Part shown: piece by piece, positions 1-64,000 of the stretch
Position numbering within the stretch: position 1 is the first letter of the stretch
How the letters are laid out: every line of letters begins with the position of its first letter
DNA from: an uncultured virus (IMG/VR IMGVR_UViG_3300032282_004167)
Taxonomy: Duplodnaviria > Heunggongvirae > Uroviricota > Caudoviricetes
DNA: 64,000 nucleotides
Strand: one strand, 5' to 3'
IMG/VR virus record: IMGVR_UViG_3300032282_004167
Made by a program: the position numbers and the translations under genes
The notes under the pieces: model-generated
Seen by the model: the letters and a program-made list of their open reading frames with translations, nothing else
What the model was told of the DNA's origin: nothing
Database searches by the model: none

Positions 1-1572
1 AGTATAATTAGAAACCAGGCCATCATCAACTGCTCTGACACCAAACGTATAAGACGAAGACGCAGTTAATGATCCAACCGTATAGGATATTTGCGATCCA
101 CCAGTTATGTTTGCATTAATTGTTGTTGGGATAAAACCGCCGTCCATTATGTTGATTGATGCTAACTCATAGCGATCATTAAGTAGTGAATCCTGTTGAG
201 AAACGGTCCAAGTCAGTAGTGCGCCTTGTGTAGTTATATCGCTGGCGGTAAGAGTAAGAGGCTGGTTCGGTGTTGCTGGAGCAGTCGTGAAAGTAACGGA
301 GTGCGGCGTAGAACTTAAACCACCTTTATCGACCGCATTTATTATGATCGTATAAGAACTAACTTCGTTAAGATTACCTAGACTCAGATAAGGCGTTGCT
401 GAAGAACTATAGAATGATGAATTAACAATAAAATTGTCAGAATTTCTTATTAGCTTATAATTATAGTTTGGAGACGCTGGATCGTACCAGTACTGTGGAG
501 CTGTAAATCCTACTATTGCTGAACTAACATTTGTCCTCACCGTCATTGAACTGATTGGACGTGGTTTTCCGTTAGCAGTTGGATCGATATGTTGAACAGA
601 GCTTAACTTTCCGTTAGGCCTTGAAGATGCCGTAGTCGTAGATCCAGCTATTCTGTAGTAAACAGGTGTAGAATCGACTGAATGATCATCATAAAAATAG
701 CTATTAGTTGGATTATTTATAGTGCCAATTAAGAATTCGTCTAGAGCAGTGCTGCCTGGCTTATTCGTGTTTATAGCAGCCAAAGCTGTAGCTTTACTGC
801 CTACAGCCCTGTAAATGTATATTTTTTCCACAGAATTATCGTTTATCCAGCCTCCATCCCAAGACAATTTGATCGTCGTTGAAGAGCCCGCAGTTGTTGT
901 GGTATCAGTTACTGTCTCATCTACTAGAGCAAAAGAGCTAGGTGCTAATGGTGACACTCCAGTTTGCACTGCGGGTATCGTTACATCTGACTGTATCCAT
1001 AAATCACCAGGTATTGCCCCCGTCGGCGTTGCGTTTAAGATAAAGATTTTAGAAAGAATTCCTGTTTCTGCACTAATTAAGTCCGTATGCTTAAGGATTA
1101 ATGAGTCATCAATAGTTCCAACCGTACCTTCTACAGCTATCGTATACTCTGATGCATCGCCTGCAGAGTTTATCCTTCTGATTCTTAGCGTGTAAACATC
1201 GCCTTGAGATAAGGACTGCCAAGTACCATTAACTTTAACCGAAGAAAGTATGAACGAATTAGACTGTGTCACTACACCAACTAATGTAGAATCAGATGGA
1301 ATAAAGTTTCCGTTTCCAGGAACAGCGTGTATTTCGTACTTAGAAATATCTCCATCAGAACTTAAATCCCAATTTAGAATAAGTGAATTTATACCAGATG
1401 TTACAGTAAAACCAGTTGGCCTGTCTAGTGTCGTAACTGTATCAGATACTTTGATCAATAGTCCTTCTGACCATTGAGAACTAACGCCAAAACTATTTAT
1501 CGTTCTGACTCTTATGACGTACCTTTGATTAAGATCTAATTGAACTGGTATTGTTTTTATAATTGTTGCCAT
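1..1572 (-). CDS. Fibronectin type III repeat virion/tail protein (partial, runs off the window start)
   Basis: Not in the ORF track. ATG at 1572 reads MATIIKTIPVQLDLNQRYVIRVRTINSFGVSSQWS..., with repeated FN3 patterns (PTGFTV..LILNW, YTLRIRRINSAG, YTIIINAVDKGGLSS). Confidence 0.75.
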   Translation of the reverse strand, partial: MATIIKTIPVQLDLNQRYVIRVRTINSFGVSSQWSEGLLIKVSDTVTTLDRPTGFTVTSGINSLILNWDLSSDGDISKYEIHAVPGNGNFIPSDSTLVGVVTQSNSFILSSVKVNGTWQSLSQGDVYTLRIRRINSAGDASEYTIAVEGTVGTIDDSLILKHTDLISAETGILSKIFILNATPTGAIPGDLWIQSDVTIPAVQTGVSPLAPSSFALVDETVTDTTTTAGSSTTIKLSWDGGWINDNSVEKIYIYRAVGSKATALAAINTNKPGSTALDEFLIGTINNPTNSYFYDDHSVDSTPVYYRIAGSTTTASSRPNGKLSSVQHIDPTANGKPRPISSMTVRTNVSSAIVGFTAPQYWYDPASPNYNYKLIRNSDNFIVNSSFYSSSATPYLSLGNLNEVSSYTIIINAVDKGGLSSTPHSVTFTTAPATPNQPLTLTASDITTQGALLTWTVSQQDSLLNDRYELASINIMDGGFIPTTINANITGGSQISYTVGSLTASSSYTFGVRAVDDGLVSNYT

Positions 1573-1573
1573 A

Positions 1574-2374
1574 TTATAAACCTACTATTGCATTTATTGG
1601 TCCAGGTATTGGATAAAATTCTTCACCTTTGTCAAATGCTTCTATGAATTTTGAATATTCTATTGATACAATCTTTATTTTATTACTTGAAGAACTTGGA
1701 GACTTATTTCCAGTGACACTCATTCTTATGTAATGTCTTTCTTTTGACAAATCATTTTTTTCATATACTACTACATCTGATGTAGTTGCCGAATAACAAT
1801 CTATAAATATAGGTTCATTTTCGTCTAATTTTAACTCTAAAATTCCTTTATCAGGTCCTTTTTCTAAAGTTATCTTTACATTTATCCCCAAAAACCCTAA
1901 AGTTGCTTTTGCGCCTGTCGTAGTTGACTCTCCGTCATTCCAGTCTTCTCCAGGTCTAGAAAACATTATTCCTGAATTATTTTGTGGCGTAGCCTTAAGA
2001 ACATAAACTGATGACTCATACGTAGGTCGTAGTTGCCAATCAAATAATACATCATTTGCCATATATAAATAATAATTAGTATTTTCTTCAGTTATTTCTT
2101 CATAAGAATTGAATAATATAGTAATTAAATCTGTCTGCTGGTCATAAGACACCTGTCGACCTAAACGATGCCAGACTGGCGTTGCTTGGTTGCCAGAAAC
2201 GTATAGTACTTCTAGATCTTCAAAATTTTCTTTTACCTTCTTCAAAGTAACAAGTTTATCCTTGTCGATAAAACAATAGATTGGATGATTTGATAAAATA
2301 ACGTCATCAAATTTAGGTGTTATTTTTAAGTTTCTTCTTATTGGATAATGTATATCCCACCATGCATCTATCAT
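1574..2374 (-). CDS. Putative virion structural protein with a carbohydrate-binding-like beta-sandwich C-terminus
   Basis: 266 aa. GAKATLGFLG..VKI..EKGPDKG...LD....IDCYS...H.I...VTGNKSPSSS resembles a beta-sandwich module seen in tail proteins. Confidence 0.5.
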   Translation of the reverse strand: MIDAWWDIHYPIRRNLKITPKFDDVILSNHPIYCFIDKDKLVTLKKVKENFEDLEVLYVSGNQATPVWHRLGRQVSYDQQTDLITILFNSYEEITEENTNYYLYMANDVLFDWQLRPTYESSVYVLKATPQNNSGIMFSRPGEDWNDGESTTTGAKATLGFLGINVKITLEKGPDKGILELKLDENEPIFIDCYSATTSDVVVYEKNDLSKERHYIRMSVTGNKSPSSSSNKIKIVSIEYSKFIEAFDKGEEFYPIPGPINAIVGL

Positions 2375-2396
2375 ATTGTTCCTTGAATCATTAAAT

Positions 2397-4931
2397 TTAT
2401 TTGAGTAAATATGCTGCTATTTTTGCTATTTCTTCTTTGGTTAGCTCTTTATTCCAAAGACCTAAAGCGTGCAGTCTAATAACTGGTGTGTTTGGACTAC
2501 TGACTATAAATCTATCTGTTGTTAATATTATAGTATTTAAAGTTTGAGATGGAAGAGTTTGTATATATCCTTGACTAAAAGTACCAGTATTCAACCCATA
2601 TGAAGTTAATGTTACTCCATTCTGATTAAAAGACATAAACATTATTGCATCACTCATTGAGTGATAAATATCTCCAAAGTCATGCAGCGACGTAGATGTG
2701 TCAGAAAACATTTCTATATTAGTTTCGCTATCAGGAGTGTCATAAGTTACTTGTGTGTGTATAGTTCCAATGTCTACTTGATCTGTAGAGTTCAGTACTG
2801 TCAATATTCTTGCATTTGTGTTGATAGGATTAACTAAATTGTTGTTAATTAATTGTATTTGAAAACTTTCTGTTCCATTAGGTTCGCCATAATCACTTAA
2901 CGTCCAACCTTTATCCCTAGACATATGCCAAACTAGAGTAAAGGCGGTAGAACTGAAGTTATCAGTATTGATATAAATTTCAGCATGGTTTTCTAATAAT
3001 AAAAGTCCTTTACTATCAAAATCTATTTTACCACTATTGACAGTTACAATTTCCCCACCACTCAACCATTTTGATGGAAGTTGGGTTTCATTATCTCGTT
3101 TATAAAATCTAAAATCATTAAATAAACTTGAACTGTCTATTAATACTTGCGCTTCATCTGTCGCTTGAGCAGTTGGTATTGGTGTTATTTCAAATTCATA
3201 TTGAACTATGTTAGTTTTATCTACGTTGAAAGAAACACGAGCAGCTACTTTTGTAATCCCAGGAGGAACAATACTAACCACTTGATCAAGTAGTAAAAGA
3301 TCACTTGGAATTGTTGTAGAAGAATTAGTATTATCTACATTTCCATCAGTAACAGAATTATATTCTATATCAGAACCTTTTATTTTTACAGATCCATCTA
3401 AACCATTATGAGAGTGTTTTGACGGAATAATTCCATCAATTTTTACTCCTTCTTCTAAAAAGATATCACCAGTTATTTTAGAATTTTGTCCGCCACTTCT
3501 CAAAAGATATTGAGCATGCGCATCTGGTGTTTCGGTTCCTGACAGTAAAGAGTGAAGAGGCTGAAATACAGTATTTGCGATCATATTAGCAGACGTGTCT
3601 ACGGTCTCTAATGGGGCCGCATAAGATTGGAAAGCAGTGTTTATTTCTGTAGATGTTGAAGTAAACGAACCAGATATTTTTTTACCTAAATCTGATAATT
3701 GATCTATGTACTTACAGTAAGTGTCTCTTTGTCCTATATTCATCAATATATTTTCAATATTATCAGAATATAATTTATTTCTTTTAACTTGATCTGCTAA
3801 TAAAACTGTAAAGTTAGACTTTAAACCAGATAGACTTCCCTGTATTTCTGCCGCTATTACTGGTGTTTTTTGACTTGCAAAACTTGTTGATAAACTACTT
3901 CCAACTCTTCTTTGAAAGTTTAATGCTGGACCAAGATTATTATGATAGAAATGACTAGAAGGATCTTCCCAATTTTTATAAGTTTGACTTATTAGATCTT
4001 TTATGCTTGCATTGATAATATTTAATTTGACTTGAAAAAGAGCTTGGAGCTCTGTGGCTTTTTTCGAATCGAGTTGATCCACTTCGGATCTTGGGATTTC
4101 TGCTGTGACTTTTCCCGTGAGGACTTCCCATAAATCCTTCGCGTGCCCGAACGCATCTTCCGCCCATCCCTGAAAGAGTTCGATTGCCCTGAATTCCGCT
4201 GGATCATTTACATCACCAATATATACATTTAGAAATTCCTTTATTCTTTTAACTTCGTTACTTGTCATTAAAGCTAAGTGAGAGATATCTAATGCGTTTG
4301 TTCCACCAGGCCCCCTTACGTGGTCTTCATAATAAGTAGCGACATAATCAGCAGCTGCTGTTCCACTATGATGCTTATAGTACTGGTATTCCTTGAAGGA
4401 TATATGTCCCGGCATTGTTTTGGTCGGTATTGTTCCATAGTTTTCGTTGCTATTTAAATATGATTTTATCGATTCTCTTAAAAGAGCCATTGTGTCAAAA
4501 GATTCTTTTTGATTTGTATTAGGATTTATCCATTCATACTTTCCAATAGATTCATTAAACCATTTACTTCCACCAGTATAAATTATATTTGGATCTCCAA
4601 CCAAATACCTTTCTACTCTTTCGTCTATCGTTGATGGAAGCTGATCAGCTGCCTCTTGCGGAAAAGCGTGAATTCGAGCCTGAGTAAGTGTTGAATCATT
4701 TTGATCTACTCTCAACGCATAGCTATTAAGTTCAGATTCGCATTCAGAATAGACTTGATAGCAAACTTTTTCTAAATTATCTAATACTGATTTTAGGTAA
4801 TCTATATTATGATATCCCCCCTTGCTAACATAGTTAGATGTACTCTTGGGATTTGCAGAACTTATCCCAATAGTGGGTTTATACTCTAGATTAGGCCCTG
4901 AATAGGTTACATCTTTGAAGTTATTAGACAT
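2397..4931 (-). CDS. Large virion structural protein (hypothetical)
   Basis: 844 aa, abuts the terminase gene. Has an HSHNGLDG tail-protein-like motif and a beta-rich C-terminus. Confidence 0.45.
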   Translation of the reverse strand: MSNNFKDVTYSGPNLEYKPTIGISSANPKSTSNYVSKGGYHNIDYLKSVLDNLEKVCYQVYSECESELNSYALRVDQNDSTLTQARIHAFPQEAADQLPSTIDERVERYLVGDPNIIYTGGSKWFNESIGKYEWINPNTNQKESFDTMALLRESIKSYLNSNENYGTIPTKTMPGHISFKEYQYYKHHSGTAAADYVATYYEDHVRGPGGTNALDISHLALMTSNEVKRIKEFLNVYIGDVNDPAEFRAIELFQGWAEDAFGHAKDLWEVLTGKVTAEIPRSEVDQLDSKKATELQALFQVKLNIINASIKDLISQTYKNWEDPSSHFYHNNLGPALNFQRRVGSSLSTSFASQKTPVIAAEIQGSLSGLKSNFTVLLADQVKRNKLYSDNIENILMNIGQRDTYCKYIDQLSDLGKKISGSFTSTSTEINTAFQSYAAPLETVDTSANMIANTVFQPLHSLLSGTETPDAHAQYLLRSGGQNSKITGDIFLEEGVKIDGIIPSKHSHNGLDGSVKIKGSDIEYNSVTDGNVDNTNSSTTIPSDLLLLDQVVSIVPPGITKVAARVSFNVDKTNIVQYEFEITPIPTAQATDEAQVLIDSSSLFNDFRFYKRDNETQLPSKWLSGGEIVTVNSGKIDFDSKGLLLLENHAEIYINTDNFSSTAFTLVWHMSRDKGWTLSDYGEPNGTESFQIQLINNNLVNPINTNARILTVLNSTDQVDIGTIHTQVTYDTPDSETNIEMFSDTSTSLHDFGDIYHSMSDAIMFMSFNQNGVTLTSYGLNTGTFSQGYIQTLPSQTLNTIILTTDRFIVSSPNTPVIRLHALGLWNKELTKEEIAKIAAYLLK

Positions 4932-6814
4932 TAAAACATTTTCCTTTGAACAGATCTACTTCTTGATCCTCTTAAATCGTAAGACATACTTCTTCTCATT
5001 TTTATTGGAGCAGAACCTTCCCCCCATACGTCAAGAACTATGTCTTCTTCTTCCTCTGAATCAATATCAAATACTGGAGAAAATACATCATTTGAAATAC
5101 TCATAGCTCTTGAGGAGTATGTTGGATTTAATAGTTCATCATAATTATGAGCGATAGCAAAACATGCCAAGACTAAGGCATCGTGAGCGTGGTCCTTAGC
5201 TTGTCCGCTAGCAGCAAAAACTGGTCTGCCAGTAGATGAAGTTCTGACTACTACATATGATATTAACTGATAGTAAAGTTCTTCATCTTGATTTGGAAAA
5301 AGAATCATTTCATTTTCTAACATTTGGTATAAATTGTCAACCATAAAAGGTTTTAAATCTTTTTTAACAATTTGTTTAGTGAATGGATCACGAACTTCTA
5401 TAGTTTCTGCAAATTGCCAACCTTTTGTGGTTTTATGCAATTTTGTATGAGGATTTTCCATGCCATATTTATGTAATAATTCTAATTGAACTTCTCCAGC
5501 GCCACGATCTATATATATATGTTTTGGTTTAAATACATTATTTAATTCTATTATTCTATCAATTGCTGCTGTATATGTAAATTCACCTTTATTAATTTCT
5601 TCTCTAAAAGCTAATCTTATTTTGCCTGCAAATTTTTCATTTTCATGATTTTCATTACATACTTCTAGGACTACAATATTTACTCCAGCACCGTATTTGT
5701 CCCAGTCTACGCCAAACACAAAGAACGATCTTGCTGATTCCACCGTTGGATGATACTTCCACTCCTGCTGGAATGATAAGTCAACAAATTTTCTAGGATA
5801 AACACCTTCAACATCTTCGCCCCAATCTGCTTCAACTTCGTGTCTGTATGTTTGCTCATTGGGGTAGTCCATTCGCATTCTGGACTCAGTCTCTTTATCC
5901 CAGCCAGGGTTTACATAGCTAGGAAACCAAAATGAAGAAAAGCCAAAAGCTGGATCTGTATTCCATTTCCAAAAAGTATTTCTTTGTCCAGAAGGAGTTG
6001 ATGCGCCAACGAGCATTTTACGAACTCGTTTTTCTTCGTCGGTCTTCTGCAGCATTGCCAATAGTGCAACTAGGTCTTCTGGACCCATGTAGTCCATTTC
6101 GTCAAGGATAATAATATCAGCTTCTTGACCACGAGCCACGTCAGTTTTACCGTTAGATTTCATACCAGAAGTAAAAAACCTTACTGTAGACCCATTACTA
6201 AATTGAATTTCAAATTGTGGTGAAGTAACATGGCGAGTTATTGACTCAAAAACTACGTTATTTCTTTCGGCCATATTCATAACTTCTTCATAAATTAATC
6301 CTACTTGACTTTTCATAGGCGCTACGACTAGAATGCGCGCCTTAGGATTAACGTATGAATGCCACAGTATTAATACTGCTAAACTAAAAGTTTTACCGAG
6401 TCGACGCCCAAAACGCATTACTTTACGAGAGTTCTGATCCCTTAGCATTAGGGTCTGATAAACTCTTGGCTTAACATCTAATAAACTCTTTGCCCATAAC
6501 ACTGGGTCTGAAGCTATAAGTATTTGCCTTTGCTGATCTTCATTAAAGCCAGCCTTTGCTAAACTTCTATCAAAGATATAAGGAGGATCTATCAAGGTCA
6601 TTAATTCGTCATTATTAAGAGGTCTGCCATTTATTTGTTGACCGCTTTCCCAGTTTAAGTGGGAAAGTTTATGTTTAAATACATATTCAATTCTATTAAT
6701 TTGTTTTATATAAGATGGATTTTGTTCTTTTATTATTTCTAATAAATCCTGTCTAGAAAGTTTAGAAAGTCTTTCTTGAAAGTCTTTTACAGAATCCAAT
6801 AAATACATTGACAT
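4931..6814 (-). CDS. terL: Terminase large subunit
   Basis: Walker A GRRLGKT, Walker B IIILDEMD, motif III ASTP, nuclease motifs FGVDWD and DHAHDA. Confidence 0.93.
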   Translation of the reverse strand: MSMYLLDSVKDFQERLSKLSRQDLLEIIKEQNPSYIKQINRIEYVFKHKLSHLNWESGQQINGRPLNNDELMTLIDPPYIFDRSLAKAGFNEDQQRQILIASDPVLWAKSLLDVKPRVYQTLMLRDQNSRKVMRFGRRLGKTFSLAVLILWHSYVNPKARILVVAPMKSQVGLIYEEVMNMAERNNVVFESITRHVTSPQFEIQFSNGSTVRFFTSGMKSNGKTDVARGQEADIIILDEMDYMGPEDLVALLAMLQKTDEEKRVRKMLVGASTPSGQRNTFWKWNTDPAFGFSSFWFPSYVNPGWDKETESRMRMDYPNEQTYRHEVEADWGEDVEGVYPRKFVDLSFQQEWKYHPTVESARSFFVFGVDWDKYGAGVNIVVLEVCNENHENEKFAGKIRLAFREEINKGEFTYTAAIDRIIELNNVFKPKHIYIDRGAGEVQLELLHKYGMENPHTKLHKTTKGWQFAETIEVRDPFTKQIVKKDLKPFMVDNLYQMLENEMILFPNQDEELYYQLISYVVVRTSSTGRPVFAASGQAKDHAHDALVLACFAIAHNYDELLNPTYSSRAMSISNDVFSPVFDIDSEEEEDIVLDVWGEGSAPIKMRRSMSYDLRGSRSRSVQRKMF

Positions 6815-6853
6815 AACACATATCCTATCTAAGAATTACTTAACACACATAAA

Positions 6854-8095
6854 TTACCCAAAATGGGCATGTAATCCGCTGGCTTCACTGCCAAGAATTG
6901 ATCTTGCATTCAACTGAGAGTTTTGTATTGCCATTACACCTCTTTGCCTAGACGTCGCAGCTACTTCATTGTCCTTATATCCCATACCAAATATCGGCTT
7001 ATCTATTGATCCTTGTATGGATTTTACTGCCTGTAATCCAGTTTTAACCATGCTACCGATGCCAACACCAACCATATGCATTGCGTCTCTGACCAGTAGA
7101 GCTGTTCCGACCATGCTTCCGACCTCTAAACCTTTTATAGCATAGGGCGCAGCCTTTGCCAGCATCGATCCAGCACCTTCGCCAGCTAAATGCTCCACAG
7201 CCTTAAAGCCACCCTGTACTGCGGCCATATTGCCACCTTCACCACCAAGTTTAAGTGCCATTTGGGACGCATATTCAGTAGCAGCGTCTAATCCAGCAGC
7301 TCCCCTGCCTGCCATTTTGAACTCTTGAGCTACGTCTAAATAGCCCATGATTCTTCCACCTACTTTACTTCTTACGCCAGCAGTGATCCCCATACGTGCA
7401 GCCGTACTGTCTGCTGCTTCAGTCATACCTAGAGCTGCACCTTTTGGCCCTCCTATATCTTTAATAGAATTAAAAATTGCTGGTGCTTTTGCTTCAAACT
7501 TTTCTGCACTCATCATTGCAATTCTTCTATTGGCTGTAGCCCTGCCGAAAACACCAGAAGAAAACATTGGCATTGCATCGTGAGCTTCATCACCTATCGT
7601 AAGTGCTTTATTTAAATTAGAAACAAAAGGTATTTTTTTACCTTTCATGAATCTACCAAATACTGGCATTTTTTCTAATTCTCCAGAAGTGAACATATTC
7701 CCCAAATGCGCTAATTGAAATGGTGAATACATCTTTGCATCTGCAGCGTAGTTTGCAGAATCTATTGCAGCTGCCCTAGAAAATCTACGAAATCTTGAGG
7801 GACGTACGGTATTGCTAAAACCCTGCTTAAGAAAACCACCAGTACCTGCAGTTGATCTGAATACGTCCTCAAATGCTTTAGCTTCTCTTCCAAATCGACC
7901 GCTTCTATTTGCTATACGAGTTGCTCTTCTAAATTCTTTACTTCCGCCTAGCATTGTATTTTTAACTCTACCGACATTCCATAATGCGGTAGTTTTCATA
8001 CTAGGGACGCTCTCTAACACTTTCGCGAAGAATGGCACTTCGCCAGTTGATTCACCAAGTTGTGGCCCGATTGTTGGATCGCTATAGTCAATCAT
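6854..8095 (-). CDS. Gly/Ala-rich putative internal virion (ejection-type) protein
   Basis: 413 aa, Gly/Ala/Met-rich and amphipathic, in the terminase operon. Confidence 0.45.
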   Translation of the reverse strand: MIDYSDPTIGPQLGESTGEVPFFAKVLESVPSMKTTALWNVGRVKNTMLGGSKEFRRATRIANRSGRFGREAKAFEDVFRSTAGTGGFLKQGFSNTVRPSRFRRFSRAAAIDSANYAADAKMYSPFQLAHLGNMFTSGELEKMPVFGRFMKGKKIPFVSNLNKALTIGDEAHDAMPMFSSGVFGRATANRRIAMMSAEKFEAKAPAIFNSIKDIGGPKGAALGMTEAADSTAARMGITAGVRSKVGGRIMGYLDVAQEFKMAGRGAAGLDAATEYASQMALKLGGEGGNMAAVQGGFKAVEHLAGEGAGSMLAKAAPYAIKGLEVGSMVGTALLVRDAMHMVGVGIGSMVKTGLQAVKSIQGSIDKPIFGMGYKDNEVAATSRQRGVMAIQNSQLNARSILGSEASGLHAHFG

Positions 8096-8097
8096 GG

Positions 8098-8742
8098 TTA
8101 GCCCCCTTGCCTTGCGTTATACATGCCAAAAGCTATGGAACCATCTACTTGTGGCGCTTGATTAGCGTACTTTCTCATATTGACAGCATTTGCATTAAGT
8201 AATCCTGTCTTGCGTCCAGCCATTATCTTTCGACCGGTTGCCGTACCGCCCATCATTCCAGATATAGCACCTAGGCCAGCTGCAGCAGCAGTAATACCTA
8301 AGCCTATCGCTCCACGCCTAACTTTACCTAAAGCCGATGCTTCTTTGAACCCGCTTTTCATTAAGGCTGTAGCGCCAACAGCAGCTATTCCACCACCTAA
8401 TACGGCACCTGATATCGCTGCTGTTGGCGCAGAAACCGTTGGTCCTAACGTCCTGCCCTCTAGTATGGACATAGAGGAAAAGGGGAGAGGTGCCATTAAA
8501 TTCATTGGTGATACCTTTGCACCTAGAATTTGTTGATCAGCGTTGGGATCACCAAGTGTCACATCGTAAAATCCTCCACCGCCACTAGCACCTTTCCCGA
8601 TGCCAGAAGAAAGACCCTGAAGAGCAAAACCGCCTAGAGCTAGGCCTACCGCGCCTTTACGAAATCCCTTACCAAGACCCCTACTTGCACTTTTGCCCAT
8701 TCTTTTAAGAGCACTTTCTCCAACACTTTCAGCGATACTCAT
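8098..8742 (-). CDS. Gly/Ala-rich putative internal virion protein with glycine-zipper hydrophobic helices
   Basis: 214 aa. Segments AAISGAVLGGGIAAVGA and GAIGLGITAAAAGLGAISG. Confidence 0.45.
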   Translation of the reverse strand: MSIAESVGESALKRMGKSASRGLGKGFRKGAVGLALGGFALQGLSSGIGKGASGGGGFYDVTLGDPNADQQILGAKVSPMNLMAPLPFSSMSILEGRTLGPTVSAPTAAISGAVLGGGIAAVGATALMKSGFKEASALGKVRRGAIGLGITAAAAGLGAISGMMGGTATGRKIMAGRKTGLLNANAVNMRKYANQAPQVDGSIAFGMYNARQGG

Positions 8743-11700
8743 TATAAAATGCCTCCATACAATGCATTATTTCTATTATATGACATATTAGTATGACCTA
8801 TTCTAGCGTCGTTTAACTGTTGAACAGTATTAGCTGTTGAAAGTGGATCATACTTCTGATAGTACTTATTAATTCCCATTTGTTTCTTGATTTCTAGTTG
8901 ATCATCTATAGAATAATTAGACCCTCTTTCTGTGGGCATCTGTTCAAATGATTCATCAAATTGTTTATTTCGTTTATGTCTTTTATATAAAGCTAAAGCA
9001 ACTGCTCCAGTTACTAGTCCAGCTGCCCCCCTTTTTGCTGCTGGGCCGTATCTTTCCATTATTTCAAAAGCCCTTGTTGCAGCGTCTGCGCTTACCCTTG
9101 TTTTAGCTGCAGCGCGTCCGCCTGCCATAGCTCTCAGTGAAGGATCTAGTCTCTCTATCAAGCTAGATGCTTCCAGTGTTCTTTCAACCTGGCTACCTAT
9201 TTGACCAAAGCCAATGGCTGCGCCTCCTTCCAGGTCTCTGCCTATAGTCGCAGTAACGCCAGCAGTCCTTACAATCCCTCGGCCTTCCATCGTATCTGCG
9301 TAGTGAAAACCTATACCAGTCATGCTTTTGTCAGTTATATCGGCAGCGTCGTGTGATGTCATGTCTGCTATTGATTGTATTATTGTTTTTGAATGTTCTG
9401 GACTAGCTTGTGCTACCGCTACACCTTGTTCCAATTGCGTCGCAAGTCTTGCCTTAATTGCTTGAATTTCAGAATCTTTTTCTGAATCAGTTATCATTCC
9501 AGCTATATGTCTTTGATTTATGTCTTCTAGTTCGCCTTTTAATTCACTAAAATTGTCTTTAAAATGTGCTGATATTTGTTGAGTTTTTCTATCAAAACTT
9601 TTTACCATTGCTGGTTGACTAGTTGGAACAAGTTTACCGCTTTCATCTAATTCTAAGGCTGATATCATATTCTCATTTATCATATGTTCCATTAGTTCTG
9701 TATCTGTATTTTTGCCAAGTACAAACCTTGAAATTTCTAAATCGTTGCCTCCTTGAACTAAGCCCACTAATCTAGAAGATAAATTTTCAGCTTGTTGTTT
9801 ATTGAGATCTACTAATAAGTTGACACTTACTGCATCCCTTTTCAAAGACTCCCTGACTATACTTGGCCTTAAAGCAGCACCTTGGCTAAGTATCCCTTCT
9901 GACTCAAGGGTTCTGGTAGACATTGTGAATCTACCTGACTCAAATTTACCTGGATAATATTGAATTTTATCTGGATCAAAAGCAGAGAAATGTGACATCA
10001 AAAGATCTGAAGCAAACGGCGCAGATGCTGAATTTTGAACCAAGTCTGATGTCGCTGTTGCAACTGCAGATCCTAATTTCCTTTCTTCATGGGATAAGCC
10101 AGCCCATGGCATTCCTAGGTCTCCCATGGCACCTTGGAATGCATTCCAATCTTGAGGTACATTTGAACCGCCAGAGTATCCCATACTTGTATATAGGCGA
10201 TTTTTAATTCTTCTGCCGACAGTAGCTCTCTGGTCATAACTGAACCTACGGAATTCGCCCAAACCTTCAATCAGATTACTTTGCGTCAAGGTATTTCCTG
10301 CGCCGACGCTCAAATTTCGTGTTTCTAAAATCTCTTGTTCTACCATATTCATATTGAATGGATTTATTGACTGAGTTGACAATATGTTTCTTGCTTCGGC
10401 CGCCGCTTGTTTTTCATCTATAAGTCCATTACTTAGTCTTGAACGTATATCTTTTATTTGTTGAATTGCTTGTGGATCATTGAGTGTTGATTCATCAAGC
10501 CCAACATTTGCATTCGCTCTAAGCATCTTGCCTAAACTTAGATCTGATACCTCAGATACACCACCTACCTTAGTAGAAGGAACTATTGCTTTGGAAGAAA
10601 CAACCCAATTTCTAAAACTTTGGTCAGAAATAGAAGCTTTTCTTAATTTATGGTTTTCAAATATTGCACGTGTAATCGCTACGTCTACTTCGCCCTCATG
10701 GAGGCCTGCAGTATTCTTTAACCTCTGAATAACTTCTGCTTGTGATTCATTTGGATGTTCTTTTAAGTAATCAATTAAATTAGTTTCTAATAATAGATTT
10801 TCTACACTGAATGGTTTTAATTCGCCTCTTCTGACAAATTCATTTGCTACATCTACACCTTCTAGGTCAGTATTTGACTTGACTAAGTCTAGTGTATCTA
10901 CGATTTTATTATTAGAAATAATATCATTGAATAATTTATCAATTCTTTCTTTATAAGTAGTGTTTAAATTGTTATATTTTGAACTTTTGCTTATCTGATG
11001 AAAAATTTGATGTATGTCAAAGTTAGCAATATTGTGACCCACAATATAATCTGAACTTTCTAGTTTTTGTAAAAAGGGTTCTATATCTTCTGTGAATTTG
11101 TCTATCACATTATCTGTATCCATATTTAAAAAGTTTGCATACTGTTGTCCACCAGTAGCCTGGACGTGTTCTTCAAGAGTTCTACTTAGCCACTCACCAG
11201 TATTAGCGTCTTGATAACCGATTCTTCCTTTCCTGAAAGCAGGAGGCCTAGACAGTATGGACTCTACTGCTCCACCAGTCTGAGAGCCTACGATGCCAGT
11301 ACTATAAGCAACTTCTCTAATTTGTCCTTTCATTAGTCCTGCAGTTTCTATATCAAATATAGTAAAACTTTTTCCTGACTGAAGAGGAAAACTATGACCA
11401 ACTTGCGCTAAAGGATTTAATAACGCTTCTTCAGAAAAACGACGAATACTTCTTTGTCCAAATGTTAAATATTTAGATTCACTAGCAAATTCTGCAGCGC
11501 CGCTATATCCCGATCCTACTGGACTAATATACTCATTAAATTGCACATTCATATCTCTGTATATTTGAGTTAGAACTGGAACATTTGTTTCTGTAGGGTC
11601 TAACAAAAAACGACCATAAGCACCTTCTGCACTTTCGTACATCGATAGATGTGCTCTTACGCTTTCTAACCTATCTATTCTACCGCTATCTAGTCTGGCT

Positions 11701-12005
11701 TTTAGCCTATCTTTAAAGGCAGTCCAATGACTAGACATCGCAGTTGGGGCTGGTGCTTGCCTGCCAAGTTCTTGCGTTACCGTGTCGAATCCAATAATTT
11801 CACGGTATCTGCTTATTTGTTCTGCCCTATTCGCAGCTGGTAATAATTCTAATGGTGCATGCGTATAAAAGCGTATTTGATTTATCAAATCAGCATTGTG
11901 TGCTCTTGCTAATTGGTTTACTTGCTCATGCCATTCTGATAACTGTTGAAGAAATTCTTCGTAAGTTCTTCCATTAAGCGCTAATTTAGATAGATTTATT
12001 TGCAT
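8742..12005 (-). CDS. Large putative virion protein with an embedded DEDDh (DnaQ-like) 3'-5' exonuclease domain
   Basis: 1087 aa. ExoI FTIFDIETAG, ExoII IVGHNIANFD, ExoIII LHEGEVDV. C-terminal hydrophobic helix GAAGLVTGAVALALY. Confidence 0.7.
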   Translation of the reverse strand: MQINLSKLALNGRTYEEFLQQLSEWHEQVNQLARAHNADLINQIRFYTHAPLELLPAANRAEQISRYREIIGFDTVTQELGRQAPAPTAMSSHWTAFKDRLKARLDSGRIDRLESVRAHLSMYESAEGAYGRFLLDPTETNVPVLTQIYRDMNVQFNEYISPVGSGYSGAAEFASESKYLTFGQRSIRRFSEEALLNPLAQVGHSFPLQSGKSFTIFDIETAGLMKGQIREVAYSTGIVGSQTGGAVESILSRPPAFRKGRIGYQDANTGEWLSRTLEEHVQATGGQQYANFLNMDTDNVIDKFTEDIEPFLQKLESSDYIVGHNIANFDIHQIFHQISKSSKYNNLNTTYKERIDKLFNDIISNNKIVDTLDLVKSNTDLEGVDVANEFVRRGELKPFSVENLLLETNLIDYLKEHPNESQAEVIQRLKNTAGLHEGEVDVAITRAIFENHKLRKASISDQSFRNWVVSSKAIVPSTKVGGVSEVSDLSLGKMLRANANVGLDESTLNDPQAIQQIKDIRSRLSNGLIDEKQAAAEARNILSTQSINPFNMNMVEQEILETRNLSVGAGNTLTQSNLIEGLGEFRRFSYDQRATVGRRIKNRLYTSMGYSGGSNVPQDWNAFQGAMGDLGMPWAGLSHEERKLGSAVATATSDLVQNSASAPFASDLLMSHFSAFDPDKIQYYPGKFESGRFTMSTRTLESEGILSQGAALRPSIVRESLKRDAVSVNLLVDLNKQQAENLSSRLVGLVQGGNDLEISRFVLGKNTDTELMEHMINENMISALELDESGKLVPTSQPAMVKSFDRKTQQISAHFKDNFSELKGELEDINQRHIAGMITDSEKDSEIQAIKARLATQLEQGVAVAQASPEHSKTIIQSIADMTSHDAADITDKSMTGIGFHYADTMEGRGIVRTAGVTATIGRDLEGGAAIGFGQIGSQVERTLEASSLIERLDPSLRAMAGGRAAAKTRVSADAATRAFEIMERYGPAAKRGAAGLVTGAVALALYKRHKRNKQFDESFEQMPTERGSNYSIDDQLEIKKQMGINKYYQKYDPLSTANTVQQLNDARIGHTNMSYNRNNALYGGIL

Positions 12006-12010
12006 AAAAA

Positions 12011-12718
12011 TTATTCCTTGTCTATCTCTATATAGTCATCTATATCGACAATACCTAAGCGCTCTTTGAGTAGTTCATCTTTTTGATACTGTAGTTCTTT
12101 AAATGAGGTCATTAAATTAGCTACAACTTGCGCGGAATCAAGTTGAGCCATACCTGCCTTAGCTTTAGCTTCTCTTGTTGCTAATAACTGTTTGAATAGT
12201 TGTTGACGTCTTTTGTGTAAGCGATCTTCTAATTCTACGGCAAGGTGAAGCTCTTTACGTAATACGGGATCTCCATCTGAATCTAAACCAACAATATTTT
12301 CCTGTATAAAGCTCTCTTTAGAAAGTAATTTTGTTTTACGTATATATTGGACTTCTTGATCAACTAAGTCTCTAATCATTGATAGTTCCACTAAATTACC
12401 AGGATCAACGTCTAATTGATCTATATAGTCAGCCATAAAATTCCTCACTATTGAAAGTTCTATCGGACATGGCATATTAATTGGAGCAATTTTTTCTTTC
12501 TCAAGAGGACACGTACTTGCAAACGGACACTTTGAAGAAGTACATGACATTGGTATTGAAGTAAACATTGATGTCTTGACTTTATTAGAAGTAGTGTGAA
12601 AAGCTACTCTCTTCTTTTTTGAATCATCCCAATCAGCTGGTAAAAATTCATCTTGATAATTTTTTTCGAATGCTTGTAGAAATTCTTCTTTAGCCGTTAG
12701 CTTTTCTATTTCTTTCAT
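12011..12718 (-). CDS. Possible terminase small subunit with a Cys cluster
   Basis: 235 aa. CTSSKCPFASTCP...CP followed by a helical region. Size and position in the packaging operon fit, but the function is inferred. Confidence 0.4.
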   Translation of the reverse strand: MKEIEKLTAKEEFLQAFEKNYQDEFLPADWDDSKKKRVAFHTTSNKVKTSMFTSIPMSCTSSKCPFASTCPLEKEKIAPINMPCPIELSIVRNFMADYIDQLDVDPGNLVELSMIRDLVDQEVQYIRKTKLLSKESFIQENIVGLDSDGDPVLRKELHLAVELEDRLHKRRQQLFKQLLATREAKAKAGMAQLDSAQVVANLMTSFKELQYQKDELLKERLGIVDIDDYIEIDKE

Positions 12719-12875
12719 ATCGTGACAACCTTAATTCAAATATTGTTTCATATTTGATATTTTTATTTATGAATTCCTCAAAATGTTCGGGGCATAGATG
12801 AATGAAATCACCTACACCCCTACTAAACCAAACCTCTTTAATTGCACTGCATAAGCAGTATTCGCATGTTAACAA
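12690..12875 (-). CDS. Small Zn-binding hypothetical protein
   Basis: CEYC...LCPEH motif, fills the operon gap. Confidence 0.45.
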   Translation of the reverse strand: MLTCEYCLCSAIKEVWFSRGVGDFIHLCPEHFEEFINKNIKYETIFELRLSRYERNRKANG

Positions 12876-13076
12876 TTACTTCTTCTTACCACGCAACTTA
12901 CTTAACGTAGTAGCAAGGTTAGCTTGTTTACGAGTTGTAGTACTAAATTTATTTGGTGCTGCTTTTACTTTCTTAGCGAAAGCTGAAGTACTCATTTTTG
13001 CTTTCTTTGCCTTTGCACTGAATGCACCAGGATGCTTAATAGCACCTTTAATCCAGTTCTTGCTTTCTCCTGCCAT
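12876..13076 (-). CDS. Small highly basic protein (KNWIKGAIKHPGA type), possible DNA-condensing virion protein
   Basis: 66 aa, Lys/Ala-rich, preceded by an AGGAG RBS. Confidence 0.6.
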   Translation of the reverse strand: MAGESKNWIKGAIKHPGAFSAKAKKAKMSTSAFAKKVKAAPNKFSTTTRKQANLATTLSKLRGKKK

Positions 13077-13077
13077 T

Positions 13078-13311
13078 TTAATCTCCTAAATTATTGTCTT
13101 GTTTAACACATAGTTCACTACAGTAATAGTTGCCATTATATTCAGATAACATTGCAAATCTTTTTTTTGTTTCACAACGCTTGCATAGTCTAAATGCACC
13201 TTTTGCTAACGCTATATACTTGACCTTTTTACCGTATATTTGTTTAACGCTACTGTCTGACACAGTCTGCTTAGGCTTGCCCAATTGAATCTCCAATTTT
13301 ATAATTGTCAA
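13078..13311 (-). CDS. Small Zn-finger protein
   Basis: CKRC...YCSELC. Confidence 0.45.
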   Translation of the reverse strand: MTIIKLEIQLGKPKQTVSDSSVKQIYGKKVKYIALAKGAFRLCKRCETKKRFAMLSEYNGNYYCSELCVKQDNNLGD

Positions 13312-13726
13312 CCTCTATCAAGGCTTTTACCAAGCCTTTTTGAAGTTTTTCTGCTATTTCTACTTTGCTACTTGCGCCTAGTACTAATGAAAACTGTCTC
13401 ATTTCGTCGGCGGTGAATGATTCATCTAGTCTAAATCTACTACCACCACAAATGCTACAAAAATCATTATCACTACATCCGCATGGAGATATTATACCAA
13501 AGTATTCTAAAGAATTAGCTATATCAAACCATTTTTGCTTGAAACTAGACTTAACTCTTTCTTTATAGGCTCGCAATTTGTTAGGATCGTTACAAACTAA
13601 AGTACCAAAATCTAACATTAATTTCATTAAATCAGAATGTGTTTTATAAAGGTATTTTGGAAATTCAAAATCACCTTTTTCATCAATAAACTTCTGCCAA
13701 TCATTATTCATAATCACTCCAAACAT
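13271..13726 (-). CDS. Hypothetical protein with a CxC..CxxC motif
   Basis: 151 aa. CGCSDNDFCSICGG. Confidence 0.55.
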   Translation of the reverse strand: MFGVIMNNDWQKFIDEKGDFEFPKYLYKTHSDLMKLMLDFGTLVCNDPNKLRAYKERVKSSFKQKWFDIANSLEYFGIISPCGCSDNDFCSICGGSRFRLDESFTADEMRQFSLVLGASSKVEIAEKLQKGLVKALIEVDNYKIGDSIGQA

Positions 13727-13755
13727 AAAACATTTAAATAAATTATTAATTACCT

Positions 13756-14151
13756 CTAAGCAAAACCACCTGAAGACCTTGAGCTCAACATACCGCTGCC
13801 ACCAGAAGACATGCCCCCAGTGTAAGGGGTACCCCCCTTAAATCTTCCGCCAGCAGCAGCAATGCCTCTTCTTGAGTTAGGATTAGGAGGAGCAGCCATC
13901 CCATACATTGCAGCGCCCCCAACTGCTGCACCCAAAACGCGTCTTCTACCTCTTTTAACTGCATACTCTGCATTCTTTGCAAAGCTTGTGTCTAGACTTC
14001 TGAGCCCTGGTTTTCCAACAGCACTGAAGAACTTATCGCTAGCTCTAGCACCTTTTGCGACTCTCGTAGCTATCCTTGAATCTCTTGATAAAGTTGGCAG
14101 TGCTTTACCAATAGTTTCTCCAGCTCTTCCAATACTTCCTAAAATAGACAT
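13756..14151 (-). CDS. Small basic Gly-rich putative virion protein
   Basis: 131 aa, same composition class as 6854-8742. Confidence 0.45.
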   Translation of the reverse strand: MSILGSIGRAGETIGKALPTLSRDSRIATRVAKGARASDKFFSAVGKPGLRSLDTSFAKNAEYAVKRGRRRVLGAAVGGAAMYGMAAPPNPNSRRGIAAAGGRFKGGTPYTGGMSSGGSGMLSSRSSGGFA

Positions 14152-14166
14152 GTATTTTCCTTTCGA

Positions 14167-14748
14167 CTAGAACATGTAAGGACCAGTAGGTCTACCGCTT
14201 TGTCTATCTGCTGCAGGACCAGATCTGTTTTTATATGCCGAGACCAAACCAACACCGATACCTGCGCCTGCAACAACCTTCGCCATTCTTCTACCCTTCG
14301 ATGCTTGATTTATCACTTTTGGCGGTGTCATTGCGACCGAACTAGAAGCTGGTCTTACCGCTTTCATTGCCTCTACTGGCTTAGTCCTAGTTCCACCCCT
14401 ACTGACACCAAAGCCGTTCCTTGGCTGGGAGTACGAACGCCCTCTCGGGCGTGGTGGAAATCTTTCCGTGCTAGTGGTATTGACACCAAAGCCGTTCCTT
14501 GGCTGGGAGTACGAACGCCCTCTCGGGCGTGGTGGAAATTCAGGACGACTAACTACACCTGATTCGATGGCTCTTCTAGCCTCAGGCATAGCTTCTCTTG
14601 CTGTAGCTTCTATAATCCTTTCAGAGACAGGTACTTTCATCCATGCACGATGAGACATTCCTCCGAATAGTCCATGCTCTAAGGCGCTCTTGACGGTTCG
14701 TTCCGACCCCCTGCTCATCATGTCTTTAAGGATAGATTTACCTATCAT
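14167..14748 (-). CDS. Basic putative virion protein with an internal duplication
   Basis: 193 aa. FPPRPRGRSYSQPRNGFGV occurs twice. Confidence 0.5.
   Translation of the reverse strand: MIGKSILKDMMSRGSERTVKSALEHGLFGGMSHRAWMKVPVSERIIEATAREAMPEARRAIESGVVSRPEFPPRPRGRSYSQPRNGFGVNTTSTERFPPRPRGRSYSQPRNGFGVSRGGTRTKPVEAMKAVRPASSSVAMTPPKVINQASKGRRMAKVVAGAGIGVGLVSAYKNRSGPAADRQSGRPTGPYMF
14403..14539. repeat. Two identical 59-bp direct repeats, 78-bp period, in frame
   Basis: tgacaccaaagccgttcc...gtggtggaaat at 14403-14461 and 14481-14539. Confidence 0.95.
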
Positions 14749-14756
14749 TGCCGTCC

Positions 14757-16118
14757 TCAGTTCAATATAAAATTATCTTTTTCTGTTGTTATATTGAATA
14801 TAGTACCTTTGGCATACTTATTATTTAACAGTAAATCTGCAAGTTGTGTCTCGATCATATCTCTTCTTACCTTTGACATTCCTCTTGCGCCCTCCATAGT
14901 TTTACTTGATAATTTAACTAATAACTCTAGTGTGTCTGAATTCCATACAATGTTGATCTGTTGTTTATATAATTTATCAGCGAGATACAACATTTCTAAC
15001 TCTGCAATCTTCAATAGATCGTCATGATTCAAATAGTTAAATATAATTATGTCGTCTAACCTATTAATAAATTCTGGTTTAAAGAACTTTCTTATTTCTT
15101 CGTTAGTTATTCTTTCAACTAATTCTCTCTTCGGCGTATTTTTTGAGTCATAAGAATCATTTATATTGGAAGTAAAACCAGCTGATTTTTCAAAAGTTAT
15201 TTTTGATACCTTATCATTTCCTATATTAGATGTAATAACTACTATTGCATTTTTAAATGAAACGTTATTACCTTTATTGTCGGTTATATATCCATCATCA
15301 AATACTTTTAAGAATGTATGCCAAAAATCAGGGTGTGCTTTTTCCGCCTCATCCAATAGCACTACCGTGTCTGGGTGTTTAGTTATCTGCTTAACTAATT
15401 GACTGGCTTCATCATGACCTATATAGCCAGGTGGAGATCCGGTAATCTTTTGATTTTCATGTTTGTGCTGGAACTCCCCACAATCAATTCTTATGATTTC
15501 ATGAGTATCAAACATATATGAATGTAGTTCTTTTGCAAGACGTGTTTTACCTACTCCTGATGGACCGCAGAAAAGAAATACACCTAACGGCCTATTAGGG
15601 TCATTCAAGCCAACTTGTGCTCGCTTCATAGCTGAAGAAAGTTTTTTTATTGATTCTTGTTGTCCTATTATTTTTTCGGACAGATATCTTTCTATATTTA
15701 TAAGTTTTGAGTGTGGTATAGAATTAGTTTTCTTTTTCTGCGTTGGTTTTTTTTCTGCAGTGTTTTTTATTGATTCTTTGCCTTCGGTCAATTGTTTTGT
15801 TTCATCTTTAACAAAAGTGTTATGCGAGACAGTAAGTTCCAACCATGTTGCGACATCTAGCGCTGGGTTTAGCATAATGCATCCGTTGTATAAGGATGTC
15901 AAGGCTTCATCAGCTGCCATCTTACTCATCTTACGAATAGCTGAAGAAACATCTGTCTTGAGATTGAACACACACATCTCTAGGATCAACAGTACGTACT
16001 CCATTCTTGGAGTTTTTTCGTTTTTTAACCCTATCTCTCTAGCTTCTTCCGGCATTAGTGCTTTGAACTTAACCGTAATGTCTAGGTTTGAGTAGTAGAT
16101 CTCATACAATTTCAACAT
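14757..16118 (-). CDS. Clp/Hsp100-type AAA+ ATPase (single D2 module)
   Basis: IIGQ, RPLGVFLFCGPSGVGKT, GSPPGYIGH pore loop, VLLDEAEKAHP, FKPEFINRLD, GAR. Confidence 0.9.
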   Translation of the reverse strand: MLKLYEIYYSNLDITVKFKALMPEEAREIGLKNEKTPRMEYVLLILEMCVFNLKTDVSSAIRKMSKMAADEALTSLYNGCIMLNPALDVATWLELTVSHNTFVKDETKQLTEGKESIKNTAEKKPTQKKKTNSIPHSKLINIERYLSEKIIGQQESIKKLSSAMKRAQVGLNDPNRPLGVFLFCGPSGVGKTRLAKELHSYMFDTHEIIRIDCGEFQHKHENQKITGSPPGYIGHDEASQLVKQITKHPDTVVLLDEAEKAHPDFWHTFLKVFDDGYITDNKGNNVSFKNAIVVITSNIGNDKVSKITFEKSAGFTSNINDSYDSKNTPKRELVERITNEEIRKFFKPEFINRLDDIIIFNYLNHDDLLKIAELEMLYLADKLYKQQINIVWNSDTLELLVKLSSKTMEGARGMSKVRRDMIETQLADLLLNNKYAKGTIFNITTEKDNFILN

Positions 16119-16904
16119 CTGCTATCTGCCCTTCGGTACCACCTAGTAGATAGTAGTATCTCATTTTAGGTAATGACTACCCACCCATTCGGTTGAGCGT
16201 TACCTACTCGCTGTTCCGAACGGATGGGATTGACCCGTCACCAACGCGGGGATCTTTAACCAACATCTTCTTCTCCTGCCCTAACTAGCTCCTATTTTTT
16301 CAGAACTAGAGCGCTCCCTGGATTTAGGCCAGTTCCTGGTTGACTAGTTTTACCTAGGGACACTACCGATCCTCGATTTGCTGCAGGTCATGTTGCTTGT
16401 AGGGGCAATCTATGTTGCAGGAATAGTCTGTCGTAGTGAACGCTTCTTGTAGCTTCTCAACTTTTCGTTAACGCGCTTTTAACCCTCGCCCGGTCGGAAG
16501 GTGTCTAATGTCATCAGTCACTGACTGGATCTAATCTATTGTCGCATACTCCTCAGCTATTAGGGTCATTGATTCTGTAGTCGTACATCATATCAAGATA
16601 CTCTATCTCTTCGCGAGATTGTCTTGATAATTTTTTCATATCAATAATAAATTTTAACTCAACGCTGTTAACTAAGCTTAAGTCCCGAATGCCAGATGGG
16701 TTGTACTTCTTCAATCGATGGACCCCTTTCTATAGAAGGACCAAATAATTTCCAAAATCTTACTAGATCGTCTACCCCAGAAATTTGATTACTCAACATC
16801 CATAAACCATGCATGACATCTTCTTCTAAAATTCTCATAAAATATTTTCCTCTTTTGTGTTGCAAAACACCGATTCGTACGTTATATTCTATCACATGAT
16901 TATT

Positions 16905-17147
16905 ATGAATGAAAATAAAAGCAATATAAACAGTGATCTCAAAAGAGATATATCAAAGAAAATGAAAAGAGAAAAGGATCTAGAACTTCTTCTGTCTAGA
17001 GTCAGAGAACAAATGCTTGGTGAAGAAAAAGAAATGCGAACCGAGTTAGAAATACTGAAGAATAAAATTCTAGAAGCTCTTAAGAATGAAAGAGCACAAA
17101 TAAAAGATTTAGTTCGGCAATTAGCCGAGCTTGAATCAGCAGAGTAA
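16905..17147 (+). CDS. Small coiled-coil protein
   Basis: Helical charged ORF immediately upstream of recA. Start position approximate. Confidence 0.5.
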   Translation: MNENKSNINSDLKRDISKKMKREKDLELLLSRVREQMLGEEKEMRTELEILKNKILEALKNERAQIKDLVRQLAELESAE

Positions 17148-17166
17148 TGCTGATATAATAGTCGGT

Positions 17167-18168
17167 ATGACTCAATCAAATACTGACTTAAAAGCATTAG
17201 AATTAGCAATCGCTAAATTAGAAAAACAGTTTGGAAAAAATACTGTTATATACGGGAACATACTTCCCGAAGAGATACCTGTAGTATCTACTTCTAATTT
17301 CAAACTCGATCTTGCTCTTGGGGTTGGTGGTCTCCCCAAGGGTAGGATCGTTGAGATATTCGGTGGAGAAGCGCTTGGTAAATCTCTCATTGCCCTGGGA
17401 TGCGTCGCTGAATGCCAAAAAGCTGGTGGACGCGCTGCATATATCGACGTTGAGTGTGATCTTGATCCAGAATGGGCTCAAAAACTTGGCGTAGATATGT
17501 CAAAGCTTATTATCGCTCAACCAGAAAGCGGTGAAGAGGCCCTGCAGATTGCAGAAGACCTGATAAAAACTGGCGTAATCGACCTTATGGTTGTAGATTC
17601 GGTTGCTGCAATGACGCCAAAGTCTGAAATAGAAGGCAACATGGACGACATGCAAGTCGGCGCGCAAGCGCGAATGATGGCTAAAGGTCTTCGCAAGTTA
17701 CGACATCCAGTCGCTGAGTCTAATACGTGTCTAGTGTTCATTAACCAAATTAGGGACAAGATAGGTTTCATGCAGCAGGGTACAACTTCTCCTGGTGGTA
17801 GGTCGTTAAAGTTTGCAGCATCTGTGAGAATAGAGTTGAAAAGAATATCAGACATCAAGTCAACTGCTGGCGAATCGCTTGGTACTCGCGTAAAAGCAAT
17901 AGTCATAAAGAACAAAGTTGCCGCGCCTATGAAAGCAGTAGAGTATGATATTCTTCATGGTCAAGGATTCAATAACCTCGGTGCAGTTGTCGAATTATCA
18001 GAACGTTTAGGATTAATTAGGAAATCTGGTGCGTACTATTATAGATTAGGTGAAGAGAAATCATTTGCTCAAGGTATGAACAACGCAATGGAAGCCTTGT
18101 CAAATGATCTTAAATGGTTTGAGGAATTAAAGAAAGAGATTAGTAGCAAAAATGCAGAGTTACAATGA
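17167..18168 (+). CDS. recA: RecA recombinase
   Basis: LDLALGVGGLPKGRIVEIFG, QPESGEEAL, VVDSVAAMTPKSEIEG, FINQIRDKIG, GGRSLKF, KNKVAAP. Likely ATG at 17167. Confidence 0.97.
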   Translation: MTQSNTDLKALELAIAKLEKQFGKNTVIYGNILPEEIPVVSTSNFKLDLALGVGGLPKGRIVEIFGGEALGKSLIALGCVAECQKAGGRAAYIDVECDLDPEWAQKLGVDMSKLIIAQPESGEEALQIAEDLIKTGVIDLMVVDSVAAMTPKSEIEGNMDDMQVGAQARMMAKGLRKLRHPVAESNTCLVFINQIRDKIGFMQQGTTSPGGRSLKFAASVRIELKRISDIKSTAGESLGTRVKAIVIKNKVAAPMKAVEYDILHGQGFNNLGAVVELSERLGLIRKSGAYYYRLGEEKSFAQGMNNAMEALSNDLKWFEELKKEISSKNAELQ

Positions 18169-18298
18169 TACTTGTCCCTTTTGCGATTCATGGAACGTAA
18201 GAGCAGGGGACAGTTTCAAGGAATTAGAAGATACGATTGAGTTTACAATTTTCTGTAGGGAGTGCGGAGAGAATTGGAACGAAATAGAAGAAAAATAA
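18152..18298 (+). CDS. 48-aa Zn-ribbon protein
   Basis: Below the ORF-track cutoff. MQSYNDTCPFCDS...FCRECGENW. Confidence 0.6.
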   Translation: MQSYNDTCPFCDSWNVRAGDSFKELEDTIEFTIFCRECGENWNEIEEK

Positions 18299-18388
18299 AA
18301 GATACTTGTTGTTAATAAAACAATAACAACTATATTAGCCCGTCTATATAGCTAGATGGGCTAATTTAATACTTGCGCGAGGTGCAGT

Positions 18389-18901
18389 ATGTTTAGCGAA
18401 TACCATTTATTAACTCAACCAATGGGTTTATTAACCTATGGCCATCTTAGGCTGAAAACTCCATCACAGTATCTGGAAGAATGGTCCAGCAATGACAATA
18501 GACTGATACAGGGCATGATATGGTTGATGGACTATCATAAGGGTGTCGCACTTGCTGCTAATCAAGTAGATCTTCCACATAACTTTTTCATTATGAGATG
18601 TCCAGATGTCAAGGTTATTATTAATCCTCGTATTGTAAGTCACGAAGACGAAGGTTATCAACGAGGACTAGAAGGATGCTTGTCTTTTCCCGGACTTAGT
18701 CACCTTATGATAAGACCTATATCGATAAGAGTTGAGTACGTATCCTATCCTGATTTAACGTATAGACAAGAGATAATGACTGGCATTAATGCCCGCATCT
18801 TTTGCCACGAACTAGATCATTTAAATGGTAAACTTATGATAGACCATATGACAGAGGAGGAAAGAAATGAGTTCATCAGAAAATATAGATCAGCTGTATA
18901 A
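18389..18901 (+). CDS. def: Peptide deformylase
   Basis: GVALAANQV, EGCLS, HELDHLNG. Confidence 0.95.
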   Translation: MFSEYHLLTQPMGLLTYGHLRLKTPSQYLEEWSSNDNRLIQGMIWLMDYHKGVALAANQVDLPHNFFIMRCPDVKVIINPRIVSHEDEGYQRGLEGCLSFPGLSHLMIRPISIRVEYVSYPDLTYRQEIMTGINARIFCHELDHLNGKLMIDHMTEEERNEFIRKYRSAV

Positions 18902-19151
18902 GATCGTTGGTATGAGGCGCATGCCAGAAGATGACATCGTTCCTGACTCAGTTGCTCACCTGGTTTACCTAAGGAAGAATACTGATGCAGAAGAAAGCCC
19001 CGAAAGCCCCGCATTGGTGCCTATTTTCTGTTCTGGCTCGCAATGGGACCTTATGTGGTGGATCTATAGGTTACAGGACTGCGACACTACGTTCGATGAT
19101 TTCCTAGCCTCTTTCCTCGGAGAGATCTACGAAACGTATAGAAGGAAATAA
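18867..19151 (+). CDS. Hypothetical protein
   Basis: 94 aa ORF overlapping the end of def, with an AGAGGAGG RBS. Confidence 0.5.
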   Translation: MSSSENIDQLYKIVGMRRMPEDDIVPDSVAHLVYLRKNTDAEESPESPALVPIFCSGSQWDLMWWIYRLQDCDTTFDDFLASFLGEIYETYRRK

Positions 19152-19814
19152 TTCTTGGTCTAACCAGTTCTTGTTTAAAACTTTATTGGTGAACCATGAA
19201 TTAATCTCGGTTTGAGTTTGCGTTTTTTGCAAAATATTTATATTGAATGTTTTTTCGATAATTGTTTGGTCTGTATTGGCTAAAAGCGCATTTTTTGGAA
19301 ATATTGTTCGATCCCAGCCCGCCGCAATACTTAGATGGGGTATTTCCTCCAGCTTCTTGAGGTTCTTGTGGAGTCTTTTGAGGAACACTGAGCCAGATAA
19401 TGTGTCATAAGTAGCTCTTGAGAATATTGTTGATAACTTAAAGAGCTTCTTGTAACGGCTTCTACCGTTGACAGGAGATGCTATGCTCACTACGGCATGT
19501 GTGTTCTGTGCGATTTTCTTGTTCCACTCAAGGAGGTCAAGAGCTATTAGTCCTCCCATCCTATAGCCTATTATTGTAAGGGAGCCATGCTTGTCATAGA
19601 GTCGTTCAGCATCTATATATTGTGCCGCCATATTGGAAATTTGTGGGACTGAGTGGTTTATGCCCTGGTTGGGGTAGAATAAGCAGTGTACTTCGTCAAA
19701 GGCTTTTAGGTTCTTGAGGAACTTTGTGTAATAAAGTTGTGATATTGCTCTGTTGTTACCCCAAGAAGGGATAAAGATACAGCATCTGGTGTTGGGTGTA
19801 GCGGTTTTTGTCAT
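19104..19814 (-). CDS. Alpha/beta-hydrolase (lipase/esterase-like) fold protein, probably inactive
   Basis: IIGYRMGG where GHSMGG is expected, VVSIASPVNG, SIAAGWD. Confidence 0.65.
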   Translation of the reverse strand: MTKTATPNTRCCIFIPSWGNNRAISQLYYTKFLKNLKAFDEVHCLFYPNQGINHSVPQISNMAAQYIDAERLYDKHGSLTIIGYRMGGLIALDLLEWNKKIAQNTHAVVSIASPVNGRSRYKKLFKLSTIFSRATYDTLSGSVFLKRLHKNLKKLEEIPHLSIAAGWDRTIFPKNALLANTDQTIIEKTFNINILQKTQTQTEINSWFTNKVLNKNWLDQELFPSIRFVDLSEERG

Positions 19815-19965
19815 TTTATTGCGTCCAATCTCGTGTTTGAGTGAGAGTTTGTCTCATTCTACACGAGTTTTTTGCTTTATAGGCATAAAAATAAGAAAAA
19901 AATTTTGTAATCAGTGGAAAATTGGGGGAAATGTAGGGATTTCTAACGATTTAAGAAGTAATTGA

Positions 19966-19981
19966 TCGAACATATGTTCAT
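19966..19981. promoter_or_regulatory. Possible Gram-positive/actinobacterial LexA (SOS) box
   Basis: TCGAAC-ATAT-GTTCAT versus the consensus TCGAAC-N4-GTTCGA, in a divergent intergenic region. Confidence 0.35.
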
Positions 19982-20106
19982 ATATAGTAGTAAAAATAAG
20001 AAAAATAAGTGAAGGGGGTATAGGATGAGTGATCGTGACTCAAAGGCCCTAACGAGCCCACGGGGGGATGGGGTCCTCTCTGCCTAGACATAGGAACAAT
20101 AGACTC

Positions 20107-20205
20107 TCTCATATGGTGAAGACAGGTTCGACTCCTGTCATGAGAACTTGCGGTACATACTACCGCTACACTTCTACCTGATGAAAAGGAAGTAGTCAGG
20201 AGAAG
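20107..20205 (+). ncRNA. tRNA-like leader element 1
   Basis: TCTCAT/ATGAGA stem, GACAGG-TTCGACT-CCTGTC arm, GCGGTA/TACCGC hairpin, then CTGAT-GAAA..AAGTA-GTCAG hairpin before the RBS. Confidence 0.8.
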
Positions 20206-20210
20206 AAAGG

Positions 20211-20504
20211 ATGGCTGTCATGGCTGTCTACGATAAGAAAGCGTGGACCGTGGCGAAAGTCACAGTTGACGGAGAGCACTTGAAGTTTGACGGTGCAGTA
20301 ACGGCAACTTGGACCGTCTACTCATCATCAACCGAACTTGAAGTCGGCAATGACGACTACGGTCACATCATCTTCAATGTGATTGATCAACCGATCATCA
20401 TTGGCAAAGAAGTCACATTTGTTGCGCGTTTCCTGCGTGACAACACAATTATGGACCATAAAGTAGTGATATCGGATGCTCGTCCGATCATTTTCTTGAA
20501 GTAG
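20211..20504 (+). CDS. Hypothetical early protein
   Basis: 97 aa, RBS in leader element 1. Confidence 0.65.
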   Translation: MAVMAVYDKKAWTVAKVTVDGEHLKFDGAVTATWTVYSSSTELEVGNDDYGHIIFNVIDQPIIIGKEVTFVARFLRDNTIMDHKVVISDARPIIFLK

Positions 20505-20511
20505 TCCATCA

Positions 20512-20610
20512 GCCCCTAGTGGATATCAGCCGTTCGACTCGGCTGGGGGGCACTAGCAATCTTCGGATTGCAACAATCCTTATTAGTGAAATATAAGTAA
20601 CTGAGAGGAG
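20512..20610 (+). ncRNA. tRNA-like leader element 2
   Basis: GCCCCT/GGGGGC stem, CAGCCG-TTCGACT-CGGCTG arm, GCAATC-TTCG-GATTGC hairpin, TTAGT-GAAA..AAGTA-ACTGA hairpin. Confidence 0.8.
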
Positions 20611-20621
20611 AAAGAAAGATA

Positions 20622-21248
20622 ATGAACACCTTCAAGAAGGTTCTTCGTTGGTTCCCGGTTGTTACCATTGTGCTCGTTGCCATTATGGCAATTGGTACGG
20701 TATGCGGTAACGACTACTCTTGGTCTTCGGACAAGGGTAGTTTGGTCAAGGCTATTAGTGCTCAGTTCGGACACAGTAGCTGGAGTCATTTCCTCAATAA
20801 TGCAGGAATGTTTGCAATGTTTGGCATTCCTGCCGAGTTATTGTTCAAGAAGAAGAAATGGTATATAGCGGCAATTAGTGTGGCTATTGTACCACAGATG
20901 GTTGTGTCTTACTTCGGTTGGGCACGTAATGGTATGGGTGCCAGCGGATGGGTTACGTCTATCCTTGGCATTCTTGCTGCTGCAGTGTGTGTAGCGGCAA
21001 TAAGAAATGTCCGCAATATTGATGGTGAAGGCAATATGGGCGTTTCTTTCGCTGTAGTTATGCCCATCTTAATTGGTGTGTTTCTTCTCGTGCAGGAAGT
21101 AGGGAAGAACAACGCACCTAGAGTAGCGGGAGATATCTCGCACTATGCCATGCATATCGTAGGATATGCTATCGGGCTGACTATCGCATTTGTTGCTGTG
21201 GTGAGCTGGATTATTACGTTGATTGTCAATTACCGACGTAATAAGTAA
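20622..21248 (+). CDS. Rhomboid-family intramembrane serine protease
   Basis: FGHSSWSHFLNN, GMGASG catalytic Ser motif, HIVGYAIG catalytic His, about 6 TM helices. Confidence 0.85.
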   Translation: MNTFKKVLRWFPVVTIVLVAIMAIGTVCGNDYSWSSDKGSLVKAISAQFGHSSWSHFLNNAGMFAMFGIPAELLFKKKKWYIAAISVAIVPQMVVSYFGWARNGMGASGWVTSILGILAAAVCVAAIRNVRNIDGEGNMGVSFAVVMPILIGVFLLVQEVGKNNAPRVAGDISHYAMHIVGYAIGLTIAFVAVVSWIITLIVNYRRNK

Positions 21249-21324
21249 TGCAATTGCGCCTGTGTATTGCGGCGCTATATAAATAGTGATACAGCATGTC
21301 AATCATTTAAGGAGGTGAAAAGAC

Positions 21325-21525
21325 ATGCACAAGTATTTCGTGCGAGCTCGCTGGGATCGGATCTGTTCCGTCATGGCGGGCCTGTGTTTCATGCTCATCG
21401 TTTTGCGGTGGGCGTGGATCCTCAATATCTCGCAAGAGACGGTGAGGATTGATGGCTTTACGACAGCAATGGGGTTGTTTTCGACCCTGTTTGTTGTTGC
21501 TGCGGTCAACAAGCACTCGCACTGA
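21325..21525 (+). CDS. Small two-TM membrane protein
   Basis: AAGGAGGT RBS, two hydrophobic segments. Confidence 0.6.
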   Translation: MHKYFVRARWDRICSVMAGLCFMLIVLRWAWILNISQETVRIDGFTTAMGLFSTLFVVAAVNKHSH

Positions 21526-21570
21526 GTAAGTCTCGGGGGATTGGCTAACCCTGGCAACAGAACAATAGCC

Positions 21571-21673
21571 CCCTTCCTGGTGGATAATCATAGGTTCGAT
21601 TCCTATGGAGGGACTAGTGATCTTTCGGGATCACAACACTTCTACCTGATGAAAAGGAAGTAATCAGGAGAAG
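21571..21673 (+). ncRNA. tRNA-like leader element 3
   Basis: CCCTTC/GGAGGG stem, ATAGG-TTCGATT-CCTAT arm, GTGATC/GATCAC hairpin, and a final hairpin nearly identical to that of element 1. Confidence 0.8.
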
Positions 21674-21686
21674 AAAGGAGCATGTA

Positions 21687-22157
21687 GTGCTACTTGTACA
21701 CTATATGAGCCTCCAGCACAATCCCTACAATGGGATTTTGCCGGGTAAATGCGTGTTTAGCGGAACGCGCCCCGGCATCTGGGCCGTCCCCTTCATCGAA
21801 GAGGGACCGTATTCTCGCCTTAAGCACTTCTGGTGTGATGGCAAGAAGCGGGACCTCCAAGTCATCTTGAACGTACCCGAAGAATTTGTCAGGTACTCAA
21901 AGATGGGAAGGATTCAGCCGGTTCCTGCTGATATTAACACGTTAGCAGGACGTTGCACTGATGATGATAATGGCGCAGTGATTATTGCACCATTTGATCC
22001 TTCTTGGATCGTATCAGTAAAGTGCGCATACCCGACCAAAACAGGGTACGTTGAGGAAGAAATTCCTCACGGGTTCTGGGAAGATCTTGATTATGGTCCA
22101 CCCGCACCCCCTACGTTTGGTCCGTCTTTCAACTTTAAGCTGGATATCGTTGACTGA
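21687..22157 (+). CDS. Hypothetical protein, possible ADP-ribosyltransferase-like fold
   Basis: LVHY....GILPG...PGIWA...FDPSWIVSV. ORF well supported, fold tentative. Confidence 0.4.
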   Translation: MLLVHYMSLQHNPYNGILPGKCVFSGTRPGIWAVPFIEEGPYSRLKHFWCDGKKRDLQVILNVPEEFVRYSKMGRIQPVPADINTLAGRCTDDDNGAVIIAPFDPSWIVSVKCAYPTKTGYVEEEIPHGFWEDLDYGPPAPPTFGPSFNFKLDIVD

Positions 22158-22162
22158 CATCA

Positions 22163-22222
22163 GCCCCTAGTGGATATACGCCGTTCGACTCGGCGTGGGG
22201 GCGCTAGCGATCTTAGGATCGT
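22163..22222 (+). ncRNA. tRNA-like leader element 4
   Basis: GCCCCT/GGGGGC stem, ACGCCG-TTCGACT-CGGCGT arm, GCGATC-TTAG-GATCGT hairpin, followed by a pseudoknot at 22229-22261. Confidence 0.8.
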
Positions 22223-22326
22223 GAGAATGACCCGATTATCAGGTCGTTAAACAAGGATAATAAGAACCTGGCTTCATTAAGAGTCGGCCAGAATATCTTA
22301 GACTCTTTCATCAGTTAGGAGGACTG

Positions 22327-22881
22327 ATGAGCAACAACATCAAGACGTGGAGGACTGTGTCACATGGCACTGTCGTTCTGCGTAAGGGTCAGACGGGGCA
22401 CTACCTCGTCATCAATGTCGGCATTTCCACTGGGGAAAAGCCGCGCCCGTACTTCTTTTCGAGACGCATCTCAAAAGAGGAAGAGGCAATTGCTGAGACG
22501 CAGGAGCTCATCTCCCTGTGGGATCACATCAACCATCCAGTCAGAGAGGAGGTGAATATGGCACCTGCAAAGAAGCCTACCGCGGTCAAGGGCCTCAGGC
22601 TATTTTTCAGCGAGGAGTTGTTGAATGGCGCAGCGATTCTCGTTGCCACCAACAATATCCTGCTCAAGGATGAGCGGGAACACATGCCCATGGCGATCCT
22701 CTTCAAGGATCTTCTTGAGGCTGGAAAAATTCCTGCGGGGACGAAGTACATGTGGTTGGTTCGCCCCAACCAGGACGGTACTTGGATCATCCTGAAGGCT
22801 GTGGAGTTAGTGACTCCGCGGTCCATCAAGAGAATGGGAGTGCAGTCGGGGCAAATCCCTGCCATCTACTGCAATAGCTAA
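22327..22881 (+). CDS. Hypothetical early protein
   Basis: 184 aa, AGGAGG RBS. Confidence 0.65.
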   Translation: MSNNIKTWRTVSHGTVVLRKGQTGHYLVINVGISTGEKPRPYFFSRRISKEEEAIAETQELISLWDHINHPVREEVNMAPAKKPTAVKGLRLFFSEELLNGAAILVATNNILLKDEREHMPMAILFKDLLEAGKIPAGTKYMWLVRPNQDGTWIILKAVELVTPRSIKRMGVQSGQIPAIYCNS

Positions 22882-22888
22882 TCCGTCG

Positions 22889-22991
22889 CGGGGGCTCACT
22901 GATCACTCGGATCGGTGGGCCCCCATCGTCCGTAAGTCGAACAGGATACATTAATTATACAGATTAGTGTGTCCTGTTGGACTTATGGACC
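22889..22991 (+). terminator. Two long tandem hairpins (terminator or processing site)
   Basis: gggggctcactgatc/gatcggtgggcccc and gtccgtaagtc..caggatac/gtgtcctg..gacttatggac. Confidence 0.55.
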
Positions 22992-23358
22992 AGCGATGGT
23001 CTCATTAGTCCTAAAAAAACCCTACCTGTCACTCAGATTGGTGGGGTCTGGCAGTACTCCGCTGCCTAATCAAATGGAGTAGGGTCAAGGAGGCCCTCCC
23101 ATGGCAAACGCCATGATACGTGTGGTGACGTTCATCACCACACTCCTCCTCCGCTTGCACAATGATGTGTGGGTGGAGGGGACGCACCTTCCCTTTGGCG
23201 GTTACATCGCCAAGGTGGAGGGTGGCACCACACTCCTCGGCGTCGATGACGTCAAGGAGGTCCGCCCTTACAACAGGGAATTTGCAATGGTCACTCAGAT
23301 CATTGCGAGAATGAGTAACAACAACGTCAGTCAGAGGACTGACAGAAAGGAGGACAAG

Positions 23359-25794
23359 GTGGATATTTTCCACTTCGTCCAGACGGTAGATGGTGTGGCC
23401 TGGCGCATCATTACCAATATCCCATCACCCCAGGAAGTCGACGCTTATCGCATGAGCGTCGCAACACATGCCCCGGCTAGTGGTCTGATGGCCATCGAGA
23501 CGGGAGATTGGGAGTTCAACTTCCTGCTTCGGATGATGAAAGTGCGTGGAACCAAGTTCCGCGTGGCTATCATCCCGAATAAGGAGATGACCCCCAGTCG
23601 AATCAACAGCATGTTCGGCAAGTCCACGTTTGCCTGGGCAAATGCTGGGTATTCCTTCTTTCTCCGGATTGACGGAGATAGTTGGGGTCTGAATGGTCTG
23701 GGGCTGACCGCATTCGATACCCTCAAGGTGTCCAAGCGCCTTCAAGAGGTGTGTCGTCTCAGCGAAATGCACCTGTACGTGGATGACGTTGCGGATTTCC
23801 GTCTCGTCACCTATCCGCGTCCTACGGGCATGAATGTCGGCTCGGTTGACGGCAAGTCCTTCGTCAGCAAGGCATTCGCTTTGCGGCTCGCTTATTCTGC
23901 GACAGGTAAGCGTCGCAAGCACCTTGTTCGTGGTATCGAAGAGGGAACAATCACCTCGTTCTCCATCCGGGTCATGGGTCCGTTCGGCTTGATCAAGGGC
24001 GACGCATACATCCACAGTGATGTCAATGCGCCGTTCGACGTTCTCACGGATGCTGAGAATATCAAGACGGACATCATCACCAATGGGTATGTGTTTGCTA
24101 CCATCTGGGAGCATCACACGATGAATCGTGCCAAGTGGGACGATCAGTCTGCTATCAACTTTCCGTTTGTTCTCATGGCGGAAAATCGGATGGCAGACCT
24201 GAATCTCAGCATGGCGAAGATTCGCAAGCACATCGCGAATGGTGAAGTTCCGGAGGATTTGATGCTTCCGGAAGATAGCCACAACGATGACGGCACTCCG
24301 AACATGGAGCGGCTGTCCGACATGCTGCGCAATCAGCGTGTTCGGTGGCAAGCTGCTGGTCTGGACCTTCGCATGGCTCAGAACCTGCTGTACATGTATC
24401 TCAATGGCTTCATCAAGTCGATGGAGCGAGATGAGGTTGGTGGCAGTGGGTTCTACAAGAAGACCCATGTTGCGATGTCTAATGCATTCGTTGGCACGGT
24501 GGCTACTTGGTCACTGCTGACGAAAGTCGGTGGATATCGATTCCCCGATCAGGATGGAACCAAGGTGTTCTTCGATGAGCGCTTTGGTCTGGTTATCCCT
24601 GATCAGCGTTTCGTGGAGACATTCGACCTCCACGGCACTTGGGACTTGGACGATACAGTTAAGGCTGTGTTCGTCCGTGTCTTCGGTGACGCGGATCACA
24701 TCGCTGGGCTCAAGGCCGATGGTGTTCTGCCTGCTGGGGTGGAAATTCCCACTACTCAGTCAGACGCCGTCGACATGGTGGCATTCATCCGTTCTCCCAA
24801 TGGTCCGGGAGAGATCTCGTTCGAGGTCATGGATGAGGAGACCATGCCCTGGTTTGACTTTGATGAGAACCGTATTCCTACGGTCAATCTCAACAATGTC
24901 ATCAGCCAGAATGAGCTTCTTGCTCAGAACGCTGCAGGGCAACTCCCGACCAGCATCCGTTACACGAAGAACAGCCTGCTTCAGGCTCATGCTCTGCGGA
25001 TGATTACAGCTCAGCAGGGCAATCCTGGTATCGGTGCTACCGCCAATGCTGTCATGGTGTGGTACAACACGTTCCATACAATGCCGGTCATGGCTGGTAC
25101 CCTGGGCGACATCGTGGATGCTGTTCAACAAGGTGCTGATCCGATTAGTTTCGGCGCTGTTGAACAGGGCGCAAGCATCATCTGGGAGAACTTCGTGAAC
25201 ACGGTGCTTTCCAGCAATGTTCGTGTCGACGAGTACGTGATTCGTTCCCGTGCTCCAAGAGACGTCATTGAACAGCTGCGTCCGCGGTTTGGTAAGGGCC
25301 GTCTCGCCAAGTTCCACGACGCCTATGCCAAGGCGATCAAAGAACTGCGTGACGAGGTCATGATGCAAACCATGCAGATGCGTCAGGCGAATGAGATGAC
25401 CGCCAATGTTGTCGGTCTCAACTTCAGTGCAGATGCCATGCAGTGGGCAGAGAACACGCACACCGCGTGGAATCGCCAGCTGAGGGCAATCGACAACGAT
25501 CACCGTTACAACCGTAATAACTGTGATCCGTTCACCGCTTTGACGCTGGAGTGCATGCAGGGCAATGCTCGTAAGCAGGCTGTTGATGGGTTTATTCGTC
25601 AACTTCTTGATTCTGAGCGTCCGCACCAGCGAGTGATGGCCATCTGGAAGTACGTTCTCACGCCCACTTCCGGCAAGCCTCTTGGCCACAGTGATCGGGT
25701 GATGTTCCAGCCTGGAACGGAAATGTCGGTCATGGATCTGTTGATCCAAGCACTCGCTCTGCGTGGCTGGGGTCACGAAGTCCCGCTGCCGTGA
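23359..25794 (+). CDS. Single-chain two-barrel RNA polymerase candidate 1 (YonO / eukaryotic RdRP-like)
   Basis: VDGKSFVS, IRVMGPFGLIKG, GTWDLDD, FIRSPN, GIGATAN, IVDAVQQG. Likely GTG start at 23359 after AAAGGAGGA. The ORF extends upstream to 23101. Confidence 0.72.
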   Translation: MDIFHFVQTVDGVAWRIITNIPSPQEVDAYRMSVATHAPASGLMAIETGDWEFNFLLRMMKVRGTKFRVAIIPNKEMTPSRINSMFGKSTFAWANAGYSFFLRIDGDSWGLNGLGLTAFDTLKVSKRLQEVCRLSEMHLYVDDVADFRLVTYPRPTGMNVGSVDGKSFVSKAFALRLAYSATGKRRKHLVRGIEEGTITSFSIRVMGPFGLIKGDAYIHSDVNAPFDVLTDAENIKTDIITNGYVFATIWEHHTMNRAKWDDQSAINFPFVLMAENRMADLNLSMAKIRKHIANGEVPEDLMLPEDSHNDDGTPNMERLSDMLRNQRVRWQAAGLDLRMAQNLLYMYLNGFIKSMERDEVGGSGFYKKTHVAMSNAFVGTVATWSLLTKVGGYRFPDQDGTKVFFDERFGLVIPDQRFVETFDLHGTWDLDDTVKAVFVRVFGDADHIAGLKADGVLPAGVEIPTTQSDAVDMVAFIRSPNGPGEISFEVMDEETMPWFDFDENRIPTVNLNNVISQNELLAQNAAGQLPTSIRYTKNSLLQAHALRMITAQQGNPGIGATANAVMVWYNTFHTMPVMAGTLGDIVDAVQQGADPISFGAVEQGASIIWENFVNTVLSSNVRVDEYVIRSRAPRDVIEQLRPRFGKGRLAKFHDAYAKAIKELRDEVMMQTMQMRQANEMTANVVGLNFSADAMQWAENTHTAWNRQLRAIDNDHRYNRNNCDPFTALTLECMQGNARKQAVDGFIRQLLDSERPHQRVMAIWKYVLTPTSGKPLGHSDRVMFQPGTEMSVMDLLIQALALRGWGHEVPLP

Positions 25795-25953
25795 TTTAGT
25801 AGTTTGATTGGAGGGTATGGTTCGCCCTGCCCTCCAGTCGAGCTTCTAAACGTCGTCCCTTACGGTCCTCCAAAACCCCCGCGGGTTTCATCAGTGGTGC
25901 TGGTTTCATCCTGCTTGGTCTTCTAAACTTTCATTGGAAGACAGACTTTCAAG

Positions 25954-25965
25954 AAAAGAGGGGAA
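25954..25965 (+). promoter_or_regulatory. First copy of the repeated AAAAGAGGGG motif (putative phage promoter or operator)
   Basis: Other copies at 26387, 26725, 27153, 27551, 29067, 29324, 30514, 36980, 40847, 45217 (variant) and 46765. All plus strand, mostly just upstream of genes. Confidence 0.7.
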
Positions 25966-26002
25966 TGATCCTGTTCCCCTTGAGTCTCAGGAGGAGACAA
26001 GC

Positions 26003-26263
26003 ATGTCCGTCTGGAACAATGCATGGTTCGAGACAAAATCAGATGCGTTGGTTCTTGCGTCGACTTTGGCCATGGTTGGAAAGTACATGGTCAACGTGAA
26101 CCCAGCGAAGAATGGCAACGGAACTTCGGTTTCGTGGGTGGAGTCACCCAAGCCCGGTCTCTTCGTTCGCGACACGCCGTTCGAGTCGAAGCCCAAGTCC
26201 GCAACCGCTGACACCGCATCTCCGGTCAACGTTCAGGGTTCCGAGCCCATCGAGCCATTCTGA
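26003..26263 (+). CDS. Small protein with an SSB-like C-terminal tail (EPIEPF)
   Basis: AGGAGG RBS before ATG 26003. Confidence 0.65.
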   Translation: MSVWNNAWFETKSDALVLASTLAMVGKYMVNVNPAKNGNGTSVSWVESPKPGLFVRDTPFESKPKSATADTASPVNVQGSEPIEPF

Positions 26264-26429
26264 TCGTCCTTTCAGTAGGGAGTAGTAGCATCTGTTATTT
26301 GGTGCTGCTGCTCTCTACTGGTTGGGGGTTATAAAGTAGATATAACTGCCAAATAAAGTCTTTCTTTATTTCTGCACTTGTGTAGGAAAAGAGGGGAAAG
26401 TCCCGGCCACTTCTAAACAGGAGGTTTCG

Positions 26430-26714
26430 ATGGCTGGTTTCGTCAAACTTGGTGATGAGGAGCATGAGTTCCACATCAATCCTAACTCCAAGTCAATGGC
26501 CGAAATTCACAAAATGTTCGGCTTCAAGCGTGTTGTCACCATTCAAGTTGATGGTGATGAGCTGGATGCAGTTCTGTTCGGGCTTGCTCACTACAAGAAG
26601 CACCCAACCGATCAACTGATTCGACTCAAGGCTCTATTCGATTCTCTGTCAACGACATTGACAGCAATGGACCTTAAGAACACAGAAAACTTTGAGGCAA
26701 AAGACTTCGTCTAA
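26430..26714 (+). CDS. Hypothetical protein
   Basis: 94 aa, AGGAGG RBS, motif upstream. Confidence 0.65.
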   Translation: MAGFVKLGDEEHEFHINPNSKSMAEIHKMFGFKRVVTIQVDGDELDAVLFGLAHYKKHPTDQLIRLKALFDSLSTTLTAMDLKNTENFEAKDFV

Positions 26715-26844
26715 AGTCTCAAGGAAAAAGAGGGGAAAATTCCCAAAGGTGGGACGCGTATACCTAAAGCACGCGTGCTCTCGCAATAAGTGGGATGCGA
26801 CACTTCAACGCATAACTCCATTCACTAGAGTCGGGAGGCTCATC

Positions 26845-27087
26845 ATGAAGTTCCAAGTAACCATCGACACCGCAGCCACGGCTAGCAAGGTCAAGGACAC
26901 CGTCACCGAAGTCAAGGCCAAGGTCAGCCACAGCCGTCAGGACCGCAAGGCCATCCGCCTCGCCAAGGAAGCCATCAAGGAGCAGACGGAACAGCATCTG
27001 CTCGTGCTGGGCACTCAGCTCCTCGCAGAGCAGGAAGCCGAGAAGGCCAAGGACGCAGTCGAGACCACGGGCATGGCAACCGCCTGA
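26845..27087 (+). CDS. Hypothetical Ala/Lys-rich helical protein
   Basis: GGGAGG RBS before ATG 26845, hairpin downstream. Confidence 0.6.
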   Translation: MKFQVTIDTAATASKVKDTVTEVKAKVSHSRQDRKAIRLAKEAIKEQTEQHLLVLGTQLLAEQEAEKAKDAVETTGMATA

Positions 27088-27099
27088 CATCACCCCCAT

Positions 27100-27143
27100 G
27101 AATATGAGATCAACAGGGTAACCCCCTGTTGGTCTTATATTTA
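27100..27143 (+). terminator. Stem-loop terminator
   Basis: aatatgagatcaacagg/cctgttggtcttatatt. Confidence 0.6.
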
Positions 27144-27192
27144 TTCCCCCACAAAAAGAGGGGAACAATCTCAATCCGAGCCAGGAGGGCTA

Positions 27193-27474
27193 ATGGATAC
27201 CAACACAGATACAGAATTCGAAGAGATCATGGGCAACATGTTCCTCGATGAGGAAATCAAGTTTCCCTGGGGAAAAACTGTTCGCAACGGAGCAGTAGAG
27301 CTGGCAATCGTCACCGGAGCACTCATCGTTGCCCCCAAGCTCATCAAGAACGGCAAAATCATCAATGTTGTTGCAGGTGCAGTGACAGGAATCATGGGGT
27401 TGGCATGCGTCAACTCACTGGTGGTCCGAATCAATACCGCTGCAGCGTGGATCAACATCGGTGGCAATCGCTAA
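27193..27474 (+). CDS. Small membrane protein
   Basis: 93 aa, two hydrophobic segments, AGGAGG RBS. Confidence 0.6.
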   Translation: MDTNTDTEFEEIMGNMFLDEEIKFPWGKTVRNGAVELAIVTGALIVAPKLIKNGKIINVVAGAVTGIMGLACVNSLVVRINTAAAWINIGGNR

Positions 27475-27594
27475 TAGAGATTGGATCAGCATTTGGCATT
27501 GCGCCACTTGTTGATCCTTTCTTTATTTCCGCGACTTTCATCGCCATTGCAAAAAGAGGGGAAAGAATTCCTGAATTAGTATCTAGGAGGATAC

Positions 27595-28023
27595 ATGTTT
27601 ACATTTGCAATAATTCTGGCAATTCTGTCAACTGGAATCGAAATGTTTTTCGTAATCCAATTTGAACCAATCCGCAGATTCATGATCAGCCATAAGAAAT
27701 TTGGCTTATTCTTTTCCTTTGCATTGTCATATGCATTAGGTGTAATGTTCGGCGCTGCAGGCCTCATCGCAATGACCGCTGCAATCGCATCAACTGTCAT
27801 GTCACTAGGCATCTACGAATCCAATGTACTCAAGTATGCCAATGCTCAAAATCGTGCAAAGATCACAGCAGAAATCAAGAAGTACACTGATCTGTTCATT
27901 CGATCCGTGAAGTTCTGGTTCGGAGTGTTTACTGCACCTATTCGATTCATCATCTGGTGCAAAAACAAAATCGATGCCGGAAAAACCAAATTCCAGGTTG
28001 TCAAGAGTCAATTCGCACGATAG
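27595..28023 (+). CDS. Membrane protein
   Basis: 142 aa, three N-terminal TM-like segments, AGGAGG RBS. Confidence 0.65.
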   Translation: MFTFAIILAILSTGIEMFFVIQFEPIRRFMISHKKFGLFFSFALSYALGVMFGAAGLIAMTAAIASTVMSLGIYESNVLKYANAQNRAKITAEIKKYTDLFIRSVKFWFGVFTAPIRFIIWCKNKIDAGKTKFQVVKSQFAR

Positions 28024-28110
28024 ACTCCATCTCATCATGAGTAATATAAGTAGGAGAGCTAACCCCTCTTCTACTTATATTATTCTTATCAAACATATCA
28101 ATCAATCAAA

Positions 28111-28259
28111 GCGCGAGCGAGCGAAGCGAGCGAGCGCGTTAAAGAGTCAACGAGCGTAGCGAGTAACTCTGATTAGCTGAGCGAAGCGAAGCATCTACAC
28201 TATCTAGACTAGTTTATCTAGTCAAAGATGTGTTCTGGGCGCGAGCGAAGCGAGCGCCC
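28111..28259. repeat. Cluster of GCGAGCGAAGCGAGC mini-hairpin repeats (possible origin or ssDNA signal)
   Basis: Copies at 28111, 28151, 28179 and 28237, with more at 29079, 29291, 29336 and 44723. The cluster opens a roughly 1 kb ORF-free AT-rich region. Confidence 0.7.
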
Positions 28260-29114
28260 TTATATGGGTTGAAGGACGAAGTCCGAAGGGATTAGCCCTT
28301 AACCTGTATAAAATAATACTCTCCGTGACAGGTCATTCTTGACCCCCGTCTAATATCGATACCTCTTGACATAATCTTGATTTAAATACTACTCTGCGTA
28401 GTAGAAAGAGTATAAGAACTCGGCAATATACACACTCCCATCTCTATAAATAACCATCGCACAAAACACAAATACTATGCCATATCCCCTATTACATACA
28501 CTGTAGAACTACAGTATAAGTAGGTAATACATAAGGATATGTTTAGCATAACACCAGGTATTGTTATGATTTAATGCGATTCAGGGAATTTTTTGATGGG
28601 GGCCTAGTACAATTGACAGATAATTGACAAAGTATAAATAGCTATGGACTCTCTAGAGTCTTATTAGCTATGAGGTTATTTGAGAAGAACTATATGTATG
28701 TTATTCTTCTTATTGTTCTCTTTTGTTTGGTTATCTATGCATAATAGTCAATTTGTGTTGCGGCGAATTCTTCTAGTCTGTACAATGACAAGGAGTAACC
28801 ACTTGTAAGTTCATACTTGGTGCAGGTCATACTATGAACTTCTTTACCTGTGAGTGGTTGCTCCTTTTGATTGTATGTACTATCCCGAAATCTCTTATTC
28901 CCCGATTGCACTATGATAAGAAGTATCTGGTTACATATATCTATGCATGTGGCTCGTCCTCAATTCCTCCTTTCTAGTTGAGGACTTGACGCCTATATGT
29001 AGATATCCTCCTTATGTAATTAGATGCTTCTTATGACAGTGTATATTGCGGGAAATTATTTCTGACAAAAAGAGGGGAGCGAGCGAAGCGAGCGACCCGT
29101 ACTGGAGGCTTACT

Positions 29115-29309
29115 ATGCAGAAATCACTACAACCATCATGGGTTTGTGAGAAGTGTAACTTCATGGTTACTGAACACGATCTCCGCTTCTTTCAGATGTC
29201 TAGACCACCTGTGGTTTGTTCTCGATGCAACTGGTTTGTGTCGCAATCCAAATCTTTGGTGAAGCGCAAAGACTATGTCGTTCAAGTATGGCGAGCGAAG
29301 CGAGCCTGA
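29115..29309 (+). CDS. Small Zn-ribbon protein
   Basis: WVCEKC...CSRC, GGAGG RBS. Confidence 0.6.
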   Translation: MQKSLQPSWVCEKCNFMVTEHDLRFFQMSRPPVVCSRCNWFVSQSKSLVKRKDYVVQVWRAKRA

Positions 29310-29411
29310 CTAACGACTAGGAGAAAAAGAGGGGAGCGAGCGAAGCGAGCCTAACTATCAATCTCCGGGCGACCCTGTTGGTCGCTATGGCAATCGCTCG
29401 TTATGAAATTG

Positions 29412-29442
29412 ACTTCCCCTGAGCATGAGGTAAAACTGCTCA
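29412..29442 (+). ncRNA. Compact H-type pseudoknot (repeated family, representative copy)
   Basis: ACTTC/GAGGT and TGAGCA/TGCTCA with a TAAAAC loop. Related copies at 29606, 32411, 32561, 32671 and 33594. Confidence 0.7.
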
Positions 29443-29453
29443 TCATCCAACAA

Positions 29454-29571
29454 GGAGCGGCGCTAGATGGCATGGCGTTAGTCGCAGGATTAGGATGGGC
29501 ACATTCGGCGTTTCCTAGCGTGAACTGTGTTTACCTGCGAGACTGAGGGTTCGATTCCCTCCCACTCCACC
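29454..29571 (+). ncRNA. tRNA-like RNA with the anticodon loop replaced by a pseudoknot
   Basis: Acceptor GGAGCGG/CCACTCC, D-like arm, T arm GAGGG-TTCGATT-CCCTC, extended anticodon stem enclosing TAGGA/TCCTA and GGCACA/TGTGTT. Confidence 0.65.
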
Positions 29572-29660
29572 TCCGTATAGAAGTTCTAGTTAACTGTCTA
29601 TACGTTCTCCTGGGTAAGAGACTAAACTGCCCATTCCAATCCTACGTTACTGGAGGAGTA

Positions 29661-29945
29661 ATGACATTACCCGTTCTGGCTCAGAACTATCAAGATGCAT
29701 TCGATCAGTGTTACATCGATTGCGATAGTATTGAGGCTATTATCAACCCCAAGACTCCGCGTCACCCATTCCTCAGTGGCAGCAATGCTGCTGAAGCAGC
29801 ACTTGGTTTGGTTGCTATCACCGCAGGTGTTGCTACCATCATAACTACTGGTTCAATGCTTTCTGCATGGTTGTCACTTGTATTCGCAATTGGCACAACC
29901 ATCATCGCTGCACTTAGTGCCTATCATCTTTGGCATGGTAACTGA
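29661..29945 (+). CDS. Small two-TM membrane protein
   Basis: 94 aa, GGAGG RBS. Confidence 0.6.
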   Translation: MTLPVLAQNYQDAFDQCYIDCDSIEAIINPKTPRHPFLSGSNAAEAALGLVAITAGVATIITTGSMLSAWLSLVFAIGTTIIAALSAYHLWHGN

Positions 29946-29947
29946 CC

Positions 29948-30142
29948 ATGACAGACAATGAATGGAAGTCACTAAGGCAGCGCGTCAACCAGTGGGCTAA
30001 GACTTACCGTAATGAAGATTTCATGTACGGAAGCCCGTATTCATACTGGGCGTTTGCCAAGTCAAACGACATCATTTCTCAGGCAGAATTTGATTATGCC
30101 GAGAAGCAATTTGGTCAACTCTGGCACTACAGAGGTGACTAA
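29948..30142 (+). CDS. Hypothetical protein
   Basis: 64 aa aromatic-rich ORF ending LWHYRGD. Confidence 0.6.
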   Translation: MTDNEWKSLRQRVNQWAKTYRNEDFMYGSPYSYWAFAKSNDIISQAEFDYAEKQFGQLWHYRGD

Positions 30143-30294
30143 CAACCGCGATACCTAGGCGGTATAACCTGTGGCGTTTTCCACAGGGCACTCATAAGAG
30201 TGAAATGTAAGGCCGGGTTTTAGCATCTGAACCTGGGATCGGGATCATGCTCAACCCTACTGATCAGAAGTTGTTAAACTCAGATCACCTTAAT

Positions 30295-30359
30295 TACTCG
30301 TTACAGCGAGTATAAACAGATCCTTAAGCTGTAAGCGTTGCGTATTTACGCAGATGGAC
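30295..30359 (+). ncRNA. Pistol self-cleaving ribozyme
   Basis: P1 ACTCG/CGAGT, loop TTACAG pairing with CTGTAA, conserved ATAAA, TTAAG and GCG segments, P3 TTGCGT/ACGCAG, P2 TCC/GGA. Confidence 0.8.
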
Positions 30360-30564
30360 ACAGTCGTTCTGAGAAAAGTCGTGGAACGCTGTCACTTCCT
30401 TTTATACTTTATCGCCTAGATGAGCCTCGCTAGCAGGCTATTGTGGGTTCGTGTATTTCGACTTTAATCCATACCCGATAATGATAATCACGAATAGTCA
30501 TTATCACTTGTATAAAAAGAGGGGAAAGTTTTCTTTCCTTTTCATATTAACTGGAGGATAACCC

Positions 30565-31152
30565 TTGATCACCGCTGATACCACTCTTGCTGCAATCAAT
30601 CCTGATTTGCTGCCCGATACTTCCGAGCGATTCCACCTTCCAGGTGCTGTCGATCTTCCCAACCGCAATCCTAACCAGGTTAGTGGCAAGCAGGTAAAGA
30701 TCATTGTCCGTTACGCTAAGGACAATATTCCTGCTTCTGCAACCTTCGCTCAGGCGATTGCTCAACTCCGTTCCAAGTTCTTGGTTGGAGCTCAGCAGGA
30801 TTTCAATCTCGTTGAGAAGATTCTCGAAGAGACTCGTGCAGAAAATGCCGAGAACGATCTTTCCGACGCTCAGAACAAGATGGTCATCACCATCCTGAGC
30901 GCTTTGGCTGGCACTGCAAACCATTGGGATATGGGCATCAATGCCAAGATCGCATCTGCTCCTAAGGCTCTGAAGTCAACCTTCATCATGTCTTTGTCTG
31001 CAGTGCGTACCCAAGGTCAACTTACTGTTTTCATGGACCGCTTTGCTGCAGTCTTTGGCCGTCCTCAGCCTAAGGCTGGATTGGGCGAGCCCCTTATGGC
31101 TCAGTCTACTGTAGCTGCTGCCCCTGAAACGGCCCTCGAAGAGCCATTCTGA
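30565..31152 (+). CDS. Hypothetical protein with an SSB-like C-terminal tail (ALEEPF)
   Basis: 195 aa, GGAGG RBS, TTG start, AAAAGAGGGG motif upstream, hairpin downstream. Confidence 0.7.
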   Translation: MITADTTLAAINPDLLPDTSERFHLPGAVDLPNRNPNQVSGKQVKIIVRYAKDNIPASATFAQAIAQLRSKFLVGAQQDFNLVEKILEETRAENAENDLSDAQNKMVITILSALAGTANHWDMGINAKIASAPKALKSTFIMSLSAVRTQGQLTVFMDRFAAVFGRPQPKAGLGEPLMAQSTVAAAPETALEEPF

Positions 31153-31562
31153 TTCACCCGTATCTGTGACCCCTGTCCCGAGTAATCGGGGCAGGGGTTA
31201 TTGATCTTATTAAGGAGTAAGATATGGATACAGTAAAAGCAGGCTTTTTCATGGGCTTGTTTTCCCTTGGTCTTGGAACTATTGGCGTAATCTTTGGAGT
31301 ACCCTTGTTCCTCGGATACCTCATTTCTGGTGCAGGTATTCTATTCTTTTTGAGTGGCTTTGCCTTCTCCCAGAACTAATCTTGAAAGGACGTTATTATG
31401 AATCTTAAGAATCAAAATCTTACCGATCTCCTTGATGACAACGATCCTCTTCGCTTTATGCGAAACGATTTTATCAAAGAGCTTCGCGAATACGTTGCCA
31501 AGAAAAGAACTGAAATCAATGCATTTGCTTTTAGCGCTTTCCCTTCGGACTAAGGAGGAGTT

Positions 31563-31757
31563 TTGTCTCATCTTGTTTACATTGCCGTTTCTGTTCTGGT
31601 TGATGAGGTCTACCAGGAAGAAATGATTCGTCAAAGTCTTAGTGATTATATTAATAATCGCTATGAGAATTGCGATCCTCGTATCGTTATTCTTGGTAGA
31701 CTTGACCAAGATCAAGCACGTCCTGTATCAAAATCTCTTGTTTCTAATGTAACATAG
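31563..31757 (+). CDS. Hypothetical protein
   Basis: AAGGAGGAG RBS, 64 aa. Confidence 0.5.
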   Translation: MSHLVYIAVSVLVDEVYQEEMIRQSLSDYINNRYENCDPRIVILGRLDQDQARPVSKSLVSNVT

Positions 31758-31771
31758 TTTCACGTGAAACA
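31756..31771. other. parS centromere-like site
   Basis: AGTTTCACGTGAAACA: 15/16 match to TGTTTCACGTGAAACA, with a perfect 14-bp core palindrome, at a gene end. Confidence 0.75.
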
Positions 31772-31920
31772 ATTGCATTGCAAAGTACCTGCTCACAGGA
31801 TCTTTGCTTTTGGTCGTATAGTGTGAATAATATGTAATTATATAATTATATATATTCACATTTATACACCTTAAACCTATATAACTTTCCATAAAAAGAC
31901 GGGCAAATTGGAGGTCTTTC

Positions 31921-32151
31921 ATGACTAAGTGCTGCAGTCCTAACTGTGACGAACCCAGCGTTGATATCCATAAAGATACTCGTTGGTGTGGTAAGCACTA
32001 TGGTATTTATCCTCACCAGTGCGAATACCTTGGCTGTGGCCGAATCGTTCAGTATGATGATGAACCATGGTGTTTCACTCACAGTCCTGATAGTGGCAGT
32101 TCTGTCCGTGGCTATTCAGCGTACGATAAAGTTTTTCGTTCCACACTTTAA
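31921..32151 (+). CDS. Small Cys/His-rich Zn-finger protein
   Basis: Two C..C...WC..H repeats. Confidence 0.6.
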   Translation: MTKCCSPNCDEPSVDIHKDTRWCGKHYGIYPHQCEYLGCGRIVQYDDEPWCFTHSPDSGSSVRGYSAYDKVFRSTL

Positions 32152-32174
32152 AATCATGAAGAGCAAGGAGCATC

Positions 32175-32399
32175 ATGAGTATCAAGAAGGACGGCCCTAC
32201 TGCAGCTGATTATGATCTCACCAGCCTTACTTATGAAGAGCGGTGCATGATCTTTTTGCATGCAATTGGTTATGACATCAAAGGTTTCTTTGAGGCTCAT
32301 AACCTTCAAATCCGTATCACAGATCCTGCTGGTGAAATAATGAACCGAGAATTCATTCCTCGTCGTTCATTTCACAAGCGCAAGATTAAACACTCTTAG
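32175..32399 (+). CDS. Hypothetical protein
   Basis: 74 aa, AAGGAG RBS. Confidence 0.55.
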   Translation: MSIKKDGPTAADYDLTSLTYEERCMIFLHAIGYDIKGFFEAHNLQIRITDPAGEIMNREFIPRRSFHKRKIKHS

Positions 32400-32410
32400 T
32401 AGTGTTTAAT

Positions 32411-33728
32411 TACCCCGAGTAAGGTATAAAATTACTCCGTATTTCATCACGTTACGAGAAGATTATATGGCAATGTTGTTGAGTCATATAATCAAAGGTA
32501 AATTACAACCTCTGTGGAGACTTGATTACAGTAATAGCAACTCTGCAACTAAAATCTGTACGTCTTGGGTAGGACGTTAAACTACTCATCGGTAACCACT
32601 CGGTCATCAGAACGCGGAGCCGTAAGGCACGCAAAGTTGATGAACTCCCGCAAGGGAGAGGGCAGGTGCCCGTCTTGGGCAGGACGTTAACTTGCCCGCA
32701 ATTGATAGGTGGTCGGCCTGTAACGCCGTCCATTAAATGAGGCAGAGTAGGCAACGGAACTACATGACGAGACGGGGGATGTCCTCGATAACCACCACAA
32801 CGCTTCGCGAGCCGGTGGCCGAGGGATAAGTGAGACTGAGACCCCGGTGAAAAGACCAAACGTTGTTGACATCATGTCGGAGTAGAAACCGAACGAGTAG
32901 CCAAAGCTATCCGTCACAACAGACGTTAAACGTTATTAGCATTTGATCCGATGATTCCTATAGGGCCCTATGACCCATAGGCTGAGGCGAGAATGCTAGT
33001 ATAGTGCCCCTACTTATCCTGTTTCAGGGACAACCACTTATAAGAAAACAGGCCCATTCCTGTCAAGGGAGATTGACAATAGGGGCAGCCCATTTATCTG
33101 TTATTGGGAACCACTGTTAAATAAAAACAGACGTAGGTTGTGAGCTCTTACGATACTAGAACTCTCACACACCTGACTGCATGACACTTGTAAGACTTTT
33201 GCATCTTCAAGATGGGTTCGACTCCCATGTCGGGTACGGAGTACCGCAGATAACACAGAGCTGTGTGCAGGTTCGATTCCTGCAACGACAAGGGCCATAG
33301 TAGGCAAGTCGCAGCCGACGGAATTTATGGTTATAAGCTTACTGGTTACGCCCAGACGCATATAGTCATAATCCGGTGAATCCATTTATCGGCAAACGTG
33401 GTTGACTTGCAGCAGGCTAGTGCTGCTTAAGTCTAGGGCTAGCCTCCCTAATCTGTGGGAAACTCGATTTATAGACCGCCAGGCGCATGAGCAGCGTATG
33501 CTCCCATAGCATAAGGAGAATGCTATTTTAGCAAACTGAAGCGCAGTTATCTACTCTCTCCTGGCGGAGAGATAGAAACATGCGTGGATTCTAGGTCCTG
33601 GAGCACGACTTAAAACTGCTCCATTAATTATATCTTATAGGTAACCCAAACCGGTAACGACTGGGCGCTGTAGTAAAAAGGCAACCTTAGTATGACGTTT
33701 AGTCTTACTGTCCCGTTTACTTACCTAT
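32411..33728 (+). ncRNA. Non-coding island of multiple structured RNAs
   Basis: No credible ORF. GNRA hairpins, AGTA/GAA motifs, many pseudoknots and two TTCGA T-arms. Confidence 0.65.
33171..33236 (+). ncRNA. tRNA-like structure with a non-canonical core
   Basis: ACCTGAC/GTCGGGT acceptor and ATGGG-TTCGACT-CCCAT T arm. No canonical D or anticodon arm. Confidence 0.6.
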
Positions 33729-33777
33729 AATTTATATAACTTTTTTTGTTTTATTAAAACTGTTTCTTTATTTTTTT

Positions 33778-34038
33778 ATGACTCAAAAAAAACATTTTGT
33801 ATCGCTGTGGAAAGAAAGTTTATTTTTGCGTAAACAACTTGCTTGTGAAATAGCTAAAAATAGACGTTTATTTCCTTTAACTAAAAGTCAAATTGATCTT
33901 GGCATTGGTGTAGCCAATGGTCGAACTTTTAATTGGAAACAGCTCGATAAAACTAACTATTCTGACGTAGCTATTTTCAATGCTTTATTGAGAATAAAAA
34001 TTAGCTCTACTCAACACAGTAATTCTACTGCTGAGTAA
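33778..34038 (+). CDS. Hypothetical protein
   Basis: 86 aa ORF, weak RBS. Confidence 0.35.
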   Translation: MTQKKHFVSLWKESLFLRKQLACEIAKNRRLFPLTKSQIDLGIGVANGRTFNWKQLDKTNYSDVAIFNALLRIKISSTQHSNSTAE

Positions 34039-34039
34039 G

Positions 34040-34351
34040 TTATTTGCTCTTGACTACACCATTAGGAATTGCTGCTAATCTGCAGTATCCACCTGGTTCA
34101 ATTTCTGCTTTGATGATCTGACATACTTTTTCAGATTCGTAAAAAGCGCAATGTGAACAATGTACTCCAATGTCATAGTTTTCATTTTCGCTCTCTGGAA
34201 CGTATCCTACCCAGATACCGTTCTTATCTTTATCAGCTAATTTTCCATATTTCTTGGCAATGTTGCGCAATGCGTTTACAAATTCTTGCTCTGCTGGAGC
34301 TAATTTGTATTGTGCTGCTTCTAACATTTCTGCTACCCAGTATATACTCAT
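34040..34351 (-). CDS. HiPIP-like (4-Cys iron-sulfur) domain protein
   Basis: CSHCAFY....CQII...IEPGGYC matches HiPIP Cys spacing. Confidence 0.6.
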   Translation of the reverse strand: MSIYWVAEMLEAAQYKLAPAEQEFVNALRNIAKKYGKLADKDKNGIWVGYVPESENENYDIGVHCSHCAFYESEKVCQIIKAEIEPGGYCRLAAIPNGVVKSK

Positions 34352-34503
34352 TGTAAATCCTTTCTGTTCTCATACAGAATAATAGTACATTTACCATGAG
34401 TTATCCATACGTTTTTACATATTTATGAGTTAAATCAACTGATAATCTTTAATCTTTTTTAATCCTGAACATAAAAGAAAACCATTTATCTTATGGAGGA
34501 TTT

Positions 34504-34848
34504 ATGTCAAGTTCAGATACCATTTTTATGGATCCTGATACTACCAAGAATAAAGTTCGTGGACGAGGAATTCACTTTAGCCTAAAATCTGCAATTGAAA
34601 ATCCAAATAAGTGGGTAATAAGGAGCATTCGTACCGATACCACTGAGGATCGTGTACGTCTCCACGCTCTTGGTAGTTCAACTAAGCGCAACAACACTGC
34701 TGGTAAGAACTGGCAATACAAGGTTTGCCGTTACAACAAGGCCCATTTTAGCCCTAAGCAGTTAGAGTCTTATGGTCTTAACTTTGATGACATCTCAGCA
34801 GACACTGTCATTGCCCTGCATATGCGTGTCTCTGATTCAACTATTTGA
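34504..34848 (+). CDS. Hypothetical protein
   Basis: 114 aa, GGAGG RBS. Confidence 0.65.
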   Translation: MSSSDTIFMDPDTTKNKVRGRGIHFSLKSAIENPNKWVIRSIRTDTTEDRVRLHALGSSTKRNNTAGKNWQYKVCRYNKAHFSPKQLESYGLNFDDISADTVIALHMRVSDSTI

Positions 34849-34868
34849 TTACTTAGAAACGAGCTATC

Positions 34869-35063
34869 ATGCCTAAACTTGGAGACTTTGTCGAAAATCC
34901 AGACAGTACATTTGGTCAGCTTCAGGAACTGTTAAAGACAATGGATATTCCTCTGAATAGGTTTGGTGATTTGCGCTGGCTTGCCAGAAATATTGGCATC
35001 AACAATTCTAATCATCCTAATCTTGACAAAGCTGTAGCATTGATCAAGAAGCTATCTTCATAG
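34869..35063 (+). CDS. Hypothetical protein
   Basis: 64 aa, in the operon. Confidence 0.55.
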   Translation: MPKLGDFVENPDSTFGQLQELLKTMDIPLNRFGDLRWLARNIGINNSNHPNLDKAVALIKKLSS

Positions 35064-35075
35064 ATCGGTCTTAAT

Positions 35076-35546
35076 GTGAAATTTTGGAAACAAGCTACAT
35101 TAACAATTGGCACTGCGTGTTTTTCTTTTGCCGTTTTGTATAATGTCTTTTCTCCAGTAATTGCTACACTTCTCATGTCTGTGCTTGCTCTTCATGAATT
35201 TGCACATTTCATGGCTGCCAAATACTTTAACCTTGATCCTCGTCTCCCTCTGTTTGCCCCATTCTTTATTGTTACGTTTGGAGCAACATATATAGGTAAG
35301 TCTTTTGACGAGATTCAAGGTATGGTTATTGCTGCTGCTGGTCCCATTGCGGGCATTATGGCATCTACTGCTATAATGTCTGTTAGTTTCTTGATGGGTA
35401 ATCCTGTTGTCAGCACCATTGCTGGATCTTTGCTTATTGGAGAGATCCTCAACCTTAGTCTTGGATTTGATTCTGCTAAGATCCGCAAAGGATTGAAGTC
35501 ATTGAAGAAGCAATATTCTTTCACTTCACAGTTGGTCTTCAGCTGA
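35076..35546 (+). CDS. Site-2 protease (M50) family intramembrane metalloprotease
   Basis: LHEFAH within a TM helix, IAAAGP, and NL....DS in place of the NxxPxxxxDG motif. Confidence 0.75.
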   Translation: MKFWKQATLTIGTACFSFAVLYNVFSPVIATLLMSVLALHEFAHFMAAKYFNLDPRLPLFAPFFIVTFGATYIGKSFDEIQGMVIAAAGPIAGIMASTAIMSVSFLMGNPVVSTIAGSLLIGEILNLSLGFDSAKIRKGLKSLKKQYSFTSQLVFS

Positions 35547-35621
35547 AATCATAATCCACGATCTACTGATCAGAAATCGTAAAACTCAGATCATTATTCG
35601 TTTTGCTTTTTTAGGAGAACA

Positions 35622-35840
35622 ATGTCAACAGATGAGTCTTCCTATTCTCTTACAGAGAAGGATTTGTTCATTCTTACCAGTCGTCTTGACGGGAAGAATT
35701 TCAGGCAGATTGCCCCTTTTGTTTCACTAACTGCTGAATCTGTTCGGATTAGGTACAACAAGATTCTTGTTAAGTATCCTGATTTAAGGAAATATCCATC
35801 CTCAAAGATAAAGGATATGGTTAGTGTCTTACAATCATAA
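35622..35840 (+). CDS. Helix-turn-helix protein (sigma region 4-like)
   Basis: LTEKDLFIL..R..GKNFRQIA....LTAESVR. Confidence 0.65.
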   Translation: MSTDESSYSLTEKDLFILTSRLDGKNFRQIAPFVSLTAESVRIRYNKILVKYPDLRKYPSSKIKDMVSVLQS

Positions 35841-35993
35841 TCCTATTTCTTTCTGTTTTACTCATACTGAGTTCAATTTGATTCGTGATATCCTTAAGTC
35901 TTGGGACGGCTGGATTCAACGTGAAGAACGCATTATGAATGATCAAGAAGAAGTTGTTTATAAGTCTTTGATTGATCGTTTTAAGGAACAAGT

Positions 35994-36281
35994 ATGACTA
36001 CTTGTCCTTTTGGTGATACTTATCCTAGTGAATCTTTTTCGCCTTTTGGCGGAGACGGATGGACTTTTACTTTTGATAACGGCTATGGTGCTTCTGTTGT
36101 CAGGCATCCATATTCCTATGGTTATCCTAATCTTTGGGAGTTAGCCGTTACTCATTCTGGAAAACTCTGTTATAATACTCCTATTACTTCTGATGTTCTT
36201 GGTCATCTTACTGAGCAAGAAGTTTGTTTTTATCTTGATGAAATAAACGCTTTACAGTCTTCAGAAAAAACAAATGTATAG
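35994..36281 (+). CDS. Phage hypothetical protein
   Basis: FDNGYGASVV....SYG....WELAV....TPITSDVLGHL, a pattern recalled from other phages. Confidence 0.65.
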   Translation: MTTCPFGDTYPSESFSPFGGDGWTFTFDNGYGASVVRHPYSYGYPNLWELAVTHSGKLCYNTPITSDVLGHLTEQEVCFYLDEINALQSSEKTNV

Positions 36282-36648
36282 TCAACAGAACTACACTCAT
36301 CGCATGTCTCTGCCCAATAATTCAGAGATAACAATTCATGTTGCCCGCATATATCGTGGCAAACTTGTTCAAGCTACCATTCCCTGTATTGTATCAATTC
36401 TTGCTCCTATTAATAATAACTATAGAGTTCTTTATCCTCAGGTTGATGTTCCTAAACCATTTGCTCGTTTTCTTAGAGCATACTATGCACCTAAGCAATA
36501 CTTTTGGTTAGGTTTTGGATTTGATACTCCCGAGCAAGCAATCAAAGCTATTTACAAAGACGACTATGCTAAGTTTACCAAAGCTTATCATAAATATGAT
36601 ATTGCTAAAAAAGTAATATCACAAACTCACCCTCATTTGTTTCACTAA
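36274..36648 (+). CDS. Hypothetical protein
   Basis: 124 aa, overlaps the upstream gene end. Confidence 0.55.
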   Translation: MYSQQNYTHRMSLPNNSEITIHVARIYRGKLVQATIPCIVSILAPINNNYRVLYPQVDVPKPFARFLRAYYAPKQYFWLGFGFDTPEQAIKAIYKDDYAKFTKAYHKYDIAKKVISQTHPHLFH

Positions 36649-36660
36649 TAAGGATACTCA

Positions 36661-37011
36661 ATGAGTTCAGCTATCGTTACCAGAGAACAAGCTTCTAGCA
36701 TTATTGTAGCTGTTACCAAGCCACGTCTCCAAAAGAATTCTACTCCTCATCTCGTTATGATGATATTGAAATCTTTTGGAGTTAACACCTTTATACATGT
36801 ACAAGAGCTTGCTAATGTCAGTTCAGCTATTAATCTTGACAGAATTGTTACCATTCTTAAGCGCCCTTTAGACAAAGGTTATTTGTTTAGAGATGGCGAT
36901 TATTACGCTCTGACTCCTGTTGGAAATCAGGTTCTTTATAACCTTGCAGAGCTTCATCCATCTCCCGATGCCTTGTCGGAAAAAGAGGGGGATGAAGATA
37001 TTTATGCTTGA
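36661..37011 (+). CDS. Winged-HTH-like protein
   Basis: LDKGYLFRDGDYYALTPVG wing motif. Confidence 0.55.
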   Translation: MSSAIVTREQASSIIVAVTKPRLQKNSTPHLVMMILKSFGVNTFIHVQELANVSSAINLDRIVTILKRPLDKGYLFRDGDYYALTPVGNQVLYNLAELHPSPDALSEKEGDEDIYA

Positions 37012-37246
37012 AGCATCTTTTGTTGCTATTAGAATTTTCATCACAGCTACTTTTGTTATGTTTGCGTCTTCTGTTATCAGAAGTCCACATAACTCTACTG
37101 ACATTATTGTCATGATTGTTGCTTTCCCCATTATTGCTTTGCTGTATCTTGTTCATTCTTGTCTTGAAAGATATGAGCGCAATAAGAACAGACGTTATTA
37201 TTTGCAACATACCAGGCATTATTATTCAGATCGTTAGGATACCAAC

Positions 37247-37624
37247 ATGGCTTCTTGCTTTCCTTATACTATCTTTCTTAACTCTTCTTCTCAGTTCTTA
37301 AGGCCCTATCGTGTCGGTGACAAAATGACACTTATGCACAATGGAACTGTTGATACCGATAAGCTATTATCTTCTGAGAAGATTGCAGATAATTCTGCTA
37401 AGCTTAACCATGTTCTTAACAAAATCTTTACTTACTTCAATAATTCTAATGATTGTTGTGGTAGTTCTCACCGTTCAATGTCTGTCGGTGATGTAGTCGT
37501 TCTTGGCGAGTTTGCTTTTAGCTGTGTCGAGAATGGATGGGTACCTGTTAATCTTTCCAATGATTACTGGTTATCCACAAAACTTCGCATTCCTGCTAAT
37601 TCTTTTCAATCAGTAGGAATTTGA
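37247..37624 (+). CDS. YodL-like domain protein
   Basis: HRSMSVGDVVVL....C...GW. Confidence 0.55.
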   Translation: MASCFPYTIFLNSSSQFLRPYRVGDKMTLMHNGTVDTDKLLSSEKIADNSAKLNHVLNKIFTYFNNSNDCCGSSHRSMSVGDVVVLGEFAFSCVENGWVPVNLSNDYWLSTKLRIPANSFQSVGI

Positions 37625-37996
37625 TGACATCCTGGAAAGACAGGAATTTAATAACTTTTCAGTAATACCTAAATACTTTTCAAAAAATCAAAGGCTTGTA
37701 GCAAAGCCTTGGATTTGTTGTGTTATCGGTAGTGAACGCGAACGGCCACGTCCTAGAGTTGCTAGCACAGCTAGGCTTTTGGTCCATTCTCAATCCAGAA
37801 ACCTAAACAAACATTTCCTAAAGGTTGAGTACCAGATATAACTAAGATATATAGATATATATAGTAGAGTAAGTTCCCATTTAGAGGCGTCTACTGTAAA
37901 CGACGCGATCTTTTGGCGAACGTCAAGTAACTCTTAGTTATGTTTGGTACTCAACTTGCTATATTAACTGCTATTAACAAAATGGAGACAGCTATC

Positions 37997-38545
37997 ATGT
38001 GCGCCCGGACAAGAACTTCACGTTCGCTTCGCGATATTCGTAATCGATTTCTTACTCAGCTTGATTATCGTATTTCTGAGCCATCTTCTCAGTACTCTTA
38101 TCCTGGTTCTACTATTCCTTTCGTTATTAAGGGTAAAGAAGTAGACCGAGTTCTGTCTTCTTCTACTTGGGGATACCCACTTAATAACGATACCAATAAG
38201 TATATTTATAACGCCAGGATTGAAAACGTTCCTACTAAATCTTTCTGGCATCCTTATCAGAATTCTCGCGTACTAATTCCTGTTACTTCTTTCTTTGAGA
38301 AAGATGAATGGTTTGCGCCCAAAGACCATAATCTTATTGCTCTTGGCGGCTTGTATATGCGCGATACATATTTCAGGTCCTTGATCGTTTGTACTACTCC
38401 TTCAGTTCAACCTGATATGATTGCTAGCAATTCACGCATGCCTGTTGTGATTCATCAAGATCAATGGTCTGATTGGCTTGATCCAACTCACGATATTAAC
38501 GGTTTTGATTTTGTTTCCGAAGGATATATTAAAGAAAATGCCTAA
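37997..38545 (+). CDS. SRAP/YedK (SOS response-associated peptidase, abasic-site binding) family protein
   Basis: MC start at 37997, YNARIENV, RVLIPVTSFFE, RMPVVI, WL. Confidence 0.8.
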   Translation: MCARTRTSRSLRDIRNRFLTQLDYRISEPSSQYSYPGSTIPFVIKGKEVDRVLSSSTWGYPLNNDTNKYIYNARIENVPTKSFWHPYQNSRVLIPVTSFFEKDEWFAPKDHNLIALGGLYMRDTYFRSLIVCTTPSVQPDMIASNSRMPVVIHQDQWSDWLDPTHDINGFDFVSEGYIKENA

Positions 38546-39071
38546 CTTTCTTATTCAGCGAGATAATGGTTTTTATCGTCTTGCTTATCAACATTGTTTT
38601 TCTGATACAGGCGAAATCACTAACTATTATATCGATAAAAGTGGAGCTCTTTGTGGCTCTATTGCTCCTTTTGGCATGCATTCTCTTGACGAATTAATGG
38701 AAGTATTAGTCAAGCTTGATACGATAACTTTGGATGAAGAGCATGCTCTTCGTCTTTCTACAGGTAAACTTTATGTTTGGCTCCATAAACTTAAGTCTCT
38801 CCCGTTGATTAGTCTTTCCATAGTCAAAACAACCATTCCCGATATTGCTGCAAAATTTGACAGTTTTATTACTGAATATAAAGAACAGTCTTTCGATCCC
38901 TTGTTTAGCTATGCTTTGTTCTCCATGTATGGTGAATATCATGATCATATCATCGCTGCCATTAAGTTCATGAAGCCTTGGGACTCTATTCCTTGTGGTG
39001 ATCCCCTGGTGCCTCCAGGGATTAAAGATTATGTTGCTTTTCTCTTAGGCCTTATCGAAAATGCTTGGTGA
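38517..39071 (+). CDS. Hypothetical protein
   Basis: Long ORF. True start likely the ATG near 38538. Confidence 0.5.
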   Translation, partial: PKDILKKMPNFLIQRDNGFYRLAYQHCFSDTGEITNYYIDKSGALCGSIAPFGMHSLDELMEVLVKLDTITLDEEHALRLSTGKLYVWLHKLKSLPLISLSIVKTTIPDIAAKFDSFITEYKEQSFDPLFSYALFSMYGEYHDHIIAAIKFMKPWDSIPCGDPLVPPGIKDYVAFLLGLIENAW

Positions 39072-39309
39072 GTTTCCTCAGCAGCACATGGTCAAAATAC
39101 TACAAGCTGCAAAATCTATTCTTAATGAAGATGAATCCAATTACCAGCAGATTATTGATTCTGTCAACCCAGAACAAGTACTCCAATTCGCTTCTGTAGC
39201 AATTGGTTGTTTTATTTCTGCTCTTGAGTCTTATGCTGCTCTCGGTAAATATGATATTAACGAACTTCTCGAGTTTTACATTAAGTCAATAAGTTCTACT
39301 TTTAATTGA
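39061..39309 (+). CDS. Hypothetical protein
   Basis: 82 aa, in the operon. Confidence 0.5.
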   Translation: MLGEFPQQHMVKILQAAKSILNEDESNYQQIIDSVNPEQVLQFASVAIGCFISALESYAALGKYDINELLEFYIKSISSTFN

Positions 39310-39364
39310 TTTAATCCTTAATCTTTGTTATCATTACTTACCCTAAACAAAAGAGGTTTATCAA

Positions 39365-39631
39365 ATGTCATTCAAGCTAAAAGAATTATCTTACCCACGT
39401 ACATTCGGTATTCTTGAATATGTTTTTGTAATGCTAATATGTTGGCCTATTCAAGCTTACTTAGCTATGATTGGTCTTGACATACTCAATCATCATCATT
39501 TCCCTGTTCCTCATCCGAACTACTGGAATTCTTTTTTGATCTCATTGGCTTTTGATTTTGTGTTAACTTCGGCAATTTTTACCAAAATCATGGTCTATAC
39601 ATTTATTAAACACTTTTATGATTCGAAGTGA
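39365..39631 (+). CDS. Small membrane protein
   Basis: Two TM segments. Confidence 0.55.
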   Translation: MSFKLKELSYPRTFGILEYVFVMLICWPIQAYLAMIGLDILNHHHFPVPHPNYWNSFLISLAFDFVLTSAIFTKIMVYTFIKHFYDSK

Positions 39632-39879
39632 CCCCCATGCCTTGGCGGATTTACAAGAATGCTATAGAATGCAAGACTTGTGGAAAAGTTATAGAGTCTC
39701 AGAGTGTTCACGACTTTAGATGGTGTAACTGTCCTCCAGGCAGTGATACACGCTGTGCTGTAGATGGCGGTTATTACTATCTCAAGCGTGTTGGCAGCGG
39801 CAATTGGATCGAACGCTCAGAGAGTGGATTCGAGCCTGATGACTGGGGCAGTAGCCTTATCGATGATTGTGACAATTGA
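39628..39879 (+). CDS. Phage Zn-binding protein
   Basis: NAIECKTCG.VIES...HDF..C.C....AVDGG..YLKR. Confidence 0.7.
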   Translation: MTPMPWRIYKNAIECKTCGKVIESQSVHDFRWCNCPPGSDTRCAVDGGYYYLKRVGSGNWIERSESGFEPDDWGSSLIDDCDN

Positions 39880-39910
39880 TAATCTTTTACGTTAGGATCG
39901 TGTATTCTGA

Positions 39911-40192
39911 ATGACAACTACAAACATTGATATCGATGATGAAGATATCGTTCAAGAACTTCGTGATTGGGCCTTTATCGCTAATGGCGTTCAGGGCAGA
40001 GCAAATCTCGTAATGCTTTCAGGTACGATATTCTCCGATGCTGCTTGCGAAATCGAGACTTTGCGCAAGCATAAGGCTCATCTACTTGATGCATTTCTTG
40101 AGCTTAAGGAACAGTTGAGTGAGATGGCCAAGAAAAATACTTTTCTCAGTCACGAACTCAAAGCTCTTCAGTCCAGACTGGACTATGCATGA
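39911..40192 (+). CDS. Coiled-coil phage protein (DIV.ELR...AA.EIE.LR type)
   Basis: A short paralog (MKQDIVETLR...AADEIERLR) follows at about 40189-40332. Confidence 0.55.
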   Translation: MTTTNIDIDDEDIVQELRDWAFIANGVQGRANLVMLSGTIFSDAACEIETLRKHKAHLLDAFLELKEQLSEMAKKNTFLSHELKALQSRLDYA

Positions 40193-40328
40193 AGCAGGAT
40201 ATCGTAGAAACACTTCGTACCTGGAAGGGCAAAGCCCTTACTCCTGTGATAATGAACAAGGCCGCAGACGAAATTGAGCGTCTCCGCAAGATCATTGAGT
40301 CCTTGTCGAACAACCTTGAGGCACACTC

Positions 40329-40691
40329 ATGACTCATGTAATTCATAACACCCTTGTTGGTTCATTGGAAGAAATGCTGTATCATTACAGGTTTTCCCAA
40401 CAACCTGTTGCCACCGTGGAGAATTTCGGCGTAGAAATTATTGGATATTTTAATCACGGCCCCAAAGGTGCACATTTCTTGGTCAAGCAAATTGACCTAA
40501 GTGTTGAAGCCCCTAGATTAGAATATTGTCTCTACCAGCATTCACCAGCCTTTGAAGAAATGTTCCATATCCGTAAGATCCAAACATGGTTGTCTCACGG
40601 TGCAAAGTTTCCGCCCCATACACAAGCAGCTACACTTGTGATAAGATGGATACAGAATAACTTATTGGAAAATAATGGAGACATGTTATGA
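40329..40691 (+). CDS. Hypothetical protein
   Basis: 120 aa, overlaps the upstream gene end. Confidence 0.55.
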   Translation: MTHVIHNTLVGSLEEMLYHYRFSQQPVATVENFGVEIIGYFNHGPKGAHFLVKQIDLSVEAPRLEYCLYQHSPAFEEMFHIRKIQTWLSHGAKFPPHTQAATLVIRWIQNNLLENNGDML

Positions 40692-40909
40692 GCGATATGC
40701 TGAATGCTTTGAGACAGTTGTATGATCAAGTTGTTGAAGGTGAACCGCTAGATCTTGATGTCATTGATGACGTCATTTTGTACATACAATCCCTTGAACA
40801 AATTGTTGATTATTATGAGAATAAACAAGGATCGTGACCTTTTTTCAAAAAGAGGGGAACACCAAAATAGTTGAGAAAAAATAATCTTTAAAAAAATAGA
40901 GATTTCGGA

Positions 40910-41182
40910 TTGGAAAATATGAGTGATACCCTTTGGACATGGTTGCTCTTTCTGATGGAAATCTTTGGTGTTTTGGGAATGTTCTTCGCTGGTCGCTACC
41001 ATTGGTGGGGCTGGCTGATAGTATTACTCCATTCAATTCCTTGGTTTATTTATTCCATAACTCATAACAAACCAGGCTTTATTGCAATGTCTGCACTATG
41101 GTGGACTATGCATGCATATAACGCTATAACTTGGCGAAGAAAAACAAAACAAACTGTACGTAAGGATTTCAATGTCAGCTAA
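40910..41182 (+). CDS. Small three-TM membrane protein (PnuC-like half)
   Basis: GV.GM..AG..WWGW......PW..YS.....GF pattern. Confidence 0.55.
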   Translation: MENMSDTLWTWLLFLMEIFGVLGMFFAGRYHWWGWLIVLLHSIPWFIYSITHNKPGFIAMSALWWTMHAYNAITWRRKTKQTVRKDFNVS

Positions 41183-41480
41183 CAAGACTGCTACCGTCTT
41201 ACTCACCGACGTAGATGAGCAGAGCTTAGGAGATATGCCTAGGCTTAGACTTGCTCTTTCTTCTGGTGTTCTATTTCTTACTGTTGTGAAAGAAACAGAC
41301 AACGGTACGGGCTGGACGCTTGAAAACATCGTTGAGTTGGGCATTGACTATTCCAATTTTCTTCAAGCTCTTCGTCTTATTGAGAATGAAGAAGATATTG
41401 TCAATAATCCTTATGACATGTCCGAACTGCTGCACAACGCCAGCAAGTTGCGCCCAAGCAATCTGCCTGCTACACTGTAG
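41172..41480 (+). CDS. Hypothetical protein
   Basis: 102 aa, AAGGA RBS. Confidence 0.55.
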   Translation: MSANKTATVLLTDVDEQSLGDMPRLRLALSSGVLFLTVVKETDNGTGWTLENIVELGIDYSNFLQALRLIENEEDIVNNPYDMSELLHNASKLRPSNLPATL

Positions 41481-41493
41481 CATGGCTGATCAT

Positions 41494-41714
41494 GGAGTCA
41501 TGGCGGAATAGGCAGACGCGAAGGACTTATCGTTTATTTCTTCCCCTATATGTCTCCGTCTGTGCATGACAATTTGGACAAAGTAATCTACGTCCTAGTA
41601 TCCCAACCGGCAGAGGAAGAGGTCTTAAAAACCTTACAGTGAGGGTTCGAATCCCTTCTAGGGCACTGTACAACTAGTGATAGAGTGTGAGTTCGATTCC
41701 CACTGACCCTACCA
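41494..41714 (+). pseudogene. Split or degenerate tRNA-Leu whose halves flank an intact tRNA
   Basis: 5' half GGAGTCATGGCGGAATAGGCAGACGCGAAGGACTTA (41494-41529). 3' half ...GTGAGTTCGATTCCCACTGACCCTACCA ends at 41714. Confidence 0.65.
41592..41665 (+). tRNA. tRNA-Leu(UAA), short variable loop
   Basis: GTCCTAG/CTAGGGC acceptor, GAGGT-CTTAAAA-ACCTT anticodon arm, GAGGG-TTCGAAT-CCCTT T arm. Confidence 0.9.
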
Positions 41715-41741
41715 ATTACTTTAATTCTTAGGAGCATTTAC

Positions 41742-41936
41742 ATGGCATTAAAAATAACCAAGCATCAAATTCATCTCGTTACCGACCCACAAACTTTTGA
41801 CACTCATTTTGTTGTCGATAACAATGTTCTTCTCACGCTTACTCTTGACGCTCTTGAACAACTTCATTTTGATATCGAACAAGTTCTTCCTCGGCTTCGT
41901 CAACAAGCTGGATCGAATAGGCCAACCGATGACTAA
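41742..41936 (+). CDS. Hypothetical protein
   Basis: AGGAG RBS, 64 aa. Confidence 0.55.
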   Translation: MALKITKHQIHLVTDPQTFDTHFVVDNNVLLTLTLDALEQLHFDIEQVLPRLRQQAGSNRPTDD

Positions 41937-42450
41937 TTTTGATCCTGTTGAGTTTGCTCATATCATTTTTGATGTTTATAAGCAATTGAAAATTCATATG
42001 TGCACTTCTGCTGTTGAAGAAGAGAATACTCCTATTCCTATCATTCAATGGCTTGGTCACGATGGTAATGTAGAGATCATGGGCTACGATTATGACACTT
42101 CTCGACTTGCTGAAGTTGTTGTAAGTCTTAGGGAAAAACATGGTTCTCCACTTGCTATTGCTTTTTCTAGCGATGCTCGCTACAGAATCCTTGACGCCAA
42201 AGATGTTGATAACGATAAGATCAAGAATTATCAGAAGGGCCAAATGCTCCAAGATTTTCTTGAGGGCGATATGACCGTAAAAGATGCACTTATCACCGTC
42301 GTAAATACCCCTACTGAGTCTCATAGTCTTATGACTCAGTACAGTTATGATGACCAAGGTCTCCCTGTCTTTGAGGAACCTGTTCATACTACTACCTACA
42401 GTGGTCTTGTAAGCGAGAGTCTTGCGCACGCTTTTGCTTCCCTAAACTAA
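41929..42450 (+). CDS. Hypothetical protein
   Basis: Likely starts at MTNFDPVEF, overlapping the previous stop. Confidence 0.6.
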   Translation: MTNFDPVEFAHIIFDVYKQLKIHMCTSAVEEENTPIPIIQWLGHDGNVEIMGYDYDTSRLAEVVVSLREKHGSPLAIAFSSDARYRILDAKDVDNDKIKNYQKGQMLQDFLEGDMTVKDALITVVNTPTESHSLMTQYSYDDQGLPVFEEPVHTTTYSGLVSESLAHAFASLN

Positions 42451-42463
42451 GGATAATCTAGCT

Positions 42464-42823
42464 ATGACAATTGTTTGGTCTTCTACTGAACATGACAAAC
42501 GTTGGAATAAAGAACGCTGCTATGCCTGTGATGTATTACTTATTCAGGTAGATCAATTTCATGGTGATTATCGTCAGTTTGAGAATGCACTAGAAGTTAC
42601 ATTCAATGGCGGCTATGCAGAATTTATAGATGTCATAGATGATCCCAATCCATACAATGCTTATATCTGTCATGAATGCGCTCATGATCTATGTGAAAAG
42701 ATTCCTTGGATCAATCGTTTGATCAACCCCCACAAGAGTCATTCTCATAAAGCAGAATACGTAGAGGCTAACCCTGACCATTTTGGTTGGGATTATGATT
42801 ACAGAGCAGAAAATGGCAAGTAA
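42464..42823 (+). CDS. Zn-binding hypothetical protein
   Basis: CYAC...GGYAEFID...ICHECA. Confidence 0.6.
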   Translation: MTIVWSSTEHDKRWNKERCYACDVLLIQVDQFHGDYRQFENALEVTFNGGYAEFIDVIDDPNPYNAYICHECAHDLCEKIPWINRLINPHKSHSHKAEYVEANPDHFGWDYDYRAENGK

Positions 42824-43121
42824 ACTCAGGGCTAGGCGTAGCACCGTTTCTACCTCTAAGATTCCTCCTATCGAATTCAAGTTAAGCTATCAAACTGCTG
42901 CTTCTTTGCATCACTTAATTTGTGCCCAATATGTCCATGCACAAAAACATGCTGCTCAAGGCAATGACTCTTTGCTGGAAGCTCTTGAAGTCATTGGTAG
43001 ATTTGCTGATGCTCTTTCTGAATATCTTGACAAATATCAATGATTATTTTTCTTTCTTCAAAGGAATTATTATCAATATCTGTTATAATACTTTGACTCA
43101 TAACAAAGGAATTAATTACAC

Positions 43122-43562
43122 ATGAAAATAACTGTCAAAAAGCTTTTTGTTCCTGTACTTGTAATAATTTTAGCTGTCATAGGATTTTCTCTTCTAACTT
43201 CCTGTGGAGATAAAATTACCTACGTAAATACCCCTACTACTTCTCCCTATGACACTACTGTGCCCTCTACTGTAGCATCAACTACTACGGTTACTTATTA
43301 TAGCACTGAACAACAGTTTGTTGATAATGTCCGAGCTACTCTTCAGCCTGGCACTTATTATGTCACCGACGAGCAATTGGTCAAAATTGCCAATATTGCT
43401 TGCAACGTTTTACGCACTGGCGGCACTGGGGCGGATCTTGCTTCTGCTCTAGTCGAAACTGTTTCCAATGATTTAGACCGTACCTTTATTGCTAAAGCAA
43501 CTGGTATGGGTGTTTCTTATGTCTGCCCAGAACTCAGTTACAGACTGAAGCTTACCTCCTGA
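43122..43562 (+). CDS. Lipoprotein with a DUF732-like domain
   Basis: Lipobox LLTSC, Thr-rich linker, F...V.......IA..AC..L..G....F.....V...CP. Confidence 0.7.
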   Translation: MKITVKKLFVPVLVIILAVIGFSLLTSCGDKITYVNTPTTSPYDTTVPSTVASTTTVTYYSTEQQFVDNVRATLQPGTYYVTDEQLVKIANIACNVLRTGGTGADLASALVETVSNDLDRTFIAKATGMGVSYVCPELSYRLKLTS

Positions 43563-43564
43563 CT

Positions 43565-44560
43565 ATGCCTACCGTATTAGTTACTGGCGCAAGTGGTTTT
43601 GTTGGCCATCATGTTGTTGAGCACATCCTTGTCAACACTGACTGGAATGTAATAGGTACTTATACCTATCAACATCGTGGTGACCCTTGGAGACTGGCTC
43701 ATCTCGTTGACAATCCTAGACTTACTCTGTTAAAACTTGACTGTTCTGCTCCTTGGGGTAGAATTGGTCAATCATTATACGGTAAAGTAGATTATGTTTT
43801 TAATATTGCAAGTCAATCCCATGTTGACAGAAGTATAGAAGATCCAGTTCCGTTTATTCAGAACAATGTTAATCTTGCTCTTCATACTCTTGAATGGGCT
43901 AGATTAGCAAAGCCTAAGTTATTTTTGCAGTTCAGTACCGATGAAGTATATGGCCCTGCATTTAATGGTCAACTCCATGCTGAATGGTCATCTATTCTTC
44001 CATCTAATCCCTACTCTGCTTCTAAGGCAGCTCAGGAAGATATTGCTATTAGTTATTGGCGCACTTATGGTGTACCTTTAGTCATCACTAATACCATGAA
44101 CGTGATTGGTGAGCGCCAAGATGCAGAGAAATTTGTTCCTCTGTTAATTGATAATATTCGCAATAGCAACTCAGTTCCCATTCATGCCAGTGCATCGGGA
44201 GAACCAGGCTCTCGTTTCTACATTCACGCAAGAAATGTAGCAGATGCTTTAGTATTTCTTGTTAATTATTATAAAGCTGGTCCTCCGTTATACACTGAAG
44301 ATTTGATTACTTCTCCTTCTCGCTATAACATAGTCGGAGAAAAAGAAGTAGATAACCTTACTCTTAGCCGTGAAGTTGCAAATATTCTTGGTAAAGAGTT
44401 AGATTATCATCTTGTCAATTTCCATTCGGCTAGACCTGGCCATGATCGTAGATACGCCCTTGATGGTACGCTGCTTGCCGAAATTGGTTGGACTCCTCCA
44501 GTAGATTTTTATAAGTCTCTCCGTTCTACTGTAAATTGGCATGTTCGACACGATTTGTGA
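43565..44560 (+). CDS. NAD-dependent nucleotide-sugar 4,6-dehydratase (RmlB-like)
   Basis: VTGASGFVG, SHVDRS, STDEVYG, YSASK, RPGHDRRY. Confidence 0.9.
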   Translation: MPTVLVTGASGFVGHHVVEHILVNTDWNVIGTYTYQHRGDPWRLAHLVDNPRLTLLKLDCSAPWGRIGQSLYGKVDYVFNIASQSHVDRSIEDPVPFIQNNVNLALHTLEWARLAKPKLFLQFSTDEVYGPAFNGQLHAEWSSILPSNPYSASKAAQEDIAISYWRTYGVPLVITNTMNVIGERQDAEKFVPLLIDNIRNSNSVPIHASASGEPGSRFYIHARNVADALVFLVNYYKAGPPLYTEDLITSPSRYNIVGEKEVDNLTLSREVANILGKELDYHLVNFHSARPGHDRRYALDGTLLAEIGWTPPVDFYKSLRSTVNWHVRHDL

Positions 44561-44612
44561 GTTAACCAAAAAATAGAATATAGTAGCTATAACTTATCTA
44601 AGGTAGGACCAG

Positions 44613-45194
44613 ATGCCCAAGCATAGTCCCGAATATGATTTTCTTGTTAACCATCTTAATTCTCATACATGGATTTCTGCTTCCACTATCATAAATGATC
44701 TTCTTGATCAAGTTACTCCGGCGCGAGCGAAGCGAGCGTTTAAGAAGGAATATCCTTTCATAAATTCTCCTGATATTGATCAGTTCAACGCAGGTGCTTT
44801 AGTACTTATTGCTCATGCAATTCAAGAAGCAGAAACTGATGGAAAAATTCAGGTTCGTAGAGGAAAATTCATGCATGTTTCTGCCGTTAATCAATGGTGG
44901 ATTCGTCCTTTGTATGTTCGCTCTTCGTACGTTGAGTCTCTCCTCCATGATTTTAGAGTGAACTCTAGACCTGTTGATATCGAACTAAATATCGATATTC
45001 TTTCTTTGTCTCGTTTTATGACTGTTGCATGTGTCGATGACAAAATTCATCTCACTTTTAATGACAACAATTCTTCTTTTGGTTTCTTCAAAGTCCTTAT
45101 GTCTTCAACGGCAGCTATAGAACTTGCTGATCAACTTCAGAAAAATGCCCTATCTTCATCTGCTATTCTTGGCGATGATTTACTAGATCTTTAA
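44613..45194 (+). CDS. Hypothetical protein
   Basis: 193 aa. Confidence 0.55.
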   Translation: MPKHSPEYDFLVNHLNSHTWISASTIINDLLDQVTPARAKRAFKKEYPFINSPDIDQFNAGALVLIAHAIQEAETDGKIQVRRGKFMHVSAVNQWWIRPLYVRSSYVESLLHDFRVNSRPVDIELNIDILSLSRFMTVACVDDKIHLTFNDNNSSFGFFKVLMSSTAAIELADQLQKNALSSSAILGDDLLDL

Positions 45195-45326
45195 TATTCT
45201 TTAATGCACTAGTTGCAAAAAAGAAGGGAAATGCTATGTTTCCCTTTAACCACACATAACACCAGACAACCATTTAACTTACACTAGCTATTTGTCTGGT
45301 CCAAGCTATAAGGATACAATACCACC

Positions 45327-46358
45327 ATGTCAACTTTCAGCATGTTTATTGATGATATCATTACTGATGATCTTTCCGGTTTCGAAGGCGGTAATACGCC
45401 TTTTGCAATCGCTGGAGAGACTACAACTGTTTACGCTAACGAGTGGACAGTAACTCGTGAAGACATTATTGTCGGCGGTAAAACGTTTACGTTTGACGTC
45501 CGATACAAGTTCGTCAATCCTATCCTATCTTCGGTTGCTCTTCGCATGACAAACGCTGTTACTCGCAACAACCGTATTGACTTCAACGCTACTGTCGTCT
45601 CTAAGCGAGAGCTTCAGGTTCTCGTTGGTAGCGATTGGATTGACATTAGCGATATGTGCGTTTCTGCTCTTCGCAAGGCAAATCCCAACATTGCAAAGTC
45701 CGATGCTGACATTATTCTTGATCTCCGCCCTTATGGTCTAGATTTCACCGGACAGTTGCCCATGTACCTCCAGCACCTGGGAGCTAATCAGGCTGCTTTT
45801 GAACAGCTTGCTGACCAGTTCATCGCTCTCGGTGCTCGTGACAACACGACCCAGGTTCGCGCCCGTGGACAGCGTTCCACGTTGATCAAGAGCCTTCGTC
45901 ACGATGAGGGCGTTGCTATTGCTTCTCTTGAAGTCAGCAAAGCTGACCGTAGCCGTTCGGCAACGAACTCTGGATTTATTGGATTCCTTGATGCAAGTTG
46001 GGGAACTCTTCAGCGTATTATTTCTGTCGACCGTCAGCGAAGCGCTTTGCGCAAGGCTCTTGAGATGGATCCCACCAATGCTACAGCAGCAGCAAAGGAA
46101 GCTGAAATTCGTCAGATCTTCTCCAGTGCACAGCGTCTTCGCGCATTCCGCAACTGGGGTGGAACTTCTGCTATTTCTGATCCTTTGGATCAGGATAAGA
46201 TCTCCTATTACGCACAGCAGGTCCCTTGTGGTCGCCTGTCTGTAGCCACTGCTGAGGGCAATCAGCTGTGGTCTGTTTGGGGATCGCGTAACGACGAGAC
46301 CATCACTGAGGTTTCTACACTTTCAGCGCCTATCACCGCCGACGAAGAGCCTTTCTGA
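45327..46358 (+). CDS. Hypothetical protein with an SSB-like C-terminal tail (ADEEPF)
   Basis: 343 aa, variant motif upstream at 45217. Confidence 0.65.
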   Translation: MSTFSMFIDDIITDDLSGFEGGNTPFAIAGETTTVYANEWTVTREDIIVGGKTFTFDVRYKFVNPILSSVALRMTNAVTRNNRIDFNATVVSKRELQVLVGSDWIDISDMCVSALRKANPNIAKSDADIILDLRPYGLDFTGQLPMYLQHLGANQAAFEQLADQFIALGARDNTTQVRARGQRSTLIKSLRHDEGVAIASLEVSKADRSRSATNSGFIGFLDASWGTLQRIISVDRQRSALRKALEMDPTNATAAAKEAEIRQIFSSAQRLRAFRNWGGTSAISDPLDQDKISYYAQQVPCGRLSVATAEGNQLWSVWGSRNDETITEVSTLSAPITADEEPF

Positions 46359-46544
46359 TTTTAACACTGCTCAGTACTCTAGTCTGAGTATTGTTACAAG
46401 GTCTTACACTTGGTAGTGCCCTCACCCAGCATGCCTCACCCTGGCATGGACCTTGTTGGTGTGGAATAACTTTAAGATAGTTCCACACCATTTATCATAC
46501 GATTATGTACAAATAACTTATTGGATATTTATTCATAATGAGGT

Positions 46545-46766
46545 TTGTACATGCCAAAGCAGCATGGTTCCAAAACGATGATAGAACTCTTGAGTGAAAT
46601 TCGCTCAAAAGGTTTTACCGTTCACAAGAAGACTAAGACTGGTACCGTGAAGATTATTCCACCGGAAGGAGTCGATGGTCCTATTTACCATACACATGCT
46701 ACCGAATCAGCTATTCATCAAATACGACGAGATTTTGCTCGTTTGTACAACGTGAGAGTTGGTTAA
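46545..46766 (+). CDS. Small HicA/dsRBD-like protein
   Basis: GFTV.KK.K.G.VKI.PP......H.T pattern. Tentative. Confidence 0.4.
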   Translation: MYMPKQHGSKTMIELLSEIRSKGFTVHKKTKTGTVKIIPPEGVDGPIYHTHATESAIHQIRRDFARLYNVRVG

Positions 46767-46827
46767 AAAGAGGGGAGATTCACCCCTTTCACCCACCGCT
46801 ATATCCACATTAGAGTTAGGGCTTCTA

Positions 46828-49410
46828 GTGTTTACATCACTTGATAATACAGGTTATATCAGGGTTAATTTCATCAGCGACGATGCGAATGCCGCCTCTA
46901 TGAATAAGCTAGCTTCCAGTAATGGAGCTATTATGGTTGCATCGCCAGTCCTGATGGGCGGATATACTTATCCGATTTTGGATGATATGGCTAATGGGGC
47001 CACTTACCAAATTCTCAAGGCTGATTTGCCCAAAGGTAATAATCAGCACTTGAATCAAATTTATCAGTTACTCAAACAGCCTGAGACAGTTTATTCTTAT
47101 GTTGATGAGGGTGACGTTACTATCGTTCAAATCGAAGGTTGGGATAGGTCTCAGACCCCAATGTCAACTCTCGGTTGGACAATCAATGCCGGTCCCAAGA
47201 CATTCAAGCGTTTGAAGACCTTGAATCGTCCTTTCCGTCTTTGGTCAAAGCCTGATCGCCCTCTCCGTGTTTATGTTGTTGAGGACGATAGTTACACAAA
47301 TGAGGACGTTGAAGGCCTTACTGATACTGAAAAAGAACGTTTGCTAGATGGTGCTTTTGTTATCTCTCGCAATTTGTATTCTCAGTGTCTTTCTAACGTA
47401 AGGTTTCCTGTTCTTGGTCACGATGAAGATCCTTCTTTCAACGTTGACTATTACCGTTCCGAGGAATACCTTCGCCAAGCCCAATTCTTTCACGCTTTCA
47501 ATGCGAGAATCTTTGGTCCTATGGAGTTTTCTGGTATCATGAAGAACGACACTGCCAACGGTATGCTCAAGGGTGAGGCATTCATCCATGCTTCTGATAC
47601 TTGTGAACGCATGCATGTTGATATCATTTGTGCTCGTAGTGCTCTTAAGTTTGAGGTGTACAATACCGAGACAACTTATGTTCTTCTTGAGCCTCAGAAA
47701 GCAAAGAAGTTCGGTGTTAATTCCGACCTTCAGTCCATGATCACTCTTCCTGGCGTTTATCAGCCTGAAGATGTTAAGTCTTGGATTCGCGATTATTTAC
47801 TTGCGAACTTTGAGAACTTGAAGAACGACAAGATCATGGAGTCATGGTTTGATATGGCTTCCCCGTTTTTCAATAGCAGCACTCGTTGGTTTGATCAAAA
47901 TGATCTGACTACTCTTACGAAGTGGAATGCACGTGCTTGGCTGATGAGTGGTCGTCGAGTTACCGAAAGTCCTTGGCTTTTCGAACAACTCGGCAATGCC
48001 ATTGCTAAGTCTATTCAGTCTACTGACGCTTCCAAATTGCGATTTCCAATTCCTTGTGCAGTTCGTGCTCAGGTAATTTCGCAATCCTTTGCGTCTATGG
48101 CTGGCGAAGATATCGTTGTTCCCGAAGGTGCTGCTCGTTGGTCTGAGGCTCTTGAGTCAATCGTGGTCAATGATCTTGATTGGTTAGAGATGTATCGCAG
48201 TCATGGCGGTCACGATCTTGATGATTTCTTCGTTGCTTACTACCGTACTTATCGCAACTGTCGTAAGATTATTATCGTTCGTTCCCCGAATGATTTTGGT
48301 GAGTATTCAATGTTTGATTTCGTTGAAGGTGATTGGTGTCCAATTTTTGAACGCCATGATGGTTCTTTCATCTACTTCCCTGAGATTTCTCATGATCCCT
48401 CTTTGTGGTCAAAACGTCTCAGCGAAGTTGTTTCTGATGAAGAGATCATTTATACAGGATTGCCTTCCGAAAGTCAGCCCAAACAACAGACTGGTGGTTC
48501 TTATGGGATGCAGCACGTGCTGAATCTTATTCAGAACAATTCTGGTTCTGCTGCTTGTGTTGGTGCTAACGTTAATGCTCGTGCTCTTTGGGCCTTGTCC
48601 ACCAATCGTCATCGTTCTGTTCAGCTTACCTCTATGGAGAACTGTATTGATACAGGTACTCAAGGTGGTTCTGCCGAAGACGCTGATGCTGTCATGGCTG
48701 AAGCTAAAGACATTGTCCAACAGATTGTCAGTGATCCAACTTTGATGATTGATGAATATATGTGGATGAGCAGATTTGCTAACATTTTTGGAATTCCTTT
48801 TGATCGCTCTAGGTTGACTGCTAATACTCACATTAGTGAGGCGCATCGATTTAGGATTAACGCTTCAAAATCATTCATGAAACTTGTTCGCGATCATGCT
48901 CAAACAAACTTTGTCAATTCTTGTGATCCACAAGTTCATCGCTTGGGTCAGCGTTATTTGCGTCTTGCCTATCAGGTTCTTACAAATACTCGCCTCGCTA
49001 TGGTTGGAATGCAACCTGTTGGCGAACAGAATCTAGTTCCTCGCGATTGGCAGAATGTTCATTCTCTAGTTCTTGAAGAAATTGAACGCTGTGAATCAGA
49101 AGTGGATCGTCACGATTTCATGATGGCTCTGTACTCTGTATGTTTCAAAGTTCCTGCTAGAACTTCTGGTAAGGTTTCTGATCAGTTGGTCATGAATCCT
49201 CACGTTTTTCCCTATTTAATGTCTGCTATGAGATTCTATGGACTTGCTTACGAGGTCAGTGTTGACGAAGCTGGCCATATCTCTAGGCATAAAACTGATA
49301 GTTGGGACTTGAAGTGCAATCAATGTGGTGTTGAGCTCAGCACCGCTGATCCTGTTGTTCTTCAAGCGTATCACCACCATGACAAGGCTTGTAAAGCCTG
49401 CCGTGCATAA
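46828..49410 (+). CDS. Single-chain two-barrel RNA polymerase candidate 2 (paralog of 23359-25794), with a C-terminal Zn finger
   Basis: LDGAFVIS, FNARIFGP..MLKG, GGHDLDD, IVRSPN, CVGANVN, CIDTGTQG, CNQC..CKAC. Start uncertain (46759-46828). Confidence 0.72.
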   Translation: MFTSLDNTGYIRVNFISDDANAASMNKLASSNGAIMVASPVLMGGYTYPILDDMANGATYQILKADLPKGNNQHLNQIYQLLKQPETVYSYVDEGDVTIVQIEGWDRSQTPMSTLGWTINAGPKTFKRLKTLNRPFRLWSKPDRPLRVYVVEDDSYTNEDVEGLTDTEKERLLDGAFVISRNLYSQCLSNVRFPVLGHDEDPSFNVDYYRSEEYLRQAQFFHAFNARIFGPMEFSGIMKNDTANGMLKGEAFIHASDTCERMHVDIICARSALKFEVYNTETTYVLLEPQKAKKFGVNSDLQSMITLPGVYQPEDVKSWIRDYLLANFENLKNDKIMESWFDMASPFFNSSTRWFDQNDLTTLTKWNARAWLMSGRRVTESPWLFEQLGNAIAKSIQSTDASKLRFPIPCAVRAQVISQSFASMAGEDIVVPEGAARWSEALESIVVNDLDWLEMYRSHGGHDLDDFFVAYYRTYRNCRKIIIVRSPNDFGEYSMFDFVEGDWCPIFERHDGSFIYFPEISHDPSLWSKRLSEVVSDEEIIYTGLPSESQPKQQTGGSYGMQHVLNLIQNNSGSAACVGANVNARALWALSTNRHRSVQLTSMENCIDTGTQGGSAEDADAVMAEAKDIVQQIVSDPTLMIDEYMWMSRFANIFGIPFDRSRLTANTHISEAHRFRINASKSFMKLVRDHAQTNFVNSCDPQVHRLGQRYLRLAYQVLTNTRLAMVGMQPVGEQNLVPRDWQNVHSLVLEEIERCESEVDRHDFMMALYSVCFKVPARTSGKVSDQLVMNPHVFPYLMSAMRFYGLAYEVSVDEAGHISRHKTDSWDLKCNQCGVELSTADPVVLQAYHHHDKACKACRA

Positions 49411-49413
49411 CCT

Positions 49414-49454
49414 TGATGGGGGTAGATATACCTTGTTGTATCTACCCCCATCAT
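49414..49454 (+). terminator. Stem-loop terminator
   Basis: tgatgggggtagatat/tatctacccccatca. Confidence 0.65.
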
Positions 49455-49469
49455 TAATCTGGAGATATT

Positions 49470-49808
49470 ATGAATCTACAAGAATTAGAATCTAAACTTG
49501 ATCCCTATTGGGCTTCAGATTCTATCAAAAGTATTGATGTTGAACCTGGTTGGTATCAGTTAGTTCTTGATTGTCATAAAGAATTACTCGCTGTTAATCC
49601 TCATTATACTATTGTCCAAATCAAACAAAAATTTGGACAACTCCGTTATTACATTAATGGAAATGATGCTATGACCGATAATATCATTTATAACTACGAA
49701 AACAAAAGCGTTGTTATCTGTGAACGATGTGGCGATCCAGGATCAACATCAAAAGTTTTTAATTTTTATATGCAGACTCTTTGCGAAAATCATCAAAAAG
49801 GAATATAA
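49470..49808 (+). CDS. Phage hypothetical protein
   Basis: GWYQLV...QIKQKFGQLRYY...CERCG...TLC..H. Confidence 0.7.
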   Translation: MNLQELESKLDPYWASDSIKSIDVEPGWYQLVLDCHKELLAVNPHYTIVQIKQKFGQLRYYINGNDAMTDNIIYNYENKSVVICERCGDPGSTSKVFNFYMQTLCENHQKGI

Positions 49809-49810
49809 CA

Positions 49811-49984
49811 GTGAACCGTAACTACAATCAAGTAATCAAATGGATTTTGATTGCTATGTTAGTTCTTGTGATAGGTGTTCCTTTTCTATCATTTATGCTC
49901 ACTATCTTTTTCAATATTTATGGTGGATTTATTGTTATTGGTTTAGTGATTGCAGTTATGCTTCTTATCGCAAAGGATCTCTGA
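49811..49984 (+). CDS. Small two-TM membrane protein
   Basis: GTG start after AAGGA, hydrophobic. Confidence 0.5.
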   Translation: MNRNYNQVIKWILIAMLVLVIGVPFLSFMLTIFFNIYGGFIVIGLVIAVMLLIAKDL

Positions 49985-50640
49985 TGCCTCCTATAGAAAA
50001 AGATTATTCTTTAGATTTCATTAATTTCCCTGTTCATGCTACTTATTATTCTCATCACTCTTGGCTTTTAGCCGCTTATAGCGATTTTAAAGCTTCTGGA
50101 ATAACTCTTCAACAAGCTGCAGAAGTTGATTTGACTTGGGATGAGTATTATGAGCCTCTTGAAAAACTTTTTTTTACCGAATCAAAAACTAGCCTTCTTG
50201 ATTGTGTTAGTTCGATGATCGAAACAGCTCCTCCTTCTGTAGATTATATAGAACAAGATATTAAATCTTTTAGGCTTTTATATAGTCAAACTCAAGATAG
50301 AATAGCTGAACTAGCTGCTAATTTCTCTGTAGATTATCTTCACCTTTATAAGAAAGATTTTGTTGCTTGGACAAAAGTTTTTAACACCTTTTATTCAAGC
50401 ATTTGGGAAGATTCTCATTTGTTCAAAGCAGCGGTAAAATCTTATTGCGCCGGTTCTTATTTTGATATGACTATTCACTTATGGGCATGTATGCGTCCAA
50501 AAAATTTGGTCATGGTATATACATTGTCCGATTACCTTGATGATTTTGATCATGAACATCATTGGCTTGCTTACGACGATGCTAACGAGTATGTATGTAC
50601 CTCATGTGGCGAGAAAAAACAAGCTATTACAACTTACTGA
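49984..50640 (+). CDS. Hypothetical protein
   Basis: Likely starts at MPPIEKD. C-terminal CTSC. Confidence 0.55.
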   Translation: MPPIEKDYSLDFINFPVHATYYSHHSWLLAAYSDFKASGITLQQAAEVDLTWDEYYEPLEKLFFTESKTSLLDCVSSMIETAPPSVDYIEQDIKSFRLLYSQTQDRIAELAANFSVDYLHLYKKDFVAWTKVFNTFYSSIWEDSHLFKAAVKSYCAGSYFDMTIHLWACMRPKNLVMVYTLSDYLDDFDHEHHWLAYDDANEYVCTSCGEKKQAITTY

Positions 50641-50654
50641 CTATTGGAGCTTAA

Positions 50655-51227
50655 TTGTTTAATATCGAACATAATGATTCAGAGCCTATTGATTACGCTA
50701 TAGCTGAGTTATCAATCAGCAAAGTAATCTCTCCTTTGATGACTGTTTATAGAAGCAACGAGAAGATTATCTCCCTTAAGTTTCCACAAGTAGAATCTAG
50801 CGAGCAAAGACTTCAAACACTTAAACAAGCCTCTTGGGTTAGTGGTGTTTTTGGTGCTTCAGCTATCCGTTTTATTGTTGACTCCAACGTACTGACTACT
50901 AAGGTCAATGGCGATAAAGTCCCCATGGATGCTCTTATTACGGTTTACGCAAATAGCACTGGCTGTTGGGGCTATGCTTCTCCATATTTTATGCATCCTG
51001 AATCTACTGAGCCTATTTGGCAGAGTGACAATACCGTTTCTTCTGATGACATTCTTGATTCACAACCCTCACTTGTTGCCTTTGCTGCGTCTCAGTTCTT
51101 TTTCAGAGAAAACCCTCTCCCATGGACTTCTTACCGTAAGTATTTAATTGCTAATGGGTTTGAATTCCTGTATCATGGCCGCTATAATGAGGACAACATT
51201 GGTGCTACCATGAAGACTTTAGTATAG
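50655..51227 (+). CDS. Hypothetical protein
   Basis: 190 aa, GGAG RBS. Confidence 0.6.
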   Translation: MFNIEHNDSEPIDYAIAELSISKVISPLMTVYRSNEKIISLKFPQVESSEQRLQTLKQASWVSGVFGASAIRFIVDSNVLTTKVNGDKVPMDALITVYANSTGCWGYASPYFMHPESTEPIWQSDNTVSSDDILDSQPSLVAFAASQFFFRENPLPWTSYRKYLIANGFEFLYHGRYNEDNIGATMKTLV

Positions 51228-51235
51228 GATGATCT

Positions 51236-51709
51236 ATGTCGCCGTATGAAAATGTATTATGTGATCGAGTTCGATACGGCAATAGTTTTGACTATTCTTA
51301 TGTCGTTGATGATGTTTCCATGAACGACTGGAACAAGCTTCTTAGGACTGCTTCTTTGGCTAAGAGCAGCACTCATCGTTTTAGGATTGCTGCTACCGTA
51401 GTCAAAGGCAGAAAGCCTATATCAAGAAGTGTTAATCGTTACAAATCTCACCCTTTCGTTCCTCCTCGGAGATTCAGCCTTCATGCTGAAGTTGCGGCAT
51501 TGATGAATGTAACAGATCCTAATGGCGCTACTCTTTATGTAGCTCGTCTTGATTCCGAGAATAGGCTTGCTCCTGCAAAGCCTTGTGTTTTTTGTGTAAG
51601 CTACATGAGAGATCTTGGTATTGATAGAGTCGTGTATTCTGTCTCTCCTAATTCTTGTGAAAGTTTTCATTTGACTATGGTTACATCAAAGCTTTTTGTC
51701 GAACCATAA
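51236..51709 (+). CDS. Zn-dependent cytidine/dCMP deaminase-family protein
   Basis: HAE, LYVAR, PCVFC, GIDRVVYS. Confidence 0.85.
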   Translation: MSPYENVLCDRVRYGNSFDYSYVVDDVSMNDWNKLLRTASLAKSSTHRFRIAATVVKGRKPISRSVNRYKSHPFVPPRRFSLHAEVAALMNVTDPNGATLYVARLDSENRLAPAKPCVFCVSYMRDLGIDRVVYSVSPNSCESFHLTMVTSKLFVEP

Positions 51710-51716
51710 AAAATAA

Positions 51717-51935
51717 ATGGCTGAACAAGTTGTAACCAATAACGGTTATCAGTATACTGCTTTTGTGTACGAAGGTGAACCATTAGCTCTTGAATATCCT
51801 GATGGCACTATCATTCCAATTCCTCCAGATAAAGTTCATATGTTTTTGATAAGTGGCTTTCTTCTTTCTGGGGAACCGTGTAAAATACTGCTTGAGAAAT
51901 CTCCTATTTCTCGTCTTGACATAGTAGTTGATTAA
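51717..51935 (+). CDS. Hypothetical protein
   Basis: 72 aa, in the operon. Confidence 0.5.
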   Translation: MAEQVVTNNGYQYTAFVYEGEPLALEYPDGTIIPIPPDKVHMFLISGFLLSGEPCKILLEKSPISRLDIVVD

Positions 51936-51943
51936 GGATTTTT

Positions 51944-52390
51944 ATGGAATATGTTGACATTTTAGACGTAGACTCTGTTTACACAAAAGATGCTTGTATA
52001 GTGTCTCTTACTGTAACTATTGAAAACGAACTTTACATCTTTACCGGTACTTCTCGTCGGCATCCTGATGACAAGCCTAACGAAAAGCTTGCTCATATGA
52101 TAGCCTACGCACGTGCTTATGAGAATCTTTCTTATAATCTCACAAAACGCGCTAAAGGACGAATGAAGCATGTGGAGGATGTAAAGGCTATGAAACAAAA
52201 AGGGAGCGCTTTTAAGCGTTTAAAAACTTCAGCAACCGCGAAAAAAAATGTTGCTCAGCCATCTCTTTTTGATCATCCATCAACTTCTAATCCTTCAGGC
52301 CTTAACCATTCTCTCGCTGATCATTATAGGTCTTCTAAGGATTTTATTCCTGGTAAGAAATCTTTCTTGCCCAAAAAGTCAACTGAATAG
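51944..52390 (+). CDS. DUF1876-like (dsRBD-fold) protein
   Basis: GTSRRHPDDKPN......AYARA. Confidence 0.6.
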   Translation: MEYVDILDVDSVYTKDACIVSLTVTIENELYIFTGTSRRHPDDKPNEKLAHMIAYARAYENLSYNLTKRAKGRMKHVEDVKAMKQKGSAFKRLKTSATAKKNVAQPSLFDHPSTSNPSGLNHSLADHYRSSKDFIPGKKSFLPKKSTE

Positions 52391-52395
52391 CTGTC

Positions 52396-52596
52396 ATGAT
52401 CTGCTATTCTTGTCGACAAGAAATAGATCAGATACATTTAGATAAATCTCATGTTCATCATGATAATCTTCAGTGTGATGATATTTATACTGATCATGAA
52501 TATGATGATATAATACATGTCGTAATTTGTCACTATACTTACGCATATCACGACAGTTGTTGTCCAATCTGTCAGTTTCAACCAGCTATTATATAG
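52396..52596 (+). CDS. Small Cys/His-rich protein
   Basis: CYSC...HDSCCPIC. Confidence 0.45.
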   Translation: MICYSCRQEIDQIHLDKSHVHHDNLQCDDIYTDHEYDDIIHVVICHYTYAYHDSCCPICQFQPAII

Positions 52597-52805
52597 GGGA
52601 TATTAGCAATGTCATCCGAAAAAGAAGCACCAAAAACTCTTTATCAAAATGATCTTCAAAACATTAGTTTAGCTCTTACCAAGCAAGACTACGATAGAAT
52701 CATGGCTAAGCGTGATCGTCCTATTGATCAGCCAATAAACAAAAAGGATACTCGGAAAAGCTTAGCTTGACGATATCCTGCCAAAGTCTGTTTTCTTTGG
52801 CTTAA

Positions 52806-52881
52806 GCGGGGAGGTGCGGCGCTGGTTGCTGCAGCATGTCTTATAAACATGTGGTCCTGGGTTCAATTCCCAGTCCCCGTA
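52806..52881 (+). tRNA. tRNA-Ile(UAU) with an extended D stem
   Basis: GCGGGGA/TCCCCGT acceptor, TGCGGC/GCTGCA D stem, CATGT-CTTATAA-ACATG anticodon arm, CTGGG-TTCAATT-CCCAG T arm. Confidence 0.85.
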
Positions 52882-52891
52882 CTAATATCTC

Positions 52892-52921
52892 TTGACATCT
52901 TATCTTTCTTTGTGGTACAGT
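52892..52921 (+). promoter_or_regulatory. Housekeeping sigma-type promoter upstream of the endolysin-like gene
   Basis: TTGACA-18 bp-TACAGT with a TG extension. Confidence 0.5.
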
Positions 52922-52949
52922 ATTTTTACTGTCGTCACAAGGAGGTAAT

Positions 52950-53723
52950 ATGTCTTATAATTTTTCTGCTGAATCTGGATTTCCTATTCCATCTTCCCTT
53001 AAGGGCAAACGTAATGGTGAGCTTCCTGACTCCATTCTTGTACAGCTTCCCTCTCCTGCTAGAGGAAGAATGGAGAAAACAGCAGCCCGCGCTTTTGCTG
53101 CATTAGCTGCTGCATTTAAACATGATACTAACAGATCTCTCGGCACTACTTCTGCTGCCGATGCCTATAGGTCTCGTGCAAATCAAATAGGTGCTTTTTA
53201 TAAGAGATATCGTTCCGTGTTTAATCCACTAACTTGCACACTTACCGACGGTAGACTTGGTCCCGACGGTAAGCGTTGGTACAAACTTCGTGGAGTTGCT
53301 GCACTTGCTGGTTTCGATAAGGATGGCAACGTTAAGTCACTTCATGGTCTTGGTCTTGCTGCTGATCTTTCTCCTGTTAATACTATTTGGCTTGAGAAAA
53401 ATGCTATACGTTTTGGTTTTAAAAAGTCTAGCCCCAAAGAACCTTGGCACTGGTTCTATACATGTGGCGATACTCTTCCACAAGCCGTTCTTGATTATGA
53501 GAAATCTTTAGCTTCTTCTCAAAATCCTTCCGCCCCTACTAAACCAACTCTTCGTCTTGGTAGCACTGGTGAAGATGTCAAGATTGTTCAAAAGGCTGTT
53601 GGAGCCTTTGTTGATGGTAACTTCGGACCAAAAACTCAGCAGGCTGTTATGACTTTTCAACAGGCTCACGGCATCGTTATGGATGGAATTGTTGGTCCTC
53701 AAACATGGAAAGTTATTCTTTAA
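52950..53723 (+). CDS. Endolysin-like peptidoglycan hydrolase: M15 peptidase plus PG-binding domain
   Basis: YRS...Q, SLHGLGLAAD, EPWHW. C-terminal LRLGSTGEDVK..Q...DG.FGPKT..AV..FQ...DGIVGPQTW. Confidence 0.88.
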   Translation: MSYNFSAESGFPIPSSLKGKRNGELPDSILVQLPSPARGRMEKTAARAFAALAAAFKHDTNRSLGTTSAADAYRSRANQIGAFYKRYRSVFNPLTCTLTDGRLGPDGKRWYKLRGVAALAGFDKDGNVKSLHGLGLAADLSPVNTIWLEKNAIRFGFKKSSPKEPWHWFYTCGDTLPQAVLDYEKSLASSQNPSAPTKPTLRLGSTGEDVKIVQKAVGAFVDGNFGPKTQQAVMTFQQAHGIVMDGIVGPQTWKVIL

Positions 53724-53980
53724 TGTCTGATAACAATACTAAACGCACTAGGATAAAGACTTCAGATTCTCCTGATGCTCCTCGTCCTAAAAATAGGTCC
53801 AAAGACTCTGTTCGATGTCCTGTATGCGTTCAGAAAATTTCTATTCTTAGGGATAAAGATATTGATGAGCAAATAAAGAACAAGCTTCAAAAATGTGCTG
53901 GTTCAAATAACATGGACTGCTCAGTCGTTTTAAGAAATCCAAAAAATAGAGAGATCCTTAATCAAATTCTAAATAGATAG
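53723..53980 (+). CDS. Hypothetical protein
   Basis: CPVC motif, abuts the endolysin stop. Confidence 0.5.
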   Translation: MSDNNTKRTRIKTSDSPDAPRPKNRSKDSVRCPVCVQKISILRDKDIDEQIKNKLQKCAGSNNMDCSVVLRNPKNREILNQILNR

Positions 53981-53989
53981 TTTTGAGGA

Positions 53990-54916
53990 ATGTCATATAC
54001 TTCTTTTAATTCACTATTAGATATACCAACCATTTCTAAAAATCAAGCTACAGTTCTTCTTTCTTCTCTCTTTAATTCTTTTAAGAACGACAATATTCTT
54101 ATAAAGCCTGTTTCTTATAATGTTGATTGTTATCCAAATAAGATGATATTTAACATAATGTTTTATGCTCCGCCTACTAATTGGTATACTCATTTTAATG
54201 ATGAATATGAATTTGGTGACCAAGTCTTTTCCCTTCCTTTTCCTCATAGGTATTTTATTGTTAACTTTGAGACGAGAAAAGATATAACCAATCAGTATAA
54301 GATTGAATCTTCACACATAAGTCATGATTTTGTTTCTTTTAAGAATCCAGAAGAAAATATCTATAAGTATATTTCTTCCGTACCTTTGTCTAATCATTAC
54401 AATCTTAGTGTTTGCACTGCTTACTCATTAGGCCCTCGTGCTAAGTCATCTATGTATTCTGATTGTCAAGACTTATTTAGTGAATTCTTTTCTTCTAATT
54501 ACAATACTGATTACGTAAATCTTTCTCTGCATTCAAATAAAACTGCTTATCTCTTGTTAAAATATCTTGATTTCTCTATTTCAGATGCACCTATAAGTGA
54601 CGATATGTTTATTATTGCAGACACTGCAAAGCACTCCTCTGACTTTCCTACCTATATCAATAATCTTACTAGGCTTCGAAGATGCTCTTATCAAACATAC
54701 TATTCTCATTTATATTATAACTTTTTGACTACTTGGAGCAATACTCCTACTATTTGGTCTGATATTCCTCAAAAAGAATATAGAATGCATGGATATAGAG
54801 ACACTAGGTTTCGTAGCTACTCCTTAAAAAGAACTGGTTACTTATACTCTACTAATAAGTTTTTTAATAATCCTCTTATCCATAATTTAGACGATCTTAT
54901 TTCCACCCTCTATTAA
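53990..54916 (+). CDS. Possible prokaryotic E2-like protein
   Basis: LPFP..YFIV...PLSNHYNLSVC...FFSSNYN resembles the Prok-E2 PxxN..C core. Tentative. Confidence 0.4.
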   Translation: MSYTSFNSLLDIPTISKNQATVLLSSLFNSFKNDNILIKPVSYNVDCYPNKMIFNIMFYAPPTNWYTHFNDEYEFGDQVFSLPFPHRYFIVNFETRKDITNQYKIESSHISHDFVSFKNPEENIYKYISSVPLSNHYNLSVCTAYSLGPRAKSSMYSDCQDLFSEFFSSNYNTDYVNLSLHSNKTAYLLLKYLDFSISDAPISDDMFIIADTAKHSSDFPTYINNLTRLRRCSYQTYYSHLYYNFLTTWSNTPTIWSDIPQKEYRMHGYRDTRFRSYSLKRTGYLYSTNKFFNNPLIHNLDDLISTLY

Positions 54917-54927
54917 TAAAAGAGAAT

Positions 54928-55479
54928 ATGATGAATGAATCTGTTTCTGAAGAAATTGTTCCTCTAGAAGAAGAAGAATATCTCGAAGAAGATCCTGTCA
55001 CTGACATGATTTATAATCGCCCTATGGATCTTTATCCGTTATTCATTGGTCAAGATTCAACTGATACTGTTTGGCAAGATATGCTATCTTTTGTCCAAAC
55101 TCATTCTTGGACTGTTGAAAATGGTGAAGGTAACTTTGATTACAACATATACTCTGATTACCTAGAACAAGTACTTTATGTCTTGCTTTCTGATTTCAAT
55201 CAAGCTTCTCAGTTTATAGCGTCTATGCTAGTGACTAGTCCTCATGCAGCCACTTTACCCGATACTGTGAAAGTTTTTTCCAAGTATTCTTCACGTAAGG
55301 CATTTGCTCATTATCTTTTTAATGGCGATAAAATTCCTAATGATATCTATAAAGTCAATTCTGAATATGACTTTGACCAGATTATTGAATACTACGACAC
55401 TGCCCCTACTCACGTAAAGCCTGCTATTGCAGACTACTTGCAAAAAGTAACTCCTATGGTATATCATACTTCTGAATGA
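54928..55479 (+). CDS. Acidic hypothetical protein
   Basis: 183 aa. Confidence 0.55.
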   Translation: MMNESVSEEIVPLEEEEYLEEDPVTDMIYNRPMDLYPLFIGQDSTDTVWQDMLSFVQTHSWTVENGEGNFDYNIYSDYLEQVLYVLLSDFNQASQFIASMLVTSPHAATLPDTVKVFSKYSSRKAFAHYLFNGDKIPNDIYKVNSEYDFDQIIEYYDTAPTHVKPAIADYLQKVTPMVYHTSE

Positions 55480-55492
55480 TTAGGAGCTTATT

Positions 55493-55957
55493 ATTTATAT
55501 CGAAGTTTTTATAGATGGAGCAAGTAGAAATAATGGATCTTCTGTTCATCAACCAGAAGCATCGTGTGCGTGTGTCATTTATAAGAACAAGAAAGAAATA
55601 GTTCGCTTTGCTAGAGGATTAGGTAACAGAACTAATAATGAAGCTGAATATGAAGCTCTCATCGCAGCTTTATTAATTTGTTCAATGAGTAATCTGGATC
55701 GTCCTATTATCTATTCTGATTCTGCTGTCGTTGTTAATCATATCAATGATAAATGGGCTTGTAGATCTCCTCATCTTCTCCCTCTTTATCTTACTGTTAA
55801 AGAGATTCAGAAAGAGTTTGCATTTACTCTTAAGCAAGTTAACAGAAATAGAGTTTTTCTTCCTGATCAATTATGTAATGAATTTCTCGATCAACTTTAT
55901 GAAGAAAGACAAAGATTAAAACTAACTGATATCGTATCCAATGATATGGAGAAATAA
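55493..55957 (+). CDS. rnhA: Ribonuclease HI (probable ATT start)
   Basis: FIDGASR, TNNEAEYEAL, IYSDS, V.R.....D.LCN. The frame is bounded by TAG at 55481 and has no ATG/GTG/TTG before the first motif. Confidence 0.85.
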   Translation: MYIEVFIDGASRNNGSSVHQPEASCACVIYKNKKEIVRFARGLGNRTNNEAEYEALIAALLICSMSNLDRPIIYSDSAVVVNHINDKWACRSPHLLPLYLTVKEIQKEFAFTLKQVNRNRVFLPDQLCNEFLDQLYEERQRLKLTDIVSNDMEK

Positions 55958-56733
55958 TGTCTTACGATGACGATGATGTCTTTGATATTTCTAAGCCATC
56001 TCCATCCTTCTCTTCTGACTCAGAACCCCATGCTTCAAAGAGTAATAGCCCTTTCAATAATCCCAACATACCAGTTTACCTCAAAGACGCGTTAAGCCGT
56101 TATGTTCAGGAAAATCCTGAGCTCCTTTCTGCTCTATATGACCAGGGTAGAGCTGTTCCGAAGTATACTCAGACTTTTGCTACTCTGTCAGAAACTCTTT
56201 CAAGTGTATTTCTTCAGAATCAAGAATCTGCACCTATTCGTGCTGCTATTGATATTCTTGATGAAATCACTGATGGTGCCGTCTCTCGCCGTTCTAGGGT
56301 TTACGACTTTGAGCGTGCTATCCAAGCGTTATATATTAACCTTTGGCTCTGTAACGATTTGTTTGCTTATCTCAAGAATAACGACAGAACTCCTACTACT
56401 GATTTTGTTGAGTTCATGAATTATCTTGCTACCTTTATTGACATTACAAAGTTCTCTATTGAAGACATGTGTGATCAGTACATTTCCGCTTGCGAGTTGG
56501 CTTCTGTGACTCCTTCTCAAGAACTTATTGAAACAGGCAGTCTTCAATACGCTGATTCTTCTTATCTTTGCCTCGTTGGATTCCCTGCTTATAAGCATCA
56601 TTTTCTGTATGGCGATGTTTCTGCGGTCCACGAAATTGGTCATACTTTTGTAGAAGATATGTCTAAAGCTTTCTCTACTCTTGTGTACACTGGTGAGGAG
56701 ATAGTTAGTGAAATTTCTGTTCCACAGCACTAA
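55957..56733 (+). CDS. Hypothetical protein
   Basis: 258 aa, GGAG RBS. Confidence 0.6.
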   Translation: MSYDDDDVFDISKPSPSFSSDSEPHASKSNSPFNNPNIPVYLKDALSRYVQENPELLSALYDQGRAVPKYTQTFATLSETLSSVFLQNQESAPIRAAIDILDEITDGAVSRRSRVYDFERAIQALYINLWLCNDLFAYLKNNDRTPTTDFVEFMNYLATFIDITKFSIEDMCDQYISACELASVTPSQELIETGSLQYADSSYLCLVGFPAYKHHFLYGDVSAVHEIGHTFVEDMSKAFSTLVYTGEEIVSEISVPQH

Positions 56734-57196
56734 TTATACAGTTTCTCCCGACGTAACCGATGAAGATCTTGATCATCATCAAACCATTGTAGCGCAAGCT
56801 TCTCTCTACTATGCTTCTATAAAGTCTAAAGGCTACTGTACAGCAATTATCGGTCAAGATTCTGAGTTGTTTTATTCTCATTCTGAATCCGATAGAAGAA
56901 AAGCTGCTTCCAAATATTGCTCTAGATGTCCAGTTGCAAAAGAATGCTTATTGTATGCTTTTGCTTCTCGTGAAGAGTACGGAGTATGGGGTGGAACTCT
57001 TGAGGCAACGCGGATTATCTTATTGCGCAAAGCTGCTCGTAAAGCTGGAGTTCCATATTCTTCTGTTCTGACCAAATCTTTTTGGGCTGAGATAGTAAAT
57101 ATTATTGATACTTTCTTTTCTTCTCCAAGAATAAATTACAGCACAAAGGGAAGGATTCTTAAGAAATCCAGAGTCAATCCCATGTATCGTCCGTAA
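56708..57196 (+). CDS. WhiB-family Fe-S transcription factor
   Basis: C......LFY......A..YCSRCPV..ECL.YA....EYGVWGG. Confidence 0.88.
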   Translation: MKFLFHSTNYTVSPDVTDEDLDHHQTIVAQASLYYASIKSKGYCTAIIGQDSELFYSHSESDRRKAASKYCSRCPVAKECLLYAFASREEYGVWGGTLEATRIILLRKAARKAGVPYSSVLTKSFWAEIVNIIDTFFSSPRINYSTKGRILKKSRVNPMYRP

Positions 57197-57274
57197 TCTT
57201 TCATGGGAAAATAGAATATAATACGATACCTACTAAAACAAAACAAGTCCTGAACAACAAGGAGCAAACCGTAG

Positions 57275-57517
57275 GTGTCATCTGTCTTCACAAATTCAGA
57301 TTTAATCAATAATATTTCAGAATACTTTAAGCATACCTTTTTTGATATGCCTGCTTTTACGCTGTTAAACGTTGCTAAGTTTCCACTTACTGAGCTTATC
57401 AGCAAAATAGTCGTCGCATTTGTTGCTCTTGCTACTGCTTGCAATGAGTTCTTCATGTATATGAAAAACAAGAAGTTATCAGATATCCTTCGTCACAGCA
57501 ACATCACTAACGTATAG
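57275..57517 (+). CDS. Hypothetical protein
   Basis: 80 aa, AAGGAG RBS. Confidence 0.5.
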   Translation: MSSVFTNSDLINNISEYFKHTFFDMPAFTLLNVAKFPLTELISKIVVAFVALATACNEFFMYMKNKKLSDILRHSNITNV

Positions 57518-57525
57518 GAATAGTT

Positions 57526-57930
57526 ATGTCAAGCTCCGAATCAGAGTTCGATTTCACACATTCTCCGGTAAAACCCTTTCGTTTTACTTTTGATACTAGT
57601 GTTTCTAATGTTCATTATAATGAATTAGTTTCCCAGTATCAAACCTTAGAGGAACGTATTTCTCGTCTTATCAACGAACCCACTATTGATGGGAATCCAA
57701 TCATTCAGTTTATTTTCAAAATGACTGATCCTGAACCGAATGATTTAGCTATATGTGGTCGTGCTCTGATTCGGCTTGCAGAAATTTATCCAGAGTTTCA
57801 AAAGTTGAAAGAAAAGATATCTTTCATGAAGTATGCTCGTCTTAATCCCGACGTTGCTGCTCTTGCATTTGGTGATTTCGACGCTGATATTGAAAATTTA
57901 TTGAATGAGACTTCAAAAGAAAACCTATGA
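57526..57930 (+). CDS. Hypothetical protein
   Basis: 134 aa, overlaps the next gene start. Confidence 0.55.
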   Translation: MSSSESEFDFTHSPVKPFRFTFDTSVSNVHYNELVSQYQTLEERISRLINEPTIDGNPIIQFIFKMTDPEPNDLAICGRALIRLAEIYPEFQKLKEKISFMKYARLNPDVAALAFGDFDADIENLLNETSKENL

Positions 57931-59645
57931 AATATCTAATTGATTTATCCAACGATACCTTTTCTGGTCCCGTCTTCCAAGATATCTCTGTAGATTCTTC
58001 TCAAAGCCTTTATGACTTAATGTCCTCTATGTCCAAAAACGCTTGGATTGAGACAGACCTCCTTCCCGTGTCTGGCGCTGGAATGCTTTCATACCGCGCT
58101 GCATTTGGTTCTGAGCAGATCATTTATCAAATTCCTCCCGGAGTATATACTGTTCGCTGGGGAGATACTGAAAATGATATGTATGCAGAGAATTACCAAC
58201 TTGCTCATCCCTGGAAAGTTGTCATTGCAGATTTTAAAGACGGCAATTTCTTAGGTGTTCGTCATTTCTATAGCCCTGATTCCATTGTTTATTGGGATCA
58301 ACCTCTTTATGCTGTAAACCTTCCTAACACCAATACTAGAGGATATAACGGAACTAGCATTGGTTGGGTATGTCTTTACCTTAAGGACGATACTCAAAAG
58401 TATTCACTTGCAGAAAAAGTTGATTATATAATTCACAGAGAGTCTGGACTTTCTGAGCCTTATAATAATAACAACATGAACAATACTGACGGTACTCGTT
58501 TCTATGAACGCAATGGCGCTCCCGTCTTTATGTATAATCCTTCAGAATGGCAGTTAAAAACTCAAAAAGAAGGATATTCTTGGATTCTTGATTCCAATCT
58601 TTTGATTGATCTTCATGTTTCTACTGACGGCCATGCTGAGAGGTATGACCAAGAATCTCCTGTCTATACTTTACGTAGAGCTTCTTTCGAGCCATACTCT
58701 GCCTATTATAGCGACAATCTTTATGACAAGCCTTTTAATATTTTATCTAGACAGGGTTTCGATCCTGCTCATAGAAATACCTGGCTTTCTCCAATCATGT
58801 CAATAACTGGTAATACTCTTCTCGATTCTCCTAAAGAAAAACTTTCTCCATCCCAAGTCTTATCTAAGAATTATGATTTTATTTTCTCTGATAATATAAC
58901 TAATTCTACTAAGTCTGGTTGGATTTGTTATCTTTGTGATGAGAAGTATCCTTTCAGTGATGAAAACACAAGTGTTGTCACTTCTTATAGTTTTAATCCA
59001 GTCCTAAAGTCTCTTCATTCTTTTAATCATGAGACTTTTTGCTCATCTTGCGTAGACAACGATGTTATTTATATCGATAGCGAATATGACTATTTTACTT
59101 TTGGTTGTCTTGTTTGGTGCGATACCGAAAATGAATGGGCTATTCCAGAGAAAACTATTTCATGTAGTAATTGTTATTCTATATATACGTCCTCGCATAC
59201 TGTAAATAATGGTCCCGTTTTAGTCTATTCTGATTTGTATCCTGATTCTATCGAAACCAGTCCTATCGTCGGCTGTATTGGTTGTATTGATTCTGAATCG
59301 TTTGTTGTTTCAGATATTAATAACAATTTGCTATTGTACAGTAAGGCAGTTTCATACAAGAAGGCTTCTATCACTATGGAATATAGTGATATTATTCTTG
59401 AAGACGGCACCAAAGCTCAACAGTTTAAGCCTGTTTTAGTTACCAACGAGTTTTACACCTCTGCTTACAAAGCCCAAGCTTCTGGAAATGTAATCTGTAA
59501 GTGTGAATTTATGGTGCCTGAATCTTCACTTTCTAATACAGTCCCTTCTACTTGCACTACTTGTCTTGTAAAAGGTGAATATAAGTGTTATCTTGATTCG
59601 TTTAGTTCTGATTCTTTACCTACTCAAAAAGCAAACGCAGTCTAA
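57927..59645 (+). CDS. Prokaryotic E2 (ubiquitin-conjugating-like) domain fused to Cys-rich Zn-binding repeats
   Basis: YQLAHPW.V......LYAVNLPNTN...IGWVC. C-terminal CxxC pairs. Context of JAB, E1 and Ubl genes. Confidence 0.6.
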   Translation: MKYLIDLSNDTFSGPVFQDISVDSSQSLYDLMSSMSKNAWIETDLLPVSGAGMLSYRAAFGSEQIIYQIPPGVYTVRWGDTENDMYAENYQLAHPWKVVIADFKDGNFLGVRHFYSPDSIVYWDQPLYAVNLPNTNTRGYNGTSIGWVCLYLKDDTQKYSLAEKVDYIIHRESGLSEPYNNNNMNNTDGTRFYERNGAPVFMYNPSEWQLKTQKEGYSWILDSNLLIDLHVSTDGHAERYDQESPVYTLRRASFEPYSAYYSDNLYDKPFNILSRQGFDPAHRNTWLSPIMSITGNTLLDSPKEKLSPSQVLSKNYDFIFSDNITNSTKSGWICYLCDEKYPFSDENTSVVTSYSFNPVLKSLHSFNHETFCSSCVDNDVIYIDSEYDYFTFGCLVWCDTENEWAIPEKTISCSNCYSIYTSSHTVNNGPVLVYSDLYPDSIETSPIVGCIGCIDSESFVVSDINNNLLLYSKAVSYKKASITMEYSDIILEDGTKAQQFKPVLVTNEFYTSAYKAQASGNVICKCEFMVPESSLSNTVPSTCTTCLVKGEYKCYLDSFSSDSLPTQKANAV

Positions 59646-59687
59646 TTATTCTACGATAATATCTCAGCTCAAAGGAATTGTGCATTT

Positions 59688-60938
59688 ATGCAAGTTATAG
59701 AAGAAGTCCAGCCAGCAATCACTGCTGATGAACTTTACATCAAAGATGTTAATGGTTTTCCTCTTTTCCACGCTTCTACCACCACTGCTCTTGACGTGAT
59801 TGAAAATGAAGGTCATGACATTTATTATGTTCTTGCTTCAGAACAAATTGAAACTCAAGAAGGTACAGTAAAGAAGTCTGTTTACCGTCCCACAATTTTT
59901 AGAGTCACTAAGACTATTATTGGTCGCTCTATTATTAAAGCTTCTTCTCCAGAGCTTGATATTCCACTAGATATCAAACAGTCTGCTTGGTTTACTCTTC
60001 CCAAGATTCCTTGGACTATGCTTAAGAAGATGGACTCCTTCTTCCGTCAGGCCTATAAGCTTCATGGCACTGAGTCCGTTCTTGTTCTTACTTATGACCC
60101 CAATTATAAGAACTCTGAGAATCCTTCTGATGGCTGGGGATGCATTGCTCCCAAGCAGACCAACACTGCTGCTAGCTGTGACTATGAGTTTGATAGCGTT
60201 ATGCAAGTCAAGCCTGAGCATGTTTTTATCGTTGGTTCTGCTCATAGTCACCCCAACATGAGCGCCTATTTCAGTGGCACTGACCATCAGGATCAGGCAG
60301 ACTGGGATGGTCTTCATATCACTTTCGGCTGGAAAGGTGATGGTCCTTCTGAATATCATATTGGGTTGATGCTCGGCGGAGAAGAATGGCCTTTTAAGCC
60401 TGAACAAGTTTTTGAGCCCGCCCCTGAACCCACTATTGCTCTTGACGAAGTAGATGGCTGGGTGCAAAACGTCCAAAAAAAAGTCTATACTCAACCGGCT
60501 TCTGCGACGACTACTGGGGGATGGGTTGGGGCTACTTATAACACTCCTGTTACTTCTTATAAGCCTGCTCTTGGCTCCAGTATTCCTTCAGAGCGCAAAC
60601 GTGCCATTAAGCTTCCTGACAATACTCCTGACCCTAGGAATCATGTCATTGTTGCAAGGGTTGATTTGCACGACAACATGAAGTGCTGTTTCTGTAGTAC
60701 TCCTTTGGCACCAAAGATTCTTGAGTCTCGCCGTTGTGCCGCTTGCAGCTCTTACTTCTTGATTGATGATGAACCCCTTGACGAACTTCTTCCTGTTCGT
60801 CAAAAGCTTGGCAAGCCATATGACATCAATATCGATATTGAACGCTCTCCTGTTCCTATTGTTGTCTGGAACGTTGATCCCACTGGTAAGAATCATTTCT
60901 TTAGTGGTGATCAACGAATTGCTGCTTCCCCAAAATAA
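59688..60938 (+). CDS. JAB/MPN (JAMM) metallo-isopeptidase with a C-terminal Zn ribbon
   Basis: LPKIP, GTESV, PKQ, HSHPNMSAYFSGTD..D, GLHITFG. CCFC..CAAC. Confidence 0.88.
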   Translation: MQVIEEVQPAITADELYIKDVNGFPLFHASTTTALDVIENEGHDIYYVLASEQIETQEGTVKKSVYRPTIFRVTKTIIGRSIIKASSPELDIPLDIKQSAWFTLPKIPWTMLKKMDSFFRQAYKLHGTESVLVLTYDPNYKNSENPSDGWGCIAPKQTNTAASCDYEFDSVMQVKPEHVFIVGSAHSHPNMSAYFSGTDHQDQADWDGLHITFGWKGDGPSEYHIGLMLGGEEWPFKPEQVFEPAPEPTIALDEVDGWVQNVQKKVYTQPASATTTGGWVGATYNTPVTSYKPALGSSIPSERKRAIKLPDNTPDPRNHVIVARVDLHDNMKCCFCSTPLAPKILESRRCAACSSYFLIDDEPLDELLPVRQKLGKPYDINIDIERSPVPIVVWNVDPTGKNHFFSGDQRIAASPK

Positions 60939-61000
60939 TTAAGGGCACTGACTATAGAGATCGTATCTCTCATAGAAAGAGCCCATTAGAAGAGCTTTCT

Positions 61001-61549
61001 TTGTGCCCTAAATGTTCTGCATGGGCGCCAGTAAATACTCACTGGGATTTCTGGACTTGTGACGAATGTTACGAGGCTATGGATGAATGGTGGCTTGTTG
61101 ATTCATTGTTTTGGCATGATGATACTCATACCTATATTGATACTTCTATTGATTATCTCTATACCCGTCATTATCCAGAAGCCATTACCGCAGATGATTG
61201 TATGATTTGTGATTCTAACTTCATGATTCAGAATTGTTCTTGTGGTACCAATCCATATGATTGGACTGACTTTTTAAGAATCACTAGAGCTAAGAATATT
61301 AACAATTCTGACATTTATGCTTTAGATTTTGAGAAAAGCATGGATTGTTATCTTTGTGAGTATTTCAATACTTACCAATGTGTTCCAATAAGAAACTGGT
61401 TCAGGAATCTTGTAGAAACTCATACTCTTCCTCAAGAAAAAATTTCTTTCTGCAAATACTTTACTCCTGATCCATCAGCAGATGATGTATTAATTGAAAC
61501 GGTTTTGAATCAACTTGGAAAAGAAGAAATATTGTTAAAGGGAATATGA
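61001..61549 (+). CDS. Cys-rich Zn-binding protein in the Ubl operon
   Basis: CPKC, CDEC, CMIC, CSC, CYLC. Start uncertain. Confidence 0.55.
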   Translation: MCPKCSAWAPVNTHWDFWTCDECYEAMDEWWLVDSLFWHDDTHTYIDTSIDYLYTRHYPEAITADDCMICDSNFMIQNCSCGTNPYDWTDFLRITRAKNINNSDIYALDFEKSMDCYLCEYFNTYQCVPIRNWFRNLVETHTLPQEKISFCKYFTPDPSADDVLIETVLNQLGKEEILLKGI

Positions 61550-62322
61550 TAACAATGAAACCTGTCAGGTGCGTAATCGTCGGCTGTGGCGGTATTGGTT
61601 CTTGGCTTGCAGCTGGTCTCGTAAGAGCAATGCAGTTCCAAGCTCCCATGTCTCAACTTGTCCTCGTTGATGGCGACAACTTTGAACCAAAGAACATGGA
61701 ACGTCAAAGCTTTGTTACTTACGGCAATAAAGCTAATGCTCTTCGTTCTGACCTTCAACCAATTGCCCCTCAAACCTTTGTCATTTCTCGTCCAGCTTGG
61801 ATCGTTCCAGAAGGTATGGCAGTTGTTTCCGAGGATGATACTACTACGAAAATGACTGCTCATCAGTTGCTTCAAGAAAATGATTATGTTTTTGTTGCAG
61901 TAGACAATTTTGCTGCTCGTAAACTATTGTTTGATGCAGCTGCTGATTATAACAATATTGACATTTTTACTGGCGGTAATGATGACAGACTTTTCGGTTC
62001 TGTTTATCATTATCAACGTCGTGATGGTCAAGATATTACCTTACCCCCTGCTCACTTTCATGATGAGTTTGTTAATCCACCTGATAAGAATCCAGGTGAA
62101 CTTTCTTGTCAAGAGCGTGCAGCATTAGATGGCGGCACTCAATTGCTTGCTGTCAATATGGGTGTTGCAGCGTGGCTTTTATCGAAAGCTTGTTATGTCA
62201 TCTTTGGCACCGATGAAGAAAGCAAAGCATCTGTAGAATTGTCAGAAATTTATTTCGACATGGAAGCAGGGCTTTCTCAGCCATATGATCGTCGTCCAGT
62301 TAATGTCCCAATCACCGTTTAA
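61546..62322 (+). CDS. ThiF/E1-like ubiquitin-activating enzyme
   Basis: IVGCGGIGS, VDGDNFEPKNMERQ, AVDNFAAR, GGN, LSC (candidate catalytic Cys). Confidence 0.9.
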   Translation: MITMKPVRCVIVGCGGIGSWLAAGLVRAMQFQAPMSQLVLVDGDNFEPKNMERQSFVTYGNKANALRSDLQPIAPQTFVISRPAWIVPEGMAVVSEDDTTTKMTAHQLLQENDYVFVAVDNFAARKLLFDAAADYNNIDIFTGGNDDRLFGSVYHYQRRDGQDITLPPAHFHDEFVNPPDKNPGELSCQERAALDGGTQLLAVNMGVAAWLLSKACYVIFGTDEESKASVELSEIYFDMEAGLSQPYDRRPVNVPITV

Positions 62323-62340
62323 CAAACGAGGTACAATACA

Positions 62341-62595
62341 ATGAATGAATCAGTAAGCCAGCCGTCCCCATCAGCAAGTTCTTCTTCGGGCAAGGTCACC
62401 ATCAAGTATGGTGTTCACGTTCGTGAAGTCGAAGCTGGTACTACCATTGGCGATCTTCGCAAGAAGTATGGTCAAATCCTTCGCATCCCCGAAGATGCTC
62501 GCGGCTACAGCGGCACCAATCAGATGAGCGATGACCAAGTCCTCACCGACGGTACCACCGTTGAGTTTGTCCGCAAGACCGGCGAAAAGGGCTGA
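62341..62595 (+). CDS. Ubiquitin-like (beta-grasp) protein
   Basis: VTIKYG...AGTTIGDLR...D.VL.DG.TVEFVRKTGEKG, ends in Gly, directly after E1. Confidence 0.8.
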   Translation: MNESVSQPSPSASSSSGKVTIKYGVHVREVEAGTTIGDLRKKYGQILRIPEDARGYSGTNQMSDDQVLTDGTTVEFVRKTGEKG

Positions 62596-62610
62596 CCCTA
62601 CTCTAATTCC

Positions 62611-62706
62611 CTCTGTGGCGCTACTTAGATGTCTATATACTATACATACTACTGGTCGAGTATGTATAGTATAAGCTAACTTTTAAGTAGCGCCACAGAG
62701 TTTTTT
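62611..62706 (+). terminator. Long hairpin with U-tract (intrinsic terminator)
   Basis: ctctgtggcgctactta/taagtagcgccacagag followed by TTTTTT. Confidence 0.75.
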
Positions 62707-62722
62707 GTGGTAGCATATCGTT

Positions 62723-63241
62723 ATGACTTTATCTTATACTTTACAACAAATATCTGAAGTTTTAGAGCAAGTTCTTGATCCTGAGTTATCTACTCTTTTG
62801 ACTCGTATTAATTCAAAAGATGATTCTCCGTATGTTACTCTTCCTAACTCTAACGACATTGATCTTCCTCCCACTGATGTCGCTAGACTTATAGCTACTA
62901 CTTCTAACGAGTATGGCAAAGCGTGTAGAATTGCTGGTATTGCTCGCGCTCAGTATAAAATTGCTGTTGGTCAATACAAGTTGAAGTATAGAATATCTTC
63001 TGGTTCTGGCAAAAATGCTGCTGAACGAGAATCAAAGGCCGCTGAAGCTTCGCGTTCAGAATTTGAACGCATGGTTCTTCTTGAAGCTGTCGTAGAACTT
63101 GCTGAATCTATTGAGTCATCTACTCGCATCGCTTCCGAATCTTCTCGTAGAATGCTTCTTGGAGCTGACCAATACTCCAAAGCTTATTCTCGAACAGAAT
63201 CTTTTGAAACTTCTACTGACCGTAGTTATTCTACTTTCTGA
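62723..63241 (+). CDS. Helical coiled-coil protein (possible UvsY-like recombination mediator)
   Basis: 172 aa helical, with a KNAAERESKA segment. Function speculative. Confidence 0.4.
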   Translation: MTLSYTLQQISEVLEQVLDPELSTLLTRINSKDDSPYVTLPNSNDIDLPPTDVARLIATTSNEYGKACRIAGIARAQYKIAVGQYKLKYRISSGSGKNAAERESKAAEASRSEFERMVLLEAVVELAESIESSTRIASESSRRMLLGADQYSKAYSRTESFETSTDRSYSTF

Positions 63242-63243
63242 TC

Positions 63244-63486
63244 ATGACCCCTTTTCTTGTCGTTTTATATGCCTCCAATCAGTGTGGACATGTGTTCTCT
63301 AGCCAGCATCTTGCCATAGGCGAGCACTATCCTCCTTCTGTTCTTTATTTATGTCCAGCATGTGAAAAAACTCATCTTTTTAATGAACGTAGATCTTTTC
63401 ATATAACTACTTCGTCAATGGATGTCAATTTTAAGAATTATTGTTTAGCTCAGAATATTTCTGATATAAACGTTGAGATTCTGTAA
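63244..63486 (+). CDS. Small Zn-ribbon protein
   Basis: QCGH...CPAC. Confidence 0.5.
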   Translation: MTPFLVVLYASNQCGHVFSSQHLAIGEHYPPSVLYLCPACEKTHLFNERRSFHITTSSMDVNFKNYCLAQNISDINVEIL

Positions 63487-63522
63487 AAAAAGAATAAGTA
63501 CTATACAATATCTGGAGTTCTA

Positions 63523-64000
63523 ATGTCACTGCTTTCTGCGATTCAGAATCGCACTCCTTTGGTTTGGGTCATGACTACTGAGCCTGAGCGATTGATCGCT
63601 AACATTCCTGCCATTTCTGACGATAGAATCATTTATATCTTTGACCCTATTAAAGGTCTTCTTCAGTGGTCTTCCGATGACAATGAGTGGAAAATTGTAC
63701 TAGTAAATATTCCCTCTCTTGATCCAGATGAAGAAGATGATCAGGTTACTTTAAGTGATTATCCCTCTGCTCTTAGTTATGTTCTTTCCAGCGTTAATTC
63801 TATATTTATTGCCCGCAATGCTCATAAAGATATAGATAATTTCTTGTCTTTGTATTCTTCTATTTACGGCCAGTATCGTAACGCTTTTTGGACTAATAAC
63901 CTTGATTCTCTTCCTGTCCAGATTATTGCTCTTTCCGCAGGAGATTCTCCTCCCGCAGAAATTGCCAATATGTGCACTAAAGTTTCTTATGGAACTCCTT
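63523..64000 (+). CDS. Ycf46-like AAA ATPase, N-terminal part (runs off the window)
   Basis: MSLLSAIQNRTPLVWVMTTEPERLI...FDPIKGL...PPAEIA....V.Y..P. Confidence 0.55.
   Translation, partial: MSLLSAIQNRTPLVWVMTTEPERLIANIPAISDDRIIYIFDPIKGLLQWSSDDNEWKIVLVNIPSLDPDEEDDQVTLSDYPSALSYVLSSVNSIFIARNAHKDIDNFLSLYSSIYGQYRNAFWTNNLDSLPVQIIALSAGDSPPAEIANMCTKVSYGTP

Follow-up and report, generated by a model that had tools for sequence, protein, structure and literature searches.

A non-coding island with mosaic conservation, repeated hairpins and tRNA look-alikes in a large uncultured phage

Phage non-coding RNAs beyond riboswitch size are few, and the functions of those such as GOLLD and ROOL are open. An island of about 1.3 kb free of open reading frames (ORFs), originally bounded at positions 32411–33728, lies in a 64,000-nt stretch of DNA from a large uncultured phage (IMG/VR record IMGVR_UViG_3300032282_004167; hereafter the window) and raises the question of what it encodes. 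The original prediction, drawn from the letters of the sequence, saw in it either one large non-coding RNA or an array of small RNAs. Here we report that the locus is non-coding and probably gives rise to RNA, as supported by the lack of ORFs, by a core that outconserves the flanking genes and by the presence of one module in an RNA library.

Coding content and genomic context

The phage context is clear, with TerL in the genome, and the host is probably an actinobacterium, judged by the WhiB, DUF732 and Rv2632c-like genes. The longest + strand ORF in the island is 41 amino acids long, and each of the six frames carries 18–35 stops with all three stop kinds present, so that recoding opens no frame and a recoded protein gene is ruled out. 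None of the three minus-strand ORFs (118, 76 and 94 amino acids) matched Pfam at E ≤ 1, and for the 118-residue ORF neither a homologue nor the ORF itself was found among 5.8 billion called proteins; these ORFs were thus ruled out as genes. The island was therefore ORF-free as predicted, containing no open frame with homologues or a family match. Its GC content is 0.46–0.53, versus 0.28–0.40 in the flanks, and a scan for sigma-70 promoters and terminators made no + strand call within the island. For the flanking ORFs between 30565 and 39071, the sole Pfam matches were to Peptidase_M50 and SRAP, with nothing in PHROGs; a search of IMG/VR with these ORFs and TerL found no relatives, and the sole match to the neighbouring ORF 30565–31152 among 5.8 billion proteins was itself.

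Mosaic conservation in other sequencing runs

We compared the island with contigs assembled from four other sequencing runs (X2, X6, X8 and X9), leaving out runs X3–X5, X7 and X10–X14, which hold small shares of the words and were not counted as evidence of presence or habitat, and parts uncovered in a compared run were not taken as absent from it. The 5′ half, approximately 32556–33170, is ~98–99% identical in X2. The X2 contig matches 32341–33023 with 30 differences over 683 nt, of which just five substitutions and one insertion are listed for 32556–32992 and 14 for 32371–32555, and it differs at three of 166 nt over 33004–33169; its next 397 nt are unlike the upstream genes of the window and could not be aligned with them. 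X6 matches 32438–32885 with 13 differences, and X8 matches 32684–32963 and 33077–33295. In X9, a river metatranscriptome and thus an RNA library, the whole 223-nt contig corresponds to 32685–32907 with five differences, so that this module is present in all four compared runs. The library may contain DNA, which weakens this as support for an array of RNAs, and the left end of the contig at 32685 nearly coincides with a DNA contig end at 32684 and is therefore possibly an assembly break.

The 3′ half is either replaced or ~82% identical in relatives. X6 carries 107 other letters in place of 33296–33446 and resumes matching over 33447–33501, and X2 carries 164 other letters in place of 33296–33498 and matches 33499–33625 with 23 differences and three indels; the tRNA look-alike T2, immediately beside the swapped stretch, is kept in both. 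Identity falls sharply at 32341 (X2) and 33885 (X6), with unlike sequence outside. As far as these alignments indicate, conservation in other metagenomes is much stronger in the island core than in the flanking genes. Variants in confidently predicted hairpins are few and mostly preserve pairing on the + strand; at 32390, 32640 and 32668 pairing is kept via G-U, which works solely for a + strand RNA. Against the array, 32741 G>A (X6 and X8) disrupts a predicted terminal pair.

Searches for known RNA families

The original prediction suggested kinship with GOLLD, ROOL, tmRNA or RNase P RNA. We searched 32400–33750 (1.35 kb) and 29800–34300 (4.5 kb) with Infernal cmscan against Rfam 15 (4,227 families) at E ≤ 10 with permissive filters, and nothing in the island rose above noise; its top match was whalefall-1, at 16.1 bits versus a gathering score of 37. 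The GOLLD and ROOL covariance models matched neither segment, tmRNA and RNase P RNA had no Rfam match in the island, where ARAGORN called no tmRNA, and the tRNA model (threshold 29 bits) had no match there even at E ≤ 10. The proposed kinship thus found no support at this threshold. Self-cleaving ribozymes of the Pistol, hammerhead, twister, twister-sister, hatchet and HDV-like kinds, all represented in Rfam 15, were absent from 32400–33750 at E ≤ 10. Group I and II introns, riboswitches, 6S and raiA, the last likewise an Rfam family, were ruled out as having no Rfam match in the island, and UUGAUGA in module 1 was rejected as part of a hammerhead because GAAA is absent after stem II. The GOLLD profile is distributed by Rfam, according to the GOLLD preprint (bioRxiv 10.1101/2024.12.08.627333). 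The best GOLLD-like candidate of the original prediction, 32590–32930, proved to consist of two modules with a repeated hairpin between them; the larger part, module 2, folds no better than shuffled sequence (minimum free energy z = +0.14; 108 of 200 shuffles as good), which also counts against an array of folded RNAs.

A blastn search of 32300–33900 against 50,697 phage records returned zero matches. From module 2, a 31-mer spanning the variable site 32741 and a 22-mer were both without a match in IMG/VR, and a 20-mer had one match in GTDB genomes, which we regard as chance because there is no similarity outside the 20 nt. Between the island DNA and the whole records G001–G007 we found only the 27-nt hairpin described below or matches of 14–19 nt, the best of which was a T-loop.

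Organization of the 5′ half

The left edge and the 5′ half contain the following elements, whose boundaries come from predicted folds, pair probabilities, repeats and reading of the sequence.

32385–32410, + strand: perfect 10-bp palindrome or hairpin, ATTAAACACT/AGTGTTTAAT, pair probability 0.99
32461–32493, + strand: 11-bp hairpin in a less conserved leader, pair 32461–32493 at probability 0.99
32561–32582, + strand: hairpin A, CGUCUU-GGGU-AGGACG then UUAAAC (repeat and pair probability)
32583–32670, + strand: module 1, 88 nt, three-way fold (minimum free energy z = −2.34)
32671–32691, + strand: hairpin B, CGUCUU-GGGC-AGGACG then UUAAC (repeat and pair probability)
32692–32911, + strand: module 2, ~220 nt, the most widespread piece (four of four compared runs)
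32912–32931, + strand: hairpin C, CGUC-ACAACA-GACG then UUAAAC (repeat and motif count)
32934–33001, + strand: module 3, domain with an 11-bp closing stem (predicted fold)
33008–33056 and 33089–33133 (span 33005–33135), + strand: modules 4 and 5, paralogous pseudoknot-like units (read from the sequence)
33140–33168, + strand: hairpin ending 2 nt before T1 (predicted fold)

The palindrome at 32385–32410 spans the stop codon of ORF 32175–32399 and forms the left edge of the island; the X2 change 32390 A>G turns an A-U into a G-U pair, and pairing is therefore retained. In the leader hairpin, 32461 G>A and 32493 C>T occur together in X2 and convert G-C into A-U, and X6 has 32461 G>A alone, leaving a terminal mismatch with 32493 that speaks against the array. 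The 3′ arm of this hairpin contains TATAAT at 32487–32492, a possible −10 box by its letters; the promoter scan made no call at 32461–32493.

Spaced along the 5′ half are three hairpins with a common CGUC-loop-GACG-UUAA(A)C form. Hairpin C shares the stem and tail of A and B with a different loop, which is the site of both of its variants (32917 C>T and one inserted A). The hairpin A loop GGGUAG could also pair with CUACUC at 32582–32587, and the flanks of hairpin B, GGGCAGGU (32660–32667) and ACUUGCCC (32690–32697), can pair together. The 20-mer CGTCTTGGGYAGGACGTTAA occurs twice, and none of 100 shuffles had two or more copies; GACGTTAA occurs three times on the window + strand, always within the island. 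A fourth stem followed by GTTAAAC lies at 22229–22252, behind another tRNA-like element. The shorter GACGTTAAAC was rejected as a genome-wide motif, with 51 matches at two or fewer mismatches versus 47.5 expected.

The window bears one ribozyme match, outside the island and 2 kb upstream of it:

30296–30359, + strand: Pistol self-cleaving ribozyme (RF02679), 59.7 bits versus a gathering score of 34.5

Hairpin B is identical in 26 of 27 nt to a hairpin whose 3′ end is 10 nt upstream of Pistol at loci L001, L002, L011 and L013 of an unrelated jumbo phage lineage with 33% GC, and in IMG/VR and JGI metagenomes the hairpin 20-mer was found in this one other phage lineage only (L001, L002 and L011–L013). 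The hairpin is therefore tied to an RNA-cutting site in that lineage, whereas no catalogued ribozyme stands behind the island hairpins. An obligatory Pistol accessory was ruled out, since the second Pistol of L013 lacks the hairpin, which is thus not part of the ribozyme. On a bolder side reading by analogy, module 1 or 2 might be an uncatalogued self-cleaving ribozyme occupying the slot of Pistol behind the 27-nt hairpin.

Module 1 contains both of the predicted GNRA hairpins, GCC-GTAA-GGC at 32619–32628 (loop GUAA, 32622–32625) and (C)TCCC-GCAA-GGGA(G) at 32645–32658 (loop GCAA, 32650–32653); five of 200 shuffles folded as well as this module, and both of its listed variants preserve + strand pairs, 32640 A>G by turning A-U into G-U and 32668 G>A by turning G-U into A-U. 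The loop-E-like motifs (AGTA/GAA) proposed near 32746 and 32881 survive as the letters AGTAG at both places, and their loop E reading is a mere sequence match. X2 has no listed difference over 32932–32992, which includes most of module 3. Modules 4 and 5 share the pattern TTATC..TGTT..GGGA(C)AACCACT..AAACAG, with CCCT/AGGG in module 4 becoming CCCA/TGGG in module 5 and CCTGTT/AACAGG becoming TCTGTT/AACAGA, and the module 4 unit lies inside a domain closed by TGCCCCTA/TAGGGGCA. AACCAC, which occurs four times in the island among ten on the window + strand, was rejected as a DnaA box or iteron on account of its wrong core and irregular spacing (196, 242 and 77 nt).

tRNA look-alikes

Between the two halves of the island lie two elements that resemble tRNAs:

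33171–33236, + strand: T1, tRNA-like element (predicted fold; ARAGORN)
33228–33290, + strand: T2, miniature cloverleaf (predicted fold)

T1 consists of a 7-bp acceptor stem, a single hairpin and a canonical T-arm; a D-arm and a normal anticodon arm are absent, and ARAGORN reports 33171–33237 as 'tRNA-???' with a 4-nt anticodon; over this stretch the X2 contig is not alignable at 80% likeness. In T2, the 5-bp acceptor stem and the T-arm are accompanied by two further 5-bp arms, the first with a loop of 3 nt and the second with one of 4 nt. The middle-arm loop of T2 varies, reading GAGC here, one base shorter in X8 and CGU in the loose end of X2, and its 3′ part (33262–33295) is kept in all three DNA runs. 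No D-arm cloverleaf with a 7-nt anticodon loop occurs in the island, and both T1 and T2 combine an acceptor-type stem coaxial with a T-arm and no decoding arm, as in a tRNA-like processing signal. The two overlap by 9 nt and so cannot both fold fully, which weighs against the array. A stretch of T2 (33266–33290) matches a tRNA-like element in 36 IMG/VR loci at 24 of 25 nt, and membership of that family was ruled out because only the T-arm and AACG align.

Both predicted T-arms are present, at 33212–33228 and 33267–33283, far beyond chance: each consists of a TTCRANN loop on a 5-bp stem with a closing G-C pair, and this strict pattern occurs nine times on the window + strand and never on the − strand, versus an estimated chance expectation of ~0.15 per strand. 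Two of the nine belong to tRNA genes, and the other seven, all on the + strand, lie between ORFs. The two real tRNA genes in the 64 kb are 8 and 19 kb from the island, whose adjacent elements are look-alikes. Four of the seven make up a repeated element in 5′ UTRs. These 5′-UTR tRNA-like elements come with a hairpin that sequesters the Shine-Dalgarno (SD) sequence. The comparison phage G002 has 17 + strand T-arms, most of them at 139–158 kb together with 16 ARAGORN tRNA genes. On these counts, tRNA look-alikes appear to be a habit of the present phage genome.

Variable 3′ half and bracketing repeats

The 3′ half comprises three segments:

33296–33446, + strand: swappable cassette including the GCAAGTC/GACTTGC domain at 33304–33410 (replaced in X6 and X2)
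33447–33625, + strand: 3′ module with CCGCCAGG/CCUGGCGG, CGCAUG/CAUGCG and a hairpin at 33550–33576 (X6 and X2 matches)
33629–33756, + strand: AT-rich terminal stem of 16 nt, 88% complementary, enclosing 76 nt, and a T-rich run at 33741–33756 (inverted repeat)

In the 3′ module, CCTGGCGG (33560–33567) is unchanged in the X2 listing, and the X2 changes at 33554, 33555, 33570 and 33571 re-register the flanking helix to CUAUAC/GUAUAG when read by eye. The stem and T-rich run at 33629–33756 suggest a possible transcript end; the terminator scan did not call them. Nested inverted repeats bracket the island at 32369–32379/33841–33851 (11 of 11 nt) and 32476–32491/33774–33789 (14 of 16 nt). Both together arose in one of 300 flank shuffles, the flanks having been chosen after the repeats were seen.

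Helices measured against chance

The original prediction also listed closed helical domains, all of which are present where it placed them:

33005–33012/33080–33087, + strand: closed domain TGCCCCTA/TAGGGGCA, letters as predicted
33304–33310/33404–33410, + strand: closed domain GCAAGTC/GACTTGC, letters as predicted
33477–33484/33560–33567, + strand: closed domain CCGCCAGG/CCTGGCGG, letters as predicted
33485–33490/33579–33584, + strand: CGCATG/CATGCG, letters as predicted
33629–33644/33721–33736, + strand: 16-nt inverted repeat containing ATAGGTAA/TTACCTAT (inverted repeat search)

Such helices are no commoner here than elsewhere in the genome. The island holds 13 inverted repeats of at least 7 nt within 130 nt, versus 6.8 in island shuffles (four of 300 reach 13), and as many occur in 18 of the 48 other window pieces of equal size. 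Minimum free energy z-scores of 120-nt windows range from −4.1 to +1.0, like the coding flanks, and the two strands of the island fold equally (−427 versus −430 kcal/mol). Helix density and z-scores at the genome background count against an array of small RNAs. Conservation of the helices is uneven: the 33304–33410 domain is replaced in both runs spanning it, and 33629–33724 has no counterpart in X2, as the X2 contig diverges from the window after 33625.

Weighing the explanations

Our tentative preference, held somewhat short of even confidence, is that the island is a precursor with an array of small RNAs and not one GOLLD-like RNA. Of the two alternatives originally offered, the array is favoured because single modules turn up on their own and are exchanged between relatives. 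One + strand precursor, roughly 32500–33750, would be a string of separately folding small RNAs, in which a highly conserved 5′ set (modules 1–5), spaced by the three CGUC-loop-GACG-UUAA(A)C hairpins, would be followed by the overlapping look-alikes T1 and T2 and then by a faster-evolving, partly exchangeable 3′ set. The hairpins and look-alikes would serve as punctuation, possibly as cutting or end-protecting signals for the host tRNA-processing enzymes RNase P and RNase Z or for some other nuclease; stable small RNAs, with whatever function they may have, would presumptively be cut out and released in this way.

It is rather unlikely, in our judgement, that the island instead encodes a single large ornate RNA belonging to a new class, ~0.6–1.3 kb long, with a lifestyle like that of GOLLD and ROOL yet unrelated to them, laid out as a conserved 5′ domain, a linker with tRNA-like modules and a variable 3′ domain. 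A GC-rich, ORF-free 1.3-kb phage block would suit such an RNA, as would the continuous cover of 32341–33169 by X2, which implies that the 5′ modules travel together, and the nested repeats could close the whole. According to its preprint, GOLLD is phage-encoded, often near tRNA islands, and is likewise composed of two unequally conserved regions, with tRNAs sometimes in the linker (bioRxiv 10.1101/2024.12.08.627333); in the island it is the 5′ half that is conserved, opposite to the arrangement described for GOLLD. No Rfam model matched at E ≤ 10, the 3′ cassettes are exchanged, and X8 and X9 contain module 2 but do not cover module 1 or 4. The outer repeat arms lie inside protein-coding ORFs; X2 alters the outer left arm at 32371 and 32375, and both X2 and X6 alter the inner left arm at 32479. 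We are similarly doubtful of the specific form in which the 5′ block ~32556–33170, perhaps joined by the 3′ half, is closed by the bracketing repeats as a new giant ornate phage RNA class; by analogy with GOLLD its tRNA-type modules would sit in the linker, and it could assemble into a higher-order particle. A long closed RNA of this kind, or a mobile cassette, agrees better with the bracketing repeats than an array does.

Conservation at the DNA level, with the RNA irrelevant, seems to us quite improbable. Here the island would be a cassette bounded by inverted repeats and moved recently between related phages, a recombination-prone segment or another cis-acting DNA site, which would account for the sharp identity drops at 32341 (X2) and 33885 (X6), the bracketing inverted repeats, replacement at a fixed joint (33295/33296) and the 27-nt hairpin held in common with an unrelated 33% GC phage. 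T-arm sequences are also classic integration targets. However, no integrase, transposase or endonuclease gene adjoins it (ORFs 30565–39071 against Pfam and PHROGs), the 11-nt repeat sits 28–34 nt within conservation limits that come from two different relatives, the G-U/A-U substitutions and the paired change 32461/32493 suit RNA helices, one module is in an RNA library, and the irregular AACCAC spacing is not iteron-like.

A slightly weaker case can be made for an untranslated regulatory region, the 3′ UTR of ORF 32175–32399 joined to the 5′ leader of ORF 33778–34038, which would control the stability or translation of its neighbours. The right arm of the inner repeat (33774–33789) covers the ATG of ORF 33778–34038, a real gene with a relative 82% identical over the same 86 amino acids, and the tRNA-like elements with SD-sequestering hairpins in other 5′ UTRs of the window lend this some plausibility. 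At 1.3 kb, however, the island far exceeds every leader in this genome; its core outconserves the genes supposedly regulated, those upstream being unalignable in X2, and the final 50 nt before the ATG are AT-rich and without a Shine-Dalgarno sequence. Least probable of all is a decayed tRNA gene cluster, that is, pseudogene remnants without present function. The GC-rich, ORF-free block has two T-arms in a phage with two recognisable tRNA genes per 64 kb, and related jumbo phages bear tRNA arrays (16 genes in G002), but the best conserved part (32556–33170, ~98–99% in X2) has no T-arm, the opposite of what neutral decay would leave, and the tRNA model is unmatched even at E ≤ 10.

Discussion

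The array proposed here has likenesses to several known systems. The phage T4 tRNA region yields one precursor from which host tRNA enzymes produce tRNAs and the stable small 'species 1 and 2' RNAs. A phage precursor processed into small RNAs is what we propose for the island, which lacks any functional-looking tRNA, has only T-arm look-alikes and bears no sequence relation to T4 (blastn, 50,697 phage records, no match). Punctuation by tRNA-like elements is known from the t-elements of plant mitochondria, MALAT1 mascRNA and the acceptor/T-arm minihelix substrates of RNase P. T1, in which a canonical T-arm stacks with a 7-bp acceptor stem and there is no cloverleaf, resembles these, as do T2 and the four 5′-UTR elements, which have an acceptor stem, a T-arm and a GG-containing connector; in contrast to them, T1 and T2 overlap and lie inside a larger non-coding block of a phage. 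With GOLLD and ROOL the island shares a large non-coding phage stretch, tRNA-type elements in or beside it, GNRA loops and possible pseudoknots, whereas its modules occur alone and are swapped, and a repeated hairpin divides it into pieces.

The island is visibly under stronger constraint than the surrounding genes and recurs in phages of several water bodies. Together with the nearby Pistol, the look-alikes between many genes suggest that phage transcripts are heavily processed at the RNA level, a subject that has received little attention in bacteria. Should the 5′ block be one RNA, it would represent a new large RNA class; if the hairpin-UUAAAC and T-arm elements are cutting signals, they would provide a simple, testable rule for the way in which transcripts are cut up in a large phage.

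Coding potential and architecture of the island

The island, an ORF-free stretch (32411–33728) originally predicted to be packed with structured RNA, encodes at most a 41-amino-acid ORF on the + strand, and all the motifs named in that prediction were found in the sequence, displaced by no more than 1–2 bases. Stop codons of all three kinds occur in each of the six frames (18–35 per frame), so an altered genetic code opens no frame and a recoded gene was rejected. Three ORFs on the − strand (118, 76 and 94 amino acids) translate into low-complexity sequence; none of the three matched Pfam at E ≤ 1, and the longest has no counterpart, itself included, among 5.8 billion called proteins. The GC content is 0.46–0.53 in the island and 0.28–0.40 in its flanks. 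The 86-amino-acid ORF downstream is a genuine gene, with a relative of equal length that is 82% identical.

Three similar hairpins, A, B and C, split the 5′ half into modules.

Features of the island
32561–32582, + strand: hairpin A, stem CGUC/GACG, tail UUAA(A)C
32583–32670, + strand: module 1, compact three-way fold with two GNRA hairpins; MFE z = −2.34
32671–32691, + strand: hairpin B, stem CGUC/GACG, tail UUAA(A)C
32692–32911, + strand: module 2; MFE z = +0.14
32912–32931, + strand: hairpin C, stem CGUC/GACG, tail UUAA(A)C
Module 3, + strand: domain with a predicted 11-bp closing stem
Modules 4 and 5, + strand: two paralogous units with the common pattern TTATC..TGTT..GGGA(C)AACCACT..AAACAG
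33140–33168, + strand: hairpin preceding T1 and T2
33171–33236, + strand: tRNA look-alike T1, predicted 7-bp acceptor stem, one hairpin and T-arm
33228–33290, + strand: tRNA look-alike T2, predicted miniature cloverleaf

Two base pairs are exchanged between modules 4 and 5, and the island contains four of the window's ten + strand copies of AACCAC. T1 and T2 overlap by 9 nt. The 3′ part holds the remaining domains of the original prediction, followed by an AT-rich long stem and a terminal T-run. Two nested inverted repeats surround the island (32369–32379/33841–33851 and 32476–32491/33774–33789), the right arm of the inner one covering the ATG of ORF 33778–34038; when the flanks, which were chosen post hoc, were shuffled 300 times, both arose together once.

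Comparison with chance and with known RNA families

The two T-arms claimed for the island are present and exceed chance: a strict T-arm pattern has nine + strand matches in the window, two of them tRNA genes, and none on the − strand, against about 0.15 expected per strand by our estimate. The 20-nt repeat CGTCTTGGGYAGGACGTTAA, present twice, also exceeds chance (at least two copies in 0 of 100 shuffles). The segments said to close domains are likewise there, but their density is not exceptional for this genome: the island has 13 helices of at least 7 nt versus 6.8 in its shuffles, and this count is equalled or exceeded in 18 of 48 pieces from elsewhere in the genome. In sliding windows, the MFE z-scores of the island and of the coding flanks are alike, and neither strand folds better than the other; module 1 is the only piece of clearly low folding energy.

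Across the window, the only Rfam 15 matches at gathering scores are two tRNAs and a Pistol ribozyme (30296–30359, 59.7 bits). Permissive searches at E ≤ 10 of 4.5-kb and 1.35-kb segments gave only noise in the island, the best match being whalefall-1 (16.1 bits versus a gathering score of 37). Because Rfam distributes the GOLLD, ROOL and OLE profiles, as stated in bioRxiv 10.1101/2024.12.08.627333, these searches test membership directly, and the island matched none of the three at this threshold; kinship with GOLLD or ROOL is not supported. For 33171–33237, ARAGORN reported a tRNA of undetermined identity whose anticodon has four bases, and the tRNA covariance model did not match this stretch. 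T4 stable RNAs, t-elements and mascRNA are further systems for comparison.

Mosaic conservation among relatives

IMG/VR, JGI metagenomes and GTDB genomes yielded no sequence of a relative. An index of public sequencing runs gave 14 runs from nine studies in which the stretch is present wholly or in part; one contains it whole and may be its source, and the other 13 hold 4–16% of its words. We compared assembled contigs from four runs of four studies (X2, X6, X8 and X9). One X2 contig matches 32341–33023 with 30 differences; among those listed, 14 lie in 32371–32555 and five, plus one insertion, in 32556–32992, and its remaining 397 nt are unlike the upstream genes of the window. A second X2 contig covers 33004–33169 with three differences. 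Marine X6 matches 32438–32885 (13 differences), freshwater X8 matches 32684–32963 and 33077–33295, and a 223-nt contig of X9, a riverine metatranscriptome, lies wholly on 32685–32907 (five differences). The 34 nt of T2 at 33262–33295 are kept in X6 and X2. Immediately after 33295, X6 has 107 other letters in place of 151 nt, its match restarting at 33447, and X2 has 164 in place of 203 nt, restarting at 33499. On these alignments the island is therefore a mosaic: the 5′ block is under strong constraint, T2 is conserved, the cassette after it is exchangeable and the 3′ module evolves faster.

Among the variants listed, which comprise all but 23 of the qualifying differences, several fall in confident helices (pair probability ≥0.9). 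A>G changes at 32390 and 32640 convert A–U to G–U pairs; in X2, 32461 G>A is accompanied by 32493 C>T, so that G–C becomes A–U, and in X6 the former occurs alone and leaves a terminal mismatch. In the module 1 fold, 32668 G>A converts G–U to A–U. The G–U intermediates pair only as + strand RNA. In X6 and X8, 32741 G>A disrupts the terminal pair of a helix predicted with less certainty. Of the 19 variants listed for 32380–32935, about two-thirds occupy predicted unpaired positions. The T2 stem ACACA/UGUGU is kept around a loop that reads GAGC in the window, is one base shorter in X8 and reads CGU in a 30-nt loose end of the X2 contig. In the 3′ module of X2, CCTGGCGG is unaltered among at least 18 changes (18 listed), four of which, read manually, shift the flanking helix into a perfect CUAUAC/GUAUAG register. 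This pattern gives thin support to the RNA helices and is distinct from a covariation test.

Distribution of tRNA look-alikes

In addition to those of tRNA-Leu and tRNA-Ile, the window has T-arms at 20122, 20528, 21590, 22179, 29545, 33212 and 33267, every one on the + strand and between ORFs. A looser T-arm-like hairpin (41687–41703, GTGAG-TTCGATT-CCCAC, 4/5 pairs) lies ~20 nt after tRNA-Leu. Four of the T-arms belong to a repeated 5′-UTR element (20104–20215, 20508–20626, 21566–21690 and 22158–22260) before the ORFs at 20211, 20622, 21687 and 22327. It comprises an acceptor/T-arm minihelix, a connector (U/C)(A/U)GUGGAUA(A)U, ACUA and a 6–7-bp hairpin; in three of the four copies, the 3′ arm of a second hairpin lies over the Shine–Dalgarno sequence. 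Neither Rfam nor ARAGORN called any of the four. By eye, 29455–29571 is a tRNA-like stretch of ~115 nt, with ends GGAGCGG...CCACTCC-ACC and a canonical T-arm at 29545–29561, for which ARAGORN and Rfam made no tRNA call.

A 25-nt part of T2 agrees at 24 positions with the 3′ portion of another tRNA-like element, ~70 nt long, which 36 IMG/VR loci (for example, L065:2953-3024:+) carry ~25 nt upstream of start codons; the alignment does not extend to the remainder of T2. This element has an acceptor GGCGUUG/CAACGCC, a mini-hairpin GUGA-UGGU-UCAC, a T-arm and, replacing the anticodon arm, a variable hairpin with a GGGG or GNRA cap that covaries among variants (CAACUA/UAGUUG, CAACUG/CAGUUG and UUGCAUC/GAUGCAA). 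ARAGORN called it in none of five loci, and Rfam gave only weak tRNA-Sec matches (25–27 bits versus a gathering score of 47).

Hairpins and Pistol ribozymes

Searches of IMG/VR and JGI metagenomes found the hairpin 20-mer in a single further lineage, contigs of a 238-kb jumbo phage (33% GC) for which we detected neither a terminase nor an island in common with the window phage. The copy there agrees with hairpin B at 26 of 27 nt and is followed, after 10 nt, by a Pistol ribozyme (71 bits). The hairpin was rejected as a ribozyme part because a second Pistol of this phage stands without it. In the window, a fourth copy of the stem with GTTAAAC (22229–22252) follows another tRNA-like element. We infer that the hairpin may act at RNA ends, either shielding the upstream 3′ end or serving as a nuclease site. 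A literature search found no paper joining pistol ribozyme, bacteriophage and tRNA-like.

The window Pistol (RF02679) lies in the gap before ORF 30565–31152, preceded by GTTGTTAAAC at 30270–30279, and a very strong terminator-like hairpin (31166–31201; 16 pairs, 9 G–C) follows that ORF. Contigs of closely similar phages (L011 and L013) each carry a second Pistol (49 bits). In the 238-kb phage, L001 2560–2626 (and in L002) falls just short of threshold as a type II hammerhead candidate (36.6 bits; gathering score, 37) and lies 470 nt upstream of the hairpin and its Pistol.

The phage

The window covers 64 kb of a tailed phage that is large and very divergent. The large terminase (4931–6814, − strand; PHROGs) is nearest to those of jumbo phages (Moorella phage MTATph1, 35%; Bacillus phage 0305phi8-36, 29%), the neighbouring proteins mostly lack a family, and blastn of the island against phage records gave no match. 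WhiB, DUF732 and Rv2632c-like domains (56708–57196, 43122–43562 and 51944–52390) suggest an actinobacterial host. RecA, peptide deformylase, a rhomboid-like protein, a ClpX-type AAA protein and a ThiF/JAB pair are also encoded. In a gene-poor zone (28105–29352), the non-palindromic motif GAGCGAGCGAAGCGAGC, which may be a promoter or operator, is repeated about six times and lengthened to AAAGAGGGGAGCGAGCGAAGCGAGC in two copies (~29069 and ~29327), right before likely gene starts.

Interpretation of the island

The original prediction left open one large non-coding RNA or an array of small ones. A single RNA would account for the 5′ block travelling together, for the enclosing inverted repeats (11/11 and 14/16 pairs) and for a GOLLD-like layout of two domains with tRNA-type modules between, as described for that RNA in bioRxiv 10.1101/2024.12.08.627333; we nevertheless consider it unlikely. 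The same repeats, and the sharp limits of conservation, would also fit a cassette acting at the DNA level, to which we give a smaller chance. A long regulatory UTR and, least probable of all, a decayed tRNA array both fit more poorly than these two readings or an array of small RNAs, and we regard either as very improbable.

We tentatively favour an array of separately folding RNAs, because the modules occur and are exchanged independently, because the punctuation hairpins recur, and because this genome habitually places tRNA look-alikes between its genes.
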